From assembly GCA_964654185.1 (NCBI GenBank), contig CAZZIE010000001.1, positions 391-64,390 of the forward strand: a DNA stretch of 64,000 nt, written 5' to 3'. A model generated the notes under the pieces. That model ran no database searches. It worked only from the letters and a program-made list of their open reading frames with translations, and was not told the origin of the DNA. Positions 1 through 64,000 of this stretch are shown here, piece after piece. How positions within the stretch are numbered: position 1 is the first letter of the stretch; each line of letters starts with the position of its first letter. The stretch is from an uncultured Spirochaetaceae bacterium. Lineage in GTDB: Bacteria > Spirochaetota > Spirochaetia > DSM-27196 > PWMO01. A program made the translations under genes and the position numbers.

Positions 1-61
1 CAGAGCGTCGAGAATGCGGTCCTTCTGGCGATAGACAGGTAAGTCGTGCGGATGCATGCGG

Positions 62-1549
62 TTATTCGGCTCCCCCGGTGGCTTCGGCTTCGGCGACAAT
101 GCGGCGGACGTGCTCGACGGCGGTCTCGACGGAGACGGCATCGAAGCTTTCCCGGGTCGCCAGGTTCTTCACGTTCACGACGTCCTGCGCCGCCTCATCC
201 GGTCCGCAGATGACCGCCGCCGGAATGCCTTTGCGCTCGGCGAACTTGAACTGCGCCGGCAGCTTCCGGGACTCCGGGTAGACCTCGCAGCGCAGGCCGG
301 CGCGGCGAAGCTCCTCGGCAATCGCGTGGTAGCGCCCCAGGAGGGAGTCGTCCATGTAGAGGACGATGACATCGGCCGACGGTACCGCCGCGCGGGTCTC
401 GCTCACGGCGGCGAGGAGCCGGTCCACACCGATGGACGCACCGACCCCCGGCAGCTGCTCCTTTGTGTAGAGGCTCGCCAGGTCGTTGTAGCGCCCCCCG
501 GAGCAGATGCTCCCGATACCCTCTTCCGTGTCCAGAAAGGTCTCGAAGACCATGCCGGTGTAGTAATCGAGTCCCCGGGTGATCGAGGGATCCAGGACGA
601 TCCGGTCGCCGATGCCGATCGCCTCGGCGTGCTCCAGGATCTGCGCCACCCGGAGCGCGTCGTCCGCGGCGCCCCCCGCCAGGGCGGTGAGGTGCTCCAG
701 GACCGCGGCGTTGCGGGCCGCGGGGGTGGCCGCGGACTCGGGCGGCTCCTCGGCGTCGGGGCGGGAGGGCGCCGGGCCGCGGGTCTTGTCGCCGGCGGGG
801 TGGGGAGGCGCTGCGCCGGGTGTTTCTTCGCCGGTGCCCGCACGCGCGTGCGCCTGCGCGTTCGCACTTGCGTCCGCACGAGCCCCCGCCACGAAGGCCA
901 GGATGTCCGCCGCGGCCTCGGCACCTGTCAACTCGGCCAGGGCGTCCCGGGTCTTCTCCTCGCCGATCTTGCGCAGCTTGTCGACGGTGCGGAGGATCTC
1001 TTCGGAGTGTTCCGCCACTCCCAGGTAGTCGAGGAAGCGGTTGAAGATGGCGCGGTTGGAGATGCGTACGTGGAATGCCGAGAGGCCCAGCGCCTCGAGG
1101 GAGCGGATGATCATGAGGATGATCTCCAGGTCCGCCGACGCGGAGTCGGTCCCGACGATGTCGAAGTCGCACTGCATGAACTCGCGATACCGCCCTCGCT
1201 GGGTGTTCTCGCCGCGGAAGACCTTCGCAATGTGGTAGCGCTTGAACGGAAGGGCCAGGTCGTTGCGGTGCTGCGCCATGAAGCGCGCAAAGGGTACGGT
1301 CAGGTCGAAGCGCATGGCGACGTCGCGTCCGCCGTGGTCGTCGAAGCGGTAGACCTGCTTCTCCGTCTCGCCGCCGGCCTTTCCCAGAAGGATCTCCGTG
1401 TATTCGAGAACCGGCGTGTCGATGGGAACGAAGCCGAAACTTCGAAAGCTGCTTTCCAGGATGCCCAGTACGCGTCGGCGCTCCAGTTCCTCCTCCGGGA
1501 GAAAGTCGCGGAAGCCCTTCAGTACGCGCGGATCGATTCGGTCACTCAT
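62..1549 (-). CDS. hisS: histidine--tRNA ligase with an internal Ala/Pro-rich insertion
   Basis: 495-aa ORF. It has class II aaRS / HisRS-like blocks (KGFRDFLPEE, FRGENTQRGRYREFMQCDFD, GGRYNDL, GVGASIGVDRL) and a C-terminal anticodon-binding-like region. The 509-aa ORF on the opposite strand is Arg/Gly-rich with no motifs. Confidence 0.9.
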   Translation of the reverse strand: MSDRIDPRVLKGFRDFLPEEELERRRVLGILESSFRSFGFVPIDTPVLEYTEILLGKAGGETEKQVYRFDDHGGRDVAMRFDLTVPFARFMAQHRNDLALPFKRYHIAKVFRGENTQRGRYREFMQCDFDIVGTDSASADLEIILMIIRSLEALGLSAFHVRISNRAIFNRFLDYLGVAEHSEEILRTVDKLRKIGEEKTRDALAELTGAEAAADILAFVAGARADASANAQAHARAGTGEETPGAAPPHPAGDKTRGPAPSRPDAEEPPESAATPAARNAAVLEHLTALAGGAADDALRVAQILEHAEAIGIGDRIVLDPSITRGLDYYTGMVFETFLDTEEGIGSICSGGRYNDLASLYTKEQLPGVGASIGVDRLLAAVSETRAAVPSADVIVLYMDDSLLGRYHAIAEELRRAGLRCEVYPESRKLPAQFKFAERKGIPAAVICGPDEAAQDVVNVKNLATRESFDAVSVETAVEHVRRIVAEAEATGGAE

Positions 1550-1690
1550 GGTTCAATCTCATTGGTAGTTCAGGTTGCTCATTGATGGCTCAGGGTGGTG
1601 GTTCGAGTCCAATATGCCCGTCCCGGCGCGGCATGTGCAAGGGCCCCTATCTGGTGCCGAAATTGTTGATGGCTTCTACGGCCGGTCCGG

Positions 1691-1732
1691 GCGCCTACAC
1701 CCCACCCTCGGGCGCCTACACCCCACCCTCGG
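1691..1732. repeat. perfect 21-bp tandem duplication spanning the acyltransferase stop codon
   Basis: gcgcctacaccccaccctcgg occurs at 1691-1711 and again at 1712-1732. Each copy contains cta (TAG on the minus strand), and the used stop is 1716-1718. Confidence 0.95.
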
Positions 1733-3176
1733 GCACGCGCATCTCCAGCCCTTCCATGGCGGCGAGGTACTCGAGCGCCATGTACCACTTGTACATGTTC
1801 ACTCGCGGGGAGAGGGGATCGAAGGTGTAGAGGGCTTCCTCAGAGTAGAGCTCGAGCTTGCGCACGAGCTGGATGTTGATGCCGTCGACGCCGGCAAGGT
1901 GGAAGACGTGCTCGGTGCCTCCGGGATCGGAGAAGGTGATCCGGTCCGGAAAGAGTCTGAGGATCCCGGTACCGACGCGGCGAACCCGGGCGGAGCGGAA
2001 GCCCGTGTGCACGACAATGCCGTGCTCCTCGAAGATCGGGTGCTCCGGTAGCGCGGCCGCTCGCTCCCTACCCGGCCGCGCGGCCGCCTCGTCGGTGCCT
2101 GCGGCCGCCCGGGCACTCGCTGCGCCGGCCCGCGTGGCCGCTGCGGCCGGCCGTGCGGCCGCTCCCTCCCTGCCCAGCGGCGCACTCGCGGATTCGCCCG
2201 CTGCGGCCGGCCGCGCGGCCCCGGAGTCTTTCGCGGCACTGCCCGCCGCCTCGCCGGTGCTCGGCGCCGCGTCGACCGCGCCCTGCAGACGGCGCTGCAG
2301 CTCGGCGAGTTGCCATTCATTCCAGTCACGGACGGTGGTGTGAGTGGGGACGCCGCCGTGGGCGTGGAGAAAGCCCTCCGCGGTGTAGTCCCAGGTGGTC
2401 CCGCAGGAAGAGCAGGTGAACATATCCCGATGGGACCGAATGGAGTCGACGGCGCGGCAGACGGGGCAGGAGAAGAGGACGTTCTCAATGTACTCGGCCC
2501 GGCGCGCTCCCCGGTAGGGAATCATGCGCGAGGTCTGGAACTGGTAGTCATCGTGCTCCAGCAGGCTCTGGAGCTTGCGGTAGATCTCCTCCGTGGAGAG
2601 GGCGCGCACCTCGGCGGGATCGAAGGCGTGGTGGAACTCGACCAGGAGCTTGCCCCGGCGGGGCGACCGCGCCCACCGCGGATGGGCGAAGTAGGCACCC
2701 TTGAAGCGTGCGGTGATGACCGGGACCTTCAGGAGCTTCACCAACTTGGCGGTTGCCGGCAGGAGGGGGAGGGTAACCCCGTCCCAGGTGCGCTGCCCTT
2801 CCGGAAAGACTCCGATGACACCGGCGTTCCGGCGGATGCGCAGGATTTCCCGAATGGTCTCGAAGTCCGAAACTCCCTTGGTCTTCGGAATGGCGCCCAC
2901 GAACTGCAGCAGGTACCCCTGGAGGGGCGACCGGAAGGTCTGGTCCGCCGCCACCCAGTGGACCGGATCGTCCGTGAGGATGCTGATAACGAAGGGATCC
3001 CAGTAGCCGACGTGGGTCGCCAGGATCAGGTAGGGAGGGCGTATTCCATTGAAGGCGTTGAGGCTTCTGGGGTGGATATCGAATCGCAGTCGCAGGTATG
3101 CTCCGAGCACCAGCTTGAGCAGCCGGTTGAAACCTCGGAACGTCCGACTCCGGCGTCGATCGATGCGCGCTTTCAC
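1716..3176 (-). CDS. lysophospholipid/glycerol-3-phosphate acyltransferase family protein (PlsC-like) with a C-terminal extension
   Basis: 486-aa ORF with the acyltransferase HX4D motif (HVGYWD) and an FPEGQRT block. It also has a CxxC...CxxC zinc-ribbon-like segment (CPVCRAV...CSSCG) and an ~80-aa Ala-rich insertion (about 2043-2279). Confidence 0.75.
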   Translation of the reverse strand: MKARIDRRRSRTFRGFNRLLKLVLGAYLRLRFDIHPRSLNAFNGIRPPYLILATHVGYWDPFVISILTDDPVHWVAADQTFRSPLQGYLLQFVGAIPKTKGVSDFETIREILRIRRNAGVIGVFPEGQRTWDGVTLPLLPATAKLVKLLKVPVITARFKGAYFAHPRWARSPRRGKLLVEFHHAFDPAEVRALSTEEIYRKLQSLLEHDDYQFQTSRMIPYRGARRAEYIENVLFSCPVCRAVDSIRSHRDMFTCSSCGTTWDYTAEGFLHAHGGVPTHTTVRDWNEWQLAELQRRLQGAVDAAPSTGEAAGSAAKDSGAARPAAAGESASAPLGREGAAARPAAAATRAGAASARAAAGTDEAAARPGRERAAALPEHPIFEEHGIVVHTGFRSARVRRVGTGILRLFPDRITFSDPGGTEHVFHLAGVDGINIQLVRKLELYSEEALYTFDPLSPRVNMYKWYMALEYLAAMEGLEMRVPEGGV

Positions 3177-3219
3177 CGTCTATGGTCCAATCTCTAGAGA
3201 CGCAACCTATCAACCTCTG

Positions 3220-3246
3220 TTGACTACATCAAGTCTTTCATATACA
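3220..3246 (+). promoter_or_regulatory. candidate sigma-70-type promoter for the downstream transporter gene
   Basis: TTGACT (3220-3225), a 15-nt spacer, then TATACA (3241-3246), in an AT-richer divergent intergenic region. The spacer is on the short side. Confidence 0.35.
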
Positions 3247-3310
3247 AGGTGTGAGATTTTCGTTACCACCGGACTGCTTCGCGAGACGAGCTACGTAGAA
3301 GGGGGAACCC

Positions 3311-4729
3311 GTGGATTTCAACTGGACCCTGTTCGTCGACCTGGGAGCCATTTCCGCAGCCCTGCTCCTTGCGACCTTCATTCGCGCCAAAGTTCCGTTC
3401 TTCCAGCGCTTCCTGATTCCCAACGCCCTCACCGCGGGTTTCATTCTCCTGCCCCTGTACAACTTCGTCTTTCCGCACATCGGCATAACCGCCGACGGCC
3501 TCGGAGACCTGGCGTACCACCTCCTGGCGATCTCCTTCGTCGCGGTGGCGCTGCGACGCTCGCCGGAAGGGACCGAGCGCAAGGCCAAACGCCGCTTCTC
3601 CCTGGCAATCGGGATTCTCTCTCAATACGCCATACAGGCCTTCGTCGGGCTCATTCTCACCTTCGTCCTCATGTCGACGATCTTTCCGAAGCTCTACGAG
3701 CCCTTCGGGTTCCTCCTTCCCCTGGGCTTCGTGCTGGGACCCGGCCAGGCCCTCGCAATCGGGCGGGGCTGGACCGCCTTCGGCATTGAGGGCGCCGGCA
3801 GCGTGGGGCTGACCTTTGCCGCCCTCGGCTTCATTCTGGCGACCTTCGGCGGGGTCTACCTGATCAACTACGGGCTGCGCCGCCACTGGGTCACGAAGGA
3901 GCAGCTCTCCGCCATGCAGACCAAGACGGTCACCACCGGCATTGTGCCGCGGACCGCCCAGAAGAAGGTCGGCACGCGCCTCACGACGGAGACCGAAGCG
4001 ATCGACTCCATGACCTTCAATGCGGCGATTGTGCTGATCGTCTACCTGCTGGCCTATCTCTTCCTGAAGCTCCTGAACTGGCTTCTTCCCCTTCTGGCGG
4101 GGGATGCCGGGGCGGACCTGGCGGTGAACCTCTGGGGGATCCACTTCATCTTTGCCGCCATCTTCGGCCTCGGGGTCAAACAGCTTATCGGCCTGGTCGG
4201 CGTCTCCCACGTGGTCGACAACGGTACGCTCACCCGGCTATCCGGATGGGGCGTCGACTTCATGGTGGCAAGCGCCATTGCGGCGATCTCTCTGGTGGTC
4301 GTGCAGCAGTACATCGGTCCCATCCTGATCCTCGCCGGGGCGGGAGCCATCCTCGCCTTCGTGACCCTGCCGTGGATCGCGTCGCGCCTTTACGAGGACC
4401 ATCAGTTCCATCGGATGATTCTGCTCTTCGGCGTCTCGACGGGCACGCTCACCACGGGCCTGGCCCTGCTGCGCGTCCTCGATCCGGAGTTCGAAACGCC
4501 GGTCGCGACGGACTACGCCTACGCGAGCGGTATGGTCTTCGTTCTCGCCATACCATTCATTCTGTCGATAAACCTGCCGGTCCAGGCCTTCGCCAGCGGG
4601 AACAGCTTCTACTTCTGGCTCGCCGTCGCCGTCAGCGCCGCGTACCTGCTCTTCGTCTTCATCAGCTATCTGGTCCTCGCTCGCGGTAAGGCATTCAAGC
4701 GCGCCAGCGAGGTGTGGCTCAAGAAGTAG
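3311..4729 (+). CDS. polytopic membrane transporter, sodium/glutamate symporter (GltS)-like
   Basis: 472-aa ORF with about 10-12 hydrophobic segments. The N-terminus (DLGAISAALLLATFIRAKVPFFQRFLIPNALTAGF) resembles the GltS family. GTG start is preceded by GAAGGGGGAA. Confidence 0.6.
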   Translation: MDFNWTLFVDLGAISAALLLATFIRAKVPFFQRFLIPNALTAGFILLPLYNFVFPHIGITADGLGDLAYHLLAISFVAVALRRSPEGTERKAKRRFSLAIGILSQYAIQAFVGLILTFVLMSTIFPKLYEPFGFLLPLGFVLGPGQALAIGRGWTAFGIEGAGSVGLTFAALGFILATFGGVYLINYGLRRHWVTKEQLSAMQTKTVTTGIVPRTAQKKVGTRLTTETEAIDSMTFNAAIVLIVYLLAYLFLKLLNWLLPLLAGDAGADLAVNLWGIHFIFAAIFGLGVKQLIGLVGVSHVVDNGTLTRLSGWGVDFMVASAIAAISLVVVQQYIGPILILAGAGAILAFVTLPWIASRLYEDHQFHRMILLFGVSTGTLTTGLALLRVLDPEFETPVATDYAYASGMVFVLAIPFILSINLPVQAFASGNSFYFWLAVAVSAAYLLFVFISYLVLARGKAFKRASEVWLKK

Positions 4730-4862
4730 GGCGATCGGCGCGCCGGTTGTCCGGGCCGGCCTCCACGAACGCAGCGGCGCCGCGTCCGCCTCGCGCCGAC
4801 GTCGCGCCGCTGCTGCGCCCTCTGTACACCCATGGCGCTTATCACTACCTTCGTCGAACGAC

Positions 4863-5339
4863 ATGATTGAGCTGCGAAACCCCTTCAACGACATTGACGG
4901 ATACGAGTGCTTCGGCTGCGCTCCTCACAACCCGGCGGGCCTTCAGATGCAATTCTTTGAGGACGATGCTCACGTCCTCTCCATCTGGGAGCCGAAGGAC
5001 CACTTCCAGGGCTACGATCACATTCTCCACGGCGGTATTCAGGCCACCTTGATGGACGAGCTTGCAAGCTGGGTGATTTTCGTGAAGCTCCAGACCGCCG
5101 GGTTCACCCGCGGCATGGAGGTCACCTACCACAGGCAGGTCCGCACGAACGCCGGTGTGGTCACCCTCCGCGGCTACCTGGAGTCCCGGAGCGACCGCGA
5201 GGCGGCCATTCGGTGTCACCTCTTCCAGAACGATGTGCTGTCCTCGGAGGCACTCTGTCATTACGTTGTATTCCCGGAGCACATAGCGCGGAAGCGCCTG
5301 CACTATCCGGGAATCGAGGCGTTTCGAGGTAGCCACTGA
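4863..5339 (+). CDS. hotdog-fold thioesterase (PaaI/4HBT-like)
   Basis: 158-aa ORF with an HGGIQATLMDE signature typical of PaaI-type thioesterases. Confidence 0.7.
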   Translation: MIELRNPFNDIDGYECFGCAPHNPAGLQMQFFEDDAHVLSIWEPKDHFQGYDHILHGGIQATLMDELASWVIFVKLQTAGFTRGMEVTYHRQVRTNAGVVTLRGYLESRSDREAAIRCHLFQNDVLSSEALCHYVVFPEHIARKRLHYPGIEAFRGSH

Positions 5340-5977
5340 TGGATCTGCTTTCCCATTCCTTCGACATGCTCATGGCACCGCTGGAGGCGAGCTCTCTGCG
5401 TCGACGTCGGGAGGCACTCGTCGGTCGCGCTGCAGGGCGCGTGCTCGAGGTAGGTGCCGGAACCGGTGCGAACCTTTCGCACTACCGGGAGTCGAACCTG
5501 GAAGAGGTCACGGTCTCCGACGTGGAGCTGCGGCCGGCCATTCTCACGCGGGGCGCCGGGGGCAACGGGAGCAACGGGAGCAACGGAACCGCTACCATGG
5601 TGCGGTTCCGGCGAACCGCCGTGGAGAATCTGCCCTTCCCGGACGCATACTTCGACACGGTTGTGTCCACTCTGGTCTTCTGTTCCGTTTCCGACCCCCA
5701 CGAGGGGCTCCGGCAGGTTCGGCGCGTGCTCAAGCCGGGGGGCAAGTTCATCTTCATTGAGCACATTCTTCCCGAGCACGGGCTCGGTCGACCGCTCTTC
5801 AATGCGGTGACGCCGGTGTGGAAACACATTGCCGGAGGTTGCCATCTCAACCGGCAGACCGTTCGGTTCATTCGGGAGAGCGGCTTCCTGATCGAGGAGA
5901 TGCGCTACTTCGCAAACGGCGCCTTTGTCCAGGGGATTGCAGAAAAGCCTGCGGACGGCGAGCCCGTCGTGCTCTGA
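5339..5977 (+). CDS. class I SAM-dependent methyltransferase
   Basis: 212-aa ORF with SAM-binding motif I (VLEVGAGTGANL). The start overlaps the upstream stop (TGATG at 5337-5341). It contains a GNGSNGSNG insert encoded by a 9-bp tandem repeat. Confidence 0.8.
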   Translation: MDLLSHSFDMLMAPLEASSLRRRREALVGRAAGRVLEVGAGTGANLSHYRESNLEEVTVSDVELRPAILTRGAGGNGSNGSNGTATMVRFRRTAVENLPFPDAYFDTVVSTLVFCSVSDPHEGLRQVRRVLKPGGKFIFIEHILPEHGLGRPLFNAVTPVWKHIAGGCHLNRQTVRFIRESGFLIEEMRYFANGAFVQGIAEKPADGEPVVL

Positions 5978-6065
5978 CACGTCGCTGCCCAGGTCCTACA
6001 GCGACACCTCATTCTGATCGTTGTTTCACGAAGCCGGCAATTCTGGAAAAGTTTCGATAATGGTG

Positions 6066-6093
6066 TTGACATTTTCCGCCGATGGGGTAGGCT
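6066..6093 (+). promoter_or_regulatory. candidate sigma-70-type promoter
   Basis: TTGACA (6066-6071), a 16-nt spacer, then TAGGCT (6088-6093), preceded by an AT-rich stretch (gaaaagtttcgataatgg). Confidence 0.4.
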
Positions 6094-6135
6094 ACAGCGT
6101 ACCATACAGCAATCGAAAGGATTGAAGAGAGTACC

Positions 6136-6234
6136 ATGTTTCGAATGAACGCCGTTACAGATTATGCGCAGGTTTTTGCGGGACTGGTCTGTCCTGCCGG
6201 CGTTCGGTGCTCTTTCGACGGAGATTGCTCCTGA
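6136..6234 (+). CDS. 32-codon Cys-rich small ORF (possible leader peptide or small secreted peptide)
   Basis: The ATG at 6136 reads MFRMNAVTDYAQVFAGLVCPAGVRCSFDGDCS then stop. It lies between the candidate promoter and two terminators. A purine-rich stretch (gaagagag) sits 4 nt upstream. It is too short for the ORF track and has no homology support. Confidence 0.25.
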   Translation: MFRMNAVTDYAQVFAGLVCPAGVRCSFDGDCS

Positions 6235-6259
6235 GCACGTGAGTTCCGGTAGTTAGCAG

Positions 6260-6289
6260 GGCCAGTCCGAGTCGGGCTGGCCTTTTTTT
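6260..6289 (+). terminator. intrinsic terminator 1
   Basis: 9-bp GC-rich stem (GGCCAGTCC / GGGCTGGCC, one G-U pair) with a 5-nt loop, followed by T7. Confidence 0.7.
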
Positions 6290-6296
6290 GTGGATG

Positions 6297-6344
6297 AAGC
6301 CCGACAGTGCACCTCCCCCCGGAGGTGCCGTCGGGCTTTTTTTT
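6297..6344 (+). terminator. intrinsic terminator 2
   Basis: Long hairpin: AAGCCCGAC ... GTCGGGCTT with an inner stem CACCTCC/GGAGGTG, followed by T8. Confidence 0.8.
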
Positions 6345-6369
6345 CGGCTGATTTCGTGTGAGGGACACC

Positions 6370-8301
6370 ATGGCACACAAGGTAGACAGCGTACGGCAGT
6401 TTCGACGCCTCTGGAGCTTCATGGCGGGCAACCGACGGCGCTACGTTCTCGGCATCGTGGCGATCGGCGTTGCTGCGGCCTTCTCGTACGCGGTTCCACT
6501 GGTGGTTCGGTTCGTCATTGACTTCGTGATCGGGAATGCAGAGACCACCGGCCCGAGCGCCCTCATGGCCGCAGGAACCGTCGAGACGCTTCGCGAGCTT
6601 CTCTCAGGAAGGCTGTGGCTGGCGGGTATCGCCATTCTGGTGCTGACGCTTTTCGGCGGCGTGTTCTCGTTCCTGGCGGGGCGGAGCTCCGCCGTCGCCA
6701 GCGAGGGAACCGCAGCGCGGCTGCGGAACACCGTGTACGACCACCTGCAGCGGGTCCCCTTCTCGTACCACGTGAACGCGGCTACGGGCGACCTGATCCA
6801 GCGGTGCACCTCCGATGTGGACACGGTGCGGAAGTTCATGGCCATCCAGTTCATCGAGATCGGCCGGGCGCTCTTCATGACCGCCCTGGCTCTGCCCCTC
6901 ATGATTTCGCTTCACGGGGGACTGACGGTCGTGGCGGTGGTCATGATTCCGCCGATCTTCATCTTCTCCTTCGCATTTTTCCGGCGCGTTCAGAAGGCCT
7001 TTACCATCTCGGACGCCGCCGAGGGGAAGATGTCTGCGGTTCTGCAGGAGAGTCTGACCGGGGTGCGGGTGGTGCGCGCCTTCGGGCGACAGGCGTACGA
7101 GGTGGAGAAGTTCGATCGCGAGAACGTCCGCTTCCAGCGGCTCACTTACCGATTGATCCTGCTCCTGGCGCGGTACTGGTCGATCTCCGACCTCATGAGC
7201 ATGGCTCAGATGGGCATGCTCCTCGTTGCCGGGACGGTGCTTGCCGTGCAGGGCGCCATCAGCGTCGGAGTTCTGGTGGTCTTCGTGACCGTGGAGGGGA
7301 TGCTCTTGTGGCCCATCCGGCAGATGGGACGCATCCTCACCGACATGGGTAAGGCGAGCGTGTCCTTGCAACGCATCGGTGAGATCCTGGACGCTCCGGT
7401 TGAAGCGGGCTTCGGCGGTGCGAGCGACCGTCCGGACCTCCGGGGTGGACTTGCGTTCAGGGATGTGAGCTTTGCCTACGGGAATGGTGAGCCCGTCCTC
7501 TCGGATATCACCTTCTCAGTGCGTCCGGGTGAGACCGTAGGCGTAATCGGTCCGACAGGATCGGGAAAGTCGACGCTCATGCAGCTTATCCCGCGCCTCT
7601 ACGAGTACTCGTCGGGCTCCATTACCCTGGACGGCACCGAGCTGAAGCGAATCGACAAGGAGTGGCTGCGCAAGAACATAGGCATCGTCCTCCAGGAGCC
7701 CTTTCTCTATGCCAAGACGCTCCGGGAGAACATCGGGATCACCGGAACGGCGCACCCCGGCGGCAACGGCGCCGGGAACGGCCACGGCCGCGCCGGCATG
7801 GATGACGCCGCCATCTTCGAAGCGGCCCGGACCGCCTCGGTTCACGAGGTGATCCAGGGATTCGACCGGGGGTACGAGACCCCGGTAGGTGAACGGGGCG
7901 TCACCCTCTCAGGAGGGCAGAAGCAGCGCGTCGCCATTGCCCGGGCGCTGGTGAGAGACACCCCGATTCTGATCATGGACGACGCCCTGAGTGCGGTGGA
8001 CATGGAAACCGACGCGGCGATCCGGCGGGCACTGCGCCTCCGGGCGCACGCGGCGACGACCTTCATTGTGGCGCACCGCATCTCGAGCGTCTCCCATGCG
8101 GACCTGATTCTCGTGTTGAACAACGGTCGCATCATTCAGGCGGGCCGGCACGAGGAGTTGCTCACGGTGCCGGGCATGTACCGGCGCATCTGGGAGCTCC
8201 AGCAAGCCGGCATTGATCATGCGGCGGATCGCGCCGCATTCGGACAGGAAACAGAGGGTGAAGAGTATGACAGCGTATACGGAGCAAGAGTTCTCCCGTA
8301 G
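6370..8301 (+). CDS. ABC exporter, fused permease/ATPase subunit 1
   Basis: N-terminal 6-TM exporter domain. The NBD has Walker A GPTGSGKST, signature LSGGQKQR, Walker B ILIMDDA and H-loop AHR. ATG at 6370 follows GAGGGA; the ORF track starts at GTG 6358. Confidence 0.9.
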   Translation: MAHKVDSVRQFRRLWSFMAGNRRRYVLGIVAIGVAAAFSYAVPLVVRFVIDFVIGNAETTGPSALMAAGTVETLRELLSGRLWLAGIAILVLTLFGGVFSFLAGRSSAVASEGTAARLRNTVYDHLQRVPFSYHVNAATGDLIQRCTSDVDTVRKFMAIQFIEIGRALFMTALALPLMISLHGGLTVVAVVMIPPIFIFSFAFFRRVQKAFTISDAAEGKMSAVLQESLTGVRVVRAFGRQAYEVEKFDRENVRFQRLTYRLILLLARYWSISDLMSMAQMGMLLVAGTVLAVQGAISVGVLVVFVTVEGMLLWPIRQMGRILTDMGKASVSLQRIGEILDAPVEAGFGGASDRPDLRGGLAFRDVSFAYGNGEPVLSDITFSVRPGETVGVIGPTGSGKSTLMQLIPRLYEYSSGSITLDGTELKRIDKEWLRKNIGIVLQEPFLYAKTLRENIGITGTAHPGGNGAGNGHGRAGMDDAAIFEAARTASVHEVIQGFDRGYETPVGERGVTLSGGQKQRVAIARALVRDTPILIMDDALSAVDMETDAAIRRALRLRAHAATTFIVAHRISSVSHADLILVLNNGRIIQAGRHEELLTVPGMYRRIWELQQAGIDHAADRAAFGQETEGEEYDSVYGARVLP

Positions 8302-10177
8302 GTTCGACTGGAGCTTGTGGCGCAAGCTCCTGCGCTACACCTGGGGATACAAGAAACATATGATCTGGTTGGCGGTTGTCATGGTCGCGGTTGCGGCCAT
8401 TGACGCCGTCTTTCCCCTCTTCTCGAAGTACGCCATCGACAGCTTCATTGTGCCCGGCAGAACCGATGGCATCTGGAAGCTCATTGTCGGCTACGGCGCG
8501 GTGACCCTTGTGCAGGCGCTGAACGTGTGGCTGCTCATTGCGATTGCCGGCAAAATCGAGATGGGTCTGGCCTACGATCTGCGTGAGAAGGGGTTCGAGC
8601 GGCTGCAGGAGCTTTCCTTGTCCTACTACGACCGCACCCCCGTGGGCTGGCTCATGGCGCGGATGACCTCGGACAACCAGAAGCTCTCGGAGATCATCTC
8701 CTGGGGCCTGGTGGACGGGGTGTGGGGCGCGGTATCCATGGCCGCCTTCGCCGGGGTCATGCTCGTGCTGAACTGGAAGCTTGCGCTCATTGTGCTGCTG
8801 GTCCTGCCGCCCCTCGTCATTGCGAGCGGCTACTTCCAGAAGCGCATCCTGGAGAGCCACCGCAAGGTGCGGAAGCTCAACTCGGAGATCTCCGGCGCCT
8901 ACAACGAGGGTATCCTCGGCGCCCGGACGACGAAGGCGCTCTCCCGGGAGGGGGAGAACCTGAACGAGTTCAAGGATCTCACCGGGCGCATGCGCCGCGC
9001 CTCGATTCGCACGGCGATCTTCTCCGCCCTCTATCTGCCGGTCGTGCTCATGCTCGGCAGCATTGGGACGGGCCTGGCCGTGTGGATCGGCGGTGCCGGC
9101 GTCGCCGCCGGTGGAGCCGTCGCTGGTGGGGCCGCGGGCGCGGCGGGCGCCGCCGCCGGAGCCGCAGCGGCCGCCGGTGGGACGAGTGCAGGGGCCTTCG
9201 GCATCGGCCTCTTAGGCCAGTCAATTACCTACGGCACCCTGGTCGCCTTCATCTCGTACACGGTGCAGTTCTTCGAGCCGGTACGGGAGCTGGCACGGAT
9301 CCTGACCGAGTTGCAGTCGGCGCAGGCTGCGGCGGAGCGGGTCATGTCGATGATCGAGACGGAGCCGGAGATCAAGGACTCGCCGGAGGTCGAGGCGCGG
9401 TACGGTACGACCTTCGCGCCGCATCGTGAGGCCTGGGAGGAAATGGGCGGTCGCGTCGATTTCGAGGACGTGACCTTTACCTACCCGGGCGGAGAAACGG
9501 TGCTGGATCGCTTCAGCCTGTCGGTGCGCGCCGGGGAAACGGTGGCGCTGGTCGGCGAGACCGGGAGCGGCAAGACGACCATTGTGAATCTGGCGTGCCG
9601 CTTCTACGAGCCGACGACCGGGCGCATTCTCATTGACGGGCGCGACTACCGGGAGCGGTCGATCCTGTGGCAGTACTCCCATCTGGGCTACGTGCTGCAG
9701 GAGCCGCATCTGTTCAGCGGAACCATTCGCTCGAATATCCGGTACGGTCGTCTGGACGCCACGGACGCGGAGATCCGCGCCGCGGCGACCCTGGTGAACG
9801 CGCACGATCTGATCATGCGCAAGCCCGGCGGCTACGACACGAACGTCGGGGAGGGGGGCAACCTCCTCTCGACCGGCGAGAAGCAGCTCATCTCCTTTGC
9901 CCGGGCGGTGCTGGCGAATCCGCGCATCTTCGTCCTGGACGAGGCGACGAGCTCGATCGACACCGAGAGCGAGATGCGCATCCAGGAGGCGATTCAGCAC
10001 GTCCTGGACGGACGGACGAGCTTCGTCATTGCGCATCGGCTCTCGACGGTCAAGTCCGCCGACCGCATTCTGGTCCTGGACAAGGGCCGTATTGTCGAGG
10101 AAGGTAGCCACGAGGAACTGCTGGAGGCGGGCGGCCGCTACGCCGCCCTCTACGACAGCCAGTTCGCCGTGGCGTAG
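8267..10177 (+). CDS. ABC exporter, fused permease/ATPase subunit 2
   Basis: Walker A GETGSGKTT, signature LSTGEKQL, Walker B IFVLDEAT, H-loop AHR. ATG at 8267 is preceded by GAGGGTG and overlaps subunit 1 by 35 nt. A Gly/Ala-rich insertion is encoded about 9088-9205. Confidence 0.9.
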   Translation: MTAYTEQEFSRRFDWSLWRKLLRYTWGYKKHMIWLAVVMVAVAAIDAVFPLFSKYAIDSFIVPGRTDGIWKLIVGYGAVTLVQALNVWLLIAIAGKIEMGLAYDLREKGFERLQELSLSYYDRTPVGWLMARMTSDNQKLSEIISWGLVDGVWGAVSMAAFAGVMLVLNWKLALIVLLVLPPLVIASGYFQKRILESHRKVRKLNSEISGAYNEGILGARTTKALSREGENLNEFKDLTGRMRRASIRTAIFSALYLPVVLMLGSIGTGLAVWIGGAGVAAGGAVAGGAAGAAGAAAGAAAAAGGTSAGAFGIGLLGQSITYGTLVAFISYTVQFFEPVRELARILTELQSAQAAAERVMSMIETEPEIKDSPEVEARYGTTFAPHREAWEEMGGRVDFEDVTFTYPGGETVLDRFSLSVRAGETVALVGETGSGKTTIVNLACRFYEPTTGRILIDGRDYRERSILWQYSHLGYVLQEPHLFSGTIRSNIRYGRLDATDAEIRAAATLVNAHDLIMRKPGGYDTNVGEGGNLLSTGEKQLISFARAVLANPRIFVLDEATSSIDTESEMRIQEAIQHVLDGRTSFVIAHRLSTVKSADRILVLDKGRIVEEGSHEELLEAGGRYAALYDSQFAVA

Positions 10178-10181
10178 CGCG

Positions 10182-10331
10182 CGGGCCCCCGCGGCGCCGG
10201 GCGAAGAGCCGCCGGGCGCGCGGGCCCCCGCGGCGCCGGGCGAAGGACCACCGCGCAGGGCGGGCCCCCGCGGCGCCGGGCGAAGGACCACCGCGCAGGG
10301 CGGGCCGCCGCGGCGCCAGGCGAAGAGCCGA
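10182..10331. repeat. intergenic GC-rich minisatellite, about 40 bp x 4
   Basis: Copies of the core cgggcccccgcggcgccgggcgaag start at 10182, 10221, 10261 and 10301. Copies 2 and 3 are identical 40-mers. Confidence 0.9.
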
Positions 10332-10350
10332 ACACACCCAAGGAGCACGC

Positions 10351-11655
10351 ATGAACCTGGAAGTACGACACATCACCGACGACGAGCGCGCCGATGAGTT
10401 GCGCCTTCGCTACTACGGCTTTGCCGACTACCCGCCGGCGGAACTCGAGGAGCCCGACCTTCGTCGCATGCTCCCGGAAGAGATCCTCGGCGGCTTCGTG
10501 GATGGGCGCCTCGTTGCGTCCGCCCATCTGTACCGGTTTCACCAGTCCGTCCGGGGCGTCGTGAAGGCCATGGGCGGGATCGGCGGCGTGGCGGCCTACC
10601 CGGAGGTGCGCCGCCGCGGCGTGGTGCGCCGCATCATGCTCGAAACCCTCGCGGAGATGCAGCGCGAGGGCATGCCGGTGAGCATGCTGCACCCCTTCAA
10701 GGTCTCCTTCTATCGCAACTTCGGATACGTCACCGCGGACGACAACGTCGTGGTGGAGTATCCCACCACCGCCTTCGCGGAGTGGCTCCGCGACCCCGCG
10801 GCGGAGGAGGTGCGGATCGAGCGGCACGCGCCCATGGACGCCTGGGAGGAGTACTGCCACCTGGACGCAGAGAGCGCCGCGCCCGCGGGCTCCCCGGCCG
10901 CTCCGGCCGGCGCTCCGTCGCAAAGCTCACGCGGCGGCCCCGCCCCCGCGGGCCCCTTCCACGGTCCGGTCGTCCTCTCCAGCGCCGGCCGGGAGTTCAT
11001 TGAGCGGCGGCTGGACGATCAGGAGATCGTGTTCTTCCGCCGGGGCGGGCGCACCCTCGCCGGCGCCGTCTTCCGCCGGGAAGGCCATGAGCCGGATGGG
11101 ACCCTGCGCATCGCCGGGTACCGTTTCGTCGAGCGCGACGGCCTCGCCGCCCTGCTGCGATTCGTTGCGCTCCACATTGACCAGTGCAACACCGTCGTCA
11201 TGAACGCCGCCCCGGCAAGCCTGCGCGGCCGACTCTTCCCGCACACCGGCGACATCGACGGGGAAGTCCGCGTCCAGGCCATGCGCCGCCCCTGGATGGT
11301 CCGCATTGTCGACGTCGCCGCCGCCCTCCGCGGCATCCCCGCTCCTGCAGCGGGCGACCTGGAGCTCTCCGTCTCCGACGAGCACTGCCCCTGGAACCGC
11401 GGCACCTACCGCCTCTCATCGTCCGGAGAGAGCCTTGAGGTCGATGTCAACGGCCGTCACACCGCGCAGGGCGACCCACCGCAGCCGGATACGCCGTCGG
11501 CCTCCGTGACGATCCACCAGCTCTCGGCACTCCTCTACGGCACCCACCCGCCGGCGGAGATCCTCCGGGACGCTCCCGGCGTGACCCCGGCGGCCCGGAA
11601 CCTCCTGGCGGCGTGGTTTCCCGAGCGCTTCCTCTGGAACGACACGGGCTTCTGA
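10351..11655 (+). CDS. GNAT N-acetyltransferase, Eis-like architecture
   Basis: 434-aa ORF with an N-terminal GNAT-like core (VAAYPEVRRRGVVRRIM). The length and long C-terminal extension fit Eis-type enzymes. AAGGAG RBS. An Ala/Pro-rich insertion lies about 10860-10960. Confidence 0.6.
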   Translation: MNLEVRHITDDERADELRLRYYGFADYPPAELEEPDLRRMLPEEILGGFVDGRLVASAHLYRFHQSVRGVVKAMGGIGGVAAYPEVRRRGVVRRIMLETLAEMQREGMPVSMLHPFKVSFYRNFGYVTADDNVVVEYPTTAFAEWLRDPAAEEVRIERHAPMDAWEEYCHLDAESAAPAGSPAAPAGAPSQSSRGGPAPAGPFHGPVVLSSAGREFIERRLDDQEIVFFRRGGRTLAGAVFRREGHEPDGTLRIAGYRFVERDGLAALLRFVALHIDQCNTVVMNAAPASLRGRLFPHTGDIDGEVRVQAMRRPWMVRIVDVAAALRGIPAPAAGDLELSVSDEHCPWNRGTYRLSSSGESLEVDVNGRHTAQGDPPQPDTPSASVTIHQLSALLYGTHPPAEILRDAPGVTPAARNLLAAWFPERFLWNDTGF

Positions 11656-11712
11656 TCCCGCCGGTTCGCGCGGTTGCACCGTGAGGCCCGGTCCGGTATC
11701 CTCCGGGCATCC

Positions 11713-13074
11713 ATGCAGCACGAACGGCCATCTCACCAGGGGCCCTCCCGGGCCGGACGTCCCGGGCGTCCCGTCGGCATCGTTCTCATTTCTCTCTTCG
11801 CTCTCTCGACCATCCTGAACTGTGCAACGACGGACCCGCACCGGCAGTACCTCGACGCGGCGGCGCTCCCCCTGGATCCGACCGTCGATGAGACGGTGCG
11901 GCCCGTCGCGGCGCACCTCTCGCAGAGCCGCGTGGTCCTCGTCGGAGAGGAGCACGGAGTGGTCGCGAACCAGGAGATCGAGGCGGCGCTCTTCGAGGAG
12001 CTCGTGCGCAACCACGGCGTCTCGGTCTACCTTGCCGAGTCGGCGTACTCCTTTGCCGCCTTCGTTCAGCACTACATAGAGACGGGCGACCGGGACCTCC
12101 TCGATCAGCTGACGGCGCGGCTCGAGGGAACCAACGCCGGTGTCGTGGAGCATCGGGAGTTTCTCGTGAGGCTGCACCAGCTCTACCAGGAGTTGCCGCC
12201 GGAGAAGCGCTTCCGCTACGTCGGTATTGACATTGAGCACATGGATGCGGTCGCCGTGAGCTATCTGCGCTGGAAGCTCCGGCAGGCGCAGGAGCACCTC
12301 ACGGGGAGTGCCGGGGGCTCCGGCGCCAGCGGCGGCTCGTCAGAGCGCGCTGCCCCACCTTCCAACCGCGCCGCCGCGCTCCACGCCCGGCTCGAGGAGG
12401 TGCTGTCGGATGCGAGCTTCGATCACCGCGGCGTCCGCGGTGTCGCCGAGGCGCTCCGCGCCGAGATCGCCCGCGCCGGCGACGCCTTCCCGGCACTCTT
12501 CCCCGGGGACGCGTCGGGCATCCGCATTGTCGTCGACAACATCATCGCCGGACATGAGCGGGATGCCGCCGGGGCGCCGACCGAGCGGAAGCTGCGTCGG
12601 GATGCCGCGATCTACCGGACCTTCCGCCGGGTGGACGCCATGCTCGGCTCCTCCAGGGCGGGGACCGCGGAACCTGCTCGTACCGACCCGGCGCCGCGTT
12701 ACTTCGGCCAGTGGGGTGCCGCCCACGTATTCCAGCGGCCCCTGGAGGGCATCGACTGGTTCGCATCCCGCCTGGCCGCCGACGGAACCTCCGTATCCAG
12801 CACCCTCCTGATCTACATGGACTGTCGCGTTCTCGAGCGCAAGCCCTATCGGGAGGAGACGTTGAATACCTGGGGGCGCCTGGACGTGTCGCGAAGGGCG
12901 CTGCGGCGCCTGAGGCCGACGCCGCTGTTCATTCCCATCCGGGGCGGCGCCTCCCCGTACCACGAAACGCCCTTTCGAAGCGGCGGTAGATCGAGCGAAT
13001 ACTCCCTTGCCGAACTGGTAGATGACCTCATCCTCATCCGCGGCTCCGGGGCGAACACGCCGTATCGCCCCTGA
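11713..13074 (+). CDS. putative lipoprotein, erythromycin-esterase/Tiki/TraB-superfamily-like (GEEHG motif)
   Basis: Hydrophobic N-terminus ending in ...STILNC. The segment VVLVGEEHGVVANQEIEAALFEELVRNHGVSVYLAESAY resembles the N-terminal metal-site block of that superfamily. The start could also be 11674. Confidence 0.4.
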   Translation: MQHERPSHQGPSRAGRPGRPVGIVLISLFALSTILNCATTDPHRQYLDAAALPLDPTVDETVRPVAAHLSQSRVVLVGEEHGVVANQEIEAALFEELVRNHGVSVYLAESAYSFAAFVQHYIETGDRDLLDQLTARLEGTNAGVVEHREFLVRLHQLYQELPPEKRFRYVGIDIEHMDAVAVSYLRWKLRQAQEHLTGSAGGSGASGGSSERAAPPSNRAAALHARLEEVLSDASFDHRGVRGVAEALRAEIARAGDAFPALFPGDASGIRIVVDNIIAGHERDAAGAPTERKLRRDAAIYRTFRRVDAMLGSSRAGTAEPARTDPAPRYFGQWGAAHVFQRPLEGIDWFASRLAADGTSVSSTLLIYMDCRVLERKPYREETLNTWGRLDVSRRALRRLRPTPLFIPIRGGASPYHETPFRSGGRSSEYSLAELVDDLILIRGSGANTPYRP

Positions 13075-13257
13075 GCGTTCATCCCGGAACGTCGCCCCGG
13101 CTGGCCCGCCCGGGATCCCGCGGTCGGTCGCGCCGCCGCCGCCGCCCGGGATCCCGCGCCCGGTGCGCAGCCGCCGCCGCCGGCCGGCCCTTTTTTCTCA
13201 GGGCCGGTGTCGTTACAATTGGACTTCGGTACGCCAAATACACCCGAGGGAGCGCAC

Positions 13258-15576
13258 ATGGAGCTACGGAAAAACCTCTTCACCGAGACCGGCTGGGAGA
13301 TTCGCGAGGGACGGTTCGAAGAAGAGCTCCTTGTTACGAACGGCAGCAACTACATGACCGGCAACGGCTATCTCGGCTATCGCGGCACCTTCCCGGAGTG
13401 GACGAAGGATCAGTACGTCGGGTGCACCGTGGTGGACACCTACGACAACGCCGACGGTAAGTGGACCGAGCTCTGCACGGTGCCGAATGCGCTGTACACC
13501 AGCTTCGAGGTGGATGGCGAAGCGGTCTCCGCCCTCGGTGCGAACCTCGACGACTACAGCCGGGAGCTCAACTACCGCTACGGCTTTCACACCCGCTCCA
13601 TGCAGTGGCTCTCCGCCGCGGACAAGCACGTGACCCTGACGGATGAGCGCTTCGCCAGCTACGGCAACCTCCACCTCATTCCGAGCAGGCACCACTTCAC
13701 CGTGCGCTCCGCCTGCACCGTACGCATGACTACCGGCATCGACGGGTGGGTCTGGAGCCTTAACGGCGAGCACTTTTCAAGGTACGAGCCCTTCGAGGAA
13801 GAAGCGTACCTCTTCATGCGGACCGTGACGCAGGAGCGAGGCGTGGAGATCATGGTCGGTGAGACCATCTCCTTTCTCGAAGGCAAGCCGGCGCGTGCCC
13901 GCATGGAGATCGGTGAGCGGAGCGCCATGCGCATTCTGGAGTTCGATCTGGAGGCGGGAGAGTCGATCGTCTACGAGAAGTACATGGTCGTGTACACGGC
14001 GAACGACGTCCCCCGTCCCCTGGAGTCGACCCGGCGCGATCTGGAACAGTCGGTGGAGCGCGGCTTCGATCCCCTGCTTGCCGAGCACCAGGCCGTGTGG
14101 GACGCCATGTGGGACCGCTCCGGCATCGACATAGAAGGAGACAAGAGGGCCCAGGCGCTTCTTCGGTACAACATCTACCAGAACATAATTGCCACGCCGG
14201 CCCATGCGGATCACTTGCCCGTCGGGGCGCGCGGCCTCTCCTGCCAGGCCTACCAGGGCTCGGCCTTCTGGGATCAGGAGATCTTCAACCTGCCCATGTT
14301 TCTCTACACCCGGCCGGAGGTTGCCCGGAACCTGCTGGTCTATCGCTACAAGACGCTGAATGGCGCGCGGAAGAAGGCGCGGGACCTGGGCTTCTACGGC
14401 GCCTTCTACGCCTGGGTCAGCGCCGACACCGGGGAGGAGGTGTGTCCCTCATACTTCTTCAAAGACGTCCTGACCGGACGCGATATCCATAACCACTTCA
14501 ACAGCTGGCAGATCCACGTCTCACCGGACATTGCCTACACCGTCTGGCGCTACTACTCCGTGACCGGGGACTTCGACTTCCTCCGGGACTACGGGGCGGA
14601 GATCCTCTTCGAGGTGGCGCAGTTCCTGGTCGCCCGGGCGCACTTCAAGAAGGACCGGAACCGCTACGAGTTCATCCGCCTCCTCGGCCCGGACGAGTAC
14701 CACGAGAACGTCGACAACAATTTCTTCACCAACTACCAGGCGCGGTACGCCGTGGACGTTGCGGTGCGGGCCTACGAGTTGCTCCAGGCGGAGGCTCCGG
14801 ACGCCCTCGGGGCACTTGAGAAGAGGATCAGGGTCGATGTCGACGCCTGGCGGGAGATGGCCGATCTCATCTATGTGAAGGAGCCCGGTGAGGCGGCGGA
14901 CGCACCGAACGAGAAGGTCATTGAGCAGTTCGACGGCTTCTTTCAGCTGGAGGACATCTCACCGGAGAAGCTCGCCGAGCGCCTCATCGACCCCGGCGAG
15001 TACTGGGGGTGGCCCAACGGTATTGCCGTGGAGACCCAGGTCTCCAAGCAGGCGGATGTCACCCAGCTCTTCATGCTGCACCCCCGGGCCTACAGCAGGG
15101 AGGTCATGGCCGCCAACGTCGACTACTACGAGCCCCGGACCCAGCACGGCTCCTCCTTGAGCCCGTCGGTCTACGGCATTGTCGGCGCATGGATCGGCCA
15201 CGACGACATCTCCTACGACTACTTCATCCGCAGCTGCGCCGTCGACCTCTTCAATACCAACAAGGCGGTGAGCGGTGGCACCTTCATCGGCGGGATCCAC
15301 ACCGCCGCCTGCGGCGTCGCCTGGCAGATCGTCACGGCGGGCTTCCTGGGGATGGACGTCGACGGCTCGGAGCTCTCCTTCGCGCCGCGCCTTCCCGCCG
15401 GGTGGCAGCGCGTCTCCTTCTATCTGGAGATCCGCGGCGCCGGAATAGATGTCGATGTCACCCGCCACGTCGTCCACTGCACCTCCCGCAGCGACAGCGC
15501 CGCTACGATCACGATCTCCGTCGCCGGTGTCAGCGAGGAATTGCAGCCCGACGCCGCGGTGAGTCTGACCTTCTGA
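13258..15576 (+). CDS. glycoside hydrolase family 65 disaccharide phosphorylase (maltose/kojibiose/trehalose phosphorylase type)
   Basis: 772 aa from ATG 13258 (RBS GAGGGAG). It has GH65-like blocks (WDQEIF, HVSPDIAYTVWRYY, LGPDEYHENVDNNFFTN). The ORF-track start at 13207 is an upstream GTG. Confidence 0.85.
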   Translation: MELRKNLFTETGWEIREGRFEEELLVTNGSNYMTGNGYLGYRGTFPEWTKDQYVGCTVVDTYDNADGKWTELCTVPNALYTSFEVDGEAVSALGANLDDYSRELNYRYGFHTRSMQWLSAADKHVTLTDERFASYGNLHLIPSRHHFTVRSACTVRMTTGIDGWVWSLNGEHFSRYEPFEEEAYLFMRTVTQERGVEIMVGETISFLEGKPARARMEIGERSAMRILEFDLEAGESIVYEKYMVVYTANDVPRPLESTRRDLEQSVERGFDPLLAEHQAVWDAMWDRSGIDIEGDKRAQALLRYNIYQNIIATPAHADHLPVGARGLSCQAYQGSAFWDQEIFNLPMFLYTRPEVARNLLVYRYKTLNGARKKARDLGFYGAFYAWVSADTGEEVCPSYFFKDVLTGRDIHNHFNSWQIHVSPDIAYTVWRYYSVTGDFDFLRDYGAEILFEVAQFLVARAHFKKDRNRYEFIRLLGPDEYHENVDNNFFTNYQARYAVDVAVRAYELLQAEAPDALGALEKRIRVDVDAWREMADLIYVKEPGEAADAPNEKVIEQFDGFFQLEDISPEKLAERLIDPGEYWGWPNGIAVETQVSKQADVTQLFMLHPRAYSREVMAANVDYYEPRTQHGSSLSPSVYGIVGAWIGHDDISYDYFIRSCAVDLFNTNKAVSGGTFIGGIHTAACGVAWQIVTAGFLGMDVDGSELSFAPRLPAGWQRVSFYLEIRGAGIDVDVTRHVVHCTSRSDSAATITISVAGVSEELQPDAAVSLTF

Positions 15577-15627
15577 GCGGTGGGGCAGGTGGCGTCGGGC
15601 ACGTCCGTTATCATCGAACCGTCGCGG

Positions 15628-16656
15628 TCACTCTGATTGATCCCGTTGGGCTGACTGATCCCGTTGGGCTGATGCGAAGAGCACGCGATACACGCGGTCC
15701 CGGTCGCTCTCGGAGATATCCGAGAACTCCGCGTGGCAGAGACTCCCTTCCTCGGAAGTTCGGACGACCTGCGCAGGAAGCGACAGATCGCGACCTTCGG
15801 GTCCAATGCCGGGAAGCACAATGGTCACGGCGGATCCCGGTTGCAGTTTGCCGTTGGGATTCTTGAAGCTCGCTCCACCACCGCCGAGATCGCGCAGACG
15901 AATCCAGGCATCCTCACCGTCCGCTAGAAAGAGACGTGCGTGGATGCGCATGGCGCGCCGGTAGTGTCGCCGCTTCTGGTTGCGGTCCACCCCTTCGCGG
16001 TGGCGAAGGTGGACCGTTCCGTTCTCGAAGCCCTGCGAGAAGGTGGTTGTCCGGAAGACGCCGGCTGTTGTGGTGAGCATGACATCGACGCGCCCGCCCG
16101 AAGGGAACCGCGAGGCTGCTCCCCCGGCATCTACCGCAAAGCCCTCGGGTTGCTGCGCCGTTACCGTTGCGGGGACCGGCTTGTTCCCGTTCCGACGAAT
16201 GGCCACGGTGCTTCCGACGGCAAGATCGGTGGTGGACCGCGGCACCGCACCGTTCCGGCGGGTGATTCCGAGCACTACGCGCAGAGCGCTGACGGTCTCG
16301 GATGTGACGTGACCGTCCCGGGTGGCCTGCCGGGCGGCGCGGTCGAAGATCGGCGCCTCCTGGACAATGCGGTGTTTCTGCTGGGGGCGGTCGAACGCGT
16401 CGGCCATCCGCTCCAACGCGTCACGGCCGGACGGGGCGACGCCGCGCGCCTCCACAATGCGCTCGAACTCCGCCGCGGACCACTCCCGGCGCCGGCGCGC
16501 GGCGCGGCGGCTCTGGATGACCAGGTGTGAGGTCAGACCTATTGTGAGCGCCCCGAAGAGGCCGACCACCAGGGCCACCTCTTCGGGGCTGTTGTGATAT
16601 GCCTGGGCGACCTCCCGCAGGAACTGCTGGGCCGCCGGAGAGTAGGGTGACGCCAT
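15628..16656 (-). CDS. PilZ-domain (YcgR-like) c-di-GMP receptor with an N-terminal TM segment
   Basis: PilZ motifs RRHYRR ... DLGGGGASF in the C-terminal third, and one N-terminal hydrophobic helix. The C-terminus SAQRDQSAQRDQSE is encoded by an 18-bp tandem duplication (15638-15673). Confidence 0.7.
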   Translation of the reverse strand: MASPYSPAAQQFLREVAQAYHNSPEEVALVVGLFGALTIGLTSHLVIQSRRAARRRREWSAAEFERIVEARGVAPSGRDALERMADAFDRPQQKHRIVQEAPIFDRAARQATRDGHVTSETVSALRVVLGITRRNGAVPRSTTDLAVGSTVAIRRNGNKPVPATVTAQQPEGFAVDAGGAASRFPSGGRVDVMLTTTAGVFRTTTFSQGFENGTVHLRHREGVDRNQKRRHYRRAMRIHARLFLADGEDAWIRLRDLGGGGASFKNPNGKLQPGSAVTIVLPGIGPEGRDLSLPAQVVRTSEEGSLCHAEFSDISESDRDRVYRVLFASAQRDQSAQRDQSE

Positions 16657-16671
16657 GTCGGCGCTTCCGGG

Positions 16672-17445
16672 CTACACCGCCTTCCAGGGCGAACGACGGC
16701 CGTAGTGCTGGTAGAGACGCTCCTCGTACTCCGGGGTGACCGGCTCATCCGGGTTGTACTCCGGGGCGTCCTCGATCTTGCTGTTCTCCATGTCGATGTA
16801 CATCTGCTGGCGCTTCCAGCTGATCTCTTTGGTCCACCGCGGCGCAATGAGCACCTGCTTGCCGCCGAAGAAGCGGCCTGTGTTGACTACGAGGTAGCGG
16901 ATGGCCCAGGTGCGGTCGTCGAAAATGAAGTCGGCAACCTTTCCGATCTCGCCGCGATTTGCAAGGACTGAGTACCCCTCGACTCTCGCGCTGCTGCGGA
17001 GGTGTACCTCCCCGGCGCCCTCCTCGGGCTTCTCTACCTTGATTTCCGCCGGGGACTTGTCCTTCGTCCGAATGGAGAGCACGTCCTCAGGATGCATCCC
17101 CGTGCCCCAGAGACCGTATCCCGCCCAGTATCCGGGCGTCTTGTAGTACTTGAAGAACTCTCGCTCCTGCTTTCGCGAGATAGGCTCCTTCATGTTCATG
17201 TCCGGGCTGTGGCGCACCTGTTCCTGGGTCAGGCTTACCGACACGGTCTCTTCCGGCCAGTTCACCGCCGTAATGAAAATGGGAGAAATAAGGACATGCT
17301 TGCGCCGAATCCAGTTCCCGGTCTGGACCACCAGATAGCGGATGGTCCAGTCATCATCGTCAAAGTAGACATGTTCGGCGTGGCCGATAGTGCCGTCCTG
17401 GGCCTCAATGCCGAAGCCCTGCAAATGGTTCACGTTTCTCAGCAT
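16672..17445 (-). CDS. PRC-barrel domain protein (two repeats)
   Basis: 257 aa with two copies of the pattern G..V...DG.IG.V.D..FDD..W.IRYLVV. An AGGAGG RBS overlaps the aceF stop region. Confidence 0.75.
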   Translation of the reverse strand: MLRNVNHLQGFGIEAQDGTIGHAEHVYFDDDDWTIRYLVVQTGNWIRRKHVLISPIFITAVNWPEETVSVSLTQEQVRHSPDMNMKEPISRKQEREFFKYYKTPGYWAGYGLWGTGMHPEDVLSIRTKDKSPAEIKVEKPEEGAGEVHLRSSARVEGYSVLANRGEIGKVADFIFDDRTWAIRYLVVNTGRFFGGKQVLIAPRWTKEISWKRQQMYIDMENSKIEDAPEYNPDEPVTPEYEERLYQHYGRRSPWKAV

Positions 17446-17454
17446 TCATTCCTC

Positions 17455-18900
17455 CTATTCAGGTACGCTCTCCAGATCAATGAAGAGGGGATTCTCGACG
17501 GCCTGGCAGATCCAGCGCAGGAATCGTGCGCCGTCTGCACCATCGATAAGCCGATGGTCGTAGGTTACCGACAACGGCAGGTACGGGCGCGGCTCAAAGG
17601 CGCTTCCGTTCCAGTAGGGCTCGGTCTGCGTGCGGGCGACGCCGAGAATGGCAACCTGGGGCGAGAAGACCACCGGAGTGAAGGCGGTTCCGCCGATTCC
17701 TCCAAGGTTGGAGATGGTGAAGGTTCCGCCCTCCATCTCATCGGGTTTGATCTTCTTCGCCCGGGCGCGCTCCGCCAGGTCCCCGAGCTCTCCAGCCAGC
17801 GTAATGATCGACTTCTTGTCGACATCTCGCACGACCGGTACCAGGAGTCCGCGATCGGTGTCTACCGCCACCGATATGTGCACGTAGTCCTTGTAAACGA
17901 TCTCCTTCTTGGCCATGTCCAGGCTCGCGTTGAAGCGGGGGAAGCGCTTCAGCGCCTGGGATACGACCTTGAGAAGGATCGCCGTAACCGTGAGCTTCAC
18001 ACCCGCCTTGTCGGCGGTCTTTGCGTATTGTCTCCGGAACGCCTCCAGTTGCGACGCATCCGCCTTGTCGAACTGCGTCACCTGCGGCACCCAGGACTGG
18101 GTCAGGTTCTCAGCGGTAATGCGACGGACCTGGGTCATGGCCTCTCGGGACACGGAACCCCACTTCGAGAAGTCGGGAAGCGGGGCATATCCCGCCGGCG
18201 CGCCGGTGGTCCCACCGGCTCCCGCACCTGCAGCCGCTCCGCCGGCCTGCTGGATGGTCCGTTTGGCCGCTGCTTTCACGTCGTCCCGGCTGATCCGCCC
18301 CCCGGGGCCGCTCCCTTCGACGGTGTAGATGTCGACGCCGAGCTCTCTGGCGAGCATGCGCGTCGAGGGCGCCGCCGGGACCGGCTGATTGCGCGGATGC
18401 ACGTCGGCTCCAGCTCCCCATGTGGACGGTTCCGCCGCCGCTGCTGCGCCGGCAGTTCCGGCGCCGCGGTCTTCCGCACCTGTTGCGGGCTTGCCCTCGC
18501 GGGGCTGCTCGTCGGCGGACTCGCCGGATGGTTCTGCTTCCACCTTTGCCGCCGGCGTCTCTTCGGCCTTCTCAGGTTCCTCTGCGGGCGCCTCTTCAGT
18601 CTTCTCGGCCGGGGCGGCCGCGGCGTCTTCTCCTTCGGCCTCGCCGCCGGCCTCTCCGCCCCCTTCGGTTTCCACCCGAATAATGACGGAACCGACCTTG
18701 GCCTCTTCGCCTTCCGCCACCAGAACCTCGACGACCTTGCCGCTCACGGTTGAGGGCACCTCGACGGCGGCCTTTTCAGTCTCGATCTCCAGGACCGGGT
18801 CCTGCTCCTGAATCTGGTCGCCCTCGGAAACCAGCACGCTGACCACGTTTCCCTTGTCTACGTTCTCCGAGATTTCCGGAAGTGTTACGTCTTGTACCAT
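17455..18900 (-). CDS. aceF: dihydrolipoamide acetyltransferase (PDH E2)
   Basis: Lipoyl domain (EIETEKAAVEVPS), an Ala/Glu/Pro linker, a peripheral-subunit-binding domain, and a catalytic domain ending in the DHRLIDGA motif. Confidence 0.9.
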   Translation of the reverse strand: MVQDVTLPEISENVDKGNVVSVLVSEGDQIQEQDPVLEIETEKAAVEVPSTVSGKVVEVLVAEGEEAKVGSVIIRVETEGGGEAGGEAEGEDAAAAPAEKTEEAPAEEPEKAEETPAAKVEAEPSGESADEQPREGKPATGAEDRGAGTAGAAAAAEPSTWGAGADVHPRNQPVPAAPSTRMLARELGVDIYTVEGSGPGGRISRDDVKAAAKRTIQQAGGAAAGAGAGGTTGAPAGYAPLPDFSKWGSVSREAMTQVRRITAENLTQSWVPQVTQFDKADASQLEAFRRQYAKTADKAGVKLTVTAILLKVVSQALKRFPRFNASLDMAKKEIVYKDYVHISVAVDTDRGLLVPVVRDVDKKSIITLAGELGDLAERARAKKIKPDEMEGGTFTISNLGGIGGTAFTPVVFSPQVAILGVARTQTEPYWNGSAFEPRPYLPLSVTYDHRLIDGADGARFLRWICQAVENPLFIDLESVPE

Positions 18901-18912
18901 GCCCTCGTCTCC

Positions 18913-21588
<2,676 letters not shown>

Positions 21589-21864
21589 AATGTGCCTCCT
21601 AACATGTGCGTGTGCCTGTTTGCTTAAAATGCGTCGATACAGGCGCCTATGTCCAGCGACTACCCATTGTAGTCTATTTGTCGGTCCCGGGACGAGAGGC
21701 AGCGCGGTTTGGGCCCCCGTTGTACTGTCTGCGCGTCGCCGGAACCGCACCGATTTCAGCTTTCGGGACGATGGGTCCTGCCCTCGCGCCACGCCTCACC
21801 GCCGGCGGCCTTCGCGCGTCCCTGCGCGTTGATCTTTGGTCCCAAAGCGTGGACAATTTGCGTG

Positions 21865-23004
21865 ATGGCACGGAACACCCCCAACAGTGCGGAAGAGACC
21901 AAGACCCTCGGGGCCGATCCGATCGAGTCGTTCATCACCCCGGAGCAGTTCGTGGAGGAGCAGGCCGGGCGCATGGAGTCCAACGAGGGGCCGCTCCTGA
22001 TCGCCAGCTGTCGCGACGGTAACTACATGGCGCAGCGCGCCGTCAGGAAGTACGAGGAGCTTGTGCACCGCACCGGGAATGACGCGCGGGTGCTCTTTCT
22101 CGAGAACATCGATCGCGACTTCAGCGATACGGAAACCGGTGTGCGCCTCCCGGGACACGTCGGCGGGGCGGATGTCTTCATCTTCCAGGCCCTTCTCTCG
22201 CCCCCGAGCGGTCGGACCGTCAACAACAACTACATGACCCTTCTTCTCGCCGCCCGGGCCTTCCGCGAGCACGGGGCCAATCGCATCACCGCGGTTCTAC
22301 CCTACCTGACCTACGCGCGCCAGGACAAACCCACGAAGTTCCAGCGGGAGCCCACCGCCGCCAAGCTCATGGCGGACCTCTCTCGCGCCGCCGGGATCGA
22401 GCGGGTCATTGCCTGGCATCCCCACTCCAATCAGATTCACGGCTTCTACGCGGATATGCCCGTGAACATGCTCGACCCGCAAACCATGTTTACCGTCGAG
22501 TACGCGGATTTCATGAACCGAAGCGATGTGATTGCCGTCGCGCCGGATGCCGGCGCCACCAAGATGATCCTCCACTTCAGCCGGAAGATGGGAGTGAACT
22601 CAGCCATCGCCTCGAAGTATCGGCCGCAACAGGAAGAGGCGGTCATCACCGACATCATCGGAGACTTCCGGCAGAAGAAGATCGCCATTGTCCTCGACGA
22701 CATGATCTCCAGCGGGAACACCATCTTCGAGCTCGTCCAGAAACTCGTGAACGAGAAAGGAATCGAGCGCGTCTTCATTGGCGCCTCCCACAACCTCTGT
22801 CTTCCCGGCACGCGGGACCGGCTCCAGCAGCTCCACGACGGATACAACCTCGAACGCGTCACCGTGACGAACAGCATCCCCCAGACGAAGGAGTTCGAGG
22901 AGTTGCCCTTCTTCCACGTGCGCTGCCTCTCGGAGATTCTCTGCCGCACCATCAACCGGGTGCACTACAACCGCTCGGTCAGCCACATCTTCCAGACGCG
23001 CTGA
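21865..23004 (+). CDS. prs: ribose-phosphate pyrophosphokinase family protein
   Basis: PRPP synthetase-like blocks (YLTYARQDK, VAPDAGATKM, VLDDMISSGNT). ATG at 21865. The N-terminal extension relative to typical Prs proteins is uncertain. Confidence 0.75.
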   Translation: MARNTPNSAEETKTLGADPIESFITPEQFVEEQAGRMESNEGPLLIASCRDGNYMAQRAVRKYEELVHRTGNDARVLFLENIDRDFSDTETGVRLPGHVGGADVFIFQALLSPPSGRTVNNNYMTLLLAARAFREHGANRITAVLPYLTYARQDKPTKFQREPTAAKLMADLSRAAGIERVIAWHPHSNQIHGFYADMPVNMLDPQTMFTVEYADFMNRSDVIAVAPDAGATKMILHFSRKMGVNSAIASKYRPQQEEAVITDIIGDFRQKKIAIVLDDMISSGNTIFELVQKLVNEKGIERVFIGASHNLCLPGTRDRLQQLHDGYNLERVTVTNSIPQTKEFEELPFFHVRCLSEILCRTINRVHYNRSVSHIFQTR

Positions 23005-23030
23005 GCCGTCTCAACCACAAGAGGTACGCT

Positions 23031-23795
23031 GTGCTACTGGCAATCGACATCGGCAACACCAACATTGTTCTCGGAGTGCACGACGGCGCGAAGTGGCGCG
23101 ACCACTTCCGGATTCAGACCGAGGTCGGCAAGATGCCGGACGAGTACATGCTCACCCTGACCGGTCTCTTCGAGCACGCCGGGGACCATCTCCAGGAGAT
23201 CTCCCGCGTGGTCATTTCCAGCGTGGTTCCCTCCCTCACCTGGACCATGGAGGAAGCGCTCAAGCGGATCATGGACGCGCCGGTGGTCAGGGTCAGTCCG
23301 AAGCTCGATCTTCTGATCACCCTCCGGACCGATCATCCCGAGCAGGTGGGCTCGGATCTCATTGCCAACGCCCAGGGCGCCTACGAGCGGTACCGCGGGG
23401 CGTGCATCATCGTCGATTTCGGTACGGCTCTCACCTTTACCGCGGTATCCGCCGACGGGGAGTTCCGGGGCGCTTCGATCGCGCCGGGGCTCCAGACCGC
23501 AGCCCATGCGTTGAGCCTCAAGACTGCGCAGTTGCCCGAGGTGGACCTCTCCATGCCCGAGGCGGCAATCGGCACCAACACGACACATGCGCTGCAGTCG
23601 GGCGTAGTCATCGGCTACTGTGGCCTTGCTGAGAAGATCATTGCCACCATGAAGAGCGAGCTCGGAGGAGCGGTGAAGGTCATTGCCACCGGAGGGCTTG
23701 CCGACACCATGGCGCGGCATATCGAGGCCATTGACGACGTTGATCCGTGGCTCACTCTTGAAGGACTGAGGAGCATTGCCTACAGCAACACCTGA
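23031..23795 (+). CDS. coaX: type III pantothenate kinase
   Basis: 254 aa with an N-terminal LLAIDIGNTN actin-fold motif and IVDFGTA and ATGG blocks typical of CoaX. Confidence 0.85.
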   Translation: MLLAIDIGNTNIVLGVHDGAKWRDHFRIQTEVGKMPDEYMLTLTGLFEHAGDHLQEISRVVISSVVPSLTWTMEEALKRIMDAPVVRVSPKLDLLITLRTDHPEQVGSDLIANAQGAYERYRGACIIVDFGTALTFTAVSADGEFRGASIAPGLQTAAHALSLKTAQLPEVDLSMPEAAIGTNTTHALQSGVVIGYCGLAEKIIATMKSELGGAVKVIATGGLADTMARHIEAIDDVDPWLTLEGLRSIAYSNT

Positions 23796-23811
23796 ACCGA
23801 TACTATAGGCA

Positions 23812-25206
23812 GTGGAAAAACGTTACATACTGGCGGTGGATGACGATCCCACCCAGATCGAGTTGCTGAACACAATCTGCAGTGACATTGAATACCCCGA
23901 GGTAGAGTTTTCGGCGGCGGAAACCGGCGCTCAGGCGCTCGGGACGGTACGCGAGCGCGCCGTAGACATGGTCTTTCTGGACTATCGGCTTCCGGATATG
24001 ACCGGCCTGGAGGTACTGCGCGCCATGAAGGCGCACAACCCCCTGGTTGCGGTGGTGGTCATGACCGCCTACGAGTCGACCGAGCAGGCCGTTGAGGCGC
24101 TCAAGAGCGGAGCCGACGACTACCTGGTGAAGCCGACCTCGGCGGAACAGATCTCACACGTAATCCTGCGGATCACCGAAAGCCAGGCCCTCGATCGGGA
24201 GACCGCCGAGCTCGAAGATGACATTGAAGAGGACTTCGATGCCGGCTTCATCACCTTCAAGAGCCGGGAGATGGCGCGTGCTCTCAACCTGGCCGCCCGC
24301 AGCGCAAAGAGCGCGGCGTCCGTGCTGCTTCGCGGCGAGAGCGGTACCGGGAAGGAGCTCTTCGCCCGAATCATCCACTCCTCGAGCGAACGCGCCGAGC
24401 AACCCTTCGTGGCCGTGAATGTGGCCGCACTCCCGGAGACCCTGGTTGAGAGTGAACTCTTCGGCCATGTAAAGGGCTCCTTCACCGGAGCGACTCAGGA
24501 TCGGGTCGGGCGCTTCGAGGAGGCCGACGGGGGCACCCTCTTCATTGACGAGATCGGGGATGTCTCCGGCTCGGTTCAGGTCAAGCTCCTCAGGGCAATT
24601 CAGTTTGGCGAGGTGCAGCGTGTTGGGGCCAACCAGCCCATGAAGCTGGACGTTCGGATCATTACCGCCACCAACCGCAACCTGGAAGAGATGATCCGGC
24701 AGGGCACCTTCCGGGAGGACCTCTACTACCGGCTCAACGTCATTCAGATCGACCTGCCGCCTCTCCGGGACCGCAAGACGGACATTCCGCCTCTGGTGGA
24801 CCAGTTCATTGCACGGTACGCCGAGAAGAATCGGAAGCAGGTCGACGGCATCACCTTTGATGGCCTCGATCTCCTCATGAAGTACGACTTCCCGGGAAAC
24901 GTCCGGGAGCTGGAGAACATCATTGAGCGGTCGGTTGTGCTGTGCCGGGGAACCCGTCTCACCTCACGGGATCTTCCCGACGCTCTTCGCAAGGGCACTA
25001 CACCGACCACCGAGGGACGGAGCTCCGGCAAGTCCCTTGATGCCGTGCTCGCCGAGACGGAGACCCAGCTCATCCTGGACGCGCTCTCCCGGACGGAGGG
25101 CAATCAGTCCCGCGCCGCCGCCCTTCTGGACGTATCCGAGCGAAAGCTGCGCTCCCGCATGCAGCGTCTCGGCCTCGAAAACATCTACGCCGACCAGGAC
25201 TCCTGA
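23812..25206 (+). CDS. sigma-54-dependent response regulator (NtrC family enhancer-binding protein)
   Basis: Receiver domain (ILAVDDDP ... FLDYRLPDM). AAA+ domain with GESGTGKE and a GSFTGA (GAFTGA-type) sigma-54 contact loop. C-terminal Fis-type HTH (GNQSRAAALLDVSERKLRSRM). No sensor kinase is adjacent. Confidence 0.85.
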   Translation: MEKRYILAVDDDPTQIELLNTICSDIEYPEVEFSAAETGAQALGTVRERAVDMVFLDYRLPDMTGLEVLRAMKAHNPLVAVVVMTAYESTEQAVEALKSGADDYLVKPTSAEQISHVILRITESQALDRETAELEDDIEEDFDAGFITFKSREMARALNLAARSAKSAASVLLRGESGTGKELFARIIHSSSERAEQPFVAVNVAALPETLVESELFGHVKGSFTGATQDRVGRFEEADGGTLFIDEIGDVSGSVQVKLLRAIQFGEVQRVGANQPMKLDVRIITATNRNLEEMIRQGTFREDLYYRLNVIQIDLPPLRDRKTDIPPLVDQFIARYAEKNRKQVDGITFDGLDLLMKYDFPGNVRELENIIERSVVLCRGTRLTSRDLPDALRKGTTPTTEGRSSGKSLDAVLAETETQLILDALSRTEGNQSRAAALLDVSERKLRSRMQRLGLENIYADQDS

Positions 25207-25415
25207 ACGCCATTTGTTCGACGAAACGGGCGAGTGCTCGACCAGACGGTCGAGCCCAGCAGAATAAACCTGACTATGAGATTCTGAAATAGCGGTATTT
25301 GGTTATAATTGCTTTTATCTCCATTATTATTAGGTAGGCCGGATAAGTTATTGTATTGTAAAGGCTTATGCGGCGCCCTCCTTCGTCTGCGGCGAAGATA
25401 CCTCGATTGGGAGCC

Positions 25416-25431
25416 TGGCACGATTGTTGCT
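25416..25431 (+). promoter_or_regulatory. sigma-54 (-24/-12) promoter
   Basis: TGGCAC-gattg-TTGCT is an exact match to the consensus TGGCAC-N5-TTGCW. It lies about 50 nt upstream of the pilin ATG and downstream of an AT-rich tract. Confidence 0.8.
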
Positions 25432-25479
25432 ACTTAAGGGGTAGAAACGGACGACGAGTCGTCCAGGAGGTAAGAGATT

Positions 25480-25977
25480 ATGAGAAACGTACTTCGAGTT
25501 CTTGCAATGAGCGCTGCGCTCTTCGCTCTGGTGGCAGTTGCGGGGTTCGCGCAGACCGATACAGGGTCCTTGACGCTGACCGGTAATGTGCCGGCGAACG
25601 TGGACGTCACCATCAACGCGGTTCAGACGAGCTTTGCGCTGGACCAGGATGTGAGCAATGTCCAGGTCGCAACGGTGCAAGAGACCAGCAACATCGCTGC
25701 CGGCTACGACGTGACACTGGAGTCGGCCAATGCCGCCGCCGCAGGAGCCGGGACGGCGTTCTTCGAGCACACCAGCGCCGGTGATACTCTCGACTACACG
25801 CTGACCTACGGAGGATCCGCCGTGAACTTCACTTCCGGCGTCGCGACGGTTACCGACTCCACGTCGACGGCCTTTGCATTGAGCAAGTCGCTCAACATCT
25901 CCTTTTCGGGGGCGTCGGCAAACCTGACGAGCGGCAGCTACGACGACACACTGACCTTTACCATCACGGCCAAGTAG
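25480..25977 (+). CDS. secreted fimbrial major subunit, spore-coat-protein-U (SCPU)/Csu-type
   Basis: 165 aa with a signal peptide (LFALVAVAGFAQT) and a beta-rich Thr/Ser/Ala composition. The C-terminal GSYDDTLTFTITAK motif is typical of SCPU-domain pilins. AGGAGG RBS. Confidence 0.7.
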   Translation: MRNVLRVLAMSAALFALVAVAGFAQTDTGSLTLTGNVPANVDVTINAVQTSFALDQDVSNVQVATVQETSNIAAGYDVTLESANAAAAGAGTAFFEHTSAGDTLDYTLTYGGSAVNFTSGVATVTDSTSTAFALSKSLNISFSGASANLTSGSYDDTLTFTITAK

Positions 25978-26111
25978 GTCGAAATTCACAGTGAGAGGGC
26001 TCTCACGCCAGGTGGTATAGACGCCCGGCAGGTGGTCTGAACATCTGCCGGGTGTTCTGAACATCCGGCAGTGAGGAACCTCCCGGTTGATCGTCGATAA
26101 GGAGCGCAGAG

Positions 26112-26852
26112 ATGAGACGGATACTGAGCCTGCTGATCATGGTCGTTGTCACCGTATCCGTTTCCGCCTTCGACTTCAGACCCATCTCCCGTGACTTCGA
26201 TCCGCAGGGTCCGGGCGCGCTCCAGACCTTCCGGGTCACAAACAACAGAGACAGCCGGATTGCCGTTCGCATATCCATGTTCGAACGAGAGATGGAGGCG
26301 GACGGCAGTGAGGAACGAACCCGGGTGGAAGACCGATTCGTGGTCTTCCCGTCGCGCCTCACTCTGGATCCGGGTCAGACCCAGGTGATCCGCGTTCAGT
26401 GGCGGGGAGGCTCCGTTGATACGGAAGAGGCCTACCGCATTGTCGCGGAGCAACTGCCGGTAGACTTCGAGGAGCGCGCAGCGGAGGGGGGAACCCTCAA
26501 CATCCTCTTTCGCTATGTCGGCTCCGTCTACGTAGTGCCACCCGATGCCGAGCCCAATGTCACCGTCGAGGAGGCGCGCGTCGTGGATGCCGGGGAGGCC
26601 GGCGCTACTCTTGAGCTGACCATGCACAACGCCGGAACGGCACACACCATTCTGAAAGACCTCGCCCTGACGGTCACCCAGACCCGGGAGAACAATGCCA
26701 CCCAACGGGCGGCCTTCGCTCCTGAAGAGCTGTCCCCCGTCGCAGGCTCCAATCTCCTTGCCGGGGCGCGTCGCAACCTGACGCTTCAGCTCCCGGGAGA
26801 GTGGCAAGAAGGGCCTGCTGAGGTCTCCCTGGATTTCGATGTCACCCGATAG
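26112..26852 (+). CDS. periplasmic fimbrial chaperone (PapD-like)
   Basis: 246 aa with a signal peptide. It has chaperone-like blocks (FRVTNNRDSRIAV, LDPGQTQVIRVQW, YRIVAEQLP) and a two-domain length. Confidence 0.7.
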   Translation: MRRILSLLIMVVVTVSVSAFDFRPISRDFDPQGPGALQTFRVTNNRDSRIAVRISMFEREMEADGSEERTRVEDRFVVFPSRLTLDPGQTQVIRVQWRGGSVDTEEAYRIVAEQLPVDFEERAAEGGTLNILFRYVGSVYVVPPDAEPNVTVEEARVVDAGEAGATLELTMHNAGTAHTILKDLALTVTQTRENNATQRAAFAPEELSPVAGSNLLAGARRNLTLQLPGEWQEGPAEVSLDFDVTR

Positions 26853-29463
26853 AGCCATACTACCTCGGCTCGCCGCCCTTCTCACCGCGCTGATCCTGGG
26901 CCTTGTGGTCGCCGCACCGGTGCTGCCGCAGGATGGCAGCGGGACTGGCGCTGCGCGTTCCGACGCTCCGGGCGCCGAGACGCCCGCCTCCGACGCGCAG
27001 GAAGACGAGCCGCCGCCAATCGAGCTTTCCGTACCTCTCGTGGTGAACGACCGTGCGCCCGCTTCGGTGGAGGCGCGAGTCGGTCAGGATCAGACGCTGC
27101 GGGCACTCGACCGGACGGCTGTGGCCGAAGCACTTGAGCCCGTCGTGGAAGCTGAGGTGTACCGCGAGCTGGCCGCGGCGGAGGAAGCCTGGGTAAAACC
27201 GGAGGCACTCCGTGAGCTCGGCCTGGAGGTTGACTTCAACCCGGCGGAGCTTGCCGTATTCATCCGGGTTCCTCTGGAGCTCACGGCAATTCGCGAGGTA
27301 CCGGTGCTGACGCCCAGCCGGCAACACGACCTGGAGAGGGCGACACCGGCACAGCTGAGCGCGTCCCTGATCTTGCGCTCCCGCTTCGATCACGTGTTTA
27401 TCGACTCCGCATCCGGCGGGAGCCGAGACGTCTCAGTCGGGGGCGTCCTCTCTCCGGCAGTGGCCCTCTCCATCTTCACCACCGAGGCAGAGATCGAGAT
27501 CGACTCCGGCGAGGAACCGACGGTCTCTCTGGATGCGGTTCGCCTCATCGGCGATCTCCGGGGTCCGGGCATGCGCGCCACCCTCGGTGACCTGCGGTAC
27601 CCCGTGCGCGGACTCCAGGCGTACCGCCCCATGTTCGGATTCTCCATTCACCGGGAGGACGCACTCGTGGCGGATGAGAAACTCAGCGCCCGCGGCGGTG
27701 CGACCATCGAGATATCCGAGCCGACGGAGGCGCGCTTCGTCGTCAACGGGCGCACCATTCGGTCCGAACGGCTCGACCCCGGGCGATACGAGCTCACCGA
27801 CTTCCCGCTCCTGCCGGGCGTCAACGACGTGCGGGTCGAGCTTGTCGACCGAACCGGCGGCATGCGGGTCATCGAGGACGTGCTTCCGTTCTCCCCGAAG
27901 CTCCTGGCTGCCGGGGCTTACGACTACGCCGGCGCCATTGGCTTTCCCCGGTGGAGCCCTGAGGAGACGGCTGTCTCCGGCTACTACTACCGCGGCCTCA
28001 CCTCCAGCCTCACCGCGGGCGTCTACACGCAGGTCGCTGCGGCGCGGCAACTGCTGGGGCTCGGCCGGGTGCTGGCAACGCGCTTCGGCAACTTCGGCCT
28101 CGACCTGGCGTGGTCCCGCAACCCCGCCGGCGATTTCGCCTCGGCCGTCCTGGGAGAGTATCGCGTCGCACTCCTCTCCAGCTCCTGGGCTCCGCGTCTC
28201 GGTCTGATTGCGCAGTATCAGACTCCCGATTTCGGGGGACCGGGTGCCGGCACGGGCGTGTTGGATCCGGAGTGGAGCCTGACCGCCTCCCTGTCACAGA
28301 AGCTGCCCTTCGGGATCGGCGCGAATGTCTCGGTGCGGCGCCGAACCTTCTGGGGAAACCAGCCCGCCACGACGGGGTTCTCTCTCAATGTGAGTCGGGG
28401 CCTGGGAAACAGGGGAACCCTGATCGGGACCGTCACCGCAACCGTCGTCGGCGGTGAGCCTTCCTGGGGAGGGCGCATTCTCTTCTCGTCGTCGGACTCC
28501 CACCCGATCACCACGGTGAATGTGATCCAGAACGTCCGCGAACCCCAGGCGAGTGTCCGGGCATCTCAGACGCGCTCAACGCCAATCGGAGAGTTGACCG
28601 TCGCCGGCTCCGTCGCCGGGCTCCCGCCGTCCGGGGATGCGCCGCAGTCTCTGTCCGGCACCGCCCGGCTGGATAACCATCGCCTGCAGGCTTCCATGAA
28701 CCAGAGTCTCGCCTGGAACGGCGGCGAAGCATCCGGGTCGTCCCCTCTGGATCGAAGCAACACGTCCATTCAGTTCGGCACGGGACTGTACTATGCGGAC
28801 GGCGCCTTCGCCGTCGCGCGGCCCGCTCGTGGCGGCTTTGTCATGGCGCGGATTCCGCCGTCCGTGCCGATCGACCGGATTGAGCTCGGCAGCGGGAGCG
28901 AGCAGACCCGTGCCCGTACCGGAGTGCTCGGTCCGGCGGTCGTGACGGGGCTGATGCCCTACACTCCGCGCACCATCGAGGCGCAAATCGTCGGACTCCC
29001 CATCGACTACTCCCTCGGCCAGACCACCTTTACGGTCGAATCGGGATACCGTCGAGGGACCGTCCTGCCGATCGACGCGGAGCAACTGCTCTACGCGCGG
29101 GGCACGCTGGTAACGCCCTCGGGCGAGCCGGTTGCCCTGCAGCCCATTGCGCTCCTCGATCCGACGGCCGCGCCGGAGGGCGCCGGTGACGCGTCGGCGC
29201 CGGGCGGGGAGCCCGCATCAGGCGGTCAACCGGAGGCCGAAGCTTCCACCGATGTGGCGTTCGGGCTCCCCGTCGTGCAGCGCAGCTTCACGGATGAGGC
29301 TGGCGTCTTTGAAGTCTACGACTTACAGCCGGGACGATATGTCATTGCCGTCGGCGACGGCGCGCGGCGAAGCGGCACCGTAACTATCCGGGCGGGAGCC
29401 GGCGGTGTCATCGATCTCGGCGAGATCACCGTCGAGCGAGCCGGAGCACAACGGGAGCCTTGA
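26839..29463 (+). CDS. outer-membrane fimbrial usher
   Basis: 874 aa with a signal peptide. The N-terminal block resembles usher N-domains (LSVPLVVNDRAPASVEARV ... LRELGLEV), followed by a long beta-rich body and a C-terminal beta-sandwich-like tail (GVFEVYDLQPGRYVIAV). The start overlaps the chaperone gene by 14 nt. Confidence 0.65.
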   Translation: MSPDRAILPRLAALLTALILGLVVAAPVLPQDGSGTGAARSDAPGAETPASDAQEDEPPPIELSVPLVVNDRAPASVEARVGQDQTLRALDRTAVAEALEPVVEAEVYRELAAAEEAWVKPEALRELGLEVDFNPAELAVFIRVPLELTAIREVPVLTPSRQHDLERATPAQLSASLILRSRFDHVFIDSASGGSRDVSVGGVLSPAVALSIFTTEAEIEIDSGEEPTVSLDAVRLIGDLRGPGMRATLGDLRYPVRGLQAYRPMFGFSIHREDALVADEKLSARGGATIEISEPTEARFVVNGRTIRSERLDPGRYELTDFPLLPGVNDVRVELVDRTGGMRVIEDVLPFSPKLLAAGAYDYAGAIGFPRWSPEETAVSGYYYRGLTSSLTAGVYTQVAAARQLLGLGRVLATRFGNFGLDLAWSRNPAGDFASAVLGEYRVALLSSSWAPRLGLIAQYQTPDFGGPGAGTGVLDPEWSLTASLSQKLPFGIGANVSVRRRTFWGNQPATTGFSLNVSRGLGNRGTLIGTVTATVVGGEPSWGGRILFSSSDSHPITTVNVIQNVREPQASVRASQTRSTPIGELTVAGSVAGLPPSGDAPQSLSGTARLDNHRLQASMNQSLAWNGGEASGSSPLDRSNTSIQFGTGLYYADGAFAVARPARGGFVMARIPPSVPIDRIELGSGSEQTRARTGVLGPAVVTGLMPYTPRTIEAQIVGLPIDYSLGQTTFTVESGYRRGTVLPIDAEQLLYARGTLVTPSGEPVALQPIALLDPTAAPEGAGDASAPGGEPASGGQPEAEASTDVAFGLPVVQRSFTDEAGVFEVYDLQPGRYVIAVGDGARRSGTVTIRAGAGGVIDLGEITVERAGAQREP

Positions 29464-29475
29464 GGAGGTGACCAC

Positions 29476-30399
29476 ATGAACACAAAGCGATGGATTGTCC
29501 TTCCGTTTCTGCTCGCAATGACCGCTTTGTCCGCATGGGCTTTCGGTCAGGTGGAGATGCAAGACGTCTCCGGAACCATTACCGGAACCTACGACTACTC
29601 CAACGAGCTCGTCGTGACGGAGCCCTTCACCGTCTCCTACAGCGGCTCGAACGCCGTCGACTACTACATTGCCTTCTCAGCCGGCAGCTCCGGGGACGTG
29701 AACAACCGCACCCTCACGGATGGGTCCGGGAACACCCTGTCCTATCAGGTCATGGACTCTGCAACCTCCCGGAACGTCCTCCTGAACAACGCGAACGCGC
29801 AGACCACCGACGATGTGCTTGCCGGCAGCTTCTCCGGGGCGGGGCAAGAGGCGCAGAGCTTCGACATCGTCACCTTTGCCGGGCAATTCCCCCCGGCAGG
29901 ACAGTACACCGACACCCTTACGCTTACCTCCTACACCGGCTCGGTCGGGTCCGGCAGCCTCTCACGATTCGCCTTCACCACGGTGGATGTGACCGTCCCT
30001 TCGGTTGTGGAACTCTCCCTGGTCGATCCGGGAGCGCCCTTCAACCTGGCGCAGTCGGACTATCTTCTGGATTTCGGTGCCCTGTCGGCGGGAAACACGC
30101 GGCAGGTGGATCTGGTCGTCCGGTCCAATGAGACCTTCGGCGTCTCCATTGAGTCGGCGAACGCCGGCGTCATGGCCATACAACTTGCGGGAGACTCGAG
30201 CACCGTTCCCTACGTGCTCTCCGTGGATGGCTCCGCCGTCGACCTCTCCGGCGGCACGCCGGTGTCCGTGCTCTCCTCGGTGGGACCGACCGCCCTCACG
30301 GGAAGTCGCTATTCGATTTCGGTGCAGATTCAGAGCTTCGGCAACGTAACCGAGGGCGTCTACCAGGACGATCTGACGATTGTCGTGACGGCACAGTAG
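29476..30399 (+). CDS. two-domain SCPU-type fimbrial subunit (candidate tip adhesin)
   Basis: 307 aa with a signal peptide and two SCPU-like modules, each ending in the Y-x-D-x-L-T motif (GQYTDTLTLTSY and GVYQDDLTIVVTAQ). Confidence 0.6.
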   Translation: MNTKRWIVLPFLLAMTALSAWAFGQVEMQDVSGTITGTYDYSNELVVTEPFTVSYSGSNAVDYYIAFSAGSSGDVNNRTLTDGSGNTLSYQVMDSATSRNVLLNNANAQTTDDVLAGSFSGAGQEAQSFDIVTFAGQFPPAGQYTDTLTLTSYTGSVGSGSLSRFAFTTVDVTVPSVVELSLVDPGAPFNLAQSDYLLDFGALSAGNTRQVDLVVRSNETFGVSIESANAGVMAIQLAGDSSTVPYVLSVDGSAVDLSGGTPVSVLSSVGPTALTGSRYSISVQIQSFGNVTEGVYQDDLTIVVTAQ

Positions 30400-30504
30400 C
30401 GCCTTCGGCGCGATGCCAACGGGGTGACCGCCACGGCACCGCGCTCCGCCGCGGCGTCGTCCGCGGGCGGGGCGCGACCGGCGCGATTCGGGCCCTCAGC
30501 GGCC

Positions 30505-30530
30505 CTCATCAGCGGTCCTCATCAGCGGTC
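30505..30530. repeat. perfect 13-bp tandem duplication containing the stop codon of the downstream (minus-strand) gene
   Basis: ctcatcagcggtc occurs at 30505-30517 and 30518-30530, with a degenerate third copy just upstream. The used stop is tca at 30522-30524. Confidence 0.9.
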
Positions 30531-30935
30531 CTTCCGGGCGGCGGCCAACTGCTGCTCGAAGCCGGTCGTATCGATGTATTCGCGGCACCGGACGATCTGG
30601 TCGTTCTCCAGCTCGAACACCACCGCCGCGCTCACCTTGAGGGGAACGTTGTCGAAGCGCTCGCCCTGGAACACGCCGGTGAAGTGACCGGAACCGTCGA
30701 ACTCCACCATGACGGTGTCGTCCTTCGAACAGAGGTGGCGGATCTCGTAGGACCAATCCGGCATGTCCCGATAATCTTCCTGCACCTCCGTCAGGTAGTT
30801 CTCCCGGCCCTGGATCTCCTCACCCAGTCCGACCGTGTAGTACACGACATCCTCGGCGACTTGCTCTTTCCAGCGGTTCCAGTCGCGGTTGTTCTCCGCA
30901 TCCAGGAATTCGCGAACGATCTCTTCACTTTCCAT
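30522..30935 (-). CDS. SnoaL/NTF2-like fold protein
   Basis: 137 aa from ATG 30935 (GAGGGG RBS). The pattern EEIVREFLDAENNRDWNRW ... and the size fit the NTF2-like superfamily. Confidence 0.6.
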   Translation of the reverse strand: MESEEIVREFLDAENNRDWNRWKEQVAEDVVYYTVGLGEEIQGRENYLTEVQEDYRDMPDWSYEIRHLCSKDDTVMVEFDGSGHFTGVFQGERFDNVPLKVSAAVVFELENDQIVRCREYIDTTGFEQQLAAARKDR

Positions 30936-31037
30936 AGGCCCCTCAGTGTACGGCACGTGCGACACCCTTGCAAAGTCGCCGTTTCCTTGAAGCAGTAGAA
31001 GTACTCTCGATGTGAAGCAGGGCAAGGAGGTATCTCC

Positions 31038-31814
31038 ATGCCCGTTACGCTTCCAGGCCAGGATTCGGCCGCACCCGCCGGGGCCGAGCGGTTCCCCGCC
31101 GACCGACGCGATCGCCCCTCTCCATCACGGCGGGGAAGCCGTCTGCCCGGGCTCATGCCCGCCCGGCGGCTGCGGCGTGCCGCACGCCCCCTCGCCCTGC
31201 TGTTTCCGGCCATCCCGGTTCTCACCGGCTGTGCCGCCGGCTTCGACGGCGCCCTCGGCGGCGCATTCGACGCCGCGCCCTTTGTCTATGAAGACCTGGC
31301 CGTCGTGCACGGGGCGGTTCCCGACTGTCACGAGCACCTTGGCCTCTACGTCTCCATCCGGAATACCTCGGCGAAGGCTTTCTCCGCCTTCTCGCACTCC
31401 TTCTATCTCTTCACCGAGGACGGGACGCCCCTCGGCACGGTTCAGACGCGCCGGGTTCGCGGTGAGGTGGAGGCATCCCTCCAACCCGGCGACGCCGAGG
31501 GCTACTGCACCTCCCTGGACTCGGTCTTTCACTTCCTTCCGGCTGAGACCACCGAAGTCCGGCAATACCGGATCGATGAAATTCGCTTCGACGACGGCGG
31601 CCGATGGCGCCCGGTCACCGCCTCCTACGCCTACCCCTACCCGGCGCGCGCGGAACAGGCCGGGGAGGCCGGGGCGGCGGCGCAGCACGCGGATGCCCCG
31701 CGGCCGGACCGGTCCGGCCGCGCAGATCCCCCGAGGCCGCGCCGGCTCGACCGAGCGGCACGCAGCTCAGCAGCCGCCCCGGCGGCCGCTCCCTTCCGGG
31801 AGGCCGCCCCATGA
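31038..31814 (+). CDS. hypothetical lipoprotein (first gene of the RHS operon)
   Basis: Strong AAGGAGG RBS 7 nt before ATG 31038. An Arg-rich n-region (ARRLRRAARP) is followed by LALLFPAIPVLTGC (lipobox). An alternative start is at 31155. The stop overlaps the next start (ATGA). Confidence 0.55.
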   Translation: MPVTLPGQDSAAPAGAERFPADRRDRPSPSRRGSRLPGLMPARRLRRAARPLALLFPAIPVLTGCAAGFDGALGGAFDAAPFVYEDLAVVHGAVPDCHEHLGLYVSIRNTSAKAFSAFSHSFYLFTEDGTPLGTVQTRRVRGEVEASLQPGDAEGYCTSLDSVFHFLPAETTEVRQYRIDEIRFDDGGRWRPVTASYAYPYPARAEQAGEAGAAAQHADAPRPDRSGRADPPRPRRLDRAARSSAAAPAAAPFREAAP

Positions 31815-34225
31815 GCCACCGGCCGCCGCGCAGCCCCGCGATCCCGGCGTCCATCGCCGTCGCCGCCGCTGTCTTTGCCGCCGTTCTCTCGGCCTGCGAC
31901 GCCCCCTTCGCGGCAAGGCTCCAGCCGACCGCGCCCGTCCGCCCACCTGTCACCGTCACCACTCGCGTCGAGCCGGCAAGCGCCGGGACCGTGACCGTAA
32001 CCGGTGCGGCCGCCCCCTACCGTCGCGGAGACCACCTGCAAGTCACCGCCCACCCGGCTGAGGGGTGGCGCCTCCTCGGCTGGACCACGGAGCTGGGTGC
32101 CGCCGGCGCGCAGAGCGCCGGTGCGGCGGATCCCGGCCCTCTGGGGGCCGCCCCCGCCGCGGCGAGCCCTGGCCCCGCCGCCGGGACCAGCCCCGGCCCT
32201 GCGGCCGCCCCCGCCGCGGCGAGCCCTGGCCCTGCGGCCAGCCCCAGTCCCGGCCCTGCTGCCGGCGAGCCCACCGCTGCGGCGGGCGCCGCCCCACGAA
32301 CCGCCGCGGGCAGCGCCGCGGCCGGCCCGGCCTCCCCGCCCGCTAACCCCCTCTCCCTGGTTCTGTCGGAGAGCGTCACCGTCATTGCGCGTTTCGGACC
32401 GGCTGCCTACGCCGTCACGACGGACGTCCTGGGGAACGGCACGGTTCAGGTCTCCGGTGACGGATGGCAGCCCGGGACGCCGGAGGGCAGCGCGGATCCC
32501 GACGGAACCGCCGCTCCCGGGGCTGAGATCACCTTCGAGGCGGTACCTGCCGCCGGAAACGGCTTCTCCCACTGGGAGGGGAGCGCCGCCGGCGCGGCCA
32601 ACCCCGCGACCCTGACGGTCGCCGAGCCCCTTGACCTCACCGCGGTCTTCTCGGCGGAACAGTTTGCCCTCTCGTACGAAGCGGTCGGGGAGGGGAGCAT
32701 TGCCGTCGAGGTTGTCGACGGCGCGGCCGGAGGTGATACCGAGGCCGGGAGCGCCGATCCGACCGAGGGTGTCGTCTATGGAAGCGAGGTCCGTCTCACT
32801 GCCGAACCCGCGCCGGGCTGGCGCTTCCTCCACTGGGGGGACGACCCGGCGGACGCCGCGAACCCGAAAACCCTGACCGTCACGGGCAGTCGGCACATCC
32901 GAGCCGTCTTCGCCGCCAACGAGTGGACCGTTCTCCTCTACATGAACGGCGACAACGAGCTCGAAGCCAATCTCCTGGAAGATGTCAACGAGCTCGAAGC
33001 GGTGGATCTCTCCGGAACCGGCGTCACCGTGGTGGCGCTGGTCGACCGCGCCGACGGGCACGCCACGAGCAACGGTGACTGGCGGGGCACCCGGCTCTAC
33101 CGCATTTCCTTCGATCCCGACGGCACCAATACCGCCCTGGTCTCTCATCGTCTCGCAAGCGCCCGGATGGGCCTGAGCGATACCGGCGACGACGAAGAGC
33201 TCAATCTGGGAAGCGCGGCAACGCTATCGGATTTCCTGGATTTCGCTGCGGCGGAGTTTCCGGCTGAGAACACCGCCCTCATCTTCTGGGGGCACGGCGG
33301 CGGCTACCGGGCTGCATCGGGAGCGCGTACAGCTGCCGGAAGATACGGTCACGGCCACACTGGCGCTGCGACATGGTCGATCCCGGGACCCCGCGGAAAG
33401 GCGCCACTCTCCACCGCAGGACACCGGGCGGTCACCGTCGACGACGGAAGCGGCGGGGACCACCTTCTCACGCCCGAGCTCGGGGGCGCCCTTGCCGGGC
33501 GCGATCTCGATGTCCTGGCCTTCGACCTCTGCTACGGGGCGCTCCTCGAAGTTGCGTATGAGGTGCGCACTTCTGCGGAGCTGTTCATTGCCTCCCAGGA
33601 CGTCGTCGGCGCCGACGGCTGGGAGTATGACCGCTTCCTCGATCGCTTCCTCCAGGGTCCGCGCGACCCGGCGGATTTCGCCGCCGCTGCAACGGACGTC
33701 TTCGAAGCGAGCCACGCCCAGGCGCACCGCGCCACGATCTCCGTCCTGGACCTGGCAGAGATCGATGGTGTCGCCTCCGCGCTGGACGACCTCTCGGTGG
33801 CACTGGTCGAGTGGATAGCTGCAGGCAGCGCCTCACAGCGCCGGGCAACGCTCCGCGACGGGATCTTCTCGCAGGTCGAGGATTTCTATGCGACCCCCGG
33901 AGACCTCAACATCGACCTGCGGGACCTCTCACGGTACGTCGCGTCGGATCTCGGCGCCGCTTCCGCGGAGGCGGCCGCCCTGGATGCGGCGGTGGCGCAG
34001 GCGGTGCTGTACTCCTGGGCCGGTCCGGGGAACCCCCGCGCAGGGGGACTGAGCGTACACTACGTTCCGCTCGACTCCCTGGGATATCCCGTCGTCCATG
34101 CGGACTCCTACTTCGCCGACCAGACCGCCACGCCACCGCTTTCCTTCGTTGGGGCCTCCGAGTGGGTGCCCAACCCGAGTACCGGGACGGGACTCCTCTA
34201 TCGGCTCTGGTACGAGGCGCTCTGA
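31811..34225 (+). CDS. lipoprotein with InlB-B-repeat-like modules and a C-terminal peptidase C11 (clostripain-fold) domain
   Basis: N-terminus AVFAAVLSAC (lipobox). Three repeats of the type V.V...G.G.V ... GW.F.GW are separated by Ala/Pro linkers. The C11-like core is EWTVLLYMNGDNELE, VVALVDRADGH, a His in FWGHGGG and a Cys in AFDLCYGA. GGGAGG RBS. The ORF-track start at 31604 is an overlap artefact. Confidence 0.75.
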   Translation: MSHRPPRSPAIPASIAVAAAVFAAVLSACDAPFAARLQPTAPVRPPVTVTTRVEPASAGTVTVTGAAAPYRRGDHLQVTAHPAEGWRLLGWTTELGAAGAQSAGAADPGPLGAAPAAASPGPAAGTSPGPAAAPAAASPGPAASPSPGPAAGEPTAAAGAAPRTAAGSAAAGPASPPANPLSLVLSESVTVIARFGPAAYAVTTDVLGNGTVQVSGDGWQPGTPEGSADPDGTAAPGAEITFEAVPAAGNGFSHWEGSAAGAANPATLTVAEPLDLTAVFSAEQFALSYEAVGEGSIAVEVVDGAAGGDTEAGSADPTEGVVYGSEVRLTAEPAPGWRFLHWGDDPADAANPKTLTVTGSRHIRAVFAANEWTVLLYMNGDNELEANLLEDVNELEAVDLSGTGVTVVALVDRADGHATSNGDWRGTRLYRISFDPDGTNTALVSHRLASARMGLSDTGDDEELNLGSAATLSDFLDFAAAEFPAENTALIFWGHGGGYRAASGARTAAGRYGHGHTGAATWSIPGPRGKAPLSTAGHRAVTVDDGSGGDHLLTPELGGALAGRDLDVLAFDLCYGALLEVAYEVRTSAELFIASQDVVGADGWEYDRFLDRFLQGPRDPADFAAAATDVFEASHAQAHRATISVLDLAEIDGVASALDDLSVALVEWIAAGSASQRRATLRDGIFSQVEDFYATPGDLNIDLRDLSRYVASDLGAASAEAAALDAAVAQAVLYSWAGPGNPRAGGLSVHYVPLDSLGYPVVHADSYFADQTATPPLSFVGASEWVPNPSTGTGLLYRLWYEAL

Positions 34226-37200
34226 TGGGCCGGCTAGGTCTGGTAACGGCGATCTGGGGCGTCGGGATGTGTGCGATTGTCGCCGTTGAGCGCGCGGATG
34301 CCTCCACCTGCACGAAGCCGGTGGTGTGCTGGGACGGCTCCTGCGTCTACTTCAGCGATCAGTGCCCGCCCGAGCCGCCTCCCGATGATGGCCCCTCGGA
34401 TGGGGATGGAGACGGCATCCCGGATGGTGCCGACAACTGCCCGGGCACGGCAAACGCCGGACAGGCCGACTCGGACGGAGATGGCACCGGTGACGCCTGC
34501 GACTCGACTCCTCATGGCGGATCCGGAGGCGGAGGATCCGGCGGAGGGGGCTCCGGTGGAGGAGCGGGTGGTAGTGACGAGTTCGACGGCGTCGTAAACA
34601 GCCGCGGGGAGATCGACGACGCCCTCGATCACGCCGACGGGAACCTGGACGAGAGCGACGACTACTTCGACATTCCGTCCTCTCTGGACACCGCCGTGCC
34701 GGGTGCCAAAGGTGATCTCGAGGACATAACCGATCCCGCCGACGGCTCCCTCTCCAAAGTTCAGAATGAGGCTGATGATCTCGACAGCGCCGTGACGGCC
34801 GGCGAGAAGGCCCTCGAGGAGTTCGACGATCCGGTGGGTTCAGCGGACAAGCTTTCCGAATCCCACGTTGAGATAACGAGTGTGGACGTCCCGGCTCTCG
34901 AGTCTGCGGCGGGAGAGCTCGCGCTGACGGCGGGCATCGGTGGGGGCGGCGCCGTGGCGAACCACGGAGCCGCGGCGGACTACATTGCGGCAGGCGTTCA
35001 CTATGAGAGCGTCTCCGGCGCTGCCGAGGAGGTCGCAGAGGCCGCCGCCGAATCACGCGAGATTCTGGCGACCATGACGGAGGGTGCGACCGCAGCCACC
35101 GACGCGCTCGTCGATACCGAACGCACCTACGCCGCCGAGCGAGGCGGCGATCCCGTCGCCCTTGCCACGGGCACCTTCTTCACGCAGGAGACCGATCTCG
35201 CCGTGGCAACTCCGGCGCAGGTGCTCCTCCGGTTGCCCGAGGAGCTGCCCGGCCTGGGGGTCCTCGCCGCGCGGACCCCCGGTGCGGACAACTCCCTCGC
35301 GGGTGCTGCGGCGGCCGCTGCGGGGGACGCTACGCTGATCTTCCGCCGATACTACAACAGCTCCGCAGGGTCCGGCCACGCCGGGGGTACGGTCGCCATC
35401 GACGGCGTCACCGGTGCTGCCGGCAGCACCGGAACTCTGGGGCCGGGGTGGCGTCACTCCTTTCAGAGTCGCCTCTTCATTGGATACGACGGTGTCACCG
35501 CCGCCGAGGTGCGGGAGCTCCAGGAGCGCTCCTCCCGGGCGGCGACCCGGGTCCGGGAGGCACGAGACACCCTGGAGGATGCGCGGCGGAGTGCCGCATC
35601 CGCCGTCGAGGGGTACCGGGACTCCCTGGAGCTTGCCGAGGCGCTCGCGGTGGGGTGGCGGGACCTGAGAGATGCAGCTCTCGCCGCCGCCGAGGAAGGG
35701 GCGGAACTGCGGCGCGCCGCCGGGGAAGCGGATGAGCAGGTTGCGCCGTCGCACGCCGCGTCTGCGGAGGAGCTGGTGGCGCGAGCAGACGAGATCGAAG
35801 CGAGCCTTGCGGAGCTGGATGACCGTTTCAGCGGGCTCATCCGGCGCGCCGACAGAGCCGAGCGGAACGCCGAGAGTGCGCGCAGCTCCTACCAGGCGGT
35901 CATCGACTTTGTCGATGGGCTTCTCGTTGAGTGGAACTCCGACCAGGACGCCCGCGCCTCCGCGACCGCCGGAGTGACGACCGCCCTGGATCAGCGCGAC
36001 CGCGCGGCGGAGCATGAGGAGTCGCTGCGGAATCGAGTGAGCTCCATCGCGGACGCCCTGGCGAAGGTAGAGGACCTCGGCACCGACGAGCTTGACCGCG
36101 TCTCGGCCCTGCGCGACCGAACTGAGCACGTCCTCTCGGTAACGGGCGTCTTCCCGGATGATCCCGCCGCCTACGCGCCGTATGTGCGAGCGCAGGCGGG
36201 ATACCGCGAAGCCGTCGAGTTGCGAGACGGCCTCCTGCCGACCGGACTTGCCGCGGCGGAGCAGCGGCTCCGGGCAATCGAGACGGAGGGGCCCGTCATC
36301 ATCGGCACAATGGAGGAGAGCCGGGAGGTCACCGAGGCCGTCGCGGAGGACGCAGGAAACCGCAGCGACTACGCGGTCTCGGCGGCGCGTCGCAACGGTG
36401 CGCTCCCGTCCGGGGCGGACCCCGGCGCAACAGGGATGGGCACCTTCACCGTGATCGGCGCCGACGGTGCGCCCAGGCTCTTCCGGACCGGTGCGGAGCC
36501 CGCCTTTGCCGGGCCGACGAGTATCGGTGACGGCCTCGTCCACTACTACCGGCGCGACGTCACGGCGCACCCCGACGCACCCGGCGATTACGGACGCCTC
36601 ATCGTCCGGCGCGACGGGAGCTACATCCTGGAGGAGCGCAACGGCACCGAGCATCGGTACGATGCCTACGGGCGGCTGACAGGCGTTACCGCCCGGGGCG
36701 GTGCAGCGGTGACCCTGGAGTACGAGGGCCTCGGCGAAGGGGGACGTTTGCGCCGCGTCGTCGACGACGCCGGAAGGACGCTTGCCCTGCAGTACGACCG
36801 CGACCGTCTCGTCGAGGTCGCCGGGCCCGACGGCGCCGCGGTTCGCTACGGGTACGACGGCCAGGGGCGGCTTCACTCCGTAACTGATCCGAGTGGCCGC
36901 ACTCGGCACTATCGCTACCGGGGGCACCTTCTCACCTTCATCGGGACACCGCGACACGTAGCGGCCAGCGCCGAAGCGCCGTCGGGCGGTGGCGCCGCCG
37001 CGCCGGATCATGCCGACGGACCGGGCCGGCGCTACAACTACGAGCGGCGCGACGGGCGCGACGTCGTGACATGGACGGAGGATGAGGCGGGCCACCGTGA
37101 GCTCTTCAGCTACCATCCCGGTGAGAGCCCTTACGGCGCGGGCTACACCAAGCACACGGGCTACCACGACTGGACGGAAGCCGGCGCCGCCGTGACCACG

Positions 37201-40200
37201 AGGACCCACTATGACACCAACCTGCGGACCGTCCGTCGGGAGTGGCTGAACTCCGACGGCGTCGTTGCCGCCTGGGAGTCCTTTGTGCACGACGCGGCTG
37301 GCAACGTCGTTCGGCGCGAAGCGGGTGGCGACGGCGTCCGCCGCGTATGGCGCTTCGCCTACGACGGTGACGGCAATCTCGTGGCCCGGATCGATCCGGA
37401 CGGCGTCGAAGAGAGCTGGGAGTACGATGCCGACGGCAATGTGACCGCCCACACCAATGGCGCAGGCGAAACTACGCGATTGACCTGCGACGCTTCAGGG
37501 AGGCTCACCGGCGCGCACTACCCGACCGGCGCCGCCTTTCGGTACCGCTACGACACCGAGGGAAATCTCACGGAGATTCGGCGTCTCCTGAACGGGCGGT
37601 GGCACGCGACGCGGCTCGTCTATGGTCGCCATGGGTACCCGACCTCCGTGGAGTACCCGGATGGAGCCACGGCCGCACTTCGCCACGACGCGTATGGACG
37701 TCCGGCCGCCCATATCTCGCGCCTCGGACTGGCAACGGAGGACCGTCGGGGGCCGGCGGGGCGACTTCTGGAGCGCTCATACGCAGACGGGAGCGCCGAA
37801 GTCTTTCGGTACGACGCCGCCGGAAACCTGACGGAGACGAAGGATCGCCTCGGCCACGTCACGCGTTACGAGCACGACCCGCGTGGACTCGTCACCAGTG
37901 TGTTTCGGGAACGCATTGTCGATGTGGAGACCGGGGCGAATACCGTGGACGCAAGGACCTACCGATACCGTGCGGACGGCCGCCTGGCCGAACGGCGGGC
38001 GGGCCGCCGGGAAGGGGGCGAGTCGGCGCAGTGGCGGTACGACTACGACTATCGGGGCCGTCTCATCCGGGAGGAGGAAACCACCACGGGAACCCTCACG
38101 CGCTACGCCTACGACGCAGCGGGGAATCTGGTCGAACGCGCAACCGAGCCGACCGGTGTCGCGCCCGCCGGCGCGGGGACGGGTGCGGCGGCGGGTGCGG
38201 GGGCGGGCGCGGCGGGTGTCCCGGCCACGGCCCGGACCTTCGTCACGAAGTACGGCTATTCACCGGCCGGCCGCCTGGAGTGGACCGAAAACGGTGCAGG
38301 CGAGCGGACCCGCTTCGACCGCGACGGAGCCGGGGAGGTGACCGCCGCAATTGATCCGGCAGGACACCGGACACGGATTCGCCGGGACACTGCCGGGCGC
38401 ACCATCCTCACGACCGCGGTGCCCGGGGCGCCGCCGGAGGTGCGGCGCTTCGACGAGGCGGGGCATCTCATCGAGCTCAGCGACCCCGACGGCAGCACCT
38501 GGCGCTACGAGTACGACCCCGCCGGGCGCATCCGCCGCGAGAGCGCCCCGGACGGCGGCGAGACCACCTACACCTACCGCCATCTCACCCCCGGCATGGA
38601 GGTCACTCGCACCGACCCTCTGGGCAACGACTGGGTCCTGCGATTCGACGCCGCCGGTCGCCGCATCGGGGCAGTCGACCCGACCGGCGCCGAGACCAGC
38701 TTCGAGCGGGACGCAGCCGGCAGAATCACTACAGTGATCGATGCTCACGGCAACCGCCGCAGCTACGTCTACGACGCTGTCGGCAACGTCCTTGCCCGGA
38801 TGGATGCGTACGGTAACGGCCGCACCTTCACCTACGACGCGCTGGGCCACCCCGCCTCCGTCACGCTCCCGACTGGTGAGACGACGCGCTTCGGCTACGA
38901 CGCACTGGGCCGGCGCCGCTGGATCGAAGAACCCCTCGGCAACCGCACGCACTTCACCTACGACGTGGCGGGAAACCTCCTGGCCACGGAAACCCCGATG
39001 GGTCTGACCCGGCGCTTCACCTACGACGCTGCCGGACGCGCCGTTGCGCGGATCGAGCCGGACGGTGCGACCTACCGGTACGAGTATGACGCGCGGGGGC
39101 GCACCACGGGTGAGATCGATCCGACCGGAAGCGTTCGTCGGTACGAGTACGAGGAGAACGCCCGCGGCAACCTCATCGCGGAGGTCAACCGCCTGGGCGC
39201 GCGAAGGACCATCTCCTACGGTGCCGCCGGACGCATCGACTCAATGACTGACTTCAACGGCGTTCTCCATGACTTCGACTACGATCCCGCAGGACGGTTG
39301 ATCCGAGAGGTGGCCGAGGGGGAGGTGGTCCGCGCCTTCGAGTACGACGTGCGGGGAGATCTGGTGCGCGCGGCCAGCCCGGCCGCCGCGCTGGAGTTCG
39401 ACTACGACGAGCGGGGGCTTCTGGTCGAGAGCCGGGACCGGGACGCGGAGGTCGCCGTCGCCTACGAGTACGATGCCGCAGGGCGCCGCACCCGCGTCCT
39501 CACCGAGGGCTACGAGATCGCAACCTCCTACGGCGCCATGGGGGAGGTGCGGGAGGTCGCCTTCGACGACGGGTCGGCCTTCGGCGCAGGGGAGGGGCGG
39601 ATCCGCCTGGAGTACGACGAAAGCCTCCGCGAGCGCGTGCGCCGTTTTGCCGGGAGCCTGGTCGCCGAGCGCCACTATGATGAGGCGGGGCGCCTCGCCG
39701 GAGTGGTTCATCGAGGGGGCGGTGGCGTCGCCGGTGAGGTCCTGGACGCGGAGGCCTACGTCTACGATCGGGACGGGCGGCGCATCTACACGGTGGACGA
39801 GGCTGGTGGCCTCACCGCGTACCGGTACGACACCGCGGGTCGTCTGGCTGCGGCGCTCTATCCTCACGAGGATGGTGTGGTGGCGTCTCACCTTCGACAG
39901 CTCAAGGCAGTCGGCATGGTGTCGCCGCCGGCGCAGGCGGACCGGCTTGGTACCATTGGCGCGGCCACCGGTTCGCGCGGCGGCTCGCGCGGCAGCTCCG
40001 TCGCGGTTGCGGGACGGATCACCATTCCCTCTGAAGAGAGGGATCTCATCCGGGAGGTTACGGAGCAGGTCCTCCCTCGGCGCAAGGGCGGCACGTTCCT
40101 CTCTCGGGAGATGTGGGGCGAGAGCTTCACGTACGACGAGCGGGGCAACCTCACCGGGGTGGCCACACCGCTCGGGACGATCGGGTTTGCCTACGACGCT

Positions 40201-41664
40201 GCGGACCGGCAGGTTCGCGCCGGAGCCCTCTCCGTCGCGTACGATGCAGCCGGAAACGTCACGCGTCGCGCCGTTGGAGCGGCCGCTCTGGAGTACGACT
40301 ACGACGCCCGCCACCGGATGACCCGCATCCACGGGCGCACCCCGGAGGGCCGCGATATCGATCTGCGCTACGGCTACGACGCCCTGGACCGCCGGTCGTA
40401 TCGCCTCGATGTGCCTTCCGGTGACCGTACGGAGTCCGCGACGGCGGGGACGGGCGGACCGGCCGCGACGGCGGCGCCCGGGACGGCAACGCTGGAGAGA
40501 GCGGTCTACCAGGGCTTCTCCTTCATGCGTCTGGCTACGCTGGAGGCGCATGGAGTCGGCAGCGTGCAGGGTGATTTTTCCGGCGTGGATGCGCCGAGCC
40601 TTCCCGGCCGGCTCCCGCGACCGAAGCCGCGGCGCGGCGCCGGTCCGCGATCCCGCGTCGACGCAGGGCAGGGCGCCGCAGTGTTGACCCGACTGGAGAT
40701 GGCGGCGGTGGCCGTTTCCGTGCAGCAGGTTCCCGCCGCTGTGGTATCGCCCCGGCAGGTCAGCCACTTCGGGGTGGATGTGCTCGGGAGCGTAACCCTT
40801 CGCGTGACGGCGCACGCGAGTGCCGCAGGCAACCGTGCGGCCGGGTCGACCGGTGCAATCGTGGAGGATCTGGCGTACCGCGCCTTCGGGGCGGTACGGG
40901 CCGGTGACGTTCGCGGTGCCATACCCTTCGGCTACACCGGCAAGGTCGTGGACGTCGCAACGGCGGTCTACGATTACGGCCTGCGAGACTACGCGCCCAG
41001 TACCGGCCGATTCACCACGGTGGACCCTCTACGGGCCGGCACGAACTGGTACGCCTACGTTCACAACGATCCGATCAATCTCATCGACAGGTTCGGCCTG
41101 GAGGCCTCCGTCCCCGGCAACCCGGGTCCCGGCGGCTTTCCCCTCGATCCTTCGGTCCAGGTCTTTCGCAGCGACGGTAACATCGACCAGCTGGCATTCG
41201 ACCAACGCTACGGCTTCGGCACCATCGCCGGCACACAATCCTGTCAGTCCGTCGCGGTCTGCAATCTCTACGCCCAGGAAACCCCCGGCGGCATGACGGT
41301 CGAGCAACTCGACGTCGTGGTTTCGGTCAGCCTCTCCTCCGGCCACCTGGAAGAGGAAGGCGGCTCCGTCACCGACTTTTCCGGCCTGAGCCGAACCATT
41401 GCAACGGAGCTCGATCGCGACGACTATTATGAATACGTGTACCCGGCACCGGACTACGAGCGCCTAACAATGTCTGAACACGACTTCGAACAATCCGACG
41501 CGGCCGCGGGGGTGGTGCAACTCTACAACCCTCAATATGACGTGAATCACTTTGTGACCCGGAGTCGCGATCGCACATACGATCCTCTACCCTCGTCTCG
41601 ACCGACAGCTTCGGGGTATGTCGTAGAAGAGGTTCGTCCACTTCAACTTCTGGATCTTCACTAG
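34225..41664 (+). CDS. RHS/YD-repeat polymorphic toxin with signal peptide, TSP3-like repeats, coiled-coil insertion and an unassigned C-terminal domain
   Basis: ATG at 34225 overlaps the upstream stop (TGATG). The hydrophobic N-terminus ends in ADAS. DGDGDGIPDGADNCPG...DSDGDGTGDACD is a thrombospondin-type-3-like Ca-binding repeat. GDPVALATGTFF is a plug motif. Dozens of YD repeats follow (YxYDxxGRL type). The RHS core end is DPLRAGTNWYAYVHNDPINLIDRFGL, followed by about 187 aa of lower-GC sequence. Confidence 0.9.
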   Translation: MGRLGLVTAIWGVGMCAIVAVERADASTCTKPVVCWDGSCVYFSDQCPPEPPPDDGPSDGDGDGIPDGADNCPGTANAGQADSDGDGTGDACDSTPHGGSGGGGSGGGGSGGGAGGSDEFDGVVNSRGEIDDALDHADGNLDESDDYFDIPSSLDTAVPGAKGDLEDITDPADGSLSKVQNEADDLDSAVTAGEKALEEFDDPVGSADKLSESHVEITSVDVPALESAAGELALTAGIGGGGAVANHGAAADYIAAGVHYESVSGAAEEVAEAAAESREILATMTEGATAATDALVDTERTYAAERGGDPVALATGTFFTQETDLAVATPAQVLLRLPEELPGLGVLAARTPGADNSLAGAAAAAAGDATLIFRRYYNSSAGSGHAGGTVAIDGVTGAAGSTGTLGPGWRHSFQSRLFIGYDGVTAAEVRELQERSSRAATRVREARDTLEDARRSAASAVEGYRDSLELAEALAVGWRDLRDAALAAAEEGAELRRAAGEADEQVAPSHAASAEELVARADEIEASLAELDDRFSGLIRRADRAERNAESARSSYQAVIDFVDGLLVEWNSDQDARASATAGVTTALDQRDRAAEHEESLRNRVSSIADALAKVEDLGTDELDRVSALRDRTEHVLSVTGVFPDDPAAYAPYVRAQAGYREAVELRDGLLPTGLAAAEQRLRAIETEGPVIIGTMEESREVTEAVAEDAGNRSDYAVSAARRNGALPSGADPGATGMGTFTVIGADGAPRLFRTGAEPAFAGPTSIGDGLVHYYRRDVTAHPDAPGDYGRLIVRRDGSYILEERNGTEHRYDAYGRLTGVTARGGAAVTLEYEGLGEGGRLRRVVDDAGRTLALQYDRDRLVEVAGPDGAAVRYGYDGQGRLHSVTDPSGRTRHYRYRGHLLTFIGTPRHVAASAEAPSGGGAAAPDHADGPGRRYNYERRDGRDVVTWTEDEAGHRELFSYHPGESPYGAGYTKHTGYHDWTEAGAAVTTRTHYDTNLRTVRREWLNSDGVVAAWESFVHDAAGNVVRREAGGDGVRRVWRFAYDGDGNLVARIDPDGVEESWEYDADGNVTAHTNGAGETTRLTCDASGRLTGAHYPTGAAFRYRYDTEGNLTEIRRLLNGRWHATRLVYGRHGYPTSVEYPDGATAALRHDAYGRPAAHISRLGLATEDRRGPAGRLLERSYADGSAEVFRYDAAGNLTETKDRLGHVTRYEHDPRGLVTSVFRERIVDVETGANTVDARTYRYRADGRLAERRAGRREGGESAQWRYDYDYRGRLIREEETTTGTLTRYAYDAAGNLVERATEPTGVAPAGAGTGAAAGAGAGAAGVPATARTFVTKYGYSPAGRLEWTENGAGERTRFDRDGAGEVTAAIDPAGHRTRIRRDTAGRTILTTAVPGAPPEVRRFDEAGHLIELSDPDGSTWRYEYDPAGRIRRESAPDGGETTYTYRHLTPGMEVTRTDPLGNDWVLRFDAAGRRIGAVDPTGAETSFERDAAGRITTVIDAHGNRRSYVYDAVGNVLARMDAYGNGRTFTYDALGHPASVTLPTGETTRFGYDALGRRRWIEEPLGNRTHFTYDVAGNLLATETPMGLTRRFTYDAAGRAVARIEPDGATYRYEYDARGRTTGEIDPTGSVRRYEYEENARGNLIAEVNRLGARRTISYGAAGRIDSMTDFNGVLHDFDYDPAGRLIREVAEGEVVRAFEYDVRGDLVRAASPAAALEFDYDERGLLVESRDRDAEVAVAYEYDAAGRRTRVLTEGYEIATSYGAMGEVREVAFDDGSAFGAGEGRIRLEYDESLRERVRRFAGSLVAERHYDEAGRLAGVVHRGGGGVAGEVLDAEAYVYDRDGRRIYTVDEAGGLTAYRYDTAGRLAAALYPHEDGVVASHLRQLKAVGMVSPPAQADRLGTIGAATGSRGGSRGSSVAVAGRITIPSEERDLIREVTEQVLPRRKGGTFLSREMWGESFTYDERGNLTGVATPLGTIGFAYDAADRQVRAGALSVAYDAAGNVTRRAVGAAALEYDYDARHRMTRIHGRTPEGRDIDLRYGYDALDRRSYRLDVPSGDRTESATAGTGGPAATAAPGTATLERAVYQGFSFMRLATLEAHGVGSVQGDFSGVDAPSLPGRLPRPKPRRGAGPRSRVDAGQGAAVLTRLEMAAVAVSVQQVPAAVVSPRQVSHFGVDVLGSVTLRVTAHASAAGNRAAGSTGAIVEDLAYRAFGAVRAGDVRGAIPFGYTGKVVDVATAVYDYGLRDYAPSTGRFTTVDPLRAGTNWYAYVHNDPINLIDRFGLEASVPGNPGPGGFPLDPSVQVFRSDGNIDQLAFDQRYGFGTIAGTQSCQSVAVCNLYAQETPGGMTVEQLDVVVSVSLSSGHLEEEGGSVTDFSGLSRTIATELDRDDYYEYVYPAPDYERLTMSEHDFEQSDAAAGVVQLYNPQYDVNHFVTRSRDRTYDPLPSSRPTASGYVVEEVRPLQLLDLH

Positions 41665-41700
41665 GCATAGCTGTCAACGCGATGGCGGGAGTAAACAGTC

Positions 41701-42603
41701 ATGGATCTGGTAATGCGAATCGTGCTGTTGGGTCTCTTTGCTTCAGTTGTCACGGCAGCAACTGGAGCGAAGGAACTCCATCTTGTGCCTGTCGACGGCG
41801 GGCGCCTCATCATGGGATCTGAGGAGGGAGATGACAACCCACTACACGAAGTTGTTCTTTCAAGCTTCATGATGGCAGAGCGAGAGATCACGGTCGGTGA
41901 GTTTCGAGAGTTCACCGTCGCCGAGGAGATACCGTTTCGATGGACGTCGTATAACTTCACGCAGTACGTGGGCCGACCCGCAGGATATGTGATCCCCGAC
42001 GATCGCGCCATGTATTTCGTTATGTGGTATGAAGCGGTTTGGTATGCGAATTATCGGAGCGAGTTGGAAGGGCTTGAGAAGGCCTACGGGTTCGACGAAC
42101 AAGCTTTGCGCGACTATTTGTACGACTTTCGCGAGGGTCGCGACCCTCCCAGCATAGAGTGGGACCGCAGTGCAAACGGGTACCGTTTGCCAACAGAGGC
42201 AGAATGGGAGTTTGCTGCGACCGACCGAGGGCAAGCTCGTACTGTCACTGATGAGTTGCTCCTACGCAGGTCGTGGGTTCGTGAGAACGCCGACGGTAAG
42301 GTGCATCCTGTGAAGGCGAAGGTACCGACCGAACTGGGGTTGTACGACATGTTGGGTAACGTATCGGAATGGTGCTGGGACTACTACGACTCCAGGTACT
42401 ATGACCGGTCGCCGGTTCGCGACCCCACCGGTCCAGCAACGGGGGAGGAATTGTCGGTCTTTCCTGGGCGCAAAGACATTCGGGTATTCCGCGGTTGTTC
42501 TTGGCGAACTCCGCTCAATTTCTGCGGACCTCACGAAAGAATGGCAACTATTGCACCGAATCGAGGCACCATCGGCATCCGCCTTGTTCGGAATGCGGAA
42601 TGA
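41701..42603 (+). CDS. secreted FGE-sulfatase (SUMF1/C-type-lectin-like) fold protein, in the immunity-gene position
   Basis: 300 aa with an N-terminal signal/TM segment (IVLLGLFASVVTAATGA). FGE-sulfatase family blocks are present (GYRLPTEAEWEFAA, GLYDMLGNVSEWCWDYY, VFRGCSW, GIRLVRN). GC is about 50-55%, clearly below the flanks. Confidence 0.8.
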   Translation: MDLVMRIVLLGLFASVVTAATGAKELHLVPVDGGRLIMGSEEGDDNPLHEVVLSSFMMAEREITVGEFREFTVAEEIPFRWTSYNFTQYVGRPAGYVIPDDRAMYFVMWYEAVWYANYRSELEGLEKAYGFDEQALRDYLYDFREGRDPPSIEWDRSANGYRLPTEAEWEFAATDRGQARTVTDELLLRRSWVRENADGKVHPVKAKVPTELGLYDMLGNVSEWCWDYYDSRYYDRSPVRDPTGPATGEELSVFPGRKDIRVFRGCSWRTPLNFCGPHERMATIAPNRGTIGIRLVRNAE

Positions 42604-42816
42604 ACTCTATGTTCCCTTGATGCAGCACGCACTGCTGAGCGGTCGGGTCTGCTTCTGGGGCAGGATCTGCCGGCGGCTGTGCTGAAGGGCCGGCAAGACT
42701 CTACCGCACCCAGTGGAAACGGCGTACATTCCGGCATTACGTTGGATTCTGGCGAGCGGTAGGGTTCCCGGGTCCAAGAGAGCCAGTACGTCCCGGCGCC
42801 GCACCGGCCGAAGAGG

Positions 42817-43554
42817 ATGGATTGCATGGTAGGCGTTCGAGTCGGGACCTCCGGGTGGAACTATCCGCACTGGGAAGGGCCATTCTATCCGGAGGGACTG
42901 CCGGCGACGAAGTGGTTTGAGCACTATCAGCGGCACTTCGATACCGTCGAGATTAACAACACTTTCTACAATCTGCCGAGCCGCCAGACTGCCGCAGCGT
43001 GGCGGGACCAGGCTGCCGAAGGTTTCCTTTACACCGTGAAGGCGAGCCGGTACATCACGCATATGAAGAAGCTCAAGGATCCGGCCGACACAACGGAGCG
43101 GCTCTTTGATCGCCTCCGGATCCTCGAAGACACGGTCCAGGTCGTGCTCTTCCAGCTTCCGCCCCGGTGGAAACGGAATACGGCGCGGCTCGCCGACTTT
43201 TTGCGCCATCTCCCGGCGCAATGGAGGTACGTCTTCGAGTTTCGTGACTCCTCCTGGTTTCATGACGATGTGTACAATCTTCTGAGGGAGCACAACGCTG
43301 CATTCTGCGTTTTCGAGCTTGGAGAACTGGAATCCCCTTTGACGGTGACTTCCGACACGGCGTACATCCGCCTCCACGGCCCGGCGGGGAAGTACCAGGG
43401 GAGCTACGATCGGAAGACACTGTCCGCGTGGGCGCGCCAATGCCGCTCCTGGGCAGCGGAAGGACTGGATGTCTGGGTGTACTTCGACAACGACGACCGC
43501 GGGTACGCCCCCCGGAATGCCCTGACTCTCAAGGAGATGGTTGCGGAGTTGTGA
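42817..43554 (+). CDS. DUF72 (YecE-like) family protein
   Basis: The N-terminal VRVGTSGWNYPHWEGPFYPEG ... FDTVEINNTFY signature is typical of DUF72. The start may be ATG 42826. Confidence 0.75.
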   Translation: MDCMVGVRVGTSGWNYPHWEGPFYPEGLPATKWFEHYQRHFDTVEINNTFYNLPSRQTAAAWRDQAAEGFLYTVKASRYITHMKKLKDPADTTERLFDRLRILEDTVQVVLFQLPPRWKRNTARLADFLRHLPAQWRYVFEFRDSSWFHDDVYNLLREHNAAFCVFELGELESPLTVTSDTAYIRLHGPAGKYQGSYDRKTLSAWARQCRSWAAEGLDVWVYFDNDDRGYAPRNALTLKEMVAEL

Positions 43555-43643
43555 GCGCCGGCGAGCCCCGGCGCCCCTGTGCATTTCGGCGCCGGGTGCC
43601 GTGATGGTTGGTGCGGACGCGGGGAGTCGCGTAGACTGGGTGC

Positions 43644-44240
43644 ATGGAGTCGATACTGATTGCCGGGGTGCCCCGGTCGGGCAAGTCTACCATTGCGCAG
43701 CGGGTTGCGGAGGCCGGCGGAGCAACCTACTTTCCTGTTGATGCCCTGGTTTCAACCCTGGGCTCGCTCTATCCGGAGCTGGGGATTACTCATTACACGG
43801 AGGAGCCTCGTGGAGTGAGCACCCATCTGGCGCCGGTCGTTGTGGAGCTGCAGCAGCATCTGCAATACGAGGGCATGACGGTGGTGCTGGATGCGTACCA
43901 GTGCTTTCCCCGGGATCTGGCGGCGGCGCTGAAGCACCGGCGGCTTGCCCTGCCGACGGGTGAGGGAGCAGGGGAGGCGCCCTTCGGAGTGGTGTACGTG
44001 GGGTATCCGGAAGCCGACGTGAAGGGCAAGACCAGGGACATAAGGGCTCACGCCCGGGTGGAGGACTGGGCGCAGGCGCTGGACGACGCCGCCCTGGAGA
44101 ACCTGGTTGAGCGGTACATCCGGGAAAGCGGCGAGATCAAGAGCCAGTGCGCCGACCTTGGATGGCACTTCATCGACACAAGCAGGAGTTTCGAGGCAGT
44201 GGTGTCCAAGGCGGTTGAGCAGCTCTCCCCGACGCTGTGA
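43644..44240 (+). CDS. P-loop NTPase/kinase-like protein
   Basis: 198 aa with Walker A at the N-terminus (IAGVPRSGKST). Otherwise unassigned. Confidence 0.5.
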   Translation: MESILIAGVPRSGKSTIAQRVAEAGGATYFPVDALVSTLGSLYPELGITHYTEEPRGVSTHLAPVVVELQQHLQYEGMTVVLDAYQCFPRDLAAALKHRRLALPTGEGAGEAPFGVVYVGYPEADVKGKTRDIRAHARVEDWAQALDDAALENLVERYIRESGEIKSQCADLGWHFIDTSRSFEAVVSKAVEQLSPTL

Positions 44241-44302
44241 CTGCCCGACGAGTGTGACAAACCCGCGTTACCGTTGATATGCTGGGGGTGAGGTGATGCG
44301 TC

Positions 44303-44659
44303 ATGGCGACGGTTCGCGTTAAGCAGGACGAGCTGCGAGTCGAGTTGGACGGCGTTGATACTCTGTTGGCGTTTCAAGGCAGCTTTCGCGTTCCTCTGGA
44401 GCACATTCGGGGAGCAACCACCGAAGCCCCTCCTCTGGAGCGAGTCTATAAGGGCATTCAGAACATCGGCACACACATTCCCGGTCTGGTCGCCGCGGGA
44501 ACCTACTACACCGCGGAGGGTCGGATCTTCTGGGATGCGAGGATCGGTCAGGAGCTCGTACGCATCGATCTTGAAGATGAAAGGTACGATGAGCTCATCC
44601 TCGGCGTGGCGGATGCCCGCGAAGTTGTCCGGGAGATCCATCAGACCTTGAACGCCTGA
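44303..44659 (+). CDS. hypothetical small protein
   Basis: 118-aa ORF with a GGGGTGAGG RBS region and coding-like composition. No motif recognised. Confidence 0.4.
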   Translation: MATVRVKQDELRVELDGVDTLLAFQGSFRVPLEHIRGATTEAPPLERVYKGIQNIGTHIPGLVAAGTYYTAEGRIFWDARIGQELVRIDLEDERYDELILGVADAREVVREIHQTLNA

Positions 44660-44770
44660 GACTACGAACGCGACGGTCTACAATCCGACACGATCTCCAA
44701 TCCAACGTAGTTAACCCATTCGTGGTATTCCCAAACGGCTGGTTTCGGCTATCGTGAGGCAGGACAACAT

Positions 44771-46492
44771 ATGCGAAATCGGCGAATCGAGAAGGCCCCG
44801 GTCGGTATTGAGGGCTTCGACTTCATAACCGGTGGCGGGCTGCCCAGGGGACGCTTGACCCTCGTTACGGGCCCCGCCGGCAGCGGTAAGACGATATTCG
44901 GAGTTCAGTTTCTCGTTCACGGAGTTCGGGATCACGGCGAGCCCGGCGCTTACGTCGGGTTCGAGGAAACCGAAGAGGAGTTGCTCGACAACTTCGGCAG
45001 CTTCGGCTACGGCCTGGAAGAGCTGACCGGTGCGAACAAACTCCTCCTGGATCACATTGAAGCCTTTCCACTCAACACCTCGGAGGCGGGGGACTACGAT
45101 CTGGACGGGCTCTTCGTACGTCTGGATGAGACCTTGAAGAGCGTCGGGGCCAAACGGCTTGTTCTGGATGCATTTCCCGCACTCTTCGCCGGCTTCACGA
45201 ACACTCAGGCGGTGCGCTCGGGACTCATGCGCCTGTTCAGCTTTCTGAAGAGCCGGGGTGTCACCGCAATCGCAACGGCGGAGAGCGCCACCCAGGTCGC
45301 GCGGTACGGACTCGGGCGGTCCCTTTCGGACTGCGTCATCAACTTTGACACGACCCTTCACGGTCGAATTGCCACCAGGCACCTTCGCGTTGCCAAGTAC
45401 CGCGGTTCAATGCATCACGACGATGAGTTTCCCTTCCTGATCTCCAACAACGGCGTCAGGGTGATGCCGGTGACCTCAGTGCACCAGGATTATCCGGTTT
45501 CCCGGGAAAGGATCACCACCGGAATCCCGAGCCTGGACGCAATGCTCGGCGGTGGTGGCTTCTACCGGGGCAGCAGCATTCTCGTGTCCGGTGAGGCCGG
45601 GACAGGCAAGACGAGTATTGCCGCCCATTTCGCACGGTCCGCCTGCTTGCGTAACGAGCGCAGCCTCTACTGCGCCTTCGAAGAGGCCGCGGACGAGGTT
45701 GTTCGCAACATGTCGTCGATAGGTCTGAACTTTCCGGAATGGATTGATCAGGGGCTGCTGAAAGTCTTCGTCTCCCGGGCAACCCGCCACGACCTGGAGG
45801 TTCACCTCGCCAACCTGGAGGAAGCCGTCGTTGAGTTCCGCCCGACGGTCATGGTGATCGACCCGGTATCGAATCTCCTGCGGGCGGGTTCTTTCGGAGA
45901 CGTGGCGTCAATGATTTCGCGGCTGGTTGATTTCCTGAAGTCGCACGGTGTTACCGCCATGTTCACCGTCCTGAGCAAGTGGGGCGGTGGCGAGTACCAG
46001 GAATCCATTGATATCTCCTCGGTCATGGATGCCTGGATTCAGCTGCGAAATCAGGAGGCGAGTGGTGAGCACACCCGGCTTCTGTCGATTGCGAAGGCGC
46101 GGGGAATGCCCCACTCCAATCAGGTTCGGGAGTTCATGATTACGGAGAATGAAATTCAACTGGTCGATGTATACGCCGCCGGAGGCGAAGTTCTGACCGG
46201 CTCGGCGCGGGTTGCCCGACTGGAAGCGGACCGCCGGGACGCGATCCGGCGGCGCCTGGAAGTGGAACGGGCCGAGCGGGAGCTGGCGAGCCGCAGAACG
46301 GCCATTGAGAAGCAGATAGCTGAACTGAAAGGGGAGCTCGAACAGATCGAGGAGGACTACAGGTACAGCCGCCTCTGGCATCAACAGGAGGCGGCATCCC
46401 ACGAGAGTGAGCGGAACCTGGTTGCACGGGAGCGCTGGGCGGAGGGAGCGATGGAGGGGGCGAGTGGCAAAGACGACGGGAAGTCGGAGTGA
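44771..46492 (+). CDS. kaiC: KaiC-family double RecA-like ATPase with a C-terminal coiled-coil extension
   Basis: Two KaiC domains: Walker A GPAGSGKT plus catalytic FEETEEE, and Walker A GEAGTGKT plus FEEAADE. DISSVMD aligns with the cyanobacterial phospho-site segment (ISTITD). The last ~90 aa are heptad-like and charged (RLEADRRDAIRRRLEVERAERELASRRTAIEKQIAELKGELEQIEE). Confidence 0.85.
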   Translation: MRNRRIEKAPVGIEGFDFITGGGLPRGRLTLVTGPAGSGKTIFGVQFLVHGVRDHGEPGAYVGFEETEEELLDNFGSFGYGLEELTGANKLLLDHIEAFPLNTSEAGDYDLDGLFVRLDETLKSVGAKRLVLDAFPALFAGFTNTQAVRSGLMRLFSFLKSRGVTAIATAESATQVARYGLGRSLSDCVINFDTTLHGRIATRHLRVAKYRGSMHHDDEFPFLISNNGVRVMPVTSVHQDYPVSRERITTGIPSLDAMLGGGGFYRGSSILVSGEAGTGKTSIAAHFARSACLRNERSLYCAFEEAADEVVRNMSSIGLNFPEWIDQGLLKVFVSRATRHDLEVHLANLEEAVVEFRPTVMVIDPVSNLLRAGSFGDVASMISRLVDFLKSHGVTAMFTVLSKWGGGEYQESIDISSVMDAWIQLRNQEASGEHTRLLSIAKARGMPHSNQVREFMITENEIQLVDVYAAGGEVLTGSARVARLEADRRDAIRRRLEVERAERELASRRTAIEKQIAELKGELEQIEEDYRYSRLWHQQEAASHESERNLVARERWAEGAMEGASGKDDGKSE

Positions 46493-46778
46493 GCCCTGGC
46501 GGTTCGAGCTGTACGTTGCGGGTACCTCGCCGAAGCAGCAGCTCGCACTCCGAAATCTCACGGACATCTGTGATGCCGCACTCGGTACGGACTACACCAT
46601 CGACGTCATTGATATTCTCGAGCATCCCGGATTGAGCAGGGAACGGCAGATCCTCGCGACACCGACGGTGATCCGGATCACTCCATTGCCGGAGCGACGG
46701 ATTGTCGGAGATCTCACCCAGCGTGATGCGGTGTACCGCGGTCTGGAGCTGCCCCGGCTGCAGGAGGATCGCGTCTAG
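46464..46778 (+). CDS. kaiB: KaiB-like thioredoxin-fold protein
   Basis: About 104 aa from GTG 46464 (GGAGG 6 nt upstream), overlapping the kaiC 3' end. It has the KaiB signature ELYVAG.SP.S..A..NL..IC ... IDVIDILEHP....E.QILATPT. Confidence 0.8.
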   Translation: MAKTTGSRSEPWRFELYVAGTSPKQQLALRNLTDICDAALGTDYTIDVIDILEHPGLSRERQILATPTVIRITPLPERRIVGDLTQRDAVYRGLELPRLQEDRV

Positions 46779-46791
46779 TAAAGCGGATTAC

Positions 46792-47772
46792 ATGAGTATC
46801 ACCCTGAGAAGCGCTCTCGAACAAGCAGAACCCAATCTCAACCGAGTCTTGTACCAACTTGCCGACGGCATTCTCCTGGTGGATAAAGAGGGGATTGTCG
46901 TCTATGCCAATCCGGCGGCGGAGAGCCTCTTCGGCTATGAGAGTGGCAAGATGGAAGGGTGCATGCTTGGCTATCCGGTGATCGCAGGGATGGCCGAGGT
47001 AGAGATTCCTCAGGACGATGGTAACATTGCGGTGGCGGAGTTTCGCTCAGTGGAAATCACCTGGCGCGATCGTCCGGCGTACCTCGCGAGTTTTCGCGAC
47101 ATTACTCAGCGAAAGAACGCGGAGAAGCGGGTTGCTGCCCTGAGCAAGGCGCTGGTAAGCGCGTATGAGCGGGCGCAGCGGGAAATCGGCCATGAGCTCC
47201 ACGACGGCGTCGGACAGATGCTGCTGGGCGTCCGTCTCTCCCTGGACAGCGCCCGCCGGGCCGGAGCGGACGAGATGCCGCAGCGCCTGGAGAAGCTCGG
47301 CACCATGGTGGATGAGATCGTTGCGGAGCTCAGACGCATGTCCCATGAGCTCAAGCCGGCGGTTCTGGACGACTTCAGCTTTCTGGAGGCCCTCCACAGC
47401 CACCTGGAGCGCCTCCGCGACGAGACCGGCCTGGAGGTCGAGTTCACCCACCGCGGCCTTTCGGGGCGCAACACCGACATGGTGGAAACCGTCGCTTTCC
47501 GCATCATTCAGGAGGCGCTGACGAATGTCATCCGCCACGCGGACGTCGCCCGTGCGACCCTCCTGGTGGAGGAGGTGGATGATGTCCTGCGTCTCCGCAT
47601 TGCCGACAGCGGCAAGGGGTTCGAGGTAGCCGACCACTCGGACGCTTCCATCGGCTTGCGCGGCATGGCCGAGCGGGCGGAGCTGATCGGGGGTACCTTC
47701 GAAGTCGCATCCGCCACGGGCCGCGGTACCGCCATCACCGCCGTGCTCCCTCTCACTGATTCGGCACGGTAA
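46792..47772 (+). CDS. PAS-domain sensor histidine kinase (HisKA_3/NarL-partner type)
   Basis: 326 aa from ATG 46792. PAS-like N-terminus (GILLVDKEGIVVYANPAAESLFGY), an H-box HELHDGVGQ, and an HATPase_c domain (ADSGKGF ... GLRGMAERAELIGG). Confidence 0.85.
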   Translation: MSITLRSALEQAEPNLNRVLYQLADGILLVDKEGIVVYANPAAESLFGYESGKMEGCMLGYPVIAGMAEVEIPQDDGNIAVAEFRSVEITWRDRPAYLASFRDITQRKNAEKRVAALSKALVSAYERAQREIGHELHDGVGQMLLGVRLSLDSARRAGADEMPQRLEKLGTMVDEIVAELRRMSHELKPAVLDDFSFLEALHSHLERLRDETGLEVEFTHRGLSGRNTDMVETVAFRIIQEALTNVIRHADVARATLLVEEVDDVLRLRIADSGKGFEVADHSDASIGLRGMAERAELIGGTFEVASATGRGTAITAVLPLTDSAR

Positions 47773-48709
47773 GATTTCCGATCCGCCGCAGCACGGCGAC
47801 GTATCCTTCTCGGTCCACCTCCATGATCGCTGTTACGTGTTCCCCTTCACATCGCACGCTCGCACCGCGCAGCGTCGACTGATTCAGCTCCATGCGAAGG
47901 CCCATGATGCGGCGAGTACGGTGAATGGTCGGGGCCAGGGCGCATGCCATGGCAATTGGATCGGGATGCATGGCGAAGGGCGTTCCGTACACCCGCTCCG
48001 TCCGGCGAAGCACGAACTCCTGAAGCTTCCAGAAGAGATCGGTCCCCGGCCCCGGGGGAAGCCCGAAGGACTTCATCTCCTCGGCGGTGAACCTGAGCGA
48101 GACGCAGGCGTCCCAGGGCACCACCTCCATGGGAATCCCCGCGTTCAGGACGAACTGCACCGCCTCCGGATCGGCGTAGAAATTGAACTCAGCGAATCGA
48201 GTGATGTTGCCCGTCTCGATTGCGCCTCCCATGACGACCAGCCGCCCGATATTCTCCTGCAGGTCGGGATGAAGATTCAGGGCAATGGCGAGATTCGTCA
48301 GCGGCCCCAGGGTCACGAGCGTCGCTCCCGGATGCGCCTCCAGGAGCCGGGCGAGGGCCGTCGGTGCCGGGTCCGGTCGGGCGGACTGCCCGGGGGCGTT
48401 CACAGGCGCCGCCGGAAGCTCTATTTCGCCGAGGCCGTTCTTCCCGTGCACTCCTTCGGCGCGGACCACGCCCTCCAGGAGCGCCTTCGTCGCGCCTCGA
48501 TAGACCGGCACGGCATCGTGGCCGAAGTAGGCGAGGAGGCGGTGTACGTTTTCCGTCACCTGCTCCACCCCGACGTTTCCGTTTACCGTGGTGACACCGA
48601 CGAGCTCCGCCTCCGGTGATGCCAGGAGCATCATGATGGCGACGGCGTCGTCAATGCCGCAGTCCGTGTCGACAATGTAGGGCGTCCGGGCGCCGTCGGG
48701 TCCGTTCAT
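47753..48709 (-). CDS. inosine/uridine-preferring nucleoside hydrolase family protein
   Basis: The N-terminal YIVDTDCGIDDAVAIMMLL (DxDxxxDD) motif and the length (318 aa) fit the IUNH family. Confidence 0.85.
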   Translation of the reverse strand: MNGPDGARTPYIVDTDCGIDDAVAIMMLLASPEAELVGVTTVNGNVGVEQVTENVHRLLAYFGHDAVPVYRGATKALLEGVVRAEGVHGKNGLGEIELPAAPVNAPGQSARPDPAPTALARLLEAHPGATLVTLGPLTNLAIALNLHPDLQENIGRLVVMGGAIETGNITRFAEFNFYADPEAVQFVLNAGIPMEVVPWDACVSLRFTAEEMKSFGLPPGPGTDLFWKLQEFVLRRTERVYGTPFAMHPDPIAMACALAPTIHRTRRIMGLRMELNQSTLRGASVRCEGEHVTAIMEVDREGYVAVLRRIGNLTVPNQ

Positions 48710-48772
48710 GCTCCTGAGCGTACCATGGCGACGGCGGGCGTTGAAGCAGCAGAGCGGATGCGCGTGTAGATC

Positions 48773-51409
48773 ATGACTGCAATGATCTTCCTGTCATACG
48801 TACTCGACATGGATGCCGGCCTTCCTGTGCTGCTCTCCATCTTCACGCGGAGCCTTCCTTTCGGTGCGCTCGTACCGGCGGTGGGGGTGGACGTAGCCGA
48901 GCGGCGTCTCCCGACACCGTGGCTCCGGGCAGCCGCCGGCGCCGCGGTGGTCCACCCGCTGCTCCTGCTCGCTGTGGCCAACGGCGCCGTGGCTCTCCTC
49001 GCTGCCCTCGGCGCAGCCATGGGCGCCGCTCTCGGCGCCGCAACCTGCTACGCCGTGCTTCGCCTTGCCGGCGCCCTTTCCGGCATCGGTCGGGGAGACC
49101 TGCGGCTGGGTACGGTTCTCGGCCTGGGAACGGGCTTCCCCTCCGCGTTCTTCGCCCTCGCCGCGGCCACCGCCGCGTGCGGCGTCTTCATGGCGGCACG
49201 CCGTCGGCGGGTCACGGCGTTCGGCCCCTTTCTGGTCGGCGCCTACGCCGCCGCCGTCGCCTTGGTCGCTCCGGCACCCCTGGCCGCAGCGCCGGGATCC
49301 GCGCCGACGGAGCCTCTCGGCCCGGAGTCGGTCATCCCGGAAATGGAGTTTCGCAATGAAGCGGTGGCGTCCGTTCTCCTGGTCCTCGGGCACGCTGCCG
49401 GCAGGAGCGTTCTGCCCGACGCTACCGTCACCGGCACCGCCTCCTACTACTTCCGGGAGCGCAGCTTCGACGCCGCTCTGGCGGCCTTCGCCGAGGCGCA
49501 GGACCTCTTCGTGGAGGATCGCGACGGGACGCTTCACGTCTCCCGGGTGTACGCGGCGCGACACGCCGACGGCGCGCTGACCGTGCGCGCCCGGGAGGTG
49601 CCTCTGGGCACGCTCCTCGATCGCATTGACCGGGTTACGGGGGTGCCGGTGACCCACGCGGGCGTTGCGGGCATGCGCGGAAGCGTTCATGCAGAGCAGC
49701 TCCCGGTGGAGGCGATTCTGGAGGCGATCGCGGCGCCCCACCCGGACCTGGCGGTGCGTGAGGTCGGGCCGGGCTACGTGGTTGCGCCGCCGGAGCGCCG
49801 CGAGCTGGAAGCGTCGAAAGTGCAGGTCGGTGTGGGACCCGAAGGCCTGGATGTGGTGATCCGCGACGCCGACTTCGCCCGGGTGTTGGAGTCACTCGCG
49901 GAAGCGAGCGGGATGCAGTACTTGAGCCTTCTGCGGCGCTCCCCGGTCATCGCCGATCTTGCGCTTTCCGGGGTCGAGCTTCCGGAGGTGGTGCGGGCAC
50001 TCGCCTTCGCCGCAGAGGCGACTGCGGTGAAGCGGGAAGGGCGCTGGCTCTTTCTTCCGGGTCGTACGGCAACGCCGCAGGATCTTCTGGCCGTGACGCT
50101 GATTGTTCATCTGGAGCACGTGCCGGTGCGGCAGGTTCTGGAGCAGGTGCCCCGGCAGCACGCCGCCTCTGCGAGCCTTGCCGCCGTTCCGGGGGAGAAC
50201 GCCGTCGCAGTGACCGGACTGCCCGACGAGCTGGAACCGGTCCTGGCGTACCTGGCAATCATGGACCGGGAGCCCGCCGGGATTGCGTATCACCGCTTCG
50301 ATCTGAGCTACGCCGATCCCGCGGAGATCCTTGCCGCGCTGCCGGCGGGAATACCCCGGGAGCACGCCGTCGTGCTCGAAGAGACAAATGCCCTCATGCT
50401 CCGGGTGACCGACTCGCAGCGGGAACGGGCCGCGCGGTTCATTGCCGACATGGACGTGAGCCCCCGGGCGGTAGCGGTGAGACTGCAGCACACCGAGGCC
50501 GCCGTAATCATCGACTCAATGCCGGATACGATTCCTCTCCGGTACGTGCACCGCACCGGGGATGCGAAGCTGCTGCTCTTCACCGGGCCTCCTGAGGTCG
50601 AGGCGCGCCTGCGGGAGCTTCTGGCCGCGGTGGATGCGCCGGCGCCGCAGATCCGCTACGACCTCTTCATTGTGCAGTACCAGGAGGGTAAGAGCGTCGA
50701 CTACCGGCTGTCGATCGAGAGCGTCGAGGTGCGCCCCTTCGACACGGCCATCCTGCTCGGCCGCCTGGGCGAGTTGCTCTCCCTCAGCGCCGACGTCATC
50801 TCGCTCTTCGGGCACCGCTTCGCCGTCTCTCTGAGCAGCGCCCTCAGCAACAACGAGGCGCAGGTCCTTGCCGACACGTCGGTGACGACGCTCTCCGGCA
50901 CGCCGGCCTCATTCCGCAACACCGAGACCTATCGCTACCGAGATGTTCCGCCGGCAACCGACGAAGACGCCGGGCCGGTCGGTGTGACGAGGGAGATCAC
51001 CTCAGGACTTTTTATCGATATCGATGGGGACGTTGTCGGCCCCGACGAGGTGGCTCTTTCGATAGCCGCCACGGTCTCCAAGCGCGGCCGCGACGTCGGT
51101 GACACCTCGGGGAACCCGCCGCCGACGGCGGAGCGCGTGGTGACCAGCACGCTCCGGGCGCGGTCCGGGCGGCCCATCGTGGTGGGAAGCTTCCTCCTCC
51201 GCGACCGCACCCGGAGCGTCCGGCGCATCCCGATTCTGGGGCACATCCCGGTCCTGGGCTGGCTCTTTCGCGGCGTGCAGTCATCCAGCGAGGAGTCGGA
51301 GCTGGTGGTCTACCTGGTGCCTCACGTTCTCACACCGCCGGCGCAGCTATCGACGGAGGAGCAGCTCCGGGCGATTCACGCGGCGTGGAAGGCGGGAGCG
51401 CCGCGGTGA
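48773..51409 (+). CDS. single ORF joining an A24 prepilin-peptidase-like membrane domain (about aa 1-170) to a secretin (GspD/PilQ-like)
   Basis: N-terminal part: VGVDVAERRLP (first Asp motif), GIGRGDLRLG (GxGDxK/R-L motif) and AFGPFLVGAY (C-terminal motif). Then come N0/N1-like periplasmic repeats (MEFRNEAVASVLLVLGHAAG...). The C-terminal secretin core is SNNEAQVLADTSVTTLSGTPASF ... RIPILGHIPVLGWLFRG ... ELVVYLVPHVL. There is no in-frame stop between the parts. Confidence 0.75.
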   Translation: MTAMIFLSYVLDMDAGLPVLLSIFTRSLPFGALVPAVGVDVAERRLPTPWLRAAAGAAVVHPLLLLAVANGAVALLAALGAAMGAALGAATCYAVLRLAGALSGIGRGDLRLGTVLGLGTGFPSAFFALAAATAACGVFMAARRRRVTAFGPFLVGAYAAAVALVAPAPLAAAPGSAPTEPLGPESVIPEMEFRNEAVASVLLVLGHAAGRSVLPDATVTGTASYYFRERSFDAALAAFAEAQDLFVEDRDGTLHVSRVYAARHADGALTVRAREVPLGTLLDRIDRVTGVPVTHAGVAGMRGSVHAEQLPVEAILEAIAAPHPDLAVREVGPGYVVAPPERRELEASKVQVGVGPEGLDVVIRDADFARVLESLAEASGMQYLSLLRRSPVIADLALSGVELPEVVRALAFAAEATAVKREGRWLFLPGRTATPQDLLAVTLIVHLEHVPVRQVLEQVPRQHAASASLAAVPGENAVAVTGLPDELEPVLAYLAIMDREPAGIAYHRFDLSYADPAEILAALPAGIPREHAVVLEETNALMLRVTDSQRERAARFIADMDVSPRAVAVRLQHTEAAVIIDSMPDTIPLRYVHRTGDAKLLLFTGPPEVEARLRELLAAVDAPAPQIRYDLFIVQYQEGKSVDYRLSIESVEVRPFDTAILLGRLGELLSLSADVISLFGHRFAVSLSSALSNNEAQVLADTSVTTLSGTPASFRNTETYRYRDVPPATDEDAGPVGVTREITSGLFIDIDGDVVGPDEVALSIAATVSKRGRDVGDTSGNPPPTAERVVTSTLRARSGRPIVVGSFLLRDRTRSVRRIPILGHIPVLGWLFRGVQSSSEESELVVYLVPHVLTPPAQLSTEEQLRAIHAAWKAGAPR

Positions 51410-52959
51410 CCGGCACGGACGACCGGCCGCGGCGTCTCGCTGAGTTCGGCGAGCTTCCCGGTGAGGAGGAGCAGTATCCCCTGAGTTTCTGCGAACGCCA
51501 CCGGGCGGTGCTGCTCCGGGAGGGAACGCCGGGGGCGGACCCGCCGGGGAAGGGCCTGCCGGGGAAGGGCCCGCCGGGGGCGGGCGCGCTGGTCGGCGTG
51601 GCGGCGCCGGTTCCGTCCTACGTGGAGGAGCGGTTGCGACGACTCCACGGCGGGCCGGTAACCGTCGTTCCCCTGGCACCGCAGGATGTCTACCAGTTCC
51701 TGGCGGAGCGGCGGCTTCATCGGGAGGACGCGCGCCGGCAGCGCCGGGTGGCAAGGCGGAGTGCAGCCGTGCGCGACGGTGCGGGCCCGGGTCCGCGCTC
51801 CCTGGGATTGACTGCGAATGATGCGAGAGGCGGAGAAGTCACTGTCGGAGGCGCCGGTGAGGCGTTTCTTCAGGGCATTCTCGACGAGGCGGTGCGTACC
51901 GGAGCTTCGGATGCCCACCTCATGGCCGGTTCCGCCGGCGTCTCTCTTCGCTTTCGCCGGGAGGGCGCTCTCGGAGAGGCGCGGGCGGTGCCCCGGGAGC
52001 TCACGGCGCGTCTCGTCGCTCGGCTGAAGGTGCGGATTCGAGGAAACCCCGGACAGCGCCGTAAGCCCCAGGAAGGGCGCTTTGGCTTCACCGTGCGAGG
52101 CACCGTCTACGAGGTTCGCGCCTCCATTCTGCCTGGCCTCCACGGAGAGAGTGTGTCCCTGCGCTTCCTGCGGACCTTCAAAGGTGGCATCTCCCTGGAC
52201 GGCCTCGGCTTCCCCGGTCGGATCGTCACGCTCCTGAACGGGGTCGCAGAGCGTACCGACGGTCTGTTCCTGGTAACGGGCCCGACAGGAAGCGGGAAGA
52301 CCACCACTCTCCACGCCGTTGCCCGGCTCCTGTGCCGGCGCGACCGTCGCGTCGTCACCATTGAGGATCCCATTGAGTACGAGCTCCCCGAGGCGGTGCA
52401 GCTGCAGACGAACGCGCGATTGCACCTCACCTTTGACCTTCTGCTGACCAAGGCGCTGAGACACGATCCGGACGTGCTCCTTCTCGGCGAGATTCGGGAT
52501 GCCGAGACCGCGGCCCTGGCGGTGCGCAGCGCCCTTACCGGTCATCTGGTCCTTGCAACCATGCACACCGGCACGGTGTTCACCGGCATCCTGCGATTGC
52601 GCAACCTCGGCGCGACATCCGATGAGGTCGCCTCGGCCCTCTGCGGCGTACTCTCTCAGCGCTTGGTTCGTCGTGTGGGGATCTCCCCGGTGGGTGCCTC
52701 CCCGGTGGGTGCCTCCCCGGTAGGTGTTCCCCCGGTGGGTGACACGCGACAGGCGTCCGCCGACGGGCGGATTCCCATCTGTGAGGCCCTCATTGACCCG
52801 ACGGACCCGACGAATTTCGCACCGGCAGGACGATTCGTTGAAGCAGTGGGACGGGATTGGCTGTACCTCGATATGAAGGACGATGCCAGGCGCCTCGTCT
52901 CAGCCGGTGTAACCACCTGGGAAGACGTGGCGCGTGTTGCGCGAATTGGAGGCGTGTGA
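51406..52959 (+). CDS. gspE: type II/IV secretion ATPase (GspE/PilB family)
   Basis: Walker A GPTGSGKTTT, Asp box, Walker B LLLGEIRD, His box ATMHTG. GTG at 51406 overlaps the secretin stop (GTGA); an alternative GTG is at 51385. A (SPVGA)x4 insertion is encoded by 15-bp repeats at 52684-52743. Confidence 0.85.
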   Translation: MTGTDDRPRRLAEFGELPGEEEQYPLSFCERHRAVLLREGTPGADPPGKGLPGKGPPGAGALVGVAAPVPSYVEERLRRLHGGPVTVVPLAPQDVYQFLAERRLHREDARRQRRVARRSAAVRDGAGPGPRSLGLTANDARGGEVTVGGAGEAFLQGILDEAVRTGASDAHLMAGSAGVSLRFRREGALGEARAVPRELTARLVARLKVRIRGNPGQRRKPQEGRFGFTVRGTVYEVRASILPGLHGESVSLRFLRTFKGGISLDGLGFPGRIVTLLNGVAERTDGLFLVTGPTGSGKTTTLHAVARLLCRRDRRVVTIEDPIEYELPEAVQLQTNARLHLTFDLLLTKALRHDPDVLLLGEIRDAETAALAVRSALTGHLVLATMHTGTVFTGILRLRNLGATSDEVASALCGVLSQRLVRRVGISPVGASPVGASPVGVPPVGDTRQASADGRIPICEALIDPTDPTNFAPAGRFVEAVGRDWLYLDMKDDARRLVSAGVTTWEDVARVARIGGV

Positions 52960-54064
52960 TGCGGATGAGAGGGACGTGATGGGCGTGATCGGATCACGGC
53001 TCACGGCACGAGAGCGAGAGAATCTCTACGCCGGACTCGCGGGTGCGGTGCGCCTTGGCGCAACCGTGGAGGCTGCACTGCACGGATGCAGAGCGTCGGG
53101 CGACAGCGCCCTGGCGCGTCGACTTTCCGCCGCACAGCGCCACGCTGAGGAGGGGCTGACTCTCTCCGAAGCACTCTCCGCCGGCTTCGGACCCGCGCTG
53201 CCCGGGTGGGAGATCGCCGTCATTGCTGCCGCCGAAGGCGTCGGGGAGAGCCGCACGCCGGAGGATGGGCCGGGTGAGACCGTTGTGGCGGAGGTGCTGG
53301 AGGGCCTTTCCCGATACGCCGCGGCGGAGAGCTCTGCAACGGGACGGTTGGCGCTTTCCTTCGGCTACGCCTTCGCGGTGTTGCTCCTCCTGGCCGCACT
53401 TTCTGCGGCAACAAGGTGGCTTGTGCTCCCCTCCGTCGAGACGGCGGTCGTTGCCTTCGCCGCCGGGCCCGGAACCTCCCTGGATGGGGCGCGGAGGGCC
53501 GCCCGGACGCTCCCGCTTGTCATTGGAGGCGTCCTGGTGCTTGGAGTTGCCGTGCCGGTCGGTCTACGCGCCGGAGGAAGCTCGTTTCGGTTGCGCCTTC
53601 TCGCCCTTCTTCCTCGGTCGATTGCCGGCACGCTGGCGGGAGTCCTGCCCCGGAGCGCGGCGCTCGTGCGGGTCCTCCGGATCGCGCTCCGGGCCGGTGG
53701 CGACCTCCTGGACGCCGTGGATCTGGCGCTGCGCGTTGCCCTTCCCGGAGCGGATCGCCTGGACCGGGACCTTTCGGGCGCAGCGCAACGCGGAGGGTCC
53801 GTCTCGAAAGTGCTGGCCCTCCACGGCCTACTCCCGCCCGATCTGGCGGAACGGCTCGCTTCCGCGGAGCGCTCCGGCGGGATCGAGACGGCCCTTGCGG
53901 GTGTTGAGGCGGAGCTGGAGCGGCGCAGAGACACGCTCCTGGAGGCGCTGCCCGGCATCGGCGCTGCTGCGGCCACAGCAGTGTGCGGGGTCCTCCTGGG
54001 ATGGTTCGCCCTCGCGGTGGTGGTACCGGCGCTGACCGCCCTGGCAGCGGGTGCTCCGCTATGA
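52934..54064 (+). CDS. gspF: type II secretion system F-family inner-membrane platform protein (GspF/PilC-like)
   Basis: Two T2SSF-like helical repeats and 3 hydrophobic segments. It sits between the ATPase and pseudopilin genes. The start is ambiguous (GTG 52934 or ATG 52979). Confidence 0.65.
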   Translation: MLRELEACDADERDVMGVIGSRLTARERENLYAGLAGAVRLGATVEAALHGCRASGDSALARRLSAAQRHAEEGLTLSEALSAGFGPALPGWEIAVIAAAEGVGESRTPEDGPGETVVAEVLEGLSRYAAAESSATGRLALSFGYAFAVLLLLAALSAATRWLVLPSVETAVVAFAAGPGTSLDGARRAARTLPLVIGGVLVLGVAVPVGLRAGGSSFRLRLLALLPRSIAGTLAGVLPRSAALVRVLRIALRAGGDLLDAVDLALRVALPGADRLDRDLSGAAQRGGSVSKVLALHGLLPPDLAERLASAERSGGIETALAGVEAELERRRDTLLEALPGIGAAAATAVCGVLLGWFALAVVVPALTALAAGAPL

Positions 54065-54642
54065 GGAGCGCGACAGTGAAGCCGCCGCCGCTGCGGGGCG
54101 AGTGGGTGCGCGGAGGAGCCTCGAGTCTCCGAGGTGAACGGGTGCGCGGAGGAACGTCGGGCCTCCGGGGTGAACGGGGCCGCGGAGGAGCACGCCGCCG
54201 CCGACATGCGCGCGCGCCCCGGGATGACGGCGGGTGGACCTTTCTGGAAACCATCGTCGTCATCTCCATCATCCTGCTCCTTTCGGGCACGGTCGGGATC
54301 GTCGCCGTGGGGCAACTCGGGAGGGCGCGTGTGGCCGTGGCTCGGGCGCAACTGGCGGGATTCGCGCTGGCCCTGGAGAGCTACGCCCTGGACTGCGGGA
54401 GCTATCCCACCGAGGTGCAGGGGCTCGAAGCGCTCTGGGCGCGCCCGATGATGGCGCCCGTGCCGGAGGACTGGGCTGGTCCCTACCTCATGCGGGAGGT
54501 TGGAGCGGACCCCTGGGGTAATCCCTACGAGTACCGCGTTCCCGGACCGCACGGGCTGCCCTACGAGATCCGATCTCTCGGCAGTGACGGCCTTCCCGGC
54601 GGGGAGGGAAGGGCCGCGGACATCCTCTCCTGGGAGGCGTAG
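54061..54642 (+). CDS. gspG: GspG-like major pseudopilin with an unusually long repeat-containing leader
   Basis: Prepilin motif G|WTFLETIVVISIILLL, then a GspG-like body (GRARVAVARAQL ... DPWGNPYEYR ... YEIRSLGSDG). The ATG overlaps the gspF stop (ATGA). The leader contains 3 x 12 aa (LRGE.VRGG...). Confidence 0.8.
   Translation: MRSATVKPPPLRGEWVRGGASSLRGERVRGGTSGLRGERGRGGARRRRHARAPRDDGGWTFLETIVVISIILLLSGTVGIVAVGQLGRARVAVARAQLAGFALALESYALDCGSYPTEVQGLEALWARPMMAPVPEDWAGPYLMREVGADPWGNPYEYRVPGPHGLPYEIRSLGSDGLPGGEGRAADILSWEA
54091..54198 (+). repeat. 36-bp x 3 in-frame tandem repeat in the pseudopilin leader
   Basis: Units at 54091-54126, 54127-54162 and 54163-54198 encode LRGEWVRGGASS / LRGERVRGGTSG / LRGERGRGGARR. 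Confidence 0.85.
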
Positions 54643-54693
54643 CGGAGTGACGGCCCGGAACGCAGCCCCGCCGCGACAACCCGCGCCGCAACG

Positions 54694-56382
54694 TTGCGCA
54701 GCCCCGCAACGGCACCCCGCGCCGAAGCGTTGCGCAGCCCCGCCAGGGTACAGCGCCTTGTACCGGCATGCCTTCGCGGAGCGATCGCCGTGAGGTGGCT
54801 GCTGTGCCTGCTTGCCCTGGCACCGGTTCTGGCCCCTGCGCCGTTGGTGTCGGTCCTGGCGGAGGAGGTGGCAGCGTACCGCACGCTCGCGGCGCAGGGT
54901 CTGCGGGTGCAGCAAAGACTGACGATGGAGGAGGTAAGCGTGGGAACGGAGCTACTCATTGCAGAGCGAGAGCACGGCAAGCTCGTGCTCCGGCCGTCTT
55001 CGACTCGACAGCCGGCCGGCGGATCGCCCGGCAAATCGAGCGGCGCGCGAGTAGCGGCAAGGGCTGCGCGGGGAGTTGAGGTGCCGATATGCATGGCGGG
55101 CCCGGACACAGAAGTCTCCATACTGGACGGTCGGCGCCGACGGTACGAGGTGACGACAAGTCCGGTAGAAGCGGACTTCCCCCTTCGTACGTGCCGCGAC
55201 GAGGTGGTTGAATCAACCCGTGAGTGGCGCGGCCGGCGCCGTCGGGTGAGTACCCTGCAAAGCGTTCTCCGGGAGTATCGGGAGCTTGAGCCCGCCGCCG
55301 ACCTCATGAGCGCGGCAACCCTTCTGGAGCTGGTGAACCGCGACCGCCTCGATCAAAGGGCTCATGATGTCGAACCAACCCGACGCCACGCCGTCGCGCT
55401 CGTAGCGGCGACGTGGTTCACCGTTGTGGCCCACCAGGGCAGGCGCGTCCTGGACGTCCGATCCGATTCGATTGTCGCGGAACAGACCGACTTCGATGTC
55501 GATGCCGACGCGCCGGCCCCTGGGTCCACCGCCTCCGACACTGCGATCCTGCTCCGGGAGCAACTCGAGCGCTGCCTGGATCAGATCTATCATGCGGCGT
55601 TCCGGGAGGCGGGACTGGAGCTGCTTGTTACGCAAGAGGCACTGCTTCCGCGCGTAGAGACGGTCTTTCCCGGCGCCGCAATTGCAACTCTCGGAGAGCG
55701 GCTGGCGGCCCGCCCTGACGGTCACAATCCTTCCAGCGTAGACCGGAGGATGCACACGAAGTGGCAGGGGCCGCACCATCGAGGGGCCCGCCCGACGCCG
55801 CAGCGACCGACCTGGGGGATGATCGACTTTCCGTCCCCGCACCGGGCCCGCCGGCGACGTGCGGGAAGGAGTGCTGCCGCCGGAGCGGTGCTGATGCCGG
55901 TTGCGGCATCCCTTGCCGTAACGGGCTTCCCGGGGTTCGGACAGGCCGGCGGCGCCGGGCCGGCAGCCTCGTCTACCCCGGAATGCCACGTCATGGCATC
56001 GACCGGACAGGGGGACCCGACGCATCCCGAGGGGCAAGCGCCGCCGGCATCGCAGATCGCCGATACGCACGAGCGGGCGCTACAACCGCCGGAGAGAGCG
56101 CCCGACGGCGAGGTCGGGGAACCGGTAGAGCAGATGGAGGTATCTGCGCCGGCGGCCGCTGCTGAGCCTGGCGATGTCCCCGGCCCGCCGGGCCCTCCGG
56201 AACCGCGCTTTGCCTTTGCGGGAACGGGCACGACCGGCGAGGGTGAGCGCGTCTGGTACTTCGTTGATGGAGCTACCCGTCGGGTCGTCGCCGTGACGAG
56301 CGACGCAGCGGGGGATGATGAAGGCAGATCCGCCGACGAAGGGACTGGAGACGGAACACATGCGGGCGACGGCGACCTCTAG
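54694..56382 (+). CDS. hypothetical protein (possible assembly-platform component); start uncertain
   Basis: 562-aa ORF. It has a hydrophobic segment near the N-terminus (VRWLLCLLALAPVLAPAP), a second TM-like segment (AVLMPVAASLAVTGFPGF), and an acidic Gly/Pro-rich tail. No motif recognised. Confidence 0.4.
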   Translation: MRSPATAPRAEALRSPARVQRLVPACLRGAIAVRWLLCLLALAPVLAPAPLVSVLAEEVAAYRTLAAQGLRVQQRLTMEEVSVGTELLIAEREHGKLVLRPSSTRQPAGGSPGKSSGARVAARAARGVEVPICMAGPDTEVSILDGRRRRYEVTTSPVEADFPLRTCRDEVVESTREWRGRRRRVSTLQSVLREYRELEPAADLMSAATLLELVNRDRLDQRAHDVEPTRRHAVALVAATWFTVVAHQGRRVLDVRSDSIVAEQTDFDVDADAPAPGSTASDTAILLREQLERCLDQIYHAAFREAGLELLVTQEALLPRVETVFPGAAIATLGERLAARPDGHNPSSVDRRMHTKWQGPHHRGARPTPQRPTWGMIDFPSPHRARRRRAGRSAAAGAVLMPVAASLAVTGFPGFGQAGGAGPAASSTPECHVMASTGQGDPTHPEGQAPPASQIADTHERALQPPERAPDGEVGEPVEQMEVSAPAAAAEPGDVPGPPGPPEPRFAFAGTGTTGEGERVWYFVDGATRRVVAVTSDAAGDDEGRSADEGTGDGTHAGDGDL

Positions 56383-57052
56383 TGCGTCGAGTAGTGCGTC
56401 GAGTGCGTCCTTCCTGAGTAGGTTTTTCCTGGCGGGGCTGATGCTCCTCGTGATCTCGGCGTGCTCTACTCAGCACAGCTACGTCGGGAGCTTCCGGAAG
56501 GCCGACCTCTCCGGGGCCGTGTACGGAGCTACCGCCGACGGGGCGCCCCGGGGAGGACTATCCGGTGCTCGTGTCGCGCTGGACGGCGGAGAGTCGGTCA
56601 TCGCGGACTCACGGGGACGCTTTCTGATCCCGAATGTGCGGATTGGTCGGCACCGCCTCCAGGTCAGTCGTGACGGATACATCCCGGTGGACCGAGAGAT
56701 AGAGTTCCTCAATCGCTCTCAAGTTGTCTACGTGAGGCTGGTCAGGTTGGATGAGGCGGTCGCCGAGATTGTCGCTGATCTTGCATCAGCAGAGAATGGG
56801 CTGTCGTCGGACGGCGCGAGCATTCGCCGCCGCGCCCTCTCCGTGGTGCGGGCCGACCCGCGGAACCCCGTCGCACGATTCGCATTGGCTGCACTAGCTC
56901 TGGAGACGGGTAGGCCGCATGAAGCGGCCTACCACCTCTCCCGGATGTCGCCGAAGTACCGGGCGACCCCGAACGTGCAGGAGATCGAGGATCGAGCCCT
57001 TGCCGCTCGCTTCCTACGGGCGGGGCAGACTACGCGGGAAAGGTCCCCATGA
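56360..57052 (+). CDS. lipoprotein with a carboxypeptidase-regulatory-like beta-sandwich domain and a helical tail
   Basis: Lipobox LMLLVISAC. GRFLIPNVRIGRHRLQVSRDGYIPVDREIEF is typical of CarboxypepD_reg-like domains. An alternative start is at 56315. Confidence 0.55.
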   Translation: MRATATSSASSSASSASFLSRFFLAGLMLLVISACSTQHSYVGSFRKADLSGAVYGATADGAPRGGLSGARVALDGGESVIADSRGRFLIPNVRIGRHRLQVSRDGYIPVDREIEFLNRSQVVYVRLVRLDEAVAEIVADLASAENGLSSDGASIRRRALSVVRADPRNPVARFALAALALETGRPHEAAYHLSRMSPKYRATPNVQEIEDRALAARFLRAGQTTRERSP

Positions 57053-57461
57053 GCTCCGCCTCCGCCAGGACGTGGCCCTGCATGGCCTGATCGAGGTCGC
57101 GGCGACCCGCCCCCTTCGACAGGCCGAGCCTGGTGTCCAGTGCGTAGAGTTTGAAGTAGTAGCGGTGCGTCCCCGAGGGAGGGCAGGGTCCGCCGTACTG
57201 CGCCTTTCCGAAGTCGTTCTTACCCGGTGTGCCCGGTTCGGTCGCTTCCGGAATCTCGGACGTGGCCGGATCAATGTCCCAGGACAGCCAGTGCTGGAAG
57301 GTCTTGCCCGGGGCGTCCGGATCCTCGCAGATCAGAACCAGGCTCTGCGCCGTGGGTGGAACATCCTGGATCCGGAGCGGAGGGCTGAGGTTGCTGCCCT
57401 TGCAACTGTACCTGGCCGGAATCTCGCCTTCATGTGCGAATGCTGTGCTCTGTAGAATCAT
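57030..57461 (-). CDS. YbhB/YbcL (PEBP/Raf-kinase-inhibitor-like) family protein
   Basis: 143 aa from ATG 57461 (AGGAGG RBS). Family blocks are CEDPDAP, HW and GPCPPSGTHRYYFKLYAL. The ORF-track extension to 57830 is not supported. Confidence 0.85.
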   Translation of the reverse strand: MILQSTAFAHEGEIPARYSCKGSNLSPPLRIQDVPPTAQSLVLICEDPDAPGKTFQHWLSWDIDPATSEIPEATEPGTPGKNDFGKAQYGGPCPPSGTHRYYFKLYALDTRLGLSKGAGRRDLDQAMQGHVLAEAELMGTFPA

Positions 57462-57841
57462 GGGTAACCTCCTGAGTCGCGCGATCAGTACCGCGCCTTC
57501 TTTCAGTGTGCCAACAACAAGGGCGCCGGGCAAAGGTTGATAAGTGGCCCGAACCTTGGGGAAACCTGCGACCAGCCGTCGCTGGAACAGCCCCGCAGGC
57601 GAGGGATGCCCCGCAGACGAGGGGTGTCCCGGGGGCGCCGCGCAACGGGTGGGATGCGGGAATGTGGGACGACCCTGTGCGCAGCAGTCTCCGGTGTAAA
57701 CGCAATGGATTATTCCCTGAGCTCGGTAGGGCTCCGTAGCCTTGTATTGCAGGGGCGCGTGCCGAACGGCGTGTGCCGAACGGCGGTGGCCGAGTTGCGT
57801 CGCGCGTCGGCGTCGTCTCTCAAGATGCAAGGGAGGTCCCC

Positions 57842-60808
57842 ATGTTTACCGCGCTCGCGCTTGTATGGATTCTACTCTTCGCCATTCCGCTGATTCGTAC
57901 GCTACGAGCGGTGTCGAAGGAGCGGCTCAGCAATCCCGGTGCAGCCGTCATTCGGTCGTCGGCGATCCTCGGTGGCGGCATTGTCTTACTCATCGTCATA
58001 AATGTGCTCTTCGGGATTGTTACCGAGTACTTCTGGTATCAGAATCTCGGCTTCGCGAGCCGGTACACGACTGAGATCTGGACGAAAATCGGACTGTTTC
58101 TCGGCGCCTTCGTGATCGCGCTGCTCTTTCTGAGCTGGAACTACATTCACGGGCTGCGGAGCGTTCGGCCGCAGGGGAACCGGATTGTGCCCTTTGCGGG
58201 CGCCTTCATTTTCGCCGTCATCATGGGCTCCTGGGCGGCCGGACTGTGGGAGGAGCTGTTGCTCTACCTCAACCAGACCCGGAGCGCCGTGACCGAGCCC
58301 ATCTTCAACCGGCCGACCAACTTCTACCTGTTTTCACTCTCCTTTTATCAGGCGATCGTCGGCTGGTTGATGTTTCTGATCATCGTAGCGGCGATAGGCT
58401 CCTTCGTCTCCGCCTCCGCGGGGATTGCGCAGCGGGCGCGCGAAGGCGCATTTCAGGACGCTCTGCTCCGGCACGCGCCCATCCGTCGGCAGCTGACCGG
58501 TCTCCTGGCGGTATTCTTTCTGGTCCTCGCCTGGAACGCCTACCTTGGCATCTACGAGCTTCTCTTCAGCACAGCCGGTGTGGTCACCGGCGCCGGCTGG
58601 ACCGACATCAACGTCCGGCAGTACGCCTACTACATAACCGTCGGGATCTACCTTGCCGCGGCGATCGTGTCGATTTGGAGCGTCTTTCAGCCCCGGCTCG
58701 GCAGAAGGATCCTCGGTATCCAGCACGCCTCCGACGGAGCGATCGCAGCGACCAGACGGACGATATGGCTGCCCGTTGCCGTCATTGCCGTCCTGTTCAC
58801 CGCCAATACGATCGTGCCGGCGGGCTTCGCCAGCTTCGTGGTTGATCCGAACCAGATCACTCTGGAGGCGCCCTACATTGAGCACAACATCAATTTCACT
58901 CGGCGCGCTTTCAACATAGACGAAGAGATAGTCGATTCCCGGCGCTACCCGGTAGGGAGAGATATCACGCCCGAGGTGGTCGACGCCAACGAGGCGACCC
59001 TGCAGAACGTGCGGCTCTGGGATCCCGGGGCACTCAGGGATAACCTGCAGCAGCAACAGGAGATTCGCCTCTACTACCAGTTTCACGACGTAGACATCGA
59101 CAGATATGAGATCGATGGTGAAGAGACCCAGGTCATGTTGAGCGTCCGGGAACTGGAGAAGTCGCAACTCGCGGCGAGGTCGCAAACCTGGGTGGGGCGT
59201 CATCTTATGTACACCCACGGGTACGGCCTGGTGCTGCTTCCGGCGCACGAGTTCCTCCCGCAGGGCGGTCCGAATCTGCTTATCAGAAGCGTCCCTCCCG
59301 AGTCCTCCATCGACATAACCATCGAGCGTCCCGAGATCTACTACGGGGAGCGGACAAACGACCACGTATACGTGAAGACCGACCAGGAGGAGTTCGACTA
59401 TCCGGCCGGGGATGAGAACGTCTTCACGACGTACCAGGGTGACGGCGGCGTCAACATTGGGTCGCCCCTCCGACGCTTCATGTACGCCTGGAAGTACGAC
59501 GCCCATAAGCAACTCTTTTCGGGGTACTTCAACGACGAGTCGCGGATCATGTTCGACCGGAACATTGTGGACCGTGTCCGCAAGCTCGCACCCTTCCTCA
59601 CCTTCGACCGGGACCCCTATCCGGTTATTACCGAGGACGGCCATGTGAAGTACATCATAGATGCGTACACGACGGCTCGGAACTATCCTTACGCCGAGCG
59701 CTATCAGGGTGAGCTTCGGACCTTCGCGGGTGAAAACTACATTCGCAACTCCGTAAAGGCGGTGGTGGATGCCTACGACGGGACGGTGCAGTTCTACGTC
59801 GTAGACCCGGACGACACGATCATAAGCACCTACCAGGGTGTCTTCCCGGGGCTCTTCCGGCCCTTGGATGCAATGCCGGATGATCTCAAGAACCACATTC
59901 GATACCCCGTCGACTATCTGACCGTGCAGGCGGACGTTTACAACACCTACCACATGACAAACGTCCAGGCCTTCTACCAGCGCGAAGACGTCTGGGAGTT
60001 CGCCACCGAACGCTACCGGGACAATTTCCAACGGGTGGAGCCCTACTACGTCATGTTGCAGCTTCCGGGCTCCGACGAGCCCGAGTTCGTCGCCATGCTT
60101 CCATTCACGCCCAAGGACAAGAACATCATCACTGCCTGGATGGCGGGGCGGAGCGACGTGCCCAACTACGGGAAGCTGCGCGTCTTCACCTTCCCCAAGG
60201 GTGTCGAAGTGCTCGGGCCGCGACAGATCGAAGCGCGCATCGACCAGGATGCGGAGATGTCCCAGCGTCTGAGTCTGTGGGGTCAGCGAGGCTCCGACAT
60301 CATTCGGGGCAATCTGCTGAGCATCCCGCTCTTCGCGGAGGAAGAGCTCTTCATGCTCTTCGTTGAGCCGATCTTCCTTCAGGCCGAGGGCGCCAGTCTT
60401 CCGGAAGTCAAGCGGATCGCCATGGCGGATCAGGATACAGTTATCTGGGCCGAACGGTTCCAGATGGCCCTGGAACGGCTCGTCGGTGAACGCCTGGCCA
60501 CCGGCGTTGAGGGACCTCACCTCCCGGATGATCAGCAACCCGCCGCTGCACCTGCGCCGACTGAGGCCATGAGTCCGGCGTTGCGGCAACTCATCAACGA
60601 CGCCGTCGACGCCTTCTCCAACTACAAGCAGAACATGGCGGACAACAACTTCGCCGAGGCGGGGAACAGCCTGGATGAGCTGAACTCACTCCTCGATCAG
60701 ATTGACGAGGAGACGACGACCGGCACCGGGGCCGGTGCAGGCGCCGGCACCGGCGGCGCCCCGGGCGGCCAGGGTGAGCCTGTCGGCGCCGGAACGAACG
60801 GCCAGTGA
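57842..60808 (+). CDS. UPF0182 family large membrane protein
   Basis: 988 aa from ATG 57842 (GGGAGG RBS). About 7 N-terminal TM segments are followed by a large soluble region with UPF0182-like blocks (NINFTRRAFNID, LWDPGAL, QEIRLYYQFHDVD, YPYAERY). It has a Gly/Ala/Thr-rich tail. Confidence 0.75.
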   Translation: MFTALALVWILLFAIPLIRTLRAVSKERLSNPGAAVIRSSAILGGGIVLLIVINVLFGIVTEYFWYQNLGFASRYTTEIWTKIGLFLGAFVIALLFLSWNYIHGLRSVRPQGNRIVPFAGAFIFAVIMGSWAAGLWEELLLYLNQTRSAVTEPIFNRPTNFYLFSLSFYQAIVGWLMFLIIVAAIGSFVSASAGIAQRAREGAFQDALLRHAPIRRQLTGLLAVFFLVLAWNAYLGIYELLFSTAGVVTGAGWTDINVRQYAYYITVGIYLAAAIVSIWSVFQPRLGRRILGIQHASDGAIAATRRTIWLPVAVIAVLFTANTIVPAGFASFVVDPNQITLEAPYIEHNINFTRRAFNIDEEIVDSRRYPVGRDITPEVVDANEATLQNVRLWDPGALRDNLQQQQEIRLYYQFHDVDIDRYEIDGEETQVMLSVRELEKSQLAARSQTWVGRHLMYTHGYGLVLLPAHEFLPQGGPNLLIRSVPPESSIDITIERPEIYYGERTNDHVYVKTDQEEFDYPAGDENVFTTYQGDGGVNIGSPLRRFMYAWKYDAHKQLFSGYFNDESRIMFDRNIVDRVRKLAPFLTFDRDPYPVITEDGHVKYIIDAYTTARNYPYAERYQGELRTFAGENYIRNSVKAVVDAYDGTVQFYVVDPDDTIISTYQGVFPGLFRPLDAMPDDLKNHIRYPVDYLTVQADVYNTYHMTNVQAFYQREDVWEFATERYRDNFQRVEPYYVMLQLPGSDEPEFVAMLPFTPKDKNIITAWMAGRSDVPNYGKLRVFTFPKGVEVLGPRQIEARIDQDAEMSQRLSLWGQRGSDIIRGNLLSIPLFAEEELFMLFVEPIFLQAEGASLPEVKRIAMADQDTVIWAERFQMALERLVGERLATGVEGPHLPDDQQPAAAPAPTEAMSPALRQLINDAVDAFSNYKQNMADNNFAEAGNSLDELNSLLDQIDEETTTGTGAGAGAGTGGAPGGQGEPVGAGTNGQ

Positions 60809-60869
60809 GGTTTGAAGAGGAACACAGGCGCTCGCGCAGGCGGACAGGCGCAGAATCAGGAGCGATCAA

Positions 60870-63158
60870 ATGAGCACGACAGCAGCCGACCCAGGTACCA
60901 TCACCCTGCAGGTAGCCGGCGCCCGATCCAACGATGTTGGGAAGGGCATCTGCCGGATGCCGCGGGAACAACTGAGAGAGCTCGGAATCGAAGAGGGAGG
61001 CATAATCTCCATTGACGGTAAGCGACAGACTGCGGCCGTTGCCATTCCTCCCTACGACGAAGACGAGGGGCTGGACATCGTTCGGCTTGACGGCCTCCAG
61101 CGGGCGAACGCCAACGTCAGCATTGGTGACAGCGTTCAGATCGCGAAGGCCGACGTGAAGCCGGCGACGCGGATCATTGTCGCCCCGGCGCAGCAGAACG
61201 TACAGCTCGCCGGCAGCGGCGATGCTCTGATGCAGACCCTGTATCACCGTCCGCTGGTGGCCGGTGACGTCATCTCAACCTCCGTCTATCGGCGCGAGCC
61301 CGGCATGCAGGAAGGCGCCTTTCCGAGTGACATCTTCCGCAGCTTCTTCGAGCAGCGCACCTACGGGCTCTTCGAGATGCGACTCATCGTCGTTTCCACG
61401 GCGCCGCAGGGGATTGTGCAGGTGACGGAGGACACGGAGATCGAGATCCGGCCGCGCTACCAGGAACCGGAAGAGCCCCGGAAGATCGATGTGACCTACG
61501 ACGACATCGGCGGCGTCGGCAACACGATCGAGCAGGTCCGTGAGATGATCGAGCTCCCGCTGAAGCATCCCGAGCTATTCCAGCGCCTCGGCATCGATCC
61601 TCCCAAGGGGGTGTTGCTTCACGGGCCGCCGGGCACGGGCAAGACCCTGCTGGCCCGGGCGGTGGCGAACGAGTCCGACGCGAGTTTCTCCATGATCAAC
61701 GGGCCGGAGATCATGGGTAAGTACTACGGTGAGAGCGAGGAGCGCCTGCGAAAGATCTTTGAAGACGCCCAGAAGCAGGCGCCTGCAATCATCTTCATTG
61801 ACGAGCTCGACTCCATTGCACCCAAGCGGGGCAACGTCTCCGGAGAGGTGGAGCGGCGCGTCGTTGCGCAACTCCTGACGCTCCTCGACGGTCTTGAGGC
61901 GCGGGAGAACGTGATCGTCATTGCCGCGACGAACCGCGTCGACGACGTCGACGAGGCGCTGCGTCGTCCCGGCCGCTTCGACAGAGAGATTGTGATCGAT
62001 GTCCCCGACTATCGAGGTCGCCGCGAGATCATGAACATCCACACCCGCGGCATGCCTCTGGCCGAAGACGTCGACCTGGAGCAGTTGTCCCGTACGACCT
62101 TTGGTTTCGTCGGCGCGGACATCGCCTCCCTGAGCAGAGAGGCGGCGATCGAGTCCCTCCGGCGCAATCTTCCGGAGATCAACCTGGACGAGGATCCCAT
62201 TCCTCAGGAGGCGCTCCAGAAGCTGGAGGTGACCCACCACGACTTTCTCAACGCCCTCCGTCGCATCCAGCCGTCGGCGCTGCGGGAGGTGATGATTCAG
62301 GCCCCCGATACATCCTGGGACGACATCGGTGGGCTCGAAGAGGTGAAGCAGTCCCTTCGTGAGGGCATTGAGCTTCCCATCAAGGAGCCCGACTCCTTCC
62401 GGCGACTCGGAATACGTCCGCCCAAGGGCTTCCTCTTCTTCGGCCCGCCGGGAACGGGAAAGACACTCCTTGCCAAGGCCGTTGCCAAGCGCTCGGAGGC
62501 GAACTTCATCTCTGCGAAGTCTTCGAGCCTGCTGTCCAAGTGGTACGGCGAGAGCGAGAAGCAGATCAGTCAGCTCTTCCACCGGGCGCGGCAGGTGGCG
62601 CCGTCGGTCGTCCTGATCGACGAGATCGATTCACTCGCCCCGCAGCGCGGCGCCGGCTACGGCGACGTGAGCGTCACCGAGCGGGTGGTCAACTCCCTCC
62701 TTGCCGAGATGGACGGACTCGAGGAGCTCCAGGGAGTCGTCGTGATCGGTGTGACGAACCGCCCCATGCTCCTCGACCGTGCGCTCCTTCGTCCCGGTCG
62801 CTTTGACGAGCTGGTATACGTACCGATCCCGGACAAGGACGGGCGCCGCCGCATTCTCGAGATTCACACCTCCGAGATGCCTCTGGCCGACGATGTGGAC
62901 CTGGACAGTCTGGCTGAGCGCACGGAGCGCTATACCGGGGCGGATCTTGAGAATCTGGTTCGCCGGGCGGGGCTGCACGGGCTGCGCGCTTCCCTGGACA
63001 CGGAGGAGGTTCCCATGAGCTTCTTCGAGGAGGCGCTCAAGGAGACGCATCCGTCGGTGTCTCAGGAAACCCTCGACTACTACAAGCGCACCGCCGAGGA
63101 GCTCAAGCAGGAGAAACCCGAACGCGGGCGTATCGGCTTCACCGCGCAGCAGCAGTAG
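60870..63158 (+). CDS. CDC48/VCP-type AAA+ ATPase (N-domain plus D1 and D2)
   Basis: 762 aa. It has a CDC48-like N-domain ([27 protein letters not shown] ... [19 protein letters not shown]). Each of two AAA modules has GPPGTGKT, a DE Walker B (IIFIDELD / VVLIDEID) and a second region of homology. Confidence 0.85.
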
Positions 63159-63171
63159 GGGGCCGGTTCCG

Positions 63172-64000
63172 TCAACCAGGCTGGTGCGGGCGTTCGGGCG
63201 CTCCGATATCCCGCCGAAAGTAGACCCCGTCGAAGTGAAGGTTCTCGATGTCGCGGTAGGCGGTCTCTCGCGCCCTCTGCAGGTCCCGGCCCAGGCCCGT
63301 AACCGTCAGGACGCGTCCGCCGCTGGTAATCAGGGCGGAGTCCGCCACCTCCGCACCGGCCACGAACACCGGGCTCTGGATGTCGGCGGGAATCGTGATC
63401 GGGTTTCCCTTCCGGTAGGTGCCGGGGTATCCGCCGGAGGCGGCGACTACCGCGCACGCCGCGCCGTCGCTCCAGCGGGCGTGGGTCCGTATGGCCTCTT
63501 CGAGACCGCCGCGGGCGGTGGCCTCCAGCAACTCGGCGAGGTCCCCCTCCAGTAACGGAAGGAGGGCCTGCGCTTCCGGATCGCCCAGGCGGACGTTGTA
63601 CTCCAGCACCTGCGGGCCCGAGGCGGTCACCATGATGCCGATGAAGAGAAAGCCGCGGTAGTTCCACTTCTCCCGTCGCATACCGACAATGGTCGGCTGG
63701 ATGACCTCGTGGTCGATCCGGTCGGCGAAGGCGGCGTCGACGTTCGGGTGGGGTGCGACCACTCCCATGCCGCCGGTATTCGGGCCGGTATCTCCATCTC
63801 CAATGCGCTTGTGATCCTTCGCGGCGGGGAAGGTGAGGTAGGCGGTGCCGTCGGTAAGGAGGATCACGCTTGCTTCGAAGCCCGTGAGCATTTCTTCGAG
63901 GACGAGGATCGAGCCCGCCTCGCCGAAGCGCCCTTCGATCATGGCCGCGGCGACTGCGCCGCGCGCCTCCGCTACCGATTCAGCCACGACGACGCCCTTG
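63172..64000 (-). CDS. purD: phosphoribosylamine--glycine ligase, C-terminal part (gene runs off the window)
   Basis: PurD-like blocks are present (ILVLEEMLTGFEASV, AKDHKRIGDGDTGPNTGGMG, GVYFRRDIG). The reading frame is open to position 64000. Confidence 0.85.
   Translation of the reverse strand, partial: KGVVVAESVAEARGAVAAAMIEGRFGEAGSILVLEEMLTGFEASVILLTDGTAYLTFPAAKDHKRIGDGDTGPNTGGMGVVAPHPNVDAAFADRIDHEVIQPTIVGMRREKWNYRGFLFIGIMVTASGPQVLEYNVRLGDPEAQALLPLLEGDLAELLEATARGGLEEAIRTHARWSDGAACAVVAASGGYPGTYRKGNPITIPADIQSPVFVAGAEVADSALITSGGRVLTVTGLGRDLQRARETAYRDIENLHFDGVYFRRDIGAPERPHQPG

Follow-up and report, generated by a model that had tools for sequence, protein, structure and literature searches.

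Can a free-living spirochaete build a chaperone-usher pilus, and what would switch its production on? Among the adhesins of Gram-negative bacteria, chaperone-usher pili have been studied most, and in Spirochaetota internal flagella are more familiar than external fibres. The question is raised by a locus of a Spirochaetaceae-related bacterium, located in a 64-kb stretch of DNA referred to here as the window. Open reading frame calls place in it, in succession, an NtrC-type activator gene, a 273-bp gap, and genes for a pilin, a PapD-like chaperone, an usher and a two-domain SCPU subunit. The four-gene order from major subunit to two-domain subunit, as given in the original prediction, is found in the called frames; it is the order pilin, chaperone, usher, two-domain tip subunit of the Csu and CupE type, and is repeated in dozens of related loci.

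Judged from its sequence, the locus is very probably a chaperone-usher pilus operon, complete and of the archaic type (Csu/CupE-like, with SCPU subunits). Sigma-54 and the NtrC-type response regulator encoded directly upstream are most likely both strictly required for its transcription. A chaperone-usher operon with a putative sigma-54 switch in a free-living spirochaete is a real feature, and activation appears to proceed solely through the dedicated sigma-54 activator. The literature searched does not list chaperone-usher pili for Spirochaetota and ties no chaperone-usher operon to sigma-54; no earlier description was found under sigma-54 with chaperone-usher systems, spirochaete chaperone-usher systems, or spirochaete RpoN regulons with fimbriae.

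Pilus components

The major pilin gene (25480-25977, plus strand) encodes 165 residues comprising a signal peptide, a donor-strand-like N-terminal segment (TGSLTLTGNV) and an incomplete Ig-like fold. The protein matches nothing in Pfam or NCBIfam, and SCPU is matched weakly in 6 of its 62 homologs (best E 2.9e-4). The AF2 model of the pilin, with a pLDDT of 90.3, has top Foldseek matches that are all chaperone-usher pilins at probability 1.0, including CfaB, CupE (8cio), Caf1, SafA and Csu (7zl4); the match to CupE1 8cio has an E of 4.5e-4. Residues ∼20-40 are unstructured in the model and carry a conserved motif of alternating hydrophobicity, TGTLTLxGTVP. According to this model, the 165-aa protein has a chaperone-usher pilin fold with a donor-strand-like N-terminus.

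The last gene (29476-30399, plus strand) encodes a two-domain subunit of 307 residues, the presumed tip adhesin. Its N-terminal domain matches SCPU with 43 bits over residues 44-151, as found in 17 of the 19 members of the tip family, and its C-terminal domain is homologous to the pilin (98.8% probability when the pilin family is aligned with it by hhalign; E 3e-6 in BLASTP of the pilin against tip residues 221-307). Single-sequence searches of the pilin and of the tip protein against solved structures gave no match. Both subunits had been assigned to the SCPU type; at the Pfam SCPU threshold this stands for the 307-aa protein, while the 165-aa pilin does not reach it. The Y-x-D-x-L-T-h-x-h-T ending ascribed to the subunits is real and is nearly invariant in the 62 pilin homologs (Y154, D156, L158, T159, T161).

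HMM searches had been suggested for the two assembly proteins, and both are recognized. The periplasmic PapD-like chaperone (26112-26852, plus strand) matches PapD_N (PF00345) with 35 bits for a cutoff of 23, and the outer-membrane usher of 874 residues (26839-29463, plus strand), whose frame overlaps that of the chaperone by 14 nt, matches PF00577 with 28.3 bits for a cutoff of 27.1. Against solved structures, a 25-member chaperone profile retrieves CsuC (E 4e-6), EcpB (4e-5) and CfaA (0.018). A usher profile built from 27 members matches FimD with an E of 6.5e-20 over ∼630 positions (profile 155-784, FimD 141-802), and further matches PapC and the Caf1A plug; the ushers in the PDB set are classical ones only (FimD, PapC). 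Pfam Usher is matched by 21 of the 27 members, with a best E of 3.8e-24. A profile of five sequences found no match among solved structures, and the AF2 usher model made from five sequences was unusable (pLDDT 40) and was left out of the fold search. The archaic, or sigma-clade, label is based on the SCPU subunits, the gene order and the weak best match of the chaperone to CsuC. All four components begin with a hydrophobic N-terminus, read by eye from the translations as a Sec signal peptide; AxA-type cleavage sites can be placed in the same manner in the pilin (GFA/Q), chaperone (VSA/F) and tip protein (AWA/F), the usher showing the hydrophobic N-terminus.

Such components need not build a fibre. 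SCPU is named after a Myxococcus spore-coat protein, whose chaperone-usher-like export is mentioned in the literature, and the Mcu system of Myxococcus xanthus, like the locus in the window, pairs a PapD-like chaperone and an usher with a cargo that carries an SCPU domain. The locus could then be a secretion system that lays an SCPU protein as a surface coat, and no fibre has been seen so far in spirochaetes with the locus. We consider this improbable: what Mcu delivers is part of the spore coat of an organism that sporulates, and we know of no sporulation in spirochaetes, whereas the modeled pilin fold, its unstructured N-terminal extension with the alternating hydrophobic motif typical of donor strands, and the two-domain tip-type subunit in last position, as in Csu and CupE, suggest a fibre.

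Activator, promoter and candidate enhancer

If the genes build a pilus, its control would be exerted from directly upstream. The gene at 23812-25206 (plus strand) encodes a sigma-54 enhancer-binding response regulator composed of a receiver, an AAA+ domain with a GSFTGA loop at residue 222, and a Fis-type HTH; Pfam identifies Response_reg (PF00072, 96 bits), Sigma54_activat (PF00158, 236 bits), AAA_lid_14 and HTH_8. The gene begins 16 nt past the stop codon of coaX and probably shares a transcript with prs-coaX. Direct reading of the receiver finds D57, T85 and K107 all present. Across the activator family, D57 and K107 are each kept in 26 of 26 members, Walker A is kept, and a GAFTGA-type loop occurs in 32 of 33, the variants being GAFTGA (15), GSFTGA (11), GAYTGA (3), GSYTGA (2) and GAFTDA (1). 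The activator falls below the cutoff of every named activator equivalog of NCBIfam. The domains and loop are those originally predicted, and so is the orphan state: the 64-kb window contains neither a histidine-kinase (H-box) motif nor a second activator, and there is no kinase gene among the neighbours in the window, L002, L169 or L170. Likewise, no RpoN-box motif occurs within the window, and rpoN is not among its genes.

In the gap between activator and pilin lies a -24/-12 element, TGGCACGATTGTTGCT (TGGCAC-GATTG-TTGCT; 25416-25431, plus strand), an exact match to the consensus and the perfect TGGCAC-N5-TTGCT announced by the original prediction. It is the single exact match in 64 kb, where 0.02 are expected by chance, and transcription is predicted to start near 25442. 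A search tolerating one mismatch returns the same single match in the window, though 1.1 are expected, so that it adds no evidence. The comparison with relatives, gathered with the pilin alignment as query, is more informative. The element is kept in loci with usher identities of 85%, 48% and 43% (L001, L002 and L007), and in 40 of 61 unique related loci it is found no farther than 150 nt before the pilin ATG, at 26-64 nt in most carriers. Background sequence yields 7 matches in 855 kb, or 0.0012 per 150 nt, which makes the enrichment more than 500-fold. Several of these 7 background matches stand before other pilus genes.

The element also follows the activator, being present in 23 of the 24 loci with an adjacent receiver-type activator and in 3 of the 14 without one. 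These counts bear on the idea that the match is fortuitous or vestigial and that a housekeeping sigma factor transcribes from the AT-rich region with its TATAAT-like strings. With up to one mismatch allowed, the window element is not significant by itself, and 19 of 43 loci have TATAAT or ATTATA in their spacer; however, these strings have no fixed position (-151 to -12), and no sigma-70-like promoter was called on the plus strand of the locus, whereas the exact element keeps its distance to the ATG across divergent loci and co-occurs tightly with the activator gene. We give this idea almost no credence. Sigma-54 control is nevertheless best described as predominant, not universal, in the family, because a quarter to a third of the loci lack an adjacent receiver-type activator, and four of them have an RtcR-like activator with no -24/-12 element before the pilin gene.

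Further upstream, two palindromes of the type TTCGAC-N6-GTCGAA, absent from the earlier reading of the locus, stand in tandem. Site 1, the imperfect palindrome TTCGACGAAACGGGCGAG (25217-25234), is centred ∼191 bp upstream of the -24 GG, and site 2, the perfect palindrome CTCGACCAGACGGTCGAG (25237-25254), ∼171 bp upstream, giving a centre-to-centre distance of 20 bp. Site 2 is the sole perfect palindrome match of this type in the window and is kept in L001, L002 and L007, the last with the symmetric variant CTCGCC..GGCGAG. Of 38 related loci, 24 have at least two sites, where 0.14 would be expected per region; their spacing peaks at 20-22 bp, with other pairs 30-32 bp apart, and the pairs lie ∼110-200 bp upstream of the -24 position. 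Such a layout is that of a textbook enhancer (UAS), to which the activator may bind.

The palindromes start 10-60 nt past the activator stop codon and can form short hairpins, so they could instead be read as the terminator of the activator gene, with the activator binding elsewhere or regulating other genes. This reading, which we hold to be very unlikely, was rejected on several grounds. Half-site sequence (TCGAC or TCGCC) is kept across loci, and not pairing alone; the palindromes come in pairs at 20-22 or 30-32 bp, without U-tracts; and among the ∼20 loci in which tandem palindromes were inspected, two have a divergent activator gene. One of these is L097, where the palindromes are not the terminator of the activator because its gene is divergently oriented.

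The candidate enhancer and the promoter are separated by an AT-rich spacer (25261-25370). The original prediction described an AT-rich gap of 270 bp after the activator; it measures 273 bp with 48% GC, and its 110-bp core, the spacer itself, has 32% GC in a 65% GC genome, the whole window likewise being at 65%. The spacer is presumed to be a bending or looping region. In the family, AT content reaches 0.59-0.68 between -90 and -20, against 0.44 overall. The E. coli IHF consensus occurs in the spacer in 8 of 43 loci, which is no enrichment. Overall, the predicted link between sigma-54 and the activator is upheld, as far as comparison of loci can tell, by an element, an adjacent activator and a palindrome pair that are kept together across dozens of divergent loci, and the sigma-54 switch appears to be a conserved property of a large, previously undescribed operon family.

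Transcript hairpins and proposed mechanism

Between the predicted start and the pilin ATG, folding proposes a leader hairpin, GGACGACGAGTCGTCC (25449-25464), followed by the RBS GGAGG (25466-25470), the whole covering 25449-25471 on the plus strand. Its z of 0.05 is not significant alone; comparable small hairpins reach -3.7 in L002 and -3.0 in L007. After the pilin gene, an intercistronic stem-loop (25978-26098, plus strand) has a dG of -65 kcal/mol and a z of -4.7, and none of 200 shuffles folds as well. Relatives repeat a hairpin at this position, with a z of -4.5 in L138 and terminator-like U-tracts in L094, L098, L109 and L123. The stem-loop is presumed to attenuate transcription or stabilise the mRNA, and so to set how much pilin is made relative to the assembly machinery; its effect on read-through in the window is uncertain because it has no U-tract. 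An Rfam scan of the window found no known RNA.

A hairpin of this strength raises the possibility that it is a terminator, so that the sigma-54 promoter would drive essentially the pilin alone and the chaperone, usher and tip genes would be transcribed from a separate promoter outside enhancer-dependent control. The U-tracts of the four relatives are compatible with this division, as are L097, whose chaperone-usher genes are encoded on the opposite strand and have a -24/-12 element of their own, and L164, where a second pilin gene comes with a separate element. On the other hand, 25978-26111 contains neither a second -24/-12 element nor a sigma-70-like site on the plus strand, the window hairpin is without a U-tract, and the separate machinery of L097 likewise has a sigma-54 element. 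Partial read-through past such hairpins is usual in classical pilus operons and also counts against the division, which we regard as possible but rather unlikely.

Control of the entire operon by sigma-54 would operate as follows. The activator, probably made constitutively with prs-coaX, would be phosphorylated on D57 by an unlinked kinase or a small phosphodonor. Its dimers would occupy the two palindromes, whose conservation suggests binding with centres 20 bp apart, ∼170-190 bp upstream of the promoter. Through the 32% GC spacer, the bound oligomer could loop to the sigma-54 holoenzyme at TGGCAC-N5-TTGCT, and ATP hydrolysis coupled by the GSFTGA loop would open the promoter, with a start near 25442. 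The pilin gene would be transcribed first, and the hairpin that follows may curb read-through to the chaperone, usher and tip genes, leaving pilin in excess. By analogy with the family, chaperone and usher would polymerise pilins by donor-strand exchange under the two-domain tip subunit. The pilus would probably serve adhesion or aggregation in mats or sediments, under tight gating.

Known systems and distribution in Spirochaetota

The closest counterparts are archaic. The Csu pili of Acinetobacter baumannii (csuA/BABCDE) and Burkholderia thailandensis (csuFABCDE) share the order of pilin(s), chaperone, usher and two-domain tip and, as far as the tip protein is concerned, the SCPU type of subunit; CsuC is the closest solved relative of the window chaperone, and the Csu pilin 7zl4 is among the structural matches. 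The Csu operon is under the dedicated two-component regulator BfmRS, with no mention of sigma-54 (PMC12124856). In contrast, the window regulator belongs to the AAA+ sigma-54 activators and is paired with a -24/-12 promoter and a distant candidate enhancer; there is one pilin gene, not three or four, and its product is too divergent for Pfam SCPU; the kinase is unlinked to the locus, and the host phylum is Spirochaetota. BfmR itself is an OmpR-type regulator. CupE of Pseudomonas aeruginosa (cupE1-6), activated by PprA-PprB, is likewise archaic, with the tip adhesin as last gene (PMC10104325), and CupE1 is a structural match of the window pilin; it differs from the window in that the literature examined reports no sigma-54 promoter for cupE and describes regulators of the BfmRS or PprAB type for archaic pili. 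The described distribution of archaic pili covers proteobacteria, cyanobacteria and Deinococcota, Spirochaetota not being included (PMC10104325).

The regulatory logic has its parallel in other systems. In PilS-PilR/RpoN control of type IV pilins (Pseudomonas, Xanthomonas PilRX and commensal Neisseria Npa), an NtrC-type regulator binds upstream sites and activates a sigma-54 promoter immediately before the major pilin gene (PMC7170775, PMC6528607). The logic is the same as in the window, but type IV pili differ entirely from chaperone-usher pili, both as fibres and in their assembly machinery. In PilS-PilR-type systems the kinase is usually adjacent, unlike in the window. Borrelia burgdorferi offers a spirochaete NtrC-type activator working with sigma-54, Rrp2, the target of which is rpoS and not a surface fibre. 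Rrp2 is documented to be activated by acetyl-phosphate rather than by an adjacent kinase (PMC2940757), and provides a precedent for an 'orphan' activator. The likeness between Rrp2 and the window activator concerns type and sigma-54 partner, with no claim of orthology. To our knowledge, Borrelia has no chaperone-usher locus.

The pilin family counts 1,706 representatives (∼1,700 sequence clusters), and all its organism-named members are Spirochaetota; Spirochaeta isovalerica and an assembly labelled Salinispira pacifica have the same layout. With the usher alignment as query, no related loci were found in species-representative genomes or metagenome contigs. Among Spirochaetaceae MAGs, the two nearest by AceE (76-77% identity) have neither the locus nor the prs-coaX synteny. 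The claim that the locus is lower in GC than its flanks is not clearly sustained: it has 0.637, against 0.618 upstream and 0.70 downstream, and the usher gene has 0.68. Synteny with prs-coaX is kept down to 43% usher identity, which means that the GC dip is no sign of foreign origin; a horizontal-transfer island was rejected on this synteny and on a GC content not distinct from that of the upstream flank.

The locus implies no new biochemical principle. What it brings is a large Spirochaetota family with a complete and predictable sigma-54 circuit of activator, candidate binding sites and promoter. It yields a testable regulon in the cultured Spirochaeta isovalerica, a candidate binding motif in DNA for activators of an uncharacterised family, a pilin family overlooked by current domain libraries, and a possible handle on how spirochaetes change between swimming and attachment in mats and sediments. 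More tentatively, these operons may form a chaperone-usher clade that is specific to spirochaetes, has a distinct pilin family lacking annotation, and was under enhancer-dependent sigma-54 control from its origin, likely because external fibres are incompatible with motility by rotation of the spirochaete body. If so, the operon would be a hard-off/hard-on switch between swimming and attachment; neither an external adhesive fibre system nor a motile-to-sessile switch of the developmental type would have been described in free-living spirochaetes before it.

Components of the locus

The five open reading frames of the original prediction are all found, in the order and at the positions that it had assigned to them on the forward strand (23812-30399). 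The first encodes a 464-aa activator (23812-25206), whose Response_reg, Sigma54_activat (236 bits), AAA_lid_14 and HTH_8 domains in Pfam confirm its place in the NtrC family. It is followed by genes for a 165-aa pilin (25480-25977), a 246-aa chaperone (26112-26852), an 874-aa usher (26839-29463) and a 307-aa two-domain subunit, the tip (29476-30399). The last three genes, for chaperone, usher and tip, lie close together, the usher gene overlapping the chaperone gene by 14 nt. The PapD_N and Usher assignments hold, both matches exceeding their cutoffs (35 versus 23 bits and 28.3 versus 27.1 bits), while the assignment of both subunits to the SCPU type stands at the Pfam level for the tip (43 bits, residues 44-151) but not for the pilin, which has no Pfam or NCBIfam match. 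The proposed lower GC content of the locus relative to its flanks proved weak (0.637, with 0.618 in the upstream flank). Two minus-strand reading frames antisense to the pilin and chaperone genes, 25366-26064 (232 aa) and 25986-26885 (299 aa), lack homology support and were rejected as spurious. Such long antisense frames are usual in high-GC DNA.

The AF2 model of the pilin (pLDDT 90.3) has only chaperone-usher pilins as structural neighbours, namely CfaB, CupE (8cio), CS17, Caf1, SafA and Csu (7zl4). Towards its N-terminus, residues of about 20-40 lack structure and include the conserved alternating motif TGTLTLxGTVP, as would be expected of a donor strand. The C-terminal half aligns to residues 221-307 of the tip (E 3e-6), and profile-profile comparison of the whole pilin family with the tip C-terminal domain gives a probability of 98.8% (E 5e-17). 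In the tip family, 17 of 19 members have SCPU as their N-terminal domain, and a weak SCPU match occurs in 6 of 62 pilins. An indexed search returned 61 pilin homologs, including those of Salinispira pacifica and Spirochaeta isovalerica, none of them with a Pfam domain; an exhaustive search extended the family to 1,706 cluster representatives (E <= 1e-3), of which 1,011 reach E <= 1e-10.

Among solved structures, the chaperone profile best matches the archaic chaperone CsuC (E 4e-6), followed by EcpB and CfaA. With the same profile, 66 close relatives score 196 bits or more; the named ones among them all belong to Spirochaetes/Spirochaetota, the next named match being Brevundimonas at 82 bits. 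A 27-member usher profile matches FimD (E 6.5e-20) over the barrel, plug and C-terminal region, and also PapC and the Caf1A plug; Pfam Usher is matched by 21 of the 27 members, and the AF2 model of the usher is of low confidence (pLDDT 40). Low-complexity inserts rich in Ala, Pro, Asp and Glu occur after the signal peptide (residues ~30-60) and near the C-terminus (~775-805) of the usher, which ends in a CarboxypepD_reg-like beta-sandwich present in 11 of 27 family members. These inserts and the terminal domain are unusual for ushers.

Given the identities of pilin, tip, chaperone and usher, the system is a predicted chaperone-usher pilus, archaic-type by its features rather than by usher phylogeny, and its subunits would assemble into a fibre.

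Relatives and genomic neighbourhood

A word-indexed search yielded only six usher relatives, including one in a MAG labelled 'Spirochaetes bacterium'. The conserved order comprises the PDH E1/E2 genes, prs, coaX, activator, pilin, chaperone, usher and two-domain subunit, and is closed by a SnoaL gene on the opposite strand. Since this order is kept at 85% and at 43% usher identity as well as in the MAG, the locus has been vertically inherited in this lineage. The AceE of the window shares 76-77% identity with that of two MAGs of Spirochaetaceae, and no other AceE exceeds 67%; the pilus locus is absent from these two MAGs. The region downstream of the locus encodes a C11 peptidase of the clostripain family that carries InlB B-repeat domains (31604-34225), and an RHS-repeat protein of 2,617 aa (33811-41664); this pair is also found downstream of the pilus in the related locus L002.

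Predicted sigma-54 promoter and candidate enhancer

The gap between the activator and pilin genes measures 273 bp, with 48% GC overall and 32% in a 110-bp core, in a window of 65% GC. The perfect -24/-12 element claimed for this AT-rich gap is indeed present: TGGCACGATTGTTGCT (25416-25431) lies 48 nt upstream of the pilin ATG, and no other stretch of the window matches TGGCAC-N5-TTGCW exactly (0.02 matches expected). The element is still the sole match with up to one mismatch, but as 1.1 are then expected by chance, this wider search does not strengthen the case. The element is kept in close relatives of the locus.

Scanning metagenomes with the alignment of pilins added 80 further loci, and a tblastn survey of the loci revealed a recurrent layout of activator, pilin, chaperone, usher and tip. 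In 40 of the 61 unique loci whose upstream sequence spans 150 nt or more, the pattern TGGCAY-N5-NTGCW lies no more than 150 nt from the pilin ATG, mostly 26-64 nt away, against 7 matches in 855 kb for the remainder of the same loci (0.0012 per 150 nt). Two of these seven adjoin other pilus genes, preceding a second pilin gene in locus L164 (4577) and, in locus L097 (2496), a chaperone-usher pair encoded on the opposite strand, which indicates that individual pilus transcription units are accompanied by sigma-54 promoter modules. Of the 38 unique loci whose upstream sequence reaches 1.8 kb or more, 24 have an adjacent receiver-type activator, and 23 of these have the element, the exception (L138) reading TTGAA in place of TTGCA; the element occurs in 3 of the 14 loci without such an activator.

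In about 20 inspected loci, two palindromes of the TTCGAC-N6-GTCGAA type lie directly 3' of the activator stop, with symmetric variants such as CTCGCC..GGCGAG in the related locus L007. The candidate enhancer of the window consists of an imperfect site (25217-25234) and a perfect one (25237-25254), which has no second perfect match in the 64-kb window. At least two sites are present in the -260 to -40 region of 24 of 38 loci (0.14 expected). The commonest distance between sites is 20-22 bp, followed by a smaller peak at 30-32 bp, so that they face the same side of the helix. The possibility that the palindromes terminate the activator gene was rejected, as they persist at L097, where this gene is divergent. 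Across family loci, AT content between enhancer and promoter is 0.59-0.68, versus 0.44 overall; this spacer is not enriched in IHF sites of the E. coli type. S. isovalerica and an assembly labelled S. pacifica share the recurrent gene layout and likewise have palindromes and -24/-12 elements. In S. isovalerica (assembly GCA_014207565.1) the locus occupies about 101.9-108.5 kb of JACHGJ010000005.1, corresponding to 6367-13001 of L170.

Activator input, RNA structures and known systems

The activator family retains the phospho-acceptor Asp and the conserved Lys (each in 26/26), Walker A and a GAFTGA-type loop (32/33). The activator had been called an orphan, and no kinase gene is found near any inspected locus; an unlinked kinase or a small phosphodonor would provide the activating input. 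Borrelia Rrp2, a spirochaete activator reported to be activated by acetyl-phosphate (PMC2940757), offers a precedent for such an 'orphan'. coaX ends 16 nt upstream of the activator gene (23796-23811), and 2 nt upstream of it in L002 (6919-6922). coaX encodes type III pantothenate kinase, prs lies upstream and the pyruvate dehydrogenase genes adjoin divergently; the activator gene is probably co-transcribed with housekeeping genes. The coaX-activator synteny is confined to the closest relatives and absent in S. isovalerica.

In a sub-clade of the pilus loci (L100, 3596-5900; also L099, L104, L131 and L133), the activator has an RtcR/CARF-like N-terminus (PF06956, 25.9 bits) and no receiver. The pilin gene follows less than 100 nt after the activator stop without a -24/-12 element, and a good element lies on the opposite strand, before a PEGA-domain lipoprotein gene. 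This suggests the same pilus under a different input, possibly nucleotide-sensing.

Just downstream of the pilin gene, the sequence can fold into a very stable stem-loop (25978-26098; -65 kcal/mol, z -4.7). A hairpin recurs at this position across the family, with a U-tract in lower-GC loci, as expected of a predicted attenuator giving pilin excess; the assembly genes would be reached by read-through. A small leader hairpin just upstream of the pilin ribosome-binding site (not significant in the window, 25449-25464, z 0.05, but significant in L002, 8582-8608, z -3.7, and in L007, 1142-1175, z -3.0) may serve mRNA stabilisation or translation control.

The archaic Csu and CupE pili share with the window locus the gene order, an SCPU-type subunit (here the tip) and two-component control, the last being a prediction for the window. 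However, Csu is regulated by BfmRS (PMC12124856) and CupE by PprAB (PMC10104325), without mention of sigma-54 in these papers, whereas the window locus has a predicted sigma-54 module. Full-text searches found no paper linking sigma-54 to a chaperone-usher operon, and Francke et al., in a comparative study of sigma-54, treat pili only generically, never naming ushers or fimbriae. The regulatory logic is the one by which PilR and RpoN control type IV pilin genes. Spirochaetota are missing from the stated distribution of archaic pili (PMC10104325), and literature searches found no description of chaperone-usher pili in spirochaetes.

The feature is real, and its original interpretation is supported and extended. 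The fibre-assembly pathway is known, the phylum is unreported for it, and the predicted sigma-54 enhancer coupling is family-wide. The host would possess rpoN, and transcription would depend on rpoN and the activator. The binding sites of the enhancer module can now be predicted, and S. isovalerica provides a cultured carrier of the locus in which tests can be made.

Follow-up and report, generated by a model that had tools for sequence, protein, structure and literature searches.

Gene organization of the toxin operon

The window, a 64-kb stretch of DNA from a Spirochaetota MAG, contains a toxin operon of four co-directional genes, all of whose products carry Sec or lipoprotein signals (Table 1). 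The first three genes are joined by overlapping codons: at ATGA (31811-31814), the TGA of gene 1 (31812-14) overlaps the ATG of gene 2 at 31811, and at TGATG (34223-34227), the stop of gene 2 (34223-25) overlaps the ATG of gene 3 at 34225. A Shine-Dalgarno-like motif lies 5–9 nt before every start of genes 1–4. Both overlaps had been proposed in a preliminary description of this DNA and are real, and its three-gene anatomy of lipoprotein, C11 lipoprotein and RHS protein was matched by profile searches and translations. That description extended its range to 42603 but left the fourth gene within it, encoding an FGE-sulfatase protein, undescribed, and it missed both the nature of the RHS C-terminal toxin and the FGE-like immunity gene.

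Table 1. Coordinates of the operon, its domains and the T2SS-like cluster in the window.
Feature	Position	Strand	Basis or remark
Four co-directional genes	31038-42603	+	Toxin operon in Spirochaetota MAG
Shine-Dalgarno-like AAGGAGG	31026-32		Upstream of gene 1
Gene 1, small lipoprotein, 258 aa	31038..31814	+	Translation, lipobox
Shine-Dalgarno-like GGGAGG	31798-803		Upstream of gene 2
Gene 2, C11 (clostripain-family) lipoprotein, 804 aa	31811..34225	+	Pfam matches, clostripain alignment
C11 domain of gene 2	32918-34222	+	Pfam
Catalytic His codon, residue 495 in FWGHGGG	33293..33295	+	Clostripain alignment
Catalytic Cys codon, residue 574 in FDLCYGA	33530..33532	+	Clostripain alignment
Shine-Dalgarno-like GAGG	34214-17		Upstream of gene 3
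Gene 3, RHS/YD-repeat polymorphic toxin with Sec signal peptide, 2479 aa	34225..41664	+	Profile matches, translation
RHS N-terminus: signal peptide (residues 1-26), Cys-rich motif TCTKPVVCWDGSCVYFSDQCPP, thrombospondin type 3-like Asp-rich repeats	34225..34503	+	
RHS shell	35143..41100	+	DUF6531, RHS_repeat, Rhs_assc_core matches
Predicted C-terminal toxin domain, ~187 aa, papain-like, Gln-Cys-His-Asp arrangement	41101..41661	+	
Toxin Cys in TQSCQSV	41233-41253	+	
Toxin His in DVNHFVT	41539-41559	+	
Shine-Dalgarno-like GGGAG	before 41701		Upstream of gene 4
Gene 4, FGE-sulfatase-fold protein with signal peptide, 300 aa	41701..42603	+	Pfam E 1e-35
T2SS-like cluster: secretin, GspE, GspF, GspG, X, Y	48773..57052	+	Candidate outer-membrane export route
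Protein X of T2SS-like cluster, uncharacterized	54694-56382	+	
Lipoprotein Y of T2SS-like cluster, CarboxypepD_reg-like	56315-57052	+	

Gene 1 encodes a lipoprotein with an LTGC lipobox (residues 62–65, 31221-31232), a beta-strand-rich core of ~120 aa and a low-complexity C-terminal tail present only in this copy. Pfam and NCBIfam searches of its product gave no match, in keeping with its earlier designation as unassigned, and its AlphaFold2 model is all-beta and of low confidence (pLDDT 50). In gene 2, an LSAC lipobox (residues 26–29, 31886-31897), conserved throughout the C11 clade, is followed by three stretches of Flg_new_2, a divergent InlB B-repeat (~31949-32911, Pfam E 5e-23), the first interrupted by a Pro/Ala-rich linker (32096-32356), and then by a Peptidase_C11 match (Pfam E 1.5e-36, 127 bits, cut-off 25.8). 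The FWGHGGG and FDLCYGA motifs align with the His and Cys motifs of clostripain (9cip), which bears out the intact dyad claimed previously. The Asp two residues N-terminal to Cys574 is the presumed S1 specificity residue and is the same in each of the 38 clade members aligned.

The RHS protein encoded by gene 3 begins with a Sec signal peptide, as had been proposed, and a Pfam search revealed no PAAR or VgrG-binding domain in it. The Cys-rich motif of its N-terminus is also conserved in three related loci (L001, L002, L003); the accompanying TSP_3 match is weak (Pfam E 4e-4). The shell starts at the DUF6531 plug region (GGDPVALATG), after which a helical insertion of ~330 aa, rich in Ala, Arg and Glu (35515-36504), precedes the YD repeats and then the Rhs-associated core (Rhs_assc_core, residues 2218–2292); Pfam assigned 18 RHS_repeat stretches (E 3e-118) in addition to DUF6531. 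The aspartyl-protease motif DPINLIDRFGL noted earlier is present at the end of this core (residues 2282–2292, 41068-41100), but the canonical DPxGL corresponds to its DRFGL part and not to DPINL. No C11 cleavage site was identified in the RHS protein.

The C-terminus of the RHS protein is a predicted papain-like Cys-His toxin. An exhaustive phmmer search recovered 36 representatives of this domain family, C-terminal in all cases, with C50 and H152 invariant, and the AlphaFold2 model (pLDDT 92) places the Cys at a helix N-terminus and the His on a strand. The domain itself gave no Pfam match and no PDB sequence match, and a structural search with the model returned nothing significant (best Foldseek E 0.024). 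Members of the family are also fused to LysM and to double-glycine leaders, and these fusions point to an extracytoplasmic target. An FGE-like gene follows the same toxin family in three further loci (L079, L081, L082), unrelated contexts included, signal peptides occur on all copies of the FGE-like protein examined, and GC drops to 0.53–0.58 over the toxin and immunity genes. Gene 4 is accordingly read as the candidate cognate periplasmic immunity protein of the RHS toxin.

Conservation of the C11 locus among spirochaetes

The C11 clade of gene 2 yielded 58 homologues, and comparison was made across 30 species-level spirochaete loci of this clade, with genome GC contents from 34% to 68%, and across a contrast set of 49 C11-bearing loci in other phyla. 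An RHS gene lies 0–60 nt downstream of the C11 gene in 20 of the 30 clade loci, often with overlapping codons, and the pairing holds among these spirochaetes at C11 identities down to 26%, whereas RHS or T2SS-like genes near C11 were found at 0 of the 49 loci from other phyla. Conservation of the pairing in relatives, which the preliminary description had singled out as a check, thereby extends far past close relatives. L001 (74% C11 identity), L002 (58%) and L079 keep both the order of the genes and their overlaps, and since the same order recurs in many species, its recurrence is far above chance. Signal peptides are present on all RHS partners of C11 and on all proteins encoded downstream.

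The tightest partners of C11 are nonetheless gene 1 and the T2SS-like cluster, not RHS. By profile HMM, 28 of the 30 loci carry a gene 1 homologue immediately before C11, with lipoboxes kept across these homologues. RHS is absent in ten species that retain the gene 1–C11 pair, mostly adjoining the T2SS-like cluster, which implies that the pair has an RHS-independent function. Catalytic residues are likewise unevenly retained: 23 of the 30 members, the window's gene 2 among them, keep the dyad together with the presumed S1 Asp, and both His and Cys are lost in the other 7, of which 4 still adjoin RHS. The conserved role must therefore extend beyond proteolysis, and even the dyad-less members conserve the C-terminal region along with the presumed S1 Asp. 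The earlier proposal that C11 acts as a releasing or activating protease, or as a tether for RHS, must be adjusted to this pattern: protease activity is not the universal role, and from these sequence comparisons a tether or adaptor function gains weight.

The T2SS-like cluster as a candidate export route

The previously reported T2SS-like cluster at 48.8–57 kb, 7 kb downstream of the operon, is real, with matches to secretin, T2SSE and T2SSF and with GspG above the NCBIfam equivalog cut-off. Its link to the toxin operon had been offered as pure inference and now has comparative support, as a homologous secretin/GspE/F/G cluster directly adjoins gene 1–C11 in 16 other clade loci, plus L083 and L084. 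In Treponema sp. JC4 (L026), secretin, E, F, G, X, Y, gene 1, C11 and RHS follow one another co-directionally, an order also found in L024, L030, L072, L010, L015 and L083. The cluster is adjacent but divergent in L005-8, L011, L013, L020, L022, L059 and L084, and non-adjacent in the window, L001, L004, L079, L021 and L025. The unusual lipoprotein Y occurs both in the window's cluster and in those that adjoin C11. No PAAR, VgrG, T6SS, Tc or CdiB genes were detected when all 64 kb were scanned with Pfam, in agreement with the earlier statement that T6SS, Tc and CDI partners are missing from the window, and T6SS genes occur at none of the 30 related loci.

At ~270 kDa, the RHS cage would make a very large cargo for a secretin channel, which counts against T2SS-like export.

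Proposed model and alternative explanations

With about even confidence, we interpret the operon as the toxin arm of a spirochaete-specific interbacterial competition system, with T2SS-like export, a lipoprotein pair docking or processing RHS, and FGE immunity. All four products would cross the inner membrane through their Sec or lipoprotein signals, the papain-like toxin being encapsulated by, and later freed from, the RHS cage, and the T2SS-like machine, encoded right beside these genes in most relatives, may then carry the RHS protein over the outer membrane. At the cell surface or outer membrane, the C11 lipoprotein and its small beta-rich partner from gene 1 would act as an obligate pair on which RHS docks. 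Where the dyad is intact, as in the window, C11 probably cuts RHS after Arg or Lys in its long acidic helical N-terminal region, a cut that would release or activate the cage; dyad-less C11 would retain a binding or adaptor role only. The probable target is the cell envelope of neighbouring cells, while the FGE-fold product of gene 4 would stay periplasmic and neutralize the Cys-His toxin.

An unlikely alternative is that gene 1, C11 and RHS are clustered solely as substrates of one T2SS-like system, C11 being a surface protease for nutrition or other targets that neither binds nor cuts RHS. T2SS operons often neighbour the genes for their own substrates, including lipoproteins such as PulA. 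In L007, L008, L013, L020, L022, L059 and L084, gene 1–C11 adjoins the T2SS-like cluster and RHS is missing. Bacteroides C11 lipoproteins are general surface proteases (PMC11169675). However, a nutritional protease is not expected to lose His and Cys yet keep its partner gene, presumed S1 Asp and RHS neighbour, and the 0–60 nt spacing, often with overlapping codons, persists in very divergent genomes. We consider it rather unlikely that gene 1 and the C11-fold lipoprotein are instead a pilotin, gate or cargo receptor of a T2SS-derived apparatus, with the peptidase fold repurposed, any surviving activity incidental to RHS maturation and RHS processing itself through its own aspartyl protease. 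The near-obligate gene 1–C11 pairing (28/30), its adjacency to the secretin gene in divergent arrangements, dyad loss in 7/30 alongside a strongly conserved C-terminal region, the presence of an Rhs_assc_core in RHS itself and the precedent of MafA as a lipoprotein acting as exporter (PMC7738311) agree with such a role, but retention of His, Cys and presumed S1 Asp in 23/30 implies selection for catalysis, and the variable number of InlB-B-like repeats and the Pro/Ala-rich linker fit an extended surface enzyme better than part of a ring. Delivery by a T6SS or other contact-dependent machine encoded outside the window, leaving the lipoproteins and T2SS-like cluster as irrelevant neighbours, has room in that the window covers 64 kb of a 96-kb contig, but is very improbable given an RHS protein with a Sec signal peptide and without PAAR or VgrG-binding domains, T6SS genes at 0/30 related loci against the T2SS-like cluster at 16, and signal peptides on the immunity proteins.

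Under the competition-system reading, one operon brings together a giant RHS toxin with Sec export, its immunity gene and two dedicated lipoproteins, of which one is a clostripain-like protease. The T2SS-like cluster beside homologous genes in relatives offers a testable exit route for RHS toxins from a two-membrane cell.

Comparison with known systems

The earlier view that a coupled caspase-fold peptidase falls outside known delivery schemes was too strong, as Bacteroides C11 proteases, caspase-like domains of polymorphic toxins and MafA-MafB are precedents. C11 surface lipoproteins of the Bacteroidales, fragipain (Fpn) and its relatives, activate the toxins BFT, Fab1, CDCL and BSAP-1 (PMC8406203, PMC11169675). 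Fragipain resembles gene 2 in being a C11 clan CD cysteine peptidase in lipoprotein form, and its substrate, processed in trans, is a Sec-dependent protoxin that is secreted, acts against bacteria and has cognate immunity. In contrast, the Bacteroides protease gene is unlinked to the toxin genes and has many substrates, whereas the spirochaete C11 is encoded within the toxin operon, is almost always paired with a small lipoprotein and has an RHS cage as putative substrate; some of its orthologues are catalytically dead. Caspase-like processing domains inside polymorphic toxins, with peptide binding proposed for their inactive copies (Zhang et al. 2012, PMC3482391), also tie a clan CD fold to toxin release, but they are part of the toxin polypeptide and not a separate C11-family lipoprotein.

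In Neisseria MafA-MafB-MafI, the outer-membrane lipoprotein MafA is needed for secretion of the Sec-dependent toxin MafB (PMC3482391 section 37; PMC7738311). By analogy only, this system resembles the operon in having a lipoprotein gene upstream of a Sec-dependent polymorphic toxin and an immunity gene after it; MafA, however, is no C11 peptidase, MafB is no RHS protein and no T2SS-like cluster is involved. Among the Sec-dependent ('T2SS-class') RHS/YD toxins are WapA of Bacillus and BCN-A of Xanthomonas (PMC3482391; PMC7259588), along with Xanthomonas and Ralstonia Rhs families that show genomic linkage to T2SS genes, namely gspG (bioRxiv 10.1101/2025.05.08.652813), and whose T2SS-dependent export is itself only predicted. 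These systems have in common with gene 3 a signal-peptide RHS cage that ends in a polymorphic toxin, an immunity gene downstream and the absence of a T6SS, but a conserved pair of C11 and small lipoprotein has been reported for none of WapA, BCN-A or gspG-linked Rhs.

For the immunity gene, the closest parallel is Tse3-Tsi3 of Acinetobacter baumannii, a case of FGE-like T6SS immunity (bioRxiv 10.1101/2021.05.21.445229). Tsi3, whose gene immediately follows that of an antibacterial toxin, is a non-enzymatic immunity factor of FGE-sulfatase fold, and its likeness to gene 4 rests on the shared Pfam domain; the toxin here differs in being the C-terminal papain-like domain of a Sec-exported RHS protein and not T6SS cargo. 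FGE-like immunity is thus already known from Tsi3, and fragipain, MafA-MafB and gspG-linked Rhs are partial precedents for the spirochaete system.

Organization of the operon and its surroundings

The toxin operon, set in a GC-rich window (~65% GC), encodes a small lipoprotein (gene 1), a clostripain-family lipoprotein (gene 2, hereafter C11), an RHS protein (gene 3) and an FGE-like protein (gene 4). The TGA stop of gene 1 shares bases with the ATG of gene 2 (ATGA at 31811–31814), that of gene 2 shares bases with the ATG of gene 3 (TGATG at 34223–34227), and a Shine–Dalgarno-like motif is present at every start. ORF checking and domain searches bore out the reading frames and overlapping junctions of the preliminary description, which had proposed a lipoprotein/C11/RHS operon; its end point at 42603 also encloses gene 4, which it had left undescribed. 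A GTG at 33811 was discarded as the start of gene 3, because the homologues start at the signal peptide. In a promoter and terminator scan, the number of sites did not exceed that in shuffled sequence.

Coordinates and characteristics of the features discussed, in order along the window
Feature	Position	Characteristics
Chaperone-usher (spore-coat-protein-U type) cluster	25480–30399	Directly upstream of the toxin operon
Probable further pilus subunit	25480–25977	
PapD_N chaperone	26112–26852	
Usher	26839–29463	
SCPU subunit	29476–30399	
Gene 1	31038–31814	Lipobox LTGC
C-terminal insertion in gene 1	31668–31805	45 aa, low complexity
Gene 2 (C11)	31811–34225	Lipobox LSAC; three Flg_new_2 stretches; Peptidase_C11
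Linker in gene 2	32096–32356	Pro/Ala/Gly-rich, low complexity; interrupts first InlB-B-like repeat
Gene 3 (RHS)	end 41664	2479 aa; signal-peptide-like N-terminus, RHS
Insertion in gene 3	35515–36504	~330 aa (RHS residues ~430–760), Ala/Arg/Glu-rich, probably helical; between DUF6531 'GDPV' start and first YD repeats
Low-GC toxin and FGE segment	41100–42600	GC 0.53–0.58
Gene 4 (FGE-like)	41701–42603	300 aa; FGE-sulfatase fold, signal peptide
KaiC homologue and adjacent PAS/HisKA_3 histidine kinase	44771–47772	Between toxin operon and T2SS-like cluster
T2SS-like cluster	48773–57052	Secretin, GspE, GspF, GspG, protein X (562 aa, X562), lipoprotein Y (Y245, CarboxypepD_reg-like)
X and Y within the cluster	54694–57052	

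Gene 1 matched nothing in Pfam or NCBIfam. Its AlphaFold2 model was poor (pLDDT 50, from a shallow alignment) and only the all-beta, seven-stranded picture was retained from it, which a weak DUF5780 match in Treponema sp. JC4 (locus L026) fits. The C-terminal insertion is missing from the relatives whose identity to the query core is 93% and 82%; these proteins otherwise end in the same residues. With the gene 1 core and the toxin domain joined into one query, only three close gene 1 relatives and zero toxin matches were recovered.

Gene 2 matches Peptidase_C11 (PF03415, 127.1 bits against a cut-off of 25.8, E 1.5e-36) and clostripain in the PDB (9cip, E 3.9e-17), and is not a clostripain equivalog (TIGR02806, 62 bits against a cut-off of 550). 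The catalytic His and Cys of 9cip, in HGGG and FDAC, have aligned counterparts in HGGG and FDLC of gene 2, where an Arg/Lys-rich loop separates the two residues. The Flg_new_2 stretches are divergent InlB B-repeats. The nearest named relatives of the protein are annotated 'clostripain-related cysteine peptidase [Spirochaetota bacterium]'. The full-length query yielded 7 matches only, low-complexity words crowding the candidates, and the search was rerun with the C11 domain alone.

Gene 3 contains an RHS/YD array (PF05593, 18 stretches, E 2.9e-118; TIGR01643, 12 stretches), DUF6531, a weak TSP_3 match and an Rhs-associated core (TIGR03696, residues 2218–2292, 66.5 bits against a cut-off of 32.5) that ends in DPINLIDRFGL (residues 2282–2292). 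The aspartyl autoprotease motif (DPxGL) reads NDPINLIDRFGL, with Arg in place of Pro, and cleavage is only predicted. In place of a PAAR, VgrG or adaptor domain, for which Pfam gave no match in gene 3, the protein carries a signal peptide; it likewise showed no match to an SpvB/TcB beta-propeller N-terminus, and the Pfam scans gave neither this domain nor TcA elsewhere in the window. The probably helical insertion is confined to the group formed by the window and loci L001, L003 and L004, and makes the RHS protein of the window ~500 aa longer than its relatives.

Upstream of the operon lie a sigma-54 response regulator, the chaperone-usher/SCPU pilus cluster and a divergent SnoaL gene, and downstream of it DUF72, KaiC, histidine kinase and nucleoside hydrolase genes. 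A Pfam scan of all substantial ORFs in the 64-kb window returned no PAAR, VgrG, Hcp or other T6SS gene and no Tc or CdiB gene. Among the closely related loci, L001 (74% identity) and L002 (58%) retain gene 1, C11 and the N-terminus of RHS, again joined by overlaps, and L079 is syntenic across usher, SnoaL, gene 1, C11, RHS, FGE, DUF72 and KaiC, with overlaps of 4–8 nt. The pilus cluster is syntenic in L079 and missing in L001; we rejected it as part of the system because neither L001 nor the Treponema loci possess it. The KaiC and kinase genes, also syntenic in L079, where KaiB is present too, are probably unrelated to the toxin system.

Conservation of the gene 1–C11–RHS neighbourhood

Genomes were scanned with a C11-clade alignment (16 sequences, a 38-sequence version being too diverse), which identified 76 loci, one per species, comprising 27 full-length spirochaete clade members (26–59% identity) and 49 C11 genes from other phyla. 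Adding the window, L001 and L002 to the spirochaete members gives a clade set of 30 loci from genomes with a GC content of 34% to 68%, which we analysed by tblastn, blastp, hmmsearch and Pfam scans.

A gene 1 homologue lies immediately 5′ of C11 in 28 of the 30 clade loci and is always a lipoprotein with a beta-rich core of ~120 aa; the lipoprotein status of C11 likewise holds across the whole clade. A signal-peptide RHS gene follows C11 on the same strand at a distance of 0–60 nt in 20/30 loci, a count in which the N-terminus alone is visible where the contig ends early. No RHS, gene 1 or T2SS-like genes were found near C11 in any of the 49 loci from other phyla. The C11–RHS pairing thus recurs in 20/30 spirochaete clade loci as against 0/49 in the outgroup, and the preliminary description withstands its own main refuting condition, a lack of conservation of the pairing in relatives.

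The Spirochaetia loci L018 and L019 (10001–12870) carry tandem C11 paralogues, with gene 1, RHS and the T2SS-like cluster all absent nearby, and are the only clade members to break the gene 1–C11 pairing.

Association with a T2SS-like cluster

The core of the cluster downstream of the operon matches secretin (PF00263/PF03958), GspE (PF00437), GspF (PF00482) and GspG (PF08334; NCBIfam equivalog TIGR01710, 124.8 bits against a cut-off of 88.85), with the secretin scoring under the GspD equivalog cut-off. X562 and Y245 could not be placed in any Pfam or NCBIfam family, and the scanned ORFs of the window gave no Peptidase_A24 prepilin peptidase, which is why we refer to the cluster as T2SS-like.

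With the T2SS-like proteins of the window as queries, a homologous cluster was located directly beside gene 1–C11 in 16 other clade loci. In seven of them (L010, L012, L015, L024, L026, L030 and L072) it is co-directional, in the order secretin, GspE, GspF, pseudopilins, X, Y, gene 1, C11, RHS, as confirmed with Pfam for Treponema sp. JC4. In the remainder (L005–8, L011, L013, L020, L022 and L059) it is divergent, with an opposite-strand secretin gene right upstream of gene 1. Pfam labels at two further loci describe the same two arrangements: Secretin, T2SSE, T2SSF, T2SSG, further genes, a CarboxypepD_reg lipoprotein, gene 1, C11 and RHS at L083, and a divergent T2SS-like cluster with gene 1 and C11, RHS being absent, at L084. 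In the sub-lineage of the window (window, L001, L004 and L079), the toxin arm has been relocated next to SnoaL, 7 kb away from the cluster in the case of the window. The unusual lipoprotein Y is common to the window's cluster and the C11-adjacent ones, which argues that they are of the same kind. Moreover, the gene 1–C11 pair occurs without RHS in ten species and is therefore tied more closely to the T2SS-like cluster than to RHS.

Lipoprotein Y (L015, 4386–4892; L083, 6845–7471; L084, 2278–2868) is non-canonical, with a CarboxypepD_reg-like domain and, in L084, additional TPR, and protein X spans 400–560 aa; X and Y could possibly be a pilotin or a GspC/L/M substitute.

The link to this cluster, advanced earlier as pure inference, thereby gains the support of a recurrent gene neighbourhood, which suggests that RHS, C11 or gene 1 may be a substrate or component of the T2SS-like system.

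Loss of the catalytic dyad in C11 homologues

Both catalytic residues are gone in 7/30 clade C11 proteins, and likewise in several database homologues. The replacements are His to Pro with Cys to Ala (L010, L012 and L014), His to Asn with Cys to Ser (L025) and His to Glu with Cys to Ser (L020, L022 and L059), and RHS still adjoins C11 in four of these seven loci. The C11 protein of L083 (P0028) carries the Pro/Ala substitutions, again with RHS adjacent. All eight dyad-less homologues retain their gene 1 partner, the C-terminal region, which is strongly conserved in C11 (EDFYxTPGDLNIDL ... GLLYRLWYE), and the Asp at position −2 relative to the Cys, which is invariant in 38/38 aligned members; RHS is a neighbour in 5/8. 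This Asp is presumed to be the S1 specificity residue, as in clostripain.

The dyad-less homologues are thus putative pseudoproteases, and the spirochaete C11 clade appears to document lineages in which a protease turned pseudoenzyme. Retention of the Asp and the C-terminal region despite loss of the dyad argues for binding as the conserved property of C11, with proteolysis presumably kept in most members, including that of the window.

The C-terminal toxin domain and its FGE-like partner

The C-terminal domains vary between homologous RHS loci. In gene 3, the 187 residues after DRFGL, encoded at 41101–41661, gave no sequence match in Pfam, NCBIfam or the PDB, and a profile search against PDB sequences matched the Rhs core segment only. 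An exhaustive phmmer search collected 36 cluster representatives, in which the domain is always C-terminal and mostly sits directly behind an Rhs-associated core; in a few cases (proteins P0089 and P0096 among them) it follows a double-glycine bacteriocin leader (…EVNGG), and once, in P0096, LysM is present. The module therefore appears to serve both RHS toxins and export of the bacteriocin type, and its probable target is the cell wall. Within the domain, Cys50 and His152 never vary, and Gln32, Asn57 and Asp163 are nearly invariant; in the AlphaFold2 model (pLDDT 92), the Cys lies at a helix N-terminus and the His on a strand, which suggests a papain-like catalytic arrangement and fold. Foldseek comparison of the model with the PDB gave nothing significant (best E 0.024), the C39 peptidase domain of PCAT1 ranking second with a TM-score of 0.38.

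Gene 4, directly downstream of the toxin, matches FGE-sulfatase (PF03781, E 1e-35). An FGE-like gene also lies 3′ of this toxin family in L079, L081 and L082, the latter two being unrelated contexts. In L025 and in the first L082 cassette, another papain-like family occupies the C-terminus, and FGE+SH3_3 proteins lie behind it; all these FGE-like proteins have a signal peptide. GC content falls from ~0.71 in the RHS core, and the low stretch coincides exactly with the toxin and FGE genes, as is characteristic of toxin-immunity cassettes exchanged horizontally. FGE-like immunity is already known from Tsi3, which acts for Tse3 (bioRxiv 10.1101/2021.05.21.445229). Pairing in unrelated contexts, signal peptides, the GC drop and the Tsi3 precedent together argue for gene 4 as the cognate periplasmic immunity protein, with neutralization predicted, and an extracytoplasmic site of action is the most likely one for the toxin. 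At other loci the downstream genes change with toxin type, those examined carrying signal peptides, and on account of this variation we rejected the FGE-like gene as a conserved component of the system.

Two side observations concern related cassettes. Locus L082 (1–11392) is an array of orphan RHS-CT/immunity cassettes, in two of which an FGE-like gene comes next, together with a BrnT/BrnA pair and a PDDEXK_3 gene at each side. Treponema RHS proteins with NlpC/P60-like C-termini (YDCAD…GHT) occur at L024 (17067–17132) and L026 (17341–17368), where no immunity gene lies 3′ of the toxin, the next genes being UvrD and a convergent ParB, respectively.

Proposed mechanism and significance

The most likely mechanism has four steps. 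Sec would carry all four products across, the FGE-like protein would confer immunity in the periplasm, the T2SS-like system would take RHS through the outer membrane, and the gene 1–C11 lipoprotein pair would dock RHS, processing it where the dyad is intact. The gene identities, the conserved neighbourhoods, the loss of the dyad and the pairing of toxin with immunity gene are established by the analysis, whereas we infer the export route, the binding of C11 to RHS, its cleavage and the toxin target.

A further reading, which we put forward tentatively and consider rather unlikely, is that gene 1 and C11 are dedicated parts of a spirochaete-specific, T2SS-derived machine that exports and matures RHS cages. 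The clostripain fold would then serve as a cargo receptor and, in most lineages, double as the protease by which the cage is opened or set free. If true, two-membrane bacteria would possess a way of moving Sec-dependent RHS toxins through the outer membrane that has yet to be described.

With their conserved and compact gene set, the locus and its relatives offer concrete candidates for two steps, the passage of Sec-dependent RHS toxins across the outer membrane of two-membrane bacteria and the opening of the sealed RHS cage without a T6SS or TcA partner. These candidates are the T2SS-like apparatus, the C11 lipoprotein and its small partner. As the full cluster, ~11 genes in roughly 15 kb, lies in the cultured Treponema sp. 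JC4 within about 143–164 kb of NZ_AJGU01000002.1, these hypotheses are directly testable.

Comparison with known systems

Every element of the system has a partial precedent. The arrangement is less unprecedented than the preliminary description had supposed, and better supported and more testable; literature searches on clostripain/C11 with Rhs, polymorphic toxins or Treponema turned up no account of the conserved cluster. Sec-dependent ('T2SS-class') RHS toxins are known, as are internal caspase-like processing domains of polymorphic toxins, some of them inactive and proposed as peptide binders (PMC3482391), and T2SS-linked Rhs families have been predicted in Xanthomonas and Ralstonia (bioRxiv 10.1101/2025.05.08.652813). 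In the Maf system, the upstream lipoprotein MafA is the dedicated exporter of the Sec toxin MafB (PMC7738311), and its likeness to gene 1–C11–RHS would be one of functional analogy only. To the toxins that have FGE-fold proteins as immunity partners, the present loci appear to add RHS-borne ones of the papain-like type. In Bacteroides, C11 surface lipoproteins activate antibacterial protoxins (PMC8406203, PMC11169675); there, however, the C11 genes are unlinked to the protoxin genes, whereas the spirochaete C11 is operon-encoded. With cleavage predicted here, the spirochaete loci would extend C11-dependent toxin maturation to an operon-encoded form in another phylum.

Follow-up and report, generated by a model that had tools for sequence, protein, structure and literature searches.

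An exported FGE-fold protein encoded behind a spirochaete RHS toxin gene as its probable immunity protein

A gene for an exported protein of the formylglycine-generating enzyme (FGE)-sulfatase fold directly follows an RHS toxin gene in a genome of the Spirochaetota, in the position where RHS cassettes carry their immunity gene. Does its product neutralize the toxin, assist or modify it, or belong to an ordinary sulfatase pathway? We addressed this question in the window, by which we mean the whole 64-kb stretch of DNA that was analyzed, and in loci that encode homologs of either protein. An earlier note had proposed a toxin/immunity cassette. The most likely answer, and one that we consider probable, is that the FGE-fold protein confers immunity: exported and of the binding type, it would neutralize an RHS toxin that is papain-like and acts on the envelope.

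The RHS gene and the FGE-fold gene behind it

The RHS/YD polymorphic toxin gene occupies positions 34225..41664 of the plus strand and encodes 2479 amino acids; its ATG at 34225 agrees with a database protein of the same length (P0121), and its stop codon lies at 41662-41664. The product begins with a Sec-type signal peptide (MGRLGLVTAIWGVGMCAIVA), which is followed by a thrombospondin-3 repeat (TSP_3), DUF6531, the RHS shell, the RHS-associated core (TIGR03696, E = 1.9e-17), and the C-terminal toxin domain. Homologs of this protein carry RHS_repeat and TEN_YD-shell domains. The core ends in DPINLIDRFGLE (41068..41103, plus strand), a junction of the DPxGL type that marks the start of the variable toxin domain, and junctions of the same type precede homologous tips in loci L001, L005, L007, L012, and L022. 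A core that ends in DPxGL and is followed by a variable C-terminal domain is the mark of an RHS polymorphic toxin.

The FGE-fold gene (41701..42603, plus strand) starts with ATG and codes for 300 amino acids. It is separated from the RHS stop codon by a spacer of 36 nt (41665..41700), as the earlier note had stated, which holds a Shine-Dalgarno sequence (GGGAG, 41687-41691) with the ATG 9 nt further on. Scans for promoters and terminators around the RHS/FGE junction revealed nothing above chance, and no such site was found between the two genes. Since the ortholog in locus L001 starts at the equivalent of Met5, the true start of the gene could be 41713. The low GC content that the gene (0.556) had been said to share with the toxin tip (0.60) was confirmed by comparison with the RHS body (0.698). 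The five genes after the FGE-fold gene have GC contents of 0.585 to 0.64, and the contrast therefore stems in part from an unusually GC-rich RHS body.

The N terminus of the FGE-fold protein (MDLVMRIVLLGLFASVVTAATGA/KE) has the charged, hydrophobic, small-residue layout of an export signal. Its hydrophobic core spans residues 7 to 19, with a mean Kyte-Doolittle value of 2.54, and small residues follow. Judged by its sequence, the segment (roughly amino acids 1 to 23, 41701-41769 of the plus strand) fits a Sec signal peptide, in line with the N-terminal signal that had been noted before. In the AlphaFold model, it forms a low-confidence helix detached from the domain.

The rest of the protein is taken up by an FGE-fold domain. 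Amino acids 27 to 297 (41779-42591, plus strand) match the Pfam FGE-sulfatase family PF03781 with E = 1e-35 (cut-off, 23.3 bits), and the four motifs quoted in the earlier note were located at residues 162 to 173 (RLPTEAEWEFAA), 220 to 229 (NVSEWCWDYY), 263 to 268 (FRGCSW), and 292 to 297 (GIRLVR). The AlphaFold model, built with 48 homologs, has a pLDDT of 93.1. Foldseek matched this model to structures of the FGE fold with E values of 6e-19 to 1e-14, including those of true FGEs (E about 1e-16, TM about 0.6).

The toxin tip and its co-occurrence with FGE-fold genes

The tip of the RHS protein is a C-terminal domain of 186 amino acids (41104..41661, plus strand). Its sequence has no match in Pfam, NCBIfam, or the PDB sequence set. 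A word-indexed protein search returned nothing and missed even the tip’s own protein, and the family profile retrieved only eight proteins there. An exhaustive HMMER search of 1.84 billion representatives, in contrast, yielded a family of 36 representative clusters at E ≤ 1e-3, and the match was located at the extreme C terminus in all 36. When 27 members of the family were searched against Pfam at E ≤ 1, no consistent family emerged, and tblastn of the tip against plasmid records gave no match.

In an alignment of these 27 members, Cys47 (41242-41244) and His149 (41548-41550) are invariant, while Gln29 (41188-41190) and Asp160 (41581-41583) are conserved in at least 90%; all four are putative catalytic residues, encoded on the plus strand. 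The AlphaFold model of the tip (pLDDT 93.5) places Cys47 at the start of a helix (residues 47 to 59), His149 in a strand (147 to 154), and Asp160 after another strand (157 to 159). Alignment and model thus agree on the order Gln...Cys...His...Asp, with the Cys at a helix N terminus and the His and Asp on a β sheet, and the order of structural elements in the model is that of a papain-like topology. The matches of the predicted fold to known structures are weak. In the PDB, the best E value was 0.014, the C39 domain of PCAT1 was matched with a probability of 0.92 and TM of 0.40, and AvrPphB, LapG, and 3isr were among the other weak matches; in BFVD, the best match (E = 1.3e-3) was to an unnamed protein, and a “Peptidase C39 domain” protein was matched at E = 0.02. 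Weak and non-significant as they are, these matches keep naming C39-type and other papain-like peptidases. We infer that the tip is a cysteine hydrolase domain of papain-like, possibly C39-like, type for which Pfam has no family.

The earlier note had asked whether FGE-fold genes follow RHS or other polymorphic toxin genes elsewhere. They do: in all 12 independent loci examined, the gene right after the same tip codes for an FGE-fold protein, whatever the N-terminal scaffold of the toxin, and the called gaps range from −8 to 103 nt. The loci were reached from both sides. Starting from homologs of the FGE-fold protein, P0002 (85% identity; L001/L002), P0003 (64%; L005), P0007 (43%; L006), P0009 (46%; L007), and P0014 (38%; L012-14) were each found encoded directly after a gene that ends in an RHS-core DPxGL junction and a homologous tip. 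Starting from the tip family, FGE-sulfatase genes were found directly behind the genes of P0123, a 2123–amino acid RHS protein with 53% tip identity (L022/23); P0155, which adjoins an eCIS_core/DUF4157 gene (L017-21); and P0150, a toxin with a double-glycine leader and LysM (L024). In the locus of P0134 (L025), the tip is likewise followed at once by an FGE-sulfatase gene, and in that of P0160 (L015/16), two tip+FGE cassettes stand in tandem. Over all loci examined, a profile search found the tip only at positions ahead of FGE-fold genes.

The same partner therefore accompanies the tip on four kinds of scaffold: full RHS proteins, orphan RHS-tip modules (L012 and L015/16), an eCIS_core/DUF4157 setting (L017), and a double-glycine-leader/LysM toxin (L024). 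Tip+FGE modules occur without a full RHS gene in L012-14 and L015/16, as would be expected of modules that move. Because the partner follows the tip over all four scaffolds and to orphan tips, it behaves as an immunity gene rather than as a secretion adaptor, and the reading of the locus as a toxin/immunity cassette is thereby strengthened. Over the 12 pairs, partner identity rises with tip identity (r = 0.84, Mantel p about 2e-4); this correlation could simply reflect co-inheritance. Comparison of three syntenic genomes shows that the whole block was inherited vertically. Between the window and L022, the tip is 53% and the partner 54% identical, while neighboring genes are 43 to 65% identical. 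The pair thus diverges no faster than its neighbors, and neither diversifying selection nor a swap of the cassette is indicated here.

Strict linkage of tip and partner would equally suit a domain-specific helper, that is, a periplasmic chaperone, maturation factor, or modifier that folds, activates, or releases the toxin domain instead of neutralizing it. The signal peptide of the RHS protein implies that the toxin itself passes through the periplasm, which speaks for such a role. The known adaptors and chaperones of polymorphic toxins, however, track the trafficking domain and not the toxin tip (e.g., PMC3482391), while the FGE-fold partner tracks the tip over four scaffolds and is retained even where an orphan tip has no delivery domain attached. 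Moreover, no other conserved gene was found downstream of the tip-partner pairs that could be the immunity gene instead, and arrays that consist of FGE-fold genes only (L008-11 and L027/28) resemble orphan immunity genes. We therefore consider an accessory factor unlikely, and the accessory enzyme modifying the toxin that the earlier note had raised as its alternative is less likely than immunity.

The FGE-fold genes of these arrays, whose products are 39 to 44% identical to the partner, have no tip nearby, so the linkage is not universal in the wider FGE clade. One of them (P0011, 44%) belongs to tandem FGE genes beside IS21 transposases; a second one (P0024, 39%) lies on one side of a Gp49/HTH pair that has another FGE gene on its other side, with a giant SpvB/TcdB/RHS toxin gene about 5 kb away. 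By analogy with a proposal made for arrays of the FGE-like immunity protein Tsi3, the tip-less genes may be orphan immunity genes, or they may be something else. The plasmid FGE genes examined (Klebsiella and Burkholderia) were found among redox, efflux, or metabolic genes and not in toxin modules.

Binding protein or enzyme, and the site of action

Does the partner have the chemistry of its namesake? The copper-binding cysteine pair of an FGE would presumably be located in the C-terminal stretch next to GIRLVR, i.e., in the region of Cys266 and Cys275 (RGCSWRTPLNFC, 42496..42525, plus strand). In the human enzyme, the cysteines are C336 and C341, as named in PDB mutant entries. Two active-site cysteines that bind copper are needed in true FGEs (Lopez et al. 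2021, 10.1101/2021.05.21.445229). In an alignment of 10 partner sequences, which answers a check proposed in the earlier note, this pair is not conserved: both cysteines are absent from 6 of the 10 homologs, and Cys266 and Cys275 are confined to the four closest spirochaete proteins, where they are 9 residues apart compared to 5 in FGE. The HMMER alignments with true FGEs break off around residue 250, short of both positions. A disulfide between Cys266 and Cys275 is possible.

That the gene encodes an ordinary, sulfatase-maturing FGE that stands beside the RHS gene by chance is suggested by the strong PF03781 match and by the annotation of homologs as “formylglycine-generating enzyme family protein.” No FGE-specific model matches the protein, however, and its matches to NCBIfam equivalogs are all far below the cut-offs. 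Among the 38 open reading frames (ORFs) scanned in the 64-kb window, there is no member of a sulfatase family; the sulfatase motif CxPxR (C/S-x-P-x-R), a nearby instance of which would have spoken for ordinary FGE function, occurs in no real ORF and only in three short off-frame segments of 51 to 70 amino acids. Chance cannot account for a neighborhood that recurs, with one and the same toxin domain, in 12 of 12 loci. The protein has the FGE fold as defined by PF03781 and neither the cysteine pair nor the neighboring sulfatase of a true FGE; as far as its sequence tells, it is not one, and the ordinary-enzyme explanation is largely refuted and very improbable.

The FGE fold hosts several chemistries, and FGE, EgtB, PvdO, and CalU17 are all among the structural matches of the model. 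An exported enzyme could in principle confer immunity by reversing the toxin’s modification or by modifying its envelope target beforehand, and an enzymatic role was not fully ruled out by Lopez et al. for Tsi3 (10.1101/2021.05.21.445229). Yet the residues that are invariant in the partner family make up the general fold motifs GYRLPxxxEWE and LGNxxExC, both of which are kept by unrelated PF03781 proteins, and no catalytic constellation specific to the partners stands out. The FGE cysteine pair is not conserved, and the closest solved structure is that of a binding protein, TvpA of Treponema denticola (PDB 2y3c; E = 9.6e-26 by sequence; TM 0.74/0.80 by structure, with 28% identity). Immunity conferred by Tsi3 tracked binding, and non-cognate homologs gave no cross-protection (10.1101/2021.05.21.445229). 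Enzymatic immunity is thus quite unlikely, and the use of the fold as a binding module, one of two options offered in the earlier note, is the better supported one.

TvpA is a variable protein of a diversity-generating retroelement (DGR), and because no PDB entry matches better, in sequence or in structure, the possibility arises that the window gene, too, encodes a DGR variable ligand-binding protein unrelated to the toxin. Like the window protein, TvpA is of spirochaete origin and has the FGE/C-type-lectin fold, which TvpA uses for binding and not for catalysis. In contrast to the gene for TvpA, the window gene is tied to a toxin and not to a retroelement. A blastn search (word size 7) found no template-repeat copy of positions 41601-42700 in the 64-kb window, where the best non-self match was 37 nt long at 76% identity, and no reverse transcriptase is encoded among the 38 ORFs scanned. 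Within the window, this explanation is refuted, and we give it next to no weight.

A binding-type immunity protein would be expected at the place where its toxin acts. In known systems, immunity proteins reside there; the Tpe/Tpi pairs of the periplasm are an example (Wood et al. 2019, PMC6899460). Every partner that we examined carries an export signal, either a signal peptide or a lipobox; in L005 and L007, the signal is recovered with an upstream start, a TTG in the former and an ATG overlapping the toxin stop codon in the latter. The L025 partner carries an additional SH3_3 domain, and the L024 toxin carries LysM. Both are peptidoglycan-binding domain types. Since the partner is extracytoplasmic in every lineage, the substrate of the toxin should be in the cell envelope, in agreement with the envelope-acting toxin that the earlier note had deduced.

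In the mechanism that we favor, the RHS protein would be exported by Sec with its shell ending at the DPxGL junction, and the tip would act as a papain-like, possibly C39-like, hydrolase through Gln29, Cys47, His149, and Asp160. The FGE-fold gene would be co-transcribed with the RHS gene and its product exported to the periplasm, where a calcium-stabilized FGE/C-type-lectin-like fold would serve as a binding scaffold and not as an oxidase. By binding and blocking the toxin domain, the FGE-fold protein would spare the producer and its kin. The substrate would be peptidoglycan or an envelope protein.

Relation to known toxin/immunity systems

[quoted passage not shown] 2021, 10.1101/2021.05.21.445229; J Bacteriol 203:e00281-21). 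Tsi3 has an FGE domain from which the catalytic cysteines are missing, and immunity depends on its binding to Tse3, an effector with no known function (10.1101/2021.05.21.445229). Homologs of Tsi3 have been reported as widespread among Proteobacteria, with T6SS-positive genomes accounting for 98% of them, and frequently form arrays of non-identical paralogs; they are encoded beside vgrG, PAAR, or DUF4123 genes, often not on the strand that carries tse3 but on the other one (10.1101/2021.05.21.445229). The window protein resembles Tsi3 in having an FGE domain without the catalytic residues and in being encoded beside a toxin gene, and paralog arrays occur in both cases. It differs in that its gene runs in the same direction as the toxin gene, 36 nt behind an RHS gene with a Sec signal, in a genome of the Spirochaetota. 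Compared to Tse3, by published description in the case of the Tsi3/Tse3 pair, the toxin here is a defined Cys/His domain. No T6SS family, vgrG, PAAR, and DUF4123 included, is present among the 38 ORFs scanned in the window, and the genes that neighbor the pair encode a chaperone-usher pair, a C11 peptidase, and type II secretion system (T2SS)-type secretin, E, and F proteins.

As in the RHS/YD cassettes described by Zhang et al. (2012; PMC3482391), an RHS shell, a DPxGL core, a variable C-terminal toxin, and a downstream immunity gene follow one another, and orphan tip/immunity modules occur; unlike in those cassettes, the immunity protein is large (300 amino acids), exported, and of the FGE fold. 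The same census of polymorphic toxins makes no mention of FGE, sulfatase, or DUF323. It does list Tox-PLC39, a Cys/His/Asp domain found on RHS and PVC-metallopeptidase proteins, with no immunity family assigned (Table 2, PMC3482391). Our tip shares with Tox-PLC39 the order of Cys, His, and Asp, the RHS and DUF4157/eCIS_core settings, and weak C39 fold matches, while, in contrast, a Pfam search with the 27 members gave no matching model even at E ≤ 1. Compared by description alone, the tip may correspond to Tox-PLC39.

The placement of the partner has a parallel among T6SS effectors that target the envelope, in the Tpe/Tpi pairs (VgrG2b-PA0261), in which the immunity protein is exported or anchored, with its bulk facing the periplasm where the toxin acts (Wood et al. 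2019, PMC6899460). Our partner is likewise exported, which would match a toxin acting in the periplasm. In those pairs, however, the immunity proteins are small and of an unrelated fold, and the toxin is a zinc metallopeptidase. Tpe1/Tpi1 of A. baylyi was considered as an equivalent of Tse3/Tsi3 and rejected: Tpe1 is a metallopeptidase of the DUF4157 type, and the protein that confers immunity to it is small and membrane-bound.

Because FGE-like Tsi3 had already been published, an FGE fold in an immunity role is not new as such. What is new is the setting, i.e., a Sec-signal RHS toxin in a genome of the Spirochaetota and other scaffolds outside T6SS; the arrangement, with the partner gene on the same strand and tightly coupled to the toxin gene and with partners that are consistently exported; and the definition of the cognate toxin domain, which is absent from Pfam. 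It is conceivable that FGE-fold immunity proteins form one pan-bacterial superfamily, independent of secretion system, that serves a single family of C39-like envelope peptidase toxins including Tse3. We regard this tentative generalization as rather doubtful. If it were true, the Gln/Cys/His/Asp set would predict the biochemistry of Tse3, and the FGE fold would be an ancient and specific inhibitor of that peptidase family.

Overall, these results extend the concept of FGE-like immunity beyond the proteobacterial T6SS, so that it also covers Sec-exported RHS toxins, orphan cassettes, a locus associated with DUF4157/eCIS_core, and bacteriocin-like toxins in other phyla. Genes annotated as “formylglycine-generating enzyme family protein” that stand right after RHS or other polymorphic toxin genes would be read as immunity genes. 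The pair, of 186 and about 275 amino acids, would offer a tractable system for toxin inhibition by the FGE fold and for the envelope target that the toxin is predicted to cleave.

Tip and FGE-fold modules outside full RHS genes

The RHS C-terminal toxin domain (the tip) and its FGE-fold partner are also found as a module at loci without a full RHS gene. At locus L012 (573-5279), a 214-aa fragment that opens with an RHS-core remnant (TYTDPSGL) comes first, and after it stand a 295-aa ORF, the tip+FGE module, a 203-aa ORF, and a 65-aa ORF. None of the extra ORFs had a Pfam match, and the region looks like an orphan-module array. In L015 (4261-8027) and L016, two tandem tip+FGE cassettes, whose copies have diverged, precede a third RHS-core remnant with a different and unrelated C-terminal domain (FGCLFMC...).

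At the loci where the pair lies beside an eCIS_core/DUF4157 gene (L017, 2760-3463; also L018-L021), a 118-aa ORF containing GSTHGCIRINNLD is located immediately 3′ of the tip+FGE pair. GSTHGCIRINNLD is similar to the L,D-transpeptidase (YkuD) active-site motif, and the next gene encodes a 115-aa signal-peptide protein. These ORFs had no Pfam match at E ≤ 0.01. The 118-aa and 115-aa genes could represent a second envelope-targeting toxin/immunity pair.

FGE-fold genes with an added domain or without a nearby tip

At L025 (2348-3457), the FGE-fold partner is a 369-aa protein with a bacterial SH3_3 domain at its C terminus; that is, a cell-wall-binding module is fused to the immunity fold.

Other FGE-fold genes stand apart from the tip. 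In L027 (7001-9975) and L028, the FGE homolog P0024 and a 335- to 345-aa paralog of the same fold are located on either side of a toxin-antitoxin–like Gp49/HTH pair, about 5 kb 3′ of a gene for a 3272-aa SpvB/TcdB/RHS toxin; this toxin gene is itself followed by small ORFs (151 aa and DUF6560). The two FGE-fold genes have no tip homolog nearby and may be orphan immunity genes. P0011, an orphan FGE gene at L008 (1244-6816), has transposase genes of the Mu type and the IS21 family on its 3′ side; in L009, a second FGE-fold gene lies immediately 5′ of P0011.

Genes flanking the RHS-FGE pair in the window

The gene immediately 5′ of the RHS gene, on the same (+) strand (31604-34225), encodes a clostripain-family protein (Peptidase_C11) that also contains InlB B-repeat domains; its stop codon and the start codon of the RHS gene overlap (TGATG, 34222-34227). 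This pairing is kept, with a 4-nt overlap, in the syntenic locus L022 despite protein identity of only 43-46%, and the C11 protein may be a protease devoted to processing the RHS protein. Counterparts of the C11 gene are located at 3-1874 in L001 and 3532-5004 in L022. The 5′ part of the window gene (31750-32500) reaches a GC content of about 0.80 and encodes a low-complexity, Ala/Pro/Gly-rich stretch.

Genes for an outer-membrane usher-like protein and for an SCPU protein (spore coat protein U/Csu-type pilin) are located a few genes 5′ of the C11-RHS-FGE block (26839-30399, +). Equivalent upstream positions in L022 (1-2448) are occupied by an usher-like gene and another of ~310 aa, a faint usher similarity being the sole similarity seen for the pair. 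The usher/SCPU neighborhood may point to a surface-fibre system associated with the toxin locus.

Downstream, a DUF72 gene (42817-43554, +) separates the FGE-fold gene from an AAA_18-like gene. Since it occupies the same place in L022 and is missing from the otherwise syntenic L001 and L002, it represents an indel inside a conserved block. Consecutive genes for KaiC (573 aa), KaiB, and a PAS-HisKA_3 histidine kinase follow (44771-47772, +) in an order conserved in L001, L002, and L022; the host of this row appears to be a spirochaete. Type II secretion-like genes for a secretin, a GspE-type ATPase, and a GspF-type platform protein (48773-54064, +), the first about 6 kb 3′ of the toxin locus, are a possible export route for the Sec-dependent RHS protein.

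Follow-up and report, generated by a model that had tools for sequence, protein, structure and literature searches.

Organization of the kaiC-kaiB-kinase locus

The window, which here means the whole 64-kb stretch of DNA analysed, derives from a Spirochaetaceae MAG and encodes kaiC, kaiB and a histidine kinase in direct succession on one strand (Table 1), an arrangement that, judged from the sequence, constitutes a three-gene operon in a spirochaete genome. The three genes lie where the first-pass annotation had placed them, with the GTG start of kaiB positioned inside the 3′ end of kaiC, 6 nt downstream of a GGAGG motif (46453–46457), and the ATG of the kinase 13 nt after the kaiB stop codon. 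The kaiB start overlaps kaiC by 29 nt, thus suggesting that the two genes are translationally coupled. A promoter-like sequence upstream of kaiC is a consensus match and a weak lead, as four such sites were seen in the scanned region where 0.9 would be expected. A terminator scan revealed no intrinsic terminators across 43400–48900. Photosynthesis genes are absent from the ORFs scanned in the 64-kb window.

A 198-aa P-loop protein encoded upstream gives weak matches to AAA_18 and AAA_33, under the Pfam cutoffs. Its gene adjoins kaiC in the spirochaete relatives, the proteins displaying 74% (locus L001) and 49% (L024–26) identity, and in L024 it stops 20 nt upstream of kaiC; the gene is missing from loci L027 and L029 and its membership in the module is uncertain. 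As an additional module component it was set aside, with no Pfam or NCBIfam family and no significant PDB match, as was an upstream 118-aa ORF to which neither Pfam nor NCBIfam assigned a family.

Table 1 Features of the kai locus, numbered from the first nucleotide of the window
Feature	Position	Strand	Description
P-loop NTPase gene	43644..44240	+	198 aa; module membership uncertain
Sigma-70-like promoter match	44656..44684	+	CTGAGA-17-TACAAT; upstream of kaiC; weak lead
kaiC	44771..46492	+	ATG 44771, TGA 46490–46492; 573 aa; double-domain (CI + CII), KaiC2 / R. sphaeroides type
CI Walker A	44870..44893	+	GPAGSGKT, residues 34–41; G34, G37, G39 and K40 invariant in 98-sequence alignment
CI catalytic Glu-Glu	44963..44968	+	E65/E66; both invariant in 98-sequence alignment
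CII Walker A	45590..45613	+	GEAGTGKT, residues 274–281
CII catalytic Glu-Glu	45680..45685	+	E304/E305; both invariant in 98-sequence alignment
Ser416-Ser417	46016..46021	+	Predicted autophosphorylation sites, within DISSVMD; aligned with KaiC_RS S413/S414
C-terminal tail helix	46199..46450	+	Predicted coiled-coil stalk, residues 477–560 (AF2)
kaiB	46464..46778	+	104 aa; GTG start, stop 46776–46778; Pfam KaiB E 7e-24
Histidine kinase	46792..47772	+	326 aa; ATG 46792; Pfam PAS, HisKA_3, HATPase_c
PAS domain, kinase N-terminus	46819..47115	+	About residues 10–108, boundaries approximate; Pfam PAS, PAS_8, PAS_9, PAS_4; NCBIfam sensory_box
His137 codon, H-box (EIGHELHDGVGQ)	47200..47202	+	Predicted phospho-acceptor, in ELHD

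KaiC retains both ATPase domains and a predicted Ser-Ser phosphosite

KaiC contains two stretches matching Pfam PF06745 (E 3e-100) and scores 600 bits against NCBIfam NF006799 (cutoff 408), while its score against the cyanobacterial circ_KaiC equivalog TIGR02655, 305.7 bits, falls under the cutoff of 546.25. Both Walker A boxes and both Glu-Glu pairs, which the first-pass annotation had recognized together with a Ser-Ser within DISSVMD, are present and are invariant in an alignment of 98 homologs. Ser-Ser occupies the phosphosite position in 95 of the 98, and the phosphomimetic structure 8FWI carries Glu-Glu at the positions aligned with Ser416 and Ser417. The presence of Ser-Ser in KaiC2, versus Ser-Thr in KaiC1 and KaiC3, is a criterion for distinguishing the subgroups (PMC5520375, PMC10076222).

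Alignment with characterised KaiC proteins identifies R. sphaeroides KaiC, a coiled-coil dodecamer, as nearest both by sequence and by predicted fold. The closest solved relative is R. sphaeroides KaiC (8DBA/8FWI), with an E value of 5e-154 and 47% identity over 537 aligned residues that include the tail, and a Foldseek search with the AF2 monomer model (pLDDT 84) ranks 8FWI, 8FWJ and 8DBA first. KaiC homologs of 560–595 aa exist in their thousands. The second-best KaiC match, P0002 (954 aa), was examined as a possible KaiC fusion and rejected, the segment from residue ~190 to the end being repeated verbatim, which denotes an assembly or gene-call duplication.

The C-terminal tail of KaiC

The tail is predicted by AF2 as one helix comprising residues 477–560, with pLDDT values of 80–92 to about residue 540, followed by predicted disorder in residues 561–573. 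A single heptad register extends from about residue 478 to 535 and the hydrophobic core of the predicted stalk comprises residues 498, 505, 512, 516, 519, 523 and 530. The alignment with KaiC_RS continues to residue 547, with 31% identity in the tail, and the alignment with S. elongatus KaiC stops at residue 494, equivalent to chain residue 507 of 519; the tail thus extends about 55–65 aa past the cyanobacterial C-terminus, in line with the extension of about 50 aa that characterises KaiC2 / KaiC_RS-type proteins. The length of ~90 aa given by the first-pass annotation applies when counted from the start of the helix (96 aa follow G477 here, with a family median of 90 aa), while only the shorter figure lies beyond cyanobacterial KaiC.

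The tail had also been described as highly charged and heptad-like. Charged residues make up 46% of residues 480–573 versus 22% elsewhere in the protein, in agreement with the former. The heptad periodicity of this KaiC taken singly is marginal, being matched by 277 of 5000 shuffles, but the family profile built from 98 sequences displays a clear 3.5-residue hydrophobic periodicity that was equalled by 7 of 5000.

KaiB

KaiB scores 83.9 bits against Pfam PF07689 (cutoff 27). Its PDB matches, with E values from 5e-19 to 1e-14, include fold-switching cyanobacterial KaiB and KaiB_RS (8FWJ_M, E 6e-18). Against the two NCBIfam equivalog models for KaiB the protein scores under the cutoff (73.7 bits versus 110 and 69.3 versus 145.3). 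The overlap between kaiC and kaiB is kept in the relatives; in the one with 66% identity the called gene has the same KaiB N-terminus and also overlaps kaiC.

A PAS-HisKA_3 kinase follows kaiB

The kinase combines an N-terminal PAS domain, in which no cofactor motif could be recognized from the sequence, with HisKA_3 (PF07730, 44.5 bits, cutoff 24) and HATPase_c (PF02518, 44.3 bits) domains. The boxes of the latter are intact, with an N-box EALTN at residue 241, a G1 box DSGKG at 272 and a G2 box GLRGMAER at 288. No hydrophobic segment is found (maximum 19-residue Kyte-Doolittle hydropathy 1.2) and the protein is predicted to be soluble. By NCBIfam and PDB comparison the core is nearest to MctS, UhpB, LiaS, NarQ, DesK and VraS, with DesK and VraS among the PDB matches, and these likenesses bear out the earlier assignment of the kinase to the NarL-partner class; all NCBIfam equivalog matches are nevertheless far under their cutoffs (142 bits versus 700 for MctS, for instance). 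The kinase shares with the HisKA_3 sensor kinases (DesK, NarQ/NarX, LiaS/VraS, UhpB, MctS) the ELHD H-box and the N, G1 and G2 boxes, and differs from them in being soluble, in having a single PAS, in its genetic tie to kaiBC and in the lack of an adjacent NarL-type regulator.

The dissimilarity to SasA proposed on first inspection is likewise apparent, as SasA combines a HisKA core with an N-terminal KaiB-like domain of thioredoxin fold, through which it docks on KaiC CI, while the N-terminus of the window kinase is a PAS domain and its DHp is of another class. No KaiB-like docking domain was detected in the kinase, Pfam KaiB and NCBIfam SasA (NF006800) matching the KaiB protein alone.

Conservation of the module in related loci

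Synteny of the three genes is kept in relatives with KaiC proteins 53–80% identical to that of the window, and in the window as in L001, L024, L027 and L029 the kaiC/kaiB and kaiB/kinase pairs either overlap or abut. Kinase relatives that are 85%, 66% and 43–45% identical each follow kaiB. Full-length relatives at 29–38% identity adjoin kaiC-kaiB in all four metagenome loci where this could be tested, and more distant HisKA_3 kinases do not lie beside kaiC-kaiB. The Kai-linked kinase of the sampled Bradyrhizobium loci is a 495-aa protein of the HWE_HK type with two PAS domains. The phosphotransfer core of Kai-linked kinases is thus exchangeable, being HisKA, HWE or HisKA_3, with the kaiC-kaiB-PAS-kinase order maintained. 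The idea of an orthologous PAS domain conserved across Kai-linked kinases of different phyla was abandoned, the blastp similarity being weak (E 0.003–0.05). A literature search on KaiC in spirochaetes returned nothing relevant.

Searches for KaiA and for a partner response regulator

A tblastn search of the 64-kb window with an approximate KaiA probe sequence gave nothing below E 0.19, and none of the window ORFs scanned matched the Pfam KaiA family. The absence of kaiA reported in the first-pass annotation therefore holds for the window. That no response regulator adjoins the kinase was confirmed by a probe search on the same scale: the sole REC domain detected in the window by tblastn with approximate NarL and CheY probes belongs to an NtrC-type sigma-54 activator (23812–25206), which is implausible as a partner for a HisKA_3 kinase. 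No NarL/LuxR-family receiver was found in the 64-kb window or beside the module in L001, L024, L027 and L029, and no KaiA3-like or receiver protein lies beside the module in close relatives. The flanks of the Chloroflexia locus L017, chosen because KaiA3 occurs in Chloroflexi, were searched for a KaiA3-like gene next to a HisKA_3-linked Kai module and contained none.

More distant loci differ in this respect. The homologous module of the Nitrospirales locus L020 closes with a NarL-type regulator comprising REC and GerE domains, which fits the expectation of the first-pass annotation that the partner here would be an unlinked NarL-type regulator, and L030–L033 carry a stand-alone NarL-like receiver inside the module.

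Comparison with characterised Kai systems

The KaiC of R. sphaeroides autophosphorylates independently of KaiA through its extended C-terminal coiled coil and, together with KaiB, makes up an hourglass timer (Pitsawong et al. 2023, PMC10076222); the replacement of KaiA by such tails in proteobacteria, mentioned in the first-pass annotation, is thus documented for this protein. KaiBC_RS is driven by a change in ATP/ADP, is not free-running and displays fast constitutive autophosphorylation (PMC10076222, PMC11372060). The R. sphaeroides system (8DBA, 8DB3, 8FWI, 8FWJ) resembles the window in having a double-domain KaiC of about 570 aa with an aligned Ser-Ser and a lengthened C-terminal helix or coiled coil. 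In both, kaiB lies directly downstream of kaiC, the operon includes a histidine kinase with PAS, and kaiA is absent from the vicinity. The two differ in sequence (KaiC 47% identical overall, 31% in the tail), in host, a purple phototroph versus a spirochaete, and in the kinase core, HisKA_3 in the window versus HWE_HK in the Bradyrhizobium loci, which serve as the nearest available stand-ins for the purple alphaproteobacteria.

Operons of the kaiC-kaiB-PAS/kinase type were described earlier for R. palustris and R. sphaeroides (PMC4794148), a precedent that the first-pass annotation had underestimated. The R. palustris operon (Ma et al. 2016, PMC4794148) shares the gene order, the predicted single transcription unit and the lack of KaiA, and a proto-circadian or hourglass role has been proposed for it; with Bradyrhizobium as stand-in for R. 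palustris, the comparison of kinases is between 326 aa, a single PAS and HisKA_3 in the window and 495 aa, two PAS and HWE. Cyanobacterial KaiABC with SasA/CikA has in common with the window the KaiC fold, the Walker A boxes, the Glu-Glu pairs and the KaiB partner; in contrast, the window lacks KaiA (within 64 kb), has Ser-Ser in place of Ser-Thr and extends the tail by 55–65 aa. A KaiA-less KaiC2-type pair outside phototrophs is found in Legionella pneumophila (KaiB Lpp1115, PDB 4KUN; KaiB match E 1e-14), which is reported to be a stress-response system (cited in PMC5520375).

A probable KaiA-independent phospho-timer or energy-state switch

The locus is a well-preserved and fairly ordinary example of the KaiA-independent hourglass Kai family, and neither overturns what is established nor represents a new system. 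Its local peculiarities are modest, namely a HisKA_3 kinase core where other lineages use HisKA or HWE, and no nearby receiver, unlike in more distant relatives. The gene content, motifs, homology, predicted tail helix and conserved operon linkage described above make it probable that the module is a KaiB-KaiC phospho-timer or energy-state switch of the R. sphaeroides (KaiC2) type, independent of KaiA and co-transcribed with a dedicated cytoplasmic PAS-HisKA_3 kinase. Homology suggests a timer or stress-switch function and would extend to KaiC autokinase activity, KaiB action and hourglass behaviour; it is the linkage to kaiBC that points to a role and a partner for the kinase.

In the proposed mechanism KaiC would form hexamers via the ATPase rings of its CI and CII domains and, as in the R. 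sphaeroides homolog, the ~85-residue C-terminal helices of two hexamers would assemble into a coiled-coil stalk, joining them into a dodecamer. The stalk may keep the A-loop region exposed and the kinase activity on, such that CII would autophosphorylate Ser416 and Ser417 without KaiA. KaiB, presumably produced in fixed proportion to KaiC through the overlapping start, would bind CI in its post-hydrolysis (ADP) state and speed ATP hydrolysis, leading KaiC to dephosphorylate when ATP/ADP falls. The expected outcome is an hourglass reset by an environmental or metabolic cycle, not a self-sustained oscillator. The histidine kinase would link the KaiBC state to gene expression by phosphorylating a NarL-family receiver whose gene would lie elsewhere in the genome. 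The PAS domain of the kinase would most likely serve either output, by docking on KaiB or on its complex with KaiC, or input, by sensing a redox or metabolite signal.

Several observations count against this explanation: the 31% identity of the tail, the marginal single-sequence heptad signal, the KaiB scores under the NCBIfam cutoffs, the missing receiver in 64 kb, the weak cross-phylum PAS similarity (E 0.003–0.05) and the stress role of KaiC2-type proteins in Legionella and Pseudomonas (cited in PMC5520375 and PMC11372060). The host weighs against it too, being a spirochaete that is probably not phototrophic and for which a daily ATP/ADP cycle is not obvious.

Alternative readings

Timer and switch share the same biochemistry and are therefore inseparable from sequence. 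That the module acts purely as a stress or energy-state switch and not as a timekeeper, with KaiC phosphorylation reporting ATP/ADP, oxidative stress or osmotic stress and the kinase passing this on, is unlikely. Such a role has been proposed for Legionella and Pseudomonas KaiBC, whose KaiC2-type proteins are cited in PMC5520375 and PMC11372060 as acting in stress resistance instead of timing, and it would suit a Spirochaetaceae MAG whose window is devoid of photosynthesis genes; even KaiBC_RS runs on ATP/ADP and is not free-running (PMC10076222). However, that same nearest characterised homolog behaves as an hourglass timer, and R. palustris KaiC provides fitness in light-dark cycles (PMC4794148). 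At the opposite extreme, a self-sustained circadian oscillator operating without KaiA is highly improbable: damped, roughly 24-h rhythms that persist in kaiA-null Synechococcus (PMC7205874) are its sole support, whereas the homolog that bears the tail and has been characterised works as an hourglass, autophosphorylates fast and constitutively and needs an external ATP/ADP change (PMC10076222, PMC11372060), and no component that would provide delayed negative feedback was found.

The direction of signalling through the kinase offers a further choice. It is possible, if somewhat doubtful, that the kinase is an input sensor whose PAS domain senses redox, oxygen or a metabolite and resets the KaiB-KaiC hourglass, either directly or by way of a receiver. 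Sensing is a typical function of PAS domains, an operon PAS kinase, that of R. sphaeroides, was proposed to carry a redox signal to KaiBC (PMC5520375, PMC10931921), and the NarL-type receiver borne by KaiA3 makes a route from HisKA_3 to Kai input conceivable (PMC11372060). In contrast, the PAS domain lacks a recognisable cofactor motif, a KaiA3-like or adjacent receiver protein is missing both from the window and from the surroundings of the module in close relatives, and the L020 module closes with a NarL-type DNA-binding regulator, an output-like component.

A more specific version of the phospho-timer reading is speculative and quite unlikely as a whole. Here the PAS-HisKA_3 kinase would be a dedicated read-out of the KaiBC hourglass, docking on KaiB or KaiB-KaiC in the manner of the KidA PAS domains, which bind fold-switched KaiB (PMC9478674), and signalling to an unlinked NarL-family receiver, the module then serving as a metabolic timer in a non-phototroph. 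More broadly, the NarL-like receivers of L030–L033 could be the evolutionary origin of the receiver-like domains at the N-termini of KaiA3 and KaiA, with HisKA_3 kinases cognate to KaiA3.

With this locus, the structurally characterised family of KaiA-independent, coiled-coil KaiC hourglasses now reaches Spirochaetota. The Kai-linked HisKA_3 kinases, together with the neighbouring receivers of related loci, are concrete candidates for a Kai output pathway outside cyanobacteria.

KaiC is closest to the Rhodobacter sphaeroides protein

The kaiC-kaiB-kinase module is real and was rightly interpreted in the first-pass annotation, and the locus is an ordinary, well-preserved module of the KaiC2/KaiBC_RS type, RS denoting R. 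sphaeroides. As had been read from the sequence, window KaiC carries two Walker A boxes (GPAGSGKT and GEAGTGKT), the Glu-Glu pairs E65/E66 and E304/E305, and Ser416-Ser417 within the motif DISSVMD. The two serines lie opposite S413/S414 of KaiC_RS, positions occupied by Glu-Glu in the phosphomimetic entry 8FWI, and the Ser-Ser pair is found in 95 of 98 aligned homologs. A comparison with characterised KaiC subgroups, proposed earlier as a check, places KaiC_RS nearest among solved structures by both sequence and predicted fold. The closest solved structure by sequence is R. sphaeroides KaiC (PDB 8DBA; E 5e-154, 518 bits, with cyanobacterial KaiC at ~290 bits), the alignment spanning residues 6-547 and most of the tail, with an identity to KaiC_RS of 47% overall, 48% in CI, 50% in CII and 31% in the tail. 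Window KaiC scores above the cutoff of the general NCBIfam KaiC model and below that of the cyanobacterial equivalog TIGR02655. The AlphaFold2 model (98 homologs, pLDDT 84) displays two RecA-like domains followed by a single unbroken helix at residues 477-560, the last 13 residues being disordered, and 8FWI, 8FWJ and 8DBA take the top ranks in a Foldseek search with this model. The second-best database match, P0002 (954 aa), was rejected as a three-domain KaiC because its residues from ~190 to the C-terminus are repeated verbatim; its length most likely reflects a duplication in assembly or gene calling.

The C-terminal tail and KaiA

The tail had been described as heptad-like, highly charged and about 90 residues long. 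The charge stands, with Asp/Glu/Lys/Arg making up 46% of residues 480-573 against 22% elsewhere in the protein. A single heptad register is kept over ~478-535; the 3.5-residue periodicity is marginal in the window tail alone (reached by 277 of 5000 shuffles) and strong once hydrophobicity is profiled column by column over the 98 homologs (7 of 5000), positions 505, 512, 516, 519, 523 and 530 being near-invariantly hydrophobic. The length needs qualification: the family median past the invariant G477 is 90 aa, while the extension past the end of S. elongatus KaiC is only ~55-65 aa, near the "about 50 aa" stated for the clade by Pitsawong et al. (PMC10076222). Nearly all of the best 120 database matches to window KaiC are 560-595 aa long, and these lengths, together with the median tail and the conserved serines, make the tail a feature of the family.

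KaiC proteins of the tail-bearing clade are known not to need KaiA. The claim that kaiA is missing is borne out within the window: tblastn revealed no KaiA-like sequence (best E 0.19), no Pfam match to KaiA occurred among the neighbouring and larger window ORFs, and receiver probes, which would have caught KaiA3, a protein that joins a NarL-type receiver to a KaiA-like domain (PMC11372060), picked up none there. The searches covered the 64-kb window, so the locus lacks kaiA and the organism is only inferred to do so.

Gene order and host lineage

The proposed kaiB start inside kaiC, a GTG 6 nt past GGAGG (46453-46457) and 29 nt inside the upstream gene, is backed by a relative at 66% KaiC identity (KaiB 62%), whose called kaiB has a matching N-terminus and also overlaps kaiC. 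The predicted PAS-HisKA_3 kinase is likewise confirmed, starting 13 nt downstream of the kaiB stop; its 3' end overlaps that of a convergent nucleoside hydrolase gene by 20 nt (47753-47772). No intrinsic terminator was detected by a scan of window positions 43400-48900.

Features of the window at and around the kai locus
Feature	Coordinates	Strand	Remarks
putative small subunit	25480-25977	+	guess from sequence
putative chaperone-like ORF	26112-26852	+	guess from sequence
putative usher-like ORF	26839-29463	+	guess from sequence
SCPU-domain ORF	29476-30399		Spore Coat Protein U match
giant ORF	33811-41664	+	2617 aa; many YD/RHS-type repeats
FGE-sulfatase-like gene	41701-42603		follows the giant ORF
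P-loop NTPase gene	43644-44240	+	198 aa
promoter-like site	44254-44283		just upstream of the 118-aa ORF
118-aa ORF	44303-44659	+	between P-loop gene and kaiC
kaiC	44771-46492	+	ATG 44771, TGA 46490-46492; 573 aa; Pfam KaiC model x2, E 3e-100
kaiB	46464-46778	+	GTG 46464, within ORF 46407-46778; Pfam KaiB, E 7e-24
histidine kinase	46792-47772	+	ATG 46792; Pfam PAS, HisKA_3, HATPase_c
inosine-uridine nucleoside hydrolase gene	47753-48709	-	convergent with kinase gene
secretin ORF	48773-51409	+	878 aa
T2SS E and F genes	51385-54064		next after secretin ORF

The nearest genome locus, L001 from an uncultured Spirochaetaceae MAG, shares 80% identity in KaiC, 80% in KaiB and 85% in the kinase. At 66% identity (L024-26) the entire neighbourhood is kept, in the order RHS protein, FGE-sulfatase-like, DUF72, P-loop protein, kaiC, kaiB, PAS-HisKA_3 kinase and a type II secretion/pilus-like cluster, and at 53% (L027, L029) kaiC-kaiB-PAS/HisKA_3 is retained with overlapping genes. 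The order, with overlapping or abutting genes, is kept in relatives at 80%, 66% and 53%; in the spirochaete lineage the three genes thus form a stable unit, with translation probably coupled. The G+C content of window 42000-48000 (FGE-like gene, DUF72, kaiCB and kinase) is 60-62%, while the RHS and secretion genes on either side of it stand at 69-71%. That the 66%-identity relatives share the gene order argues against a recent transfer of this block.

The 198-aa P-loop gene has only weak nucleoside/nucleotide-kinase-like matches, all below Pfam cutoffs. In spirochaete relatives it is the immediate upstream neighbour of kaiC (at 20 nt in L024), but those at 53% identity lack it. A nucleotide kinase beside an ATP/ADP-driven timer would be a suggestive, putative functional link. 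The 118-aa ORF has no Pfam or NCBIfam family match; it recurs only in L001, where 85 aa align at 76% identity, and L024 lacks it. The C-terminal region of the giant ORF is distinct and may represent the tip of a polymorphic toxin; the ORF's L024 equivalent matches Pfam RHS_repeat, TEN_YD-shell and DUF6531, and the succession to the FGE-sulfatase-like gene is syntenic there. The secretin ORF opens with a long hydrophobic Ala/Gly-rich region and corresponds in L024 to separate genes for a prepilin-peptidase-like protein (158 aa) and a secretin (740 aa); it may be a fusion, or its mechanically assigned start may lie too far upstream.

The kinase and its possible partners

The kinase contains an H-box, EIGHELHD, with His137, intact N, G1 and G2 boxes and no transmembrane segment, and looks like a soluble, catalytically competent enzyme. 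As had been proposed, it is unlike SasA: Pfam and NCBIfam searches found no KaiB-like docking domain, and its core is HisKA_3. Across phyla a PAS kinase is consistently encoded after kaiB, and kinases attached to kaiC-kaiB always carry PAS domains (L002-L022, L027-L034), while the phosphotransfer core varies: HisKA in Sporomusaceae, Bacteroidia, Flavobacterium, an uncultured bacterium and Aliirhizobium (there in a hybrid kinase-receiver), HWE_HK in Bradyrhizobium, and HisKA_3 in Chloroflexia, Nitrospirales and the spirochaete clade. HisKA_3 kinases accompany both tail-bearing KaiC (L030, L031, spirochaetes) and tail-less KaiC (L017, 487 aa; L032, 488 aa). In a kinase-centred metagenome scan, full-length relatives (29-38% identity) adjoin kaiC-kaiB in every locus with testable flanks (L030-L033), and HisKA_3 kinases at a greater sequence distance show no Kai linkage.

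Beside the kinase, L030-L033 encode a stand-alone receiver (132-139 aa) that shares ~37% identity with the receiver domain of NarL, and the Kai module of Nitrospirales L020 ends with a REC+GerE NarL-type regulator (L020:2443-3249). These neighbours support a putative phosphorelay from Kai-linked kinases to a NarL-family receiver. The stand-alone receivers at L031:7026-7445 and L032:7040-7438 have no DNA-binding domain; such receivers are reminiscent of the N-terminal domains of KaiA3 and KaiA, which are receiver-like. The window holds no counterpart of either type. As first noted, no response regulator adjoins the kinase: tblastn with receiver probes found a single receiver domain in the window, that of an NtrC-type sigma-54 activator 20 kb off. 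Since receivers are present in L030-L033 and L020, their absence from the spirochaete loci is a lineage-specific feature. The activator, whose REC + AAA + HTH make-up was read from its sequence, adjoins a probable chaperone-usher fimbrial cluster, of which only the SCPU-domain ORF was scanned; activator and cluster together span 23812-30399 on the + strand.

The kinase may be either an output or an input of KaiB-KaiC. It has no SasA-type KaiB-like domain, and any reading of the Kai state would most plausibly proceed through its PAS domain; a precedent is the binding of fold-switched KaiB by the PAS domains of KidA (PMC9478674).

Relation to published Kai systems

The extended-tail, KaiA-independent, hourglass-type reading advanced in the first-pass annotation fits the structurally characterised R. 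sphaeroides system, as both the KaiC_RS mechanism and the operon type are already published. In KaiC_RS two hexamers are linked by a coiled coil of 12 helices built from the extended tail (Pitsawong et al. 2023, PMC10076222), which leaves the A loop exposed and gives fast KaiA-independent autophosphorylation; after phosphorylation the coil shifts register. KaiB_RS binds the CI ADP state and speeds hydrolysis, and R. sphaeroides KaiBC is an hourglass that the ATP/ADP ratio drives (PMC10076222). The tail-bearing clade is the kaiC2 subgroup, with two serines (PMC10076222, PMC5520375). A "kaiC-B-PAS/HK operon" was explicitly reported for R. palustris and R. sphaeroides (PMC4794148), and PAS histidine kinases flank the kaiBC clusters of R. 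rubrum (PMC10931921). From KaiBC_RS-type modules the present locus departs in small respects, namely the spirochaete host, the HisKA_3 core of the kinase and the lack of a linked receiver. Judged by homology, it probably functions in its host as an hourglass, or a switch for energy state, driven by ATP/ADP.
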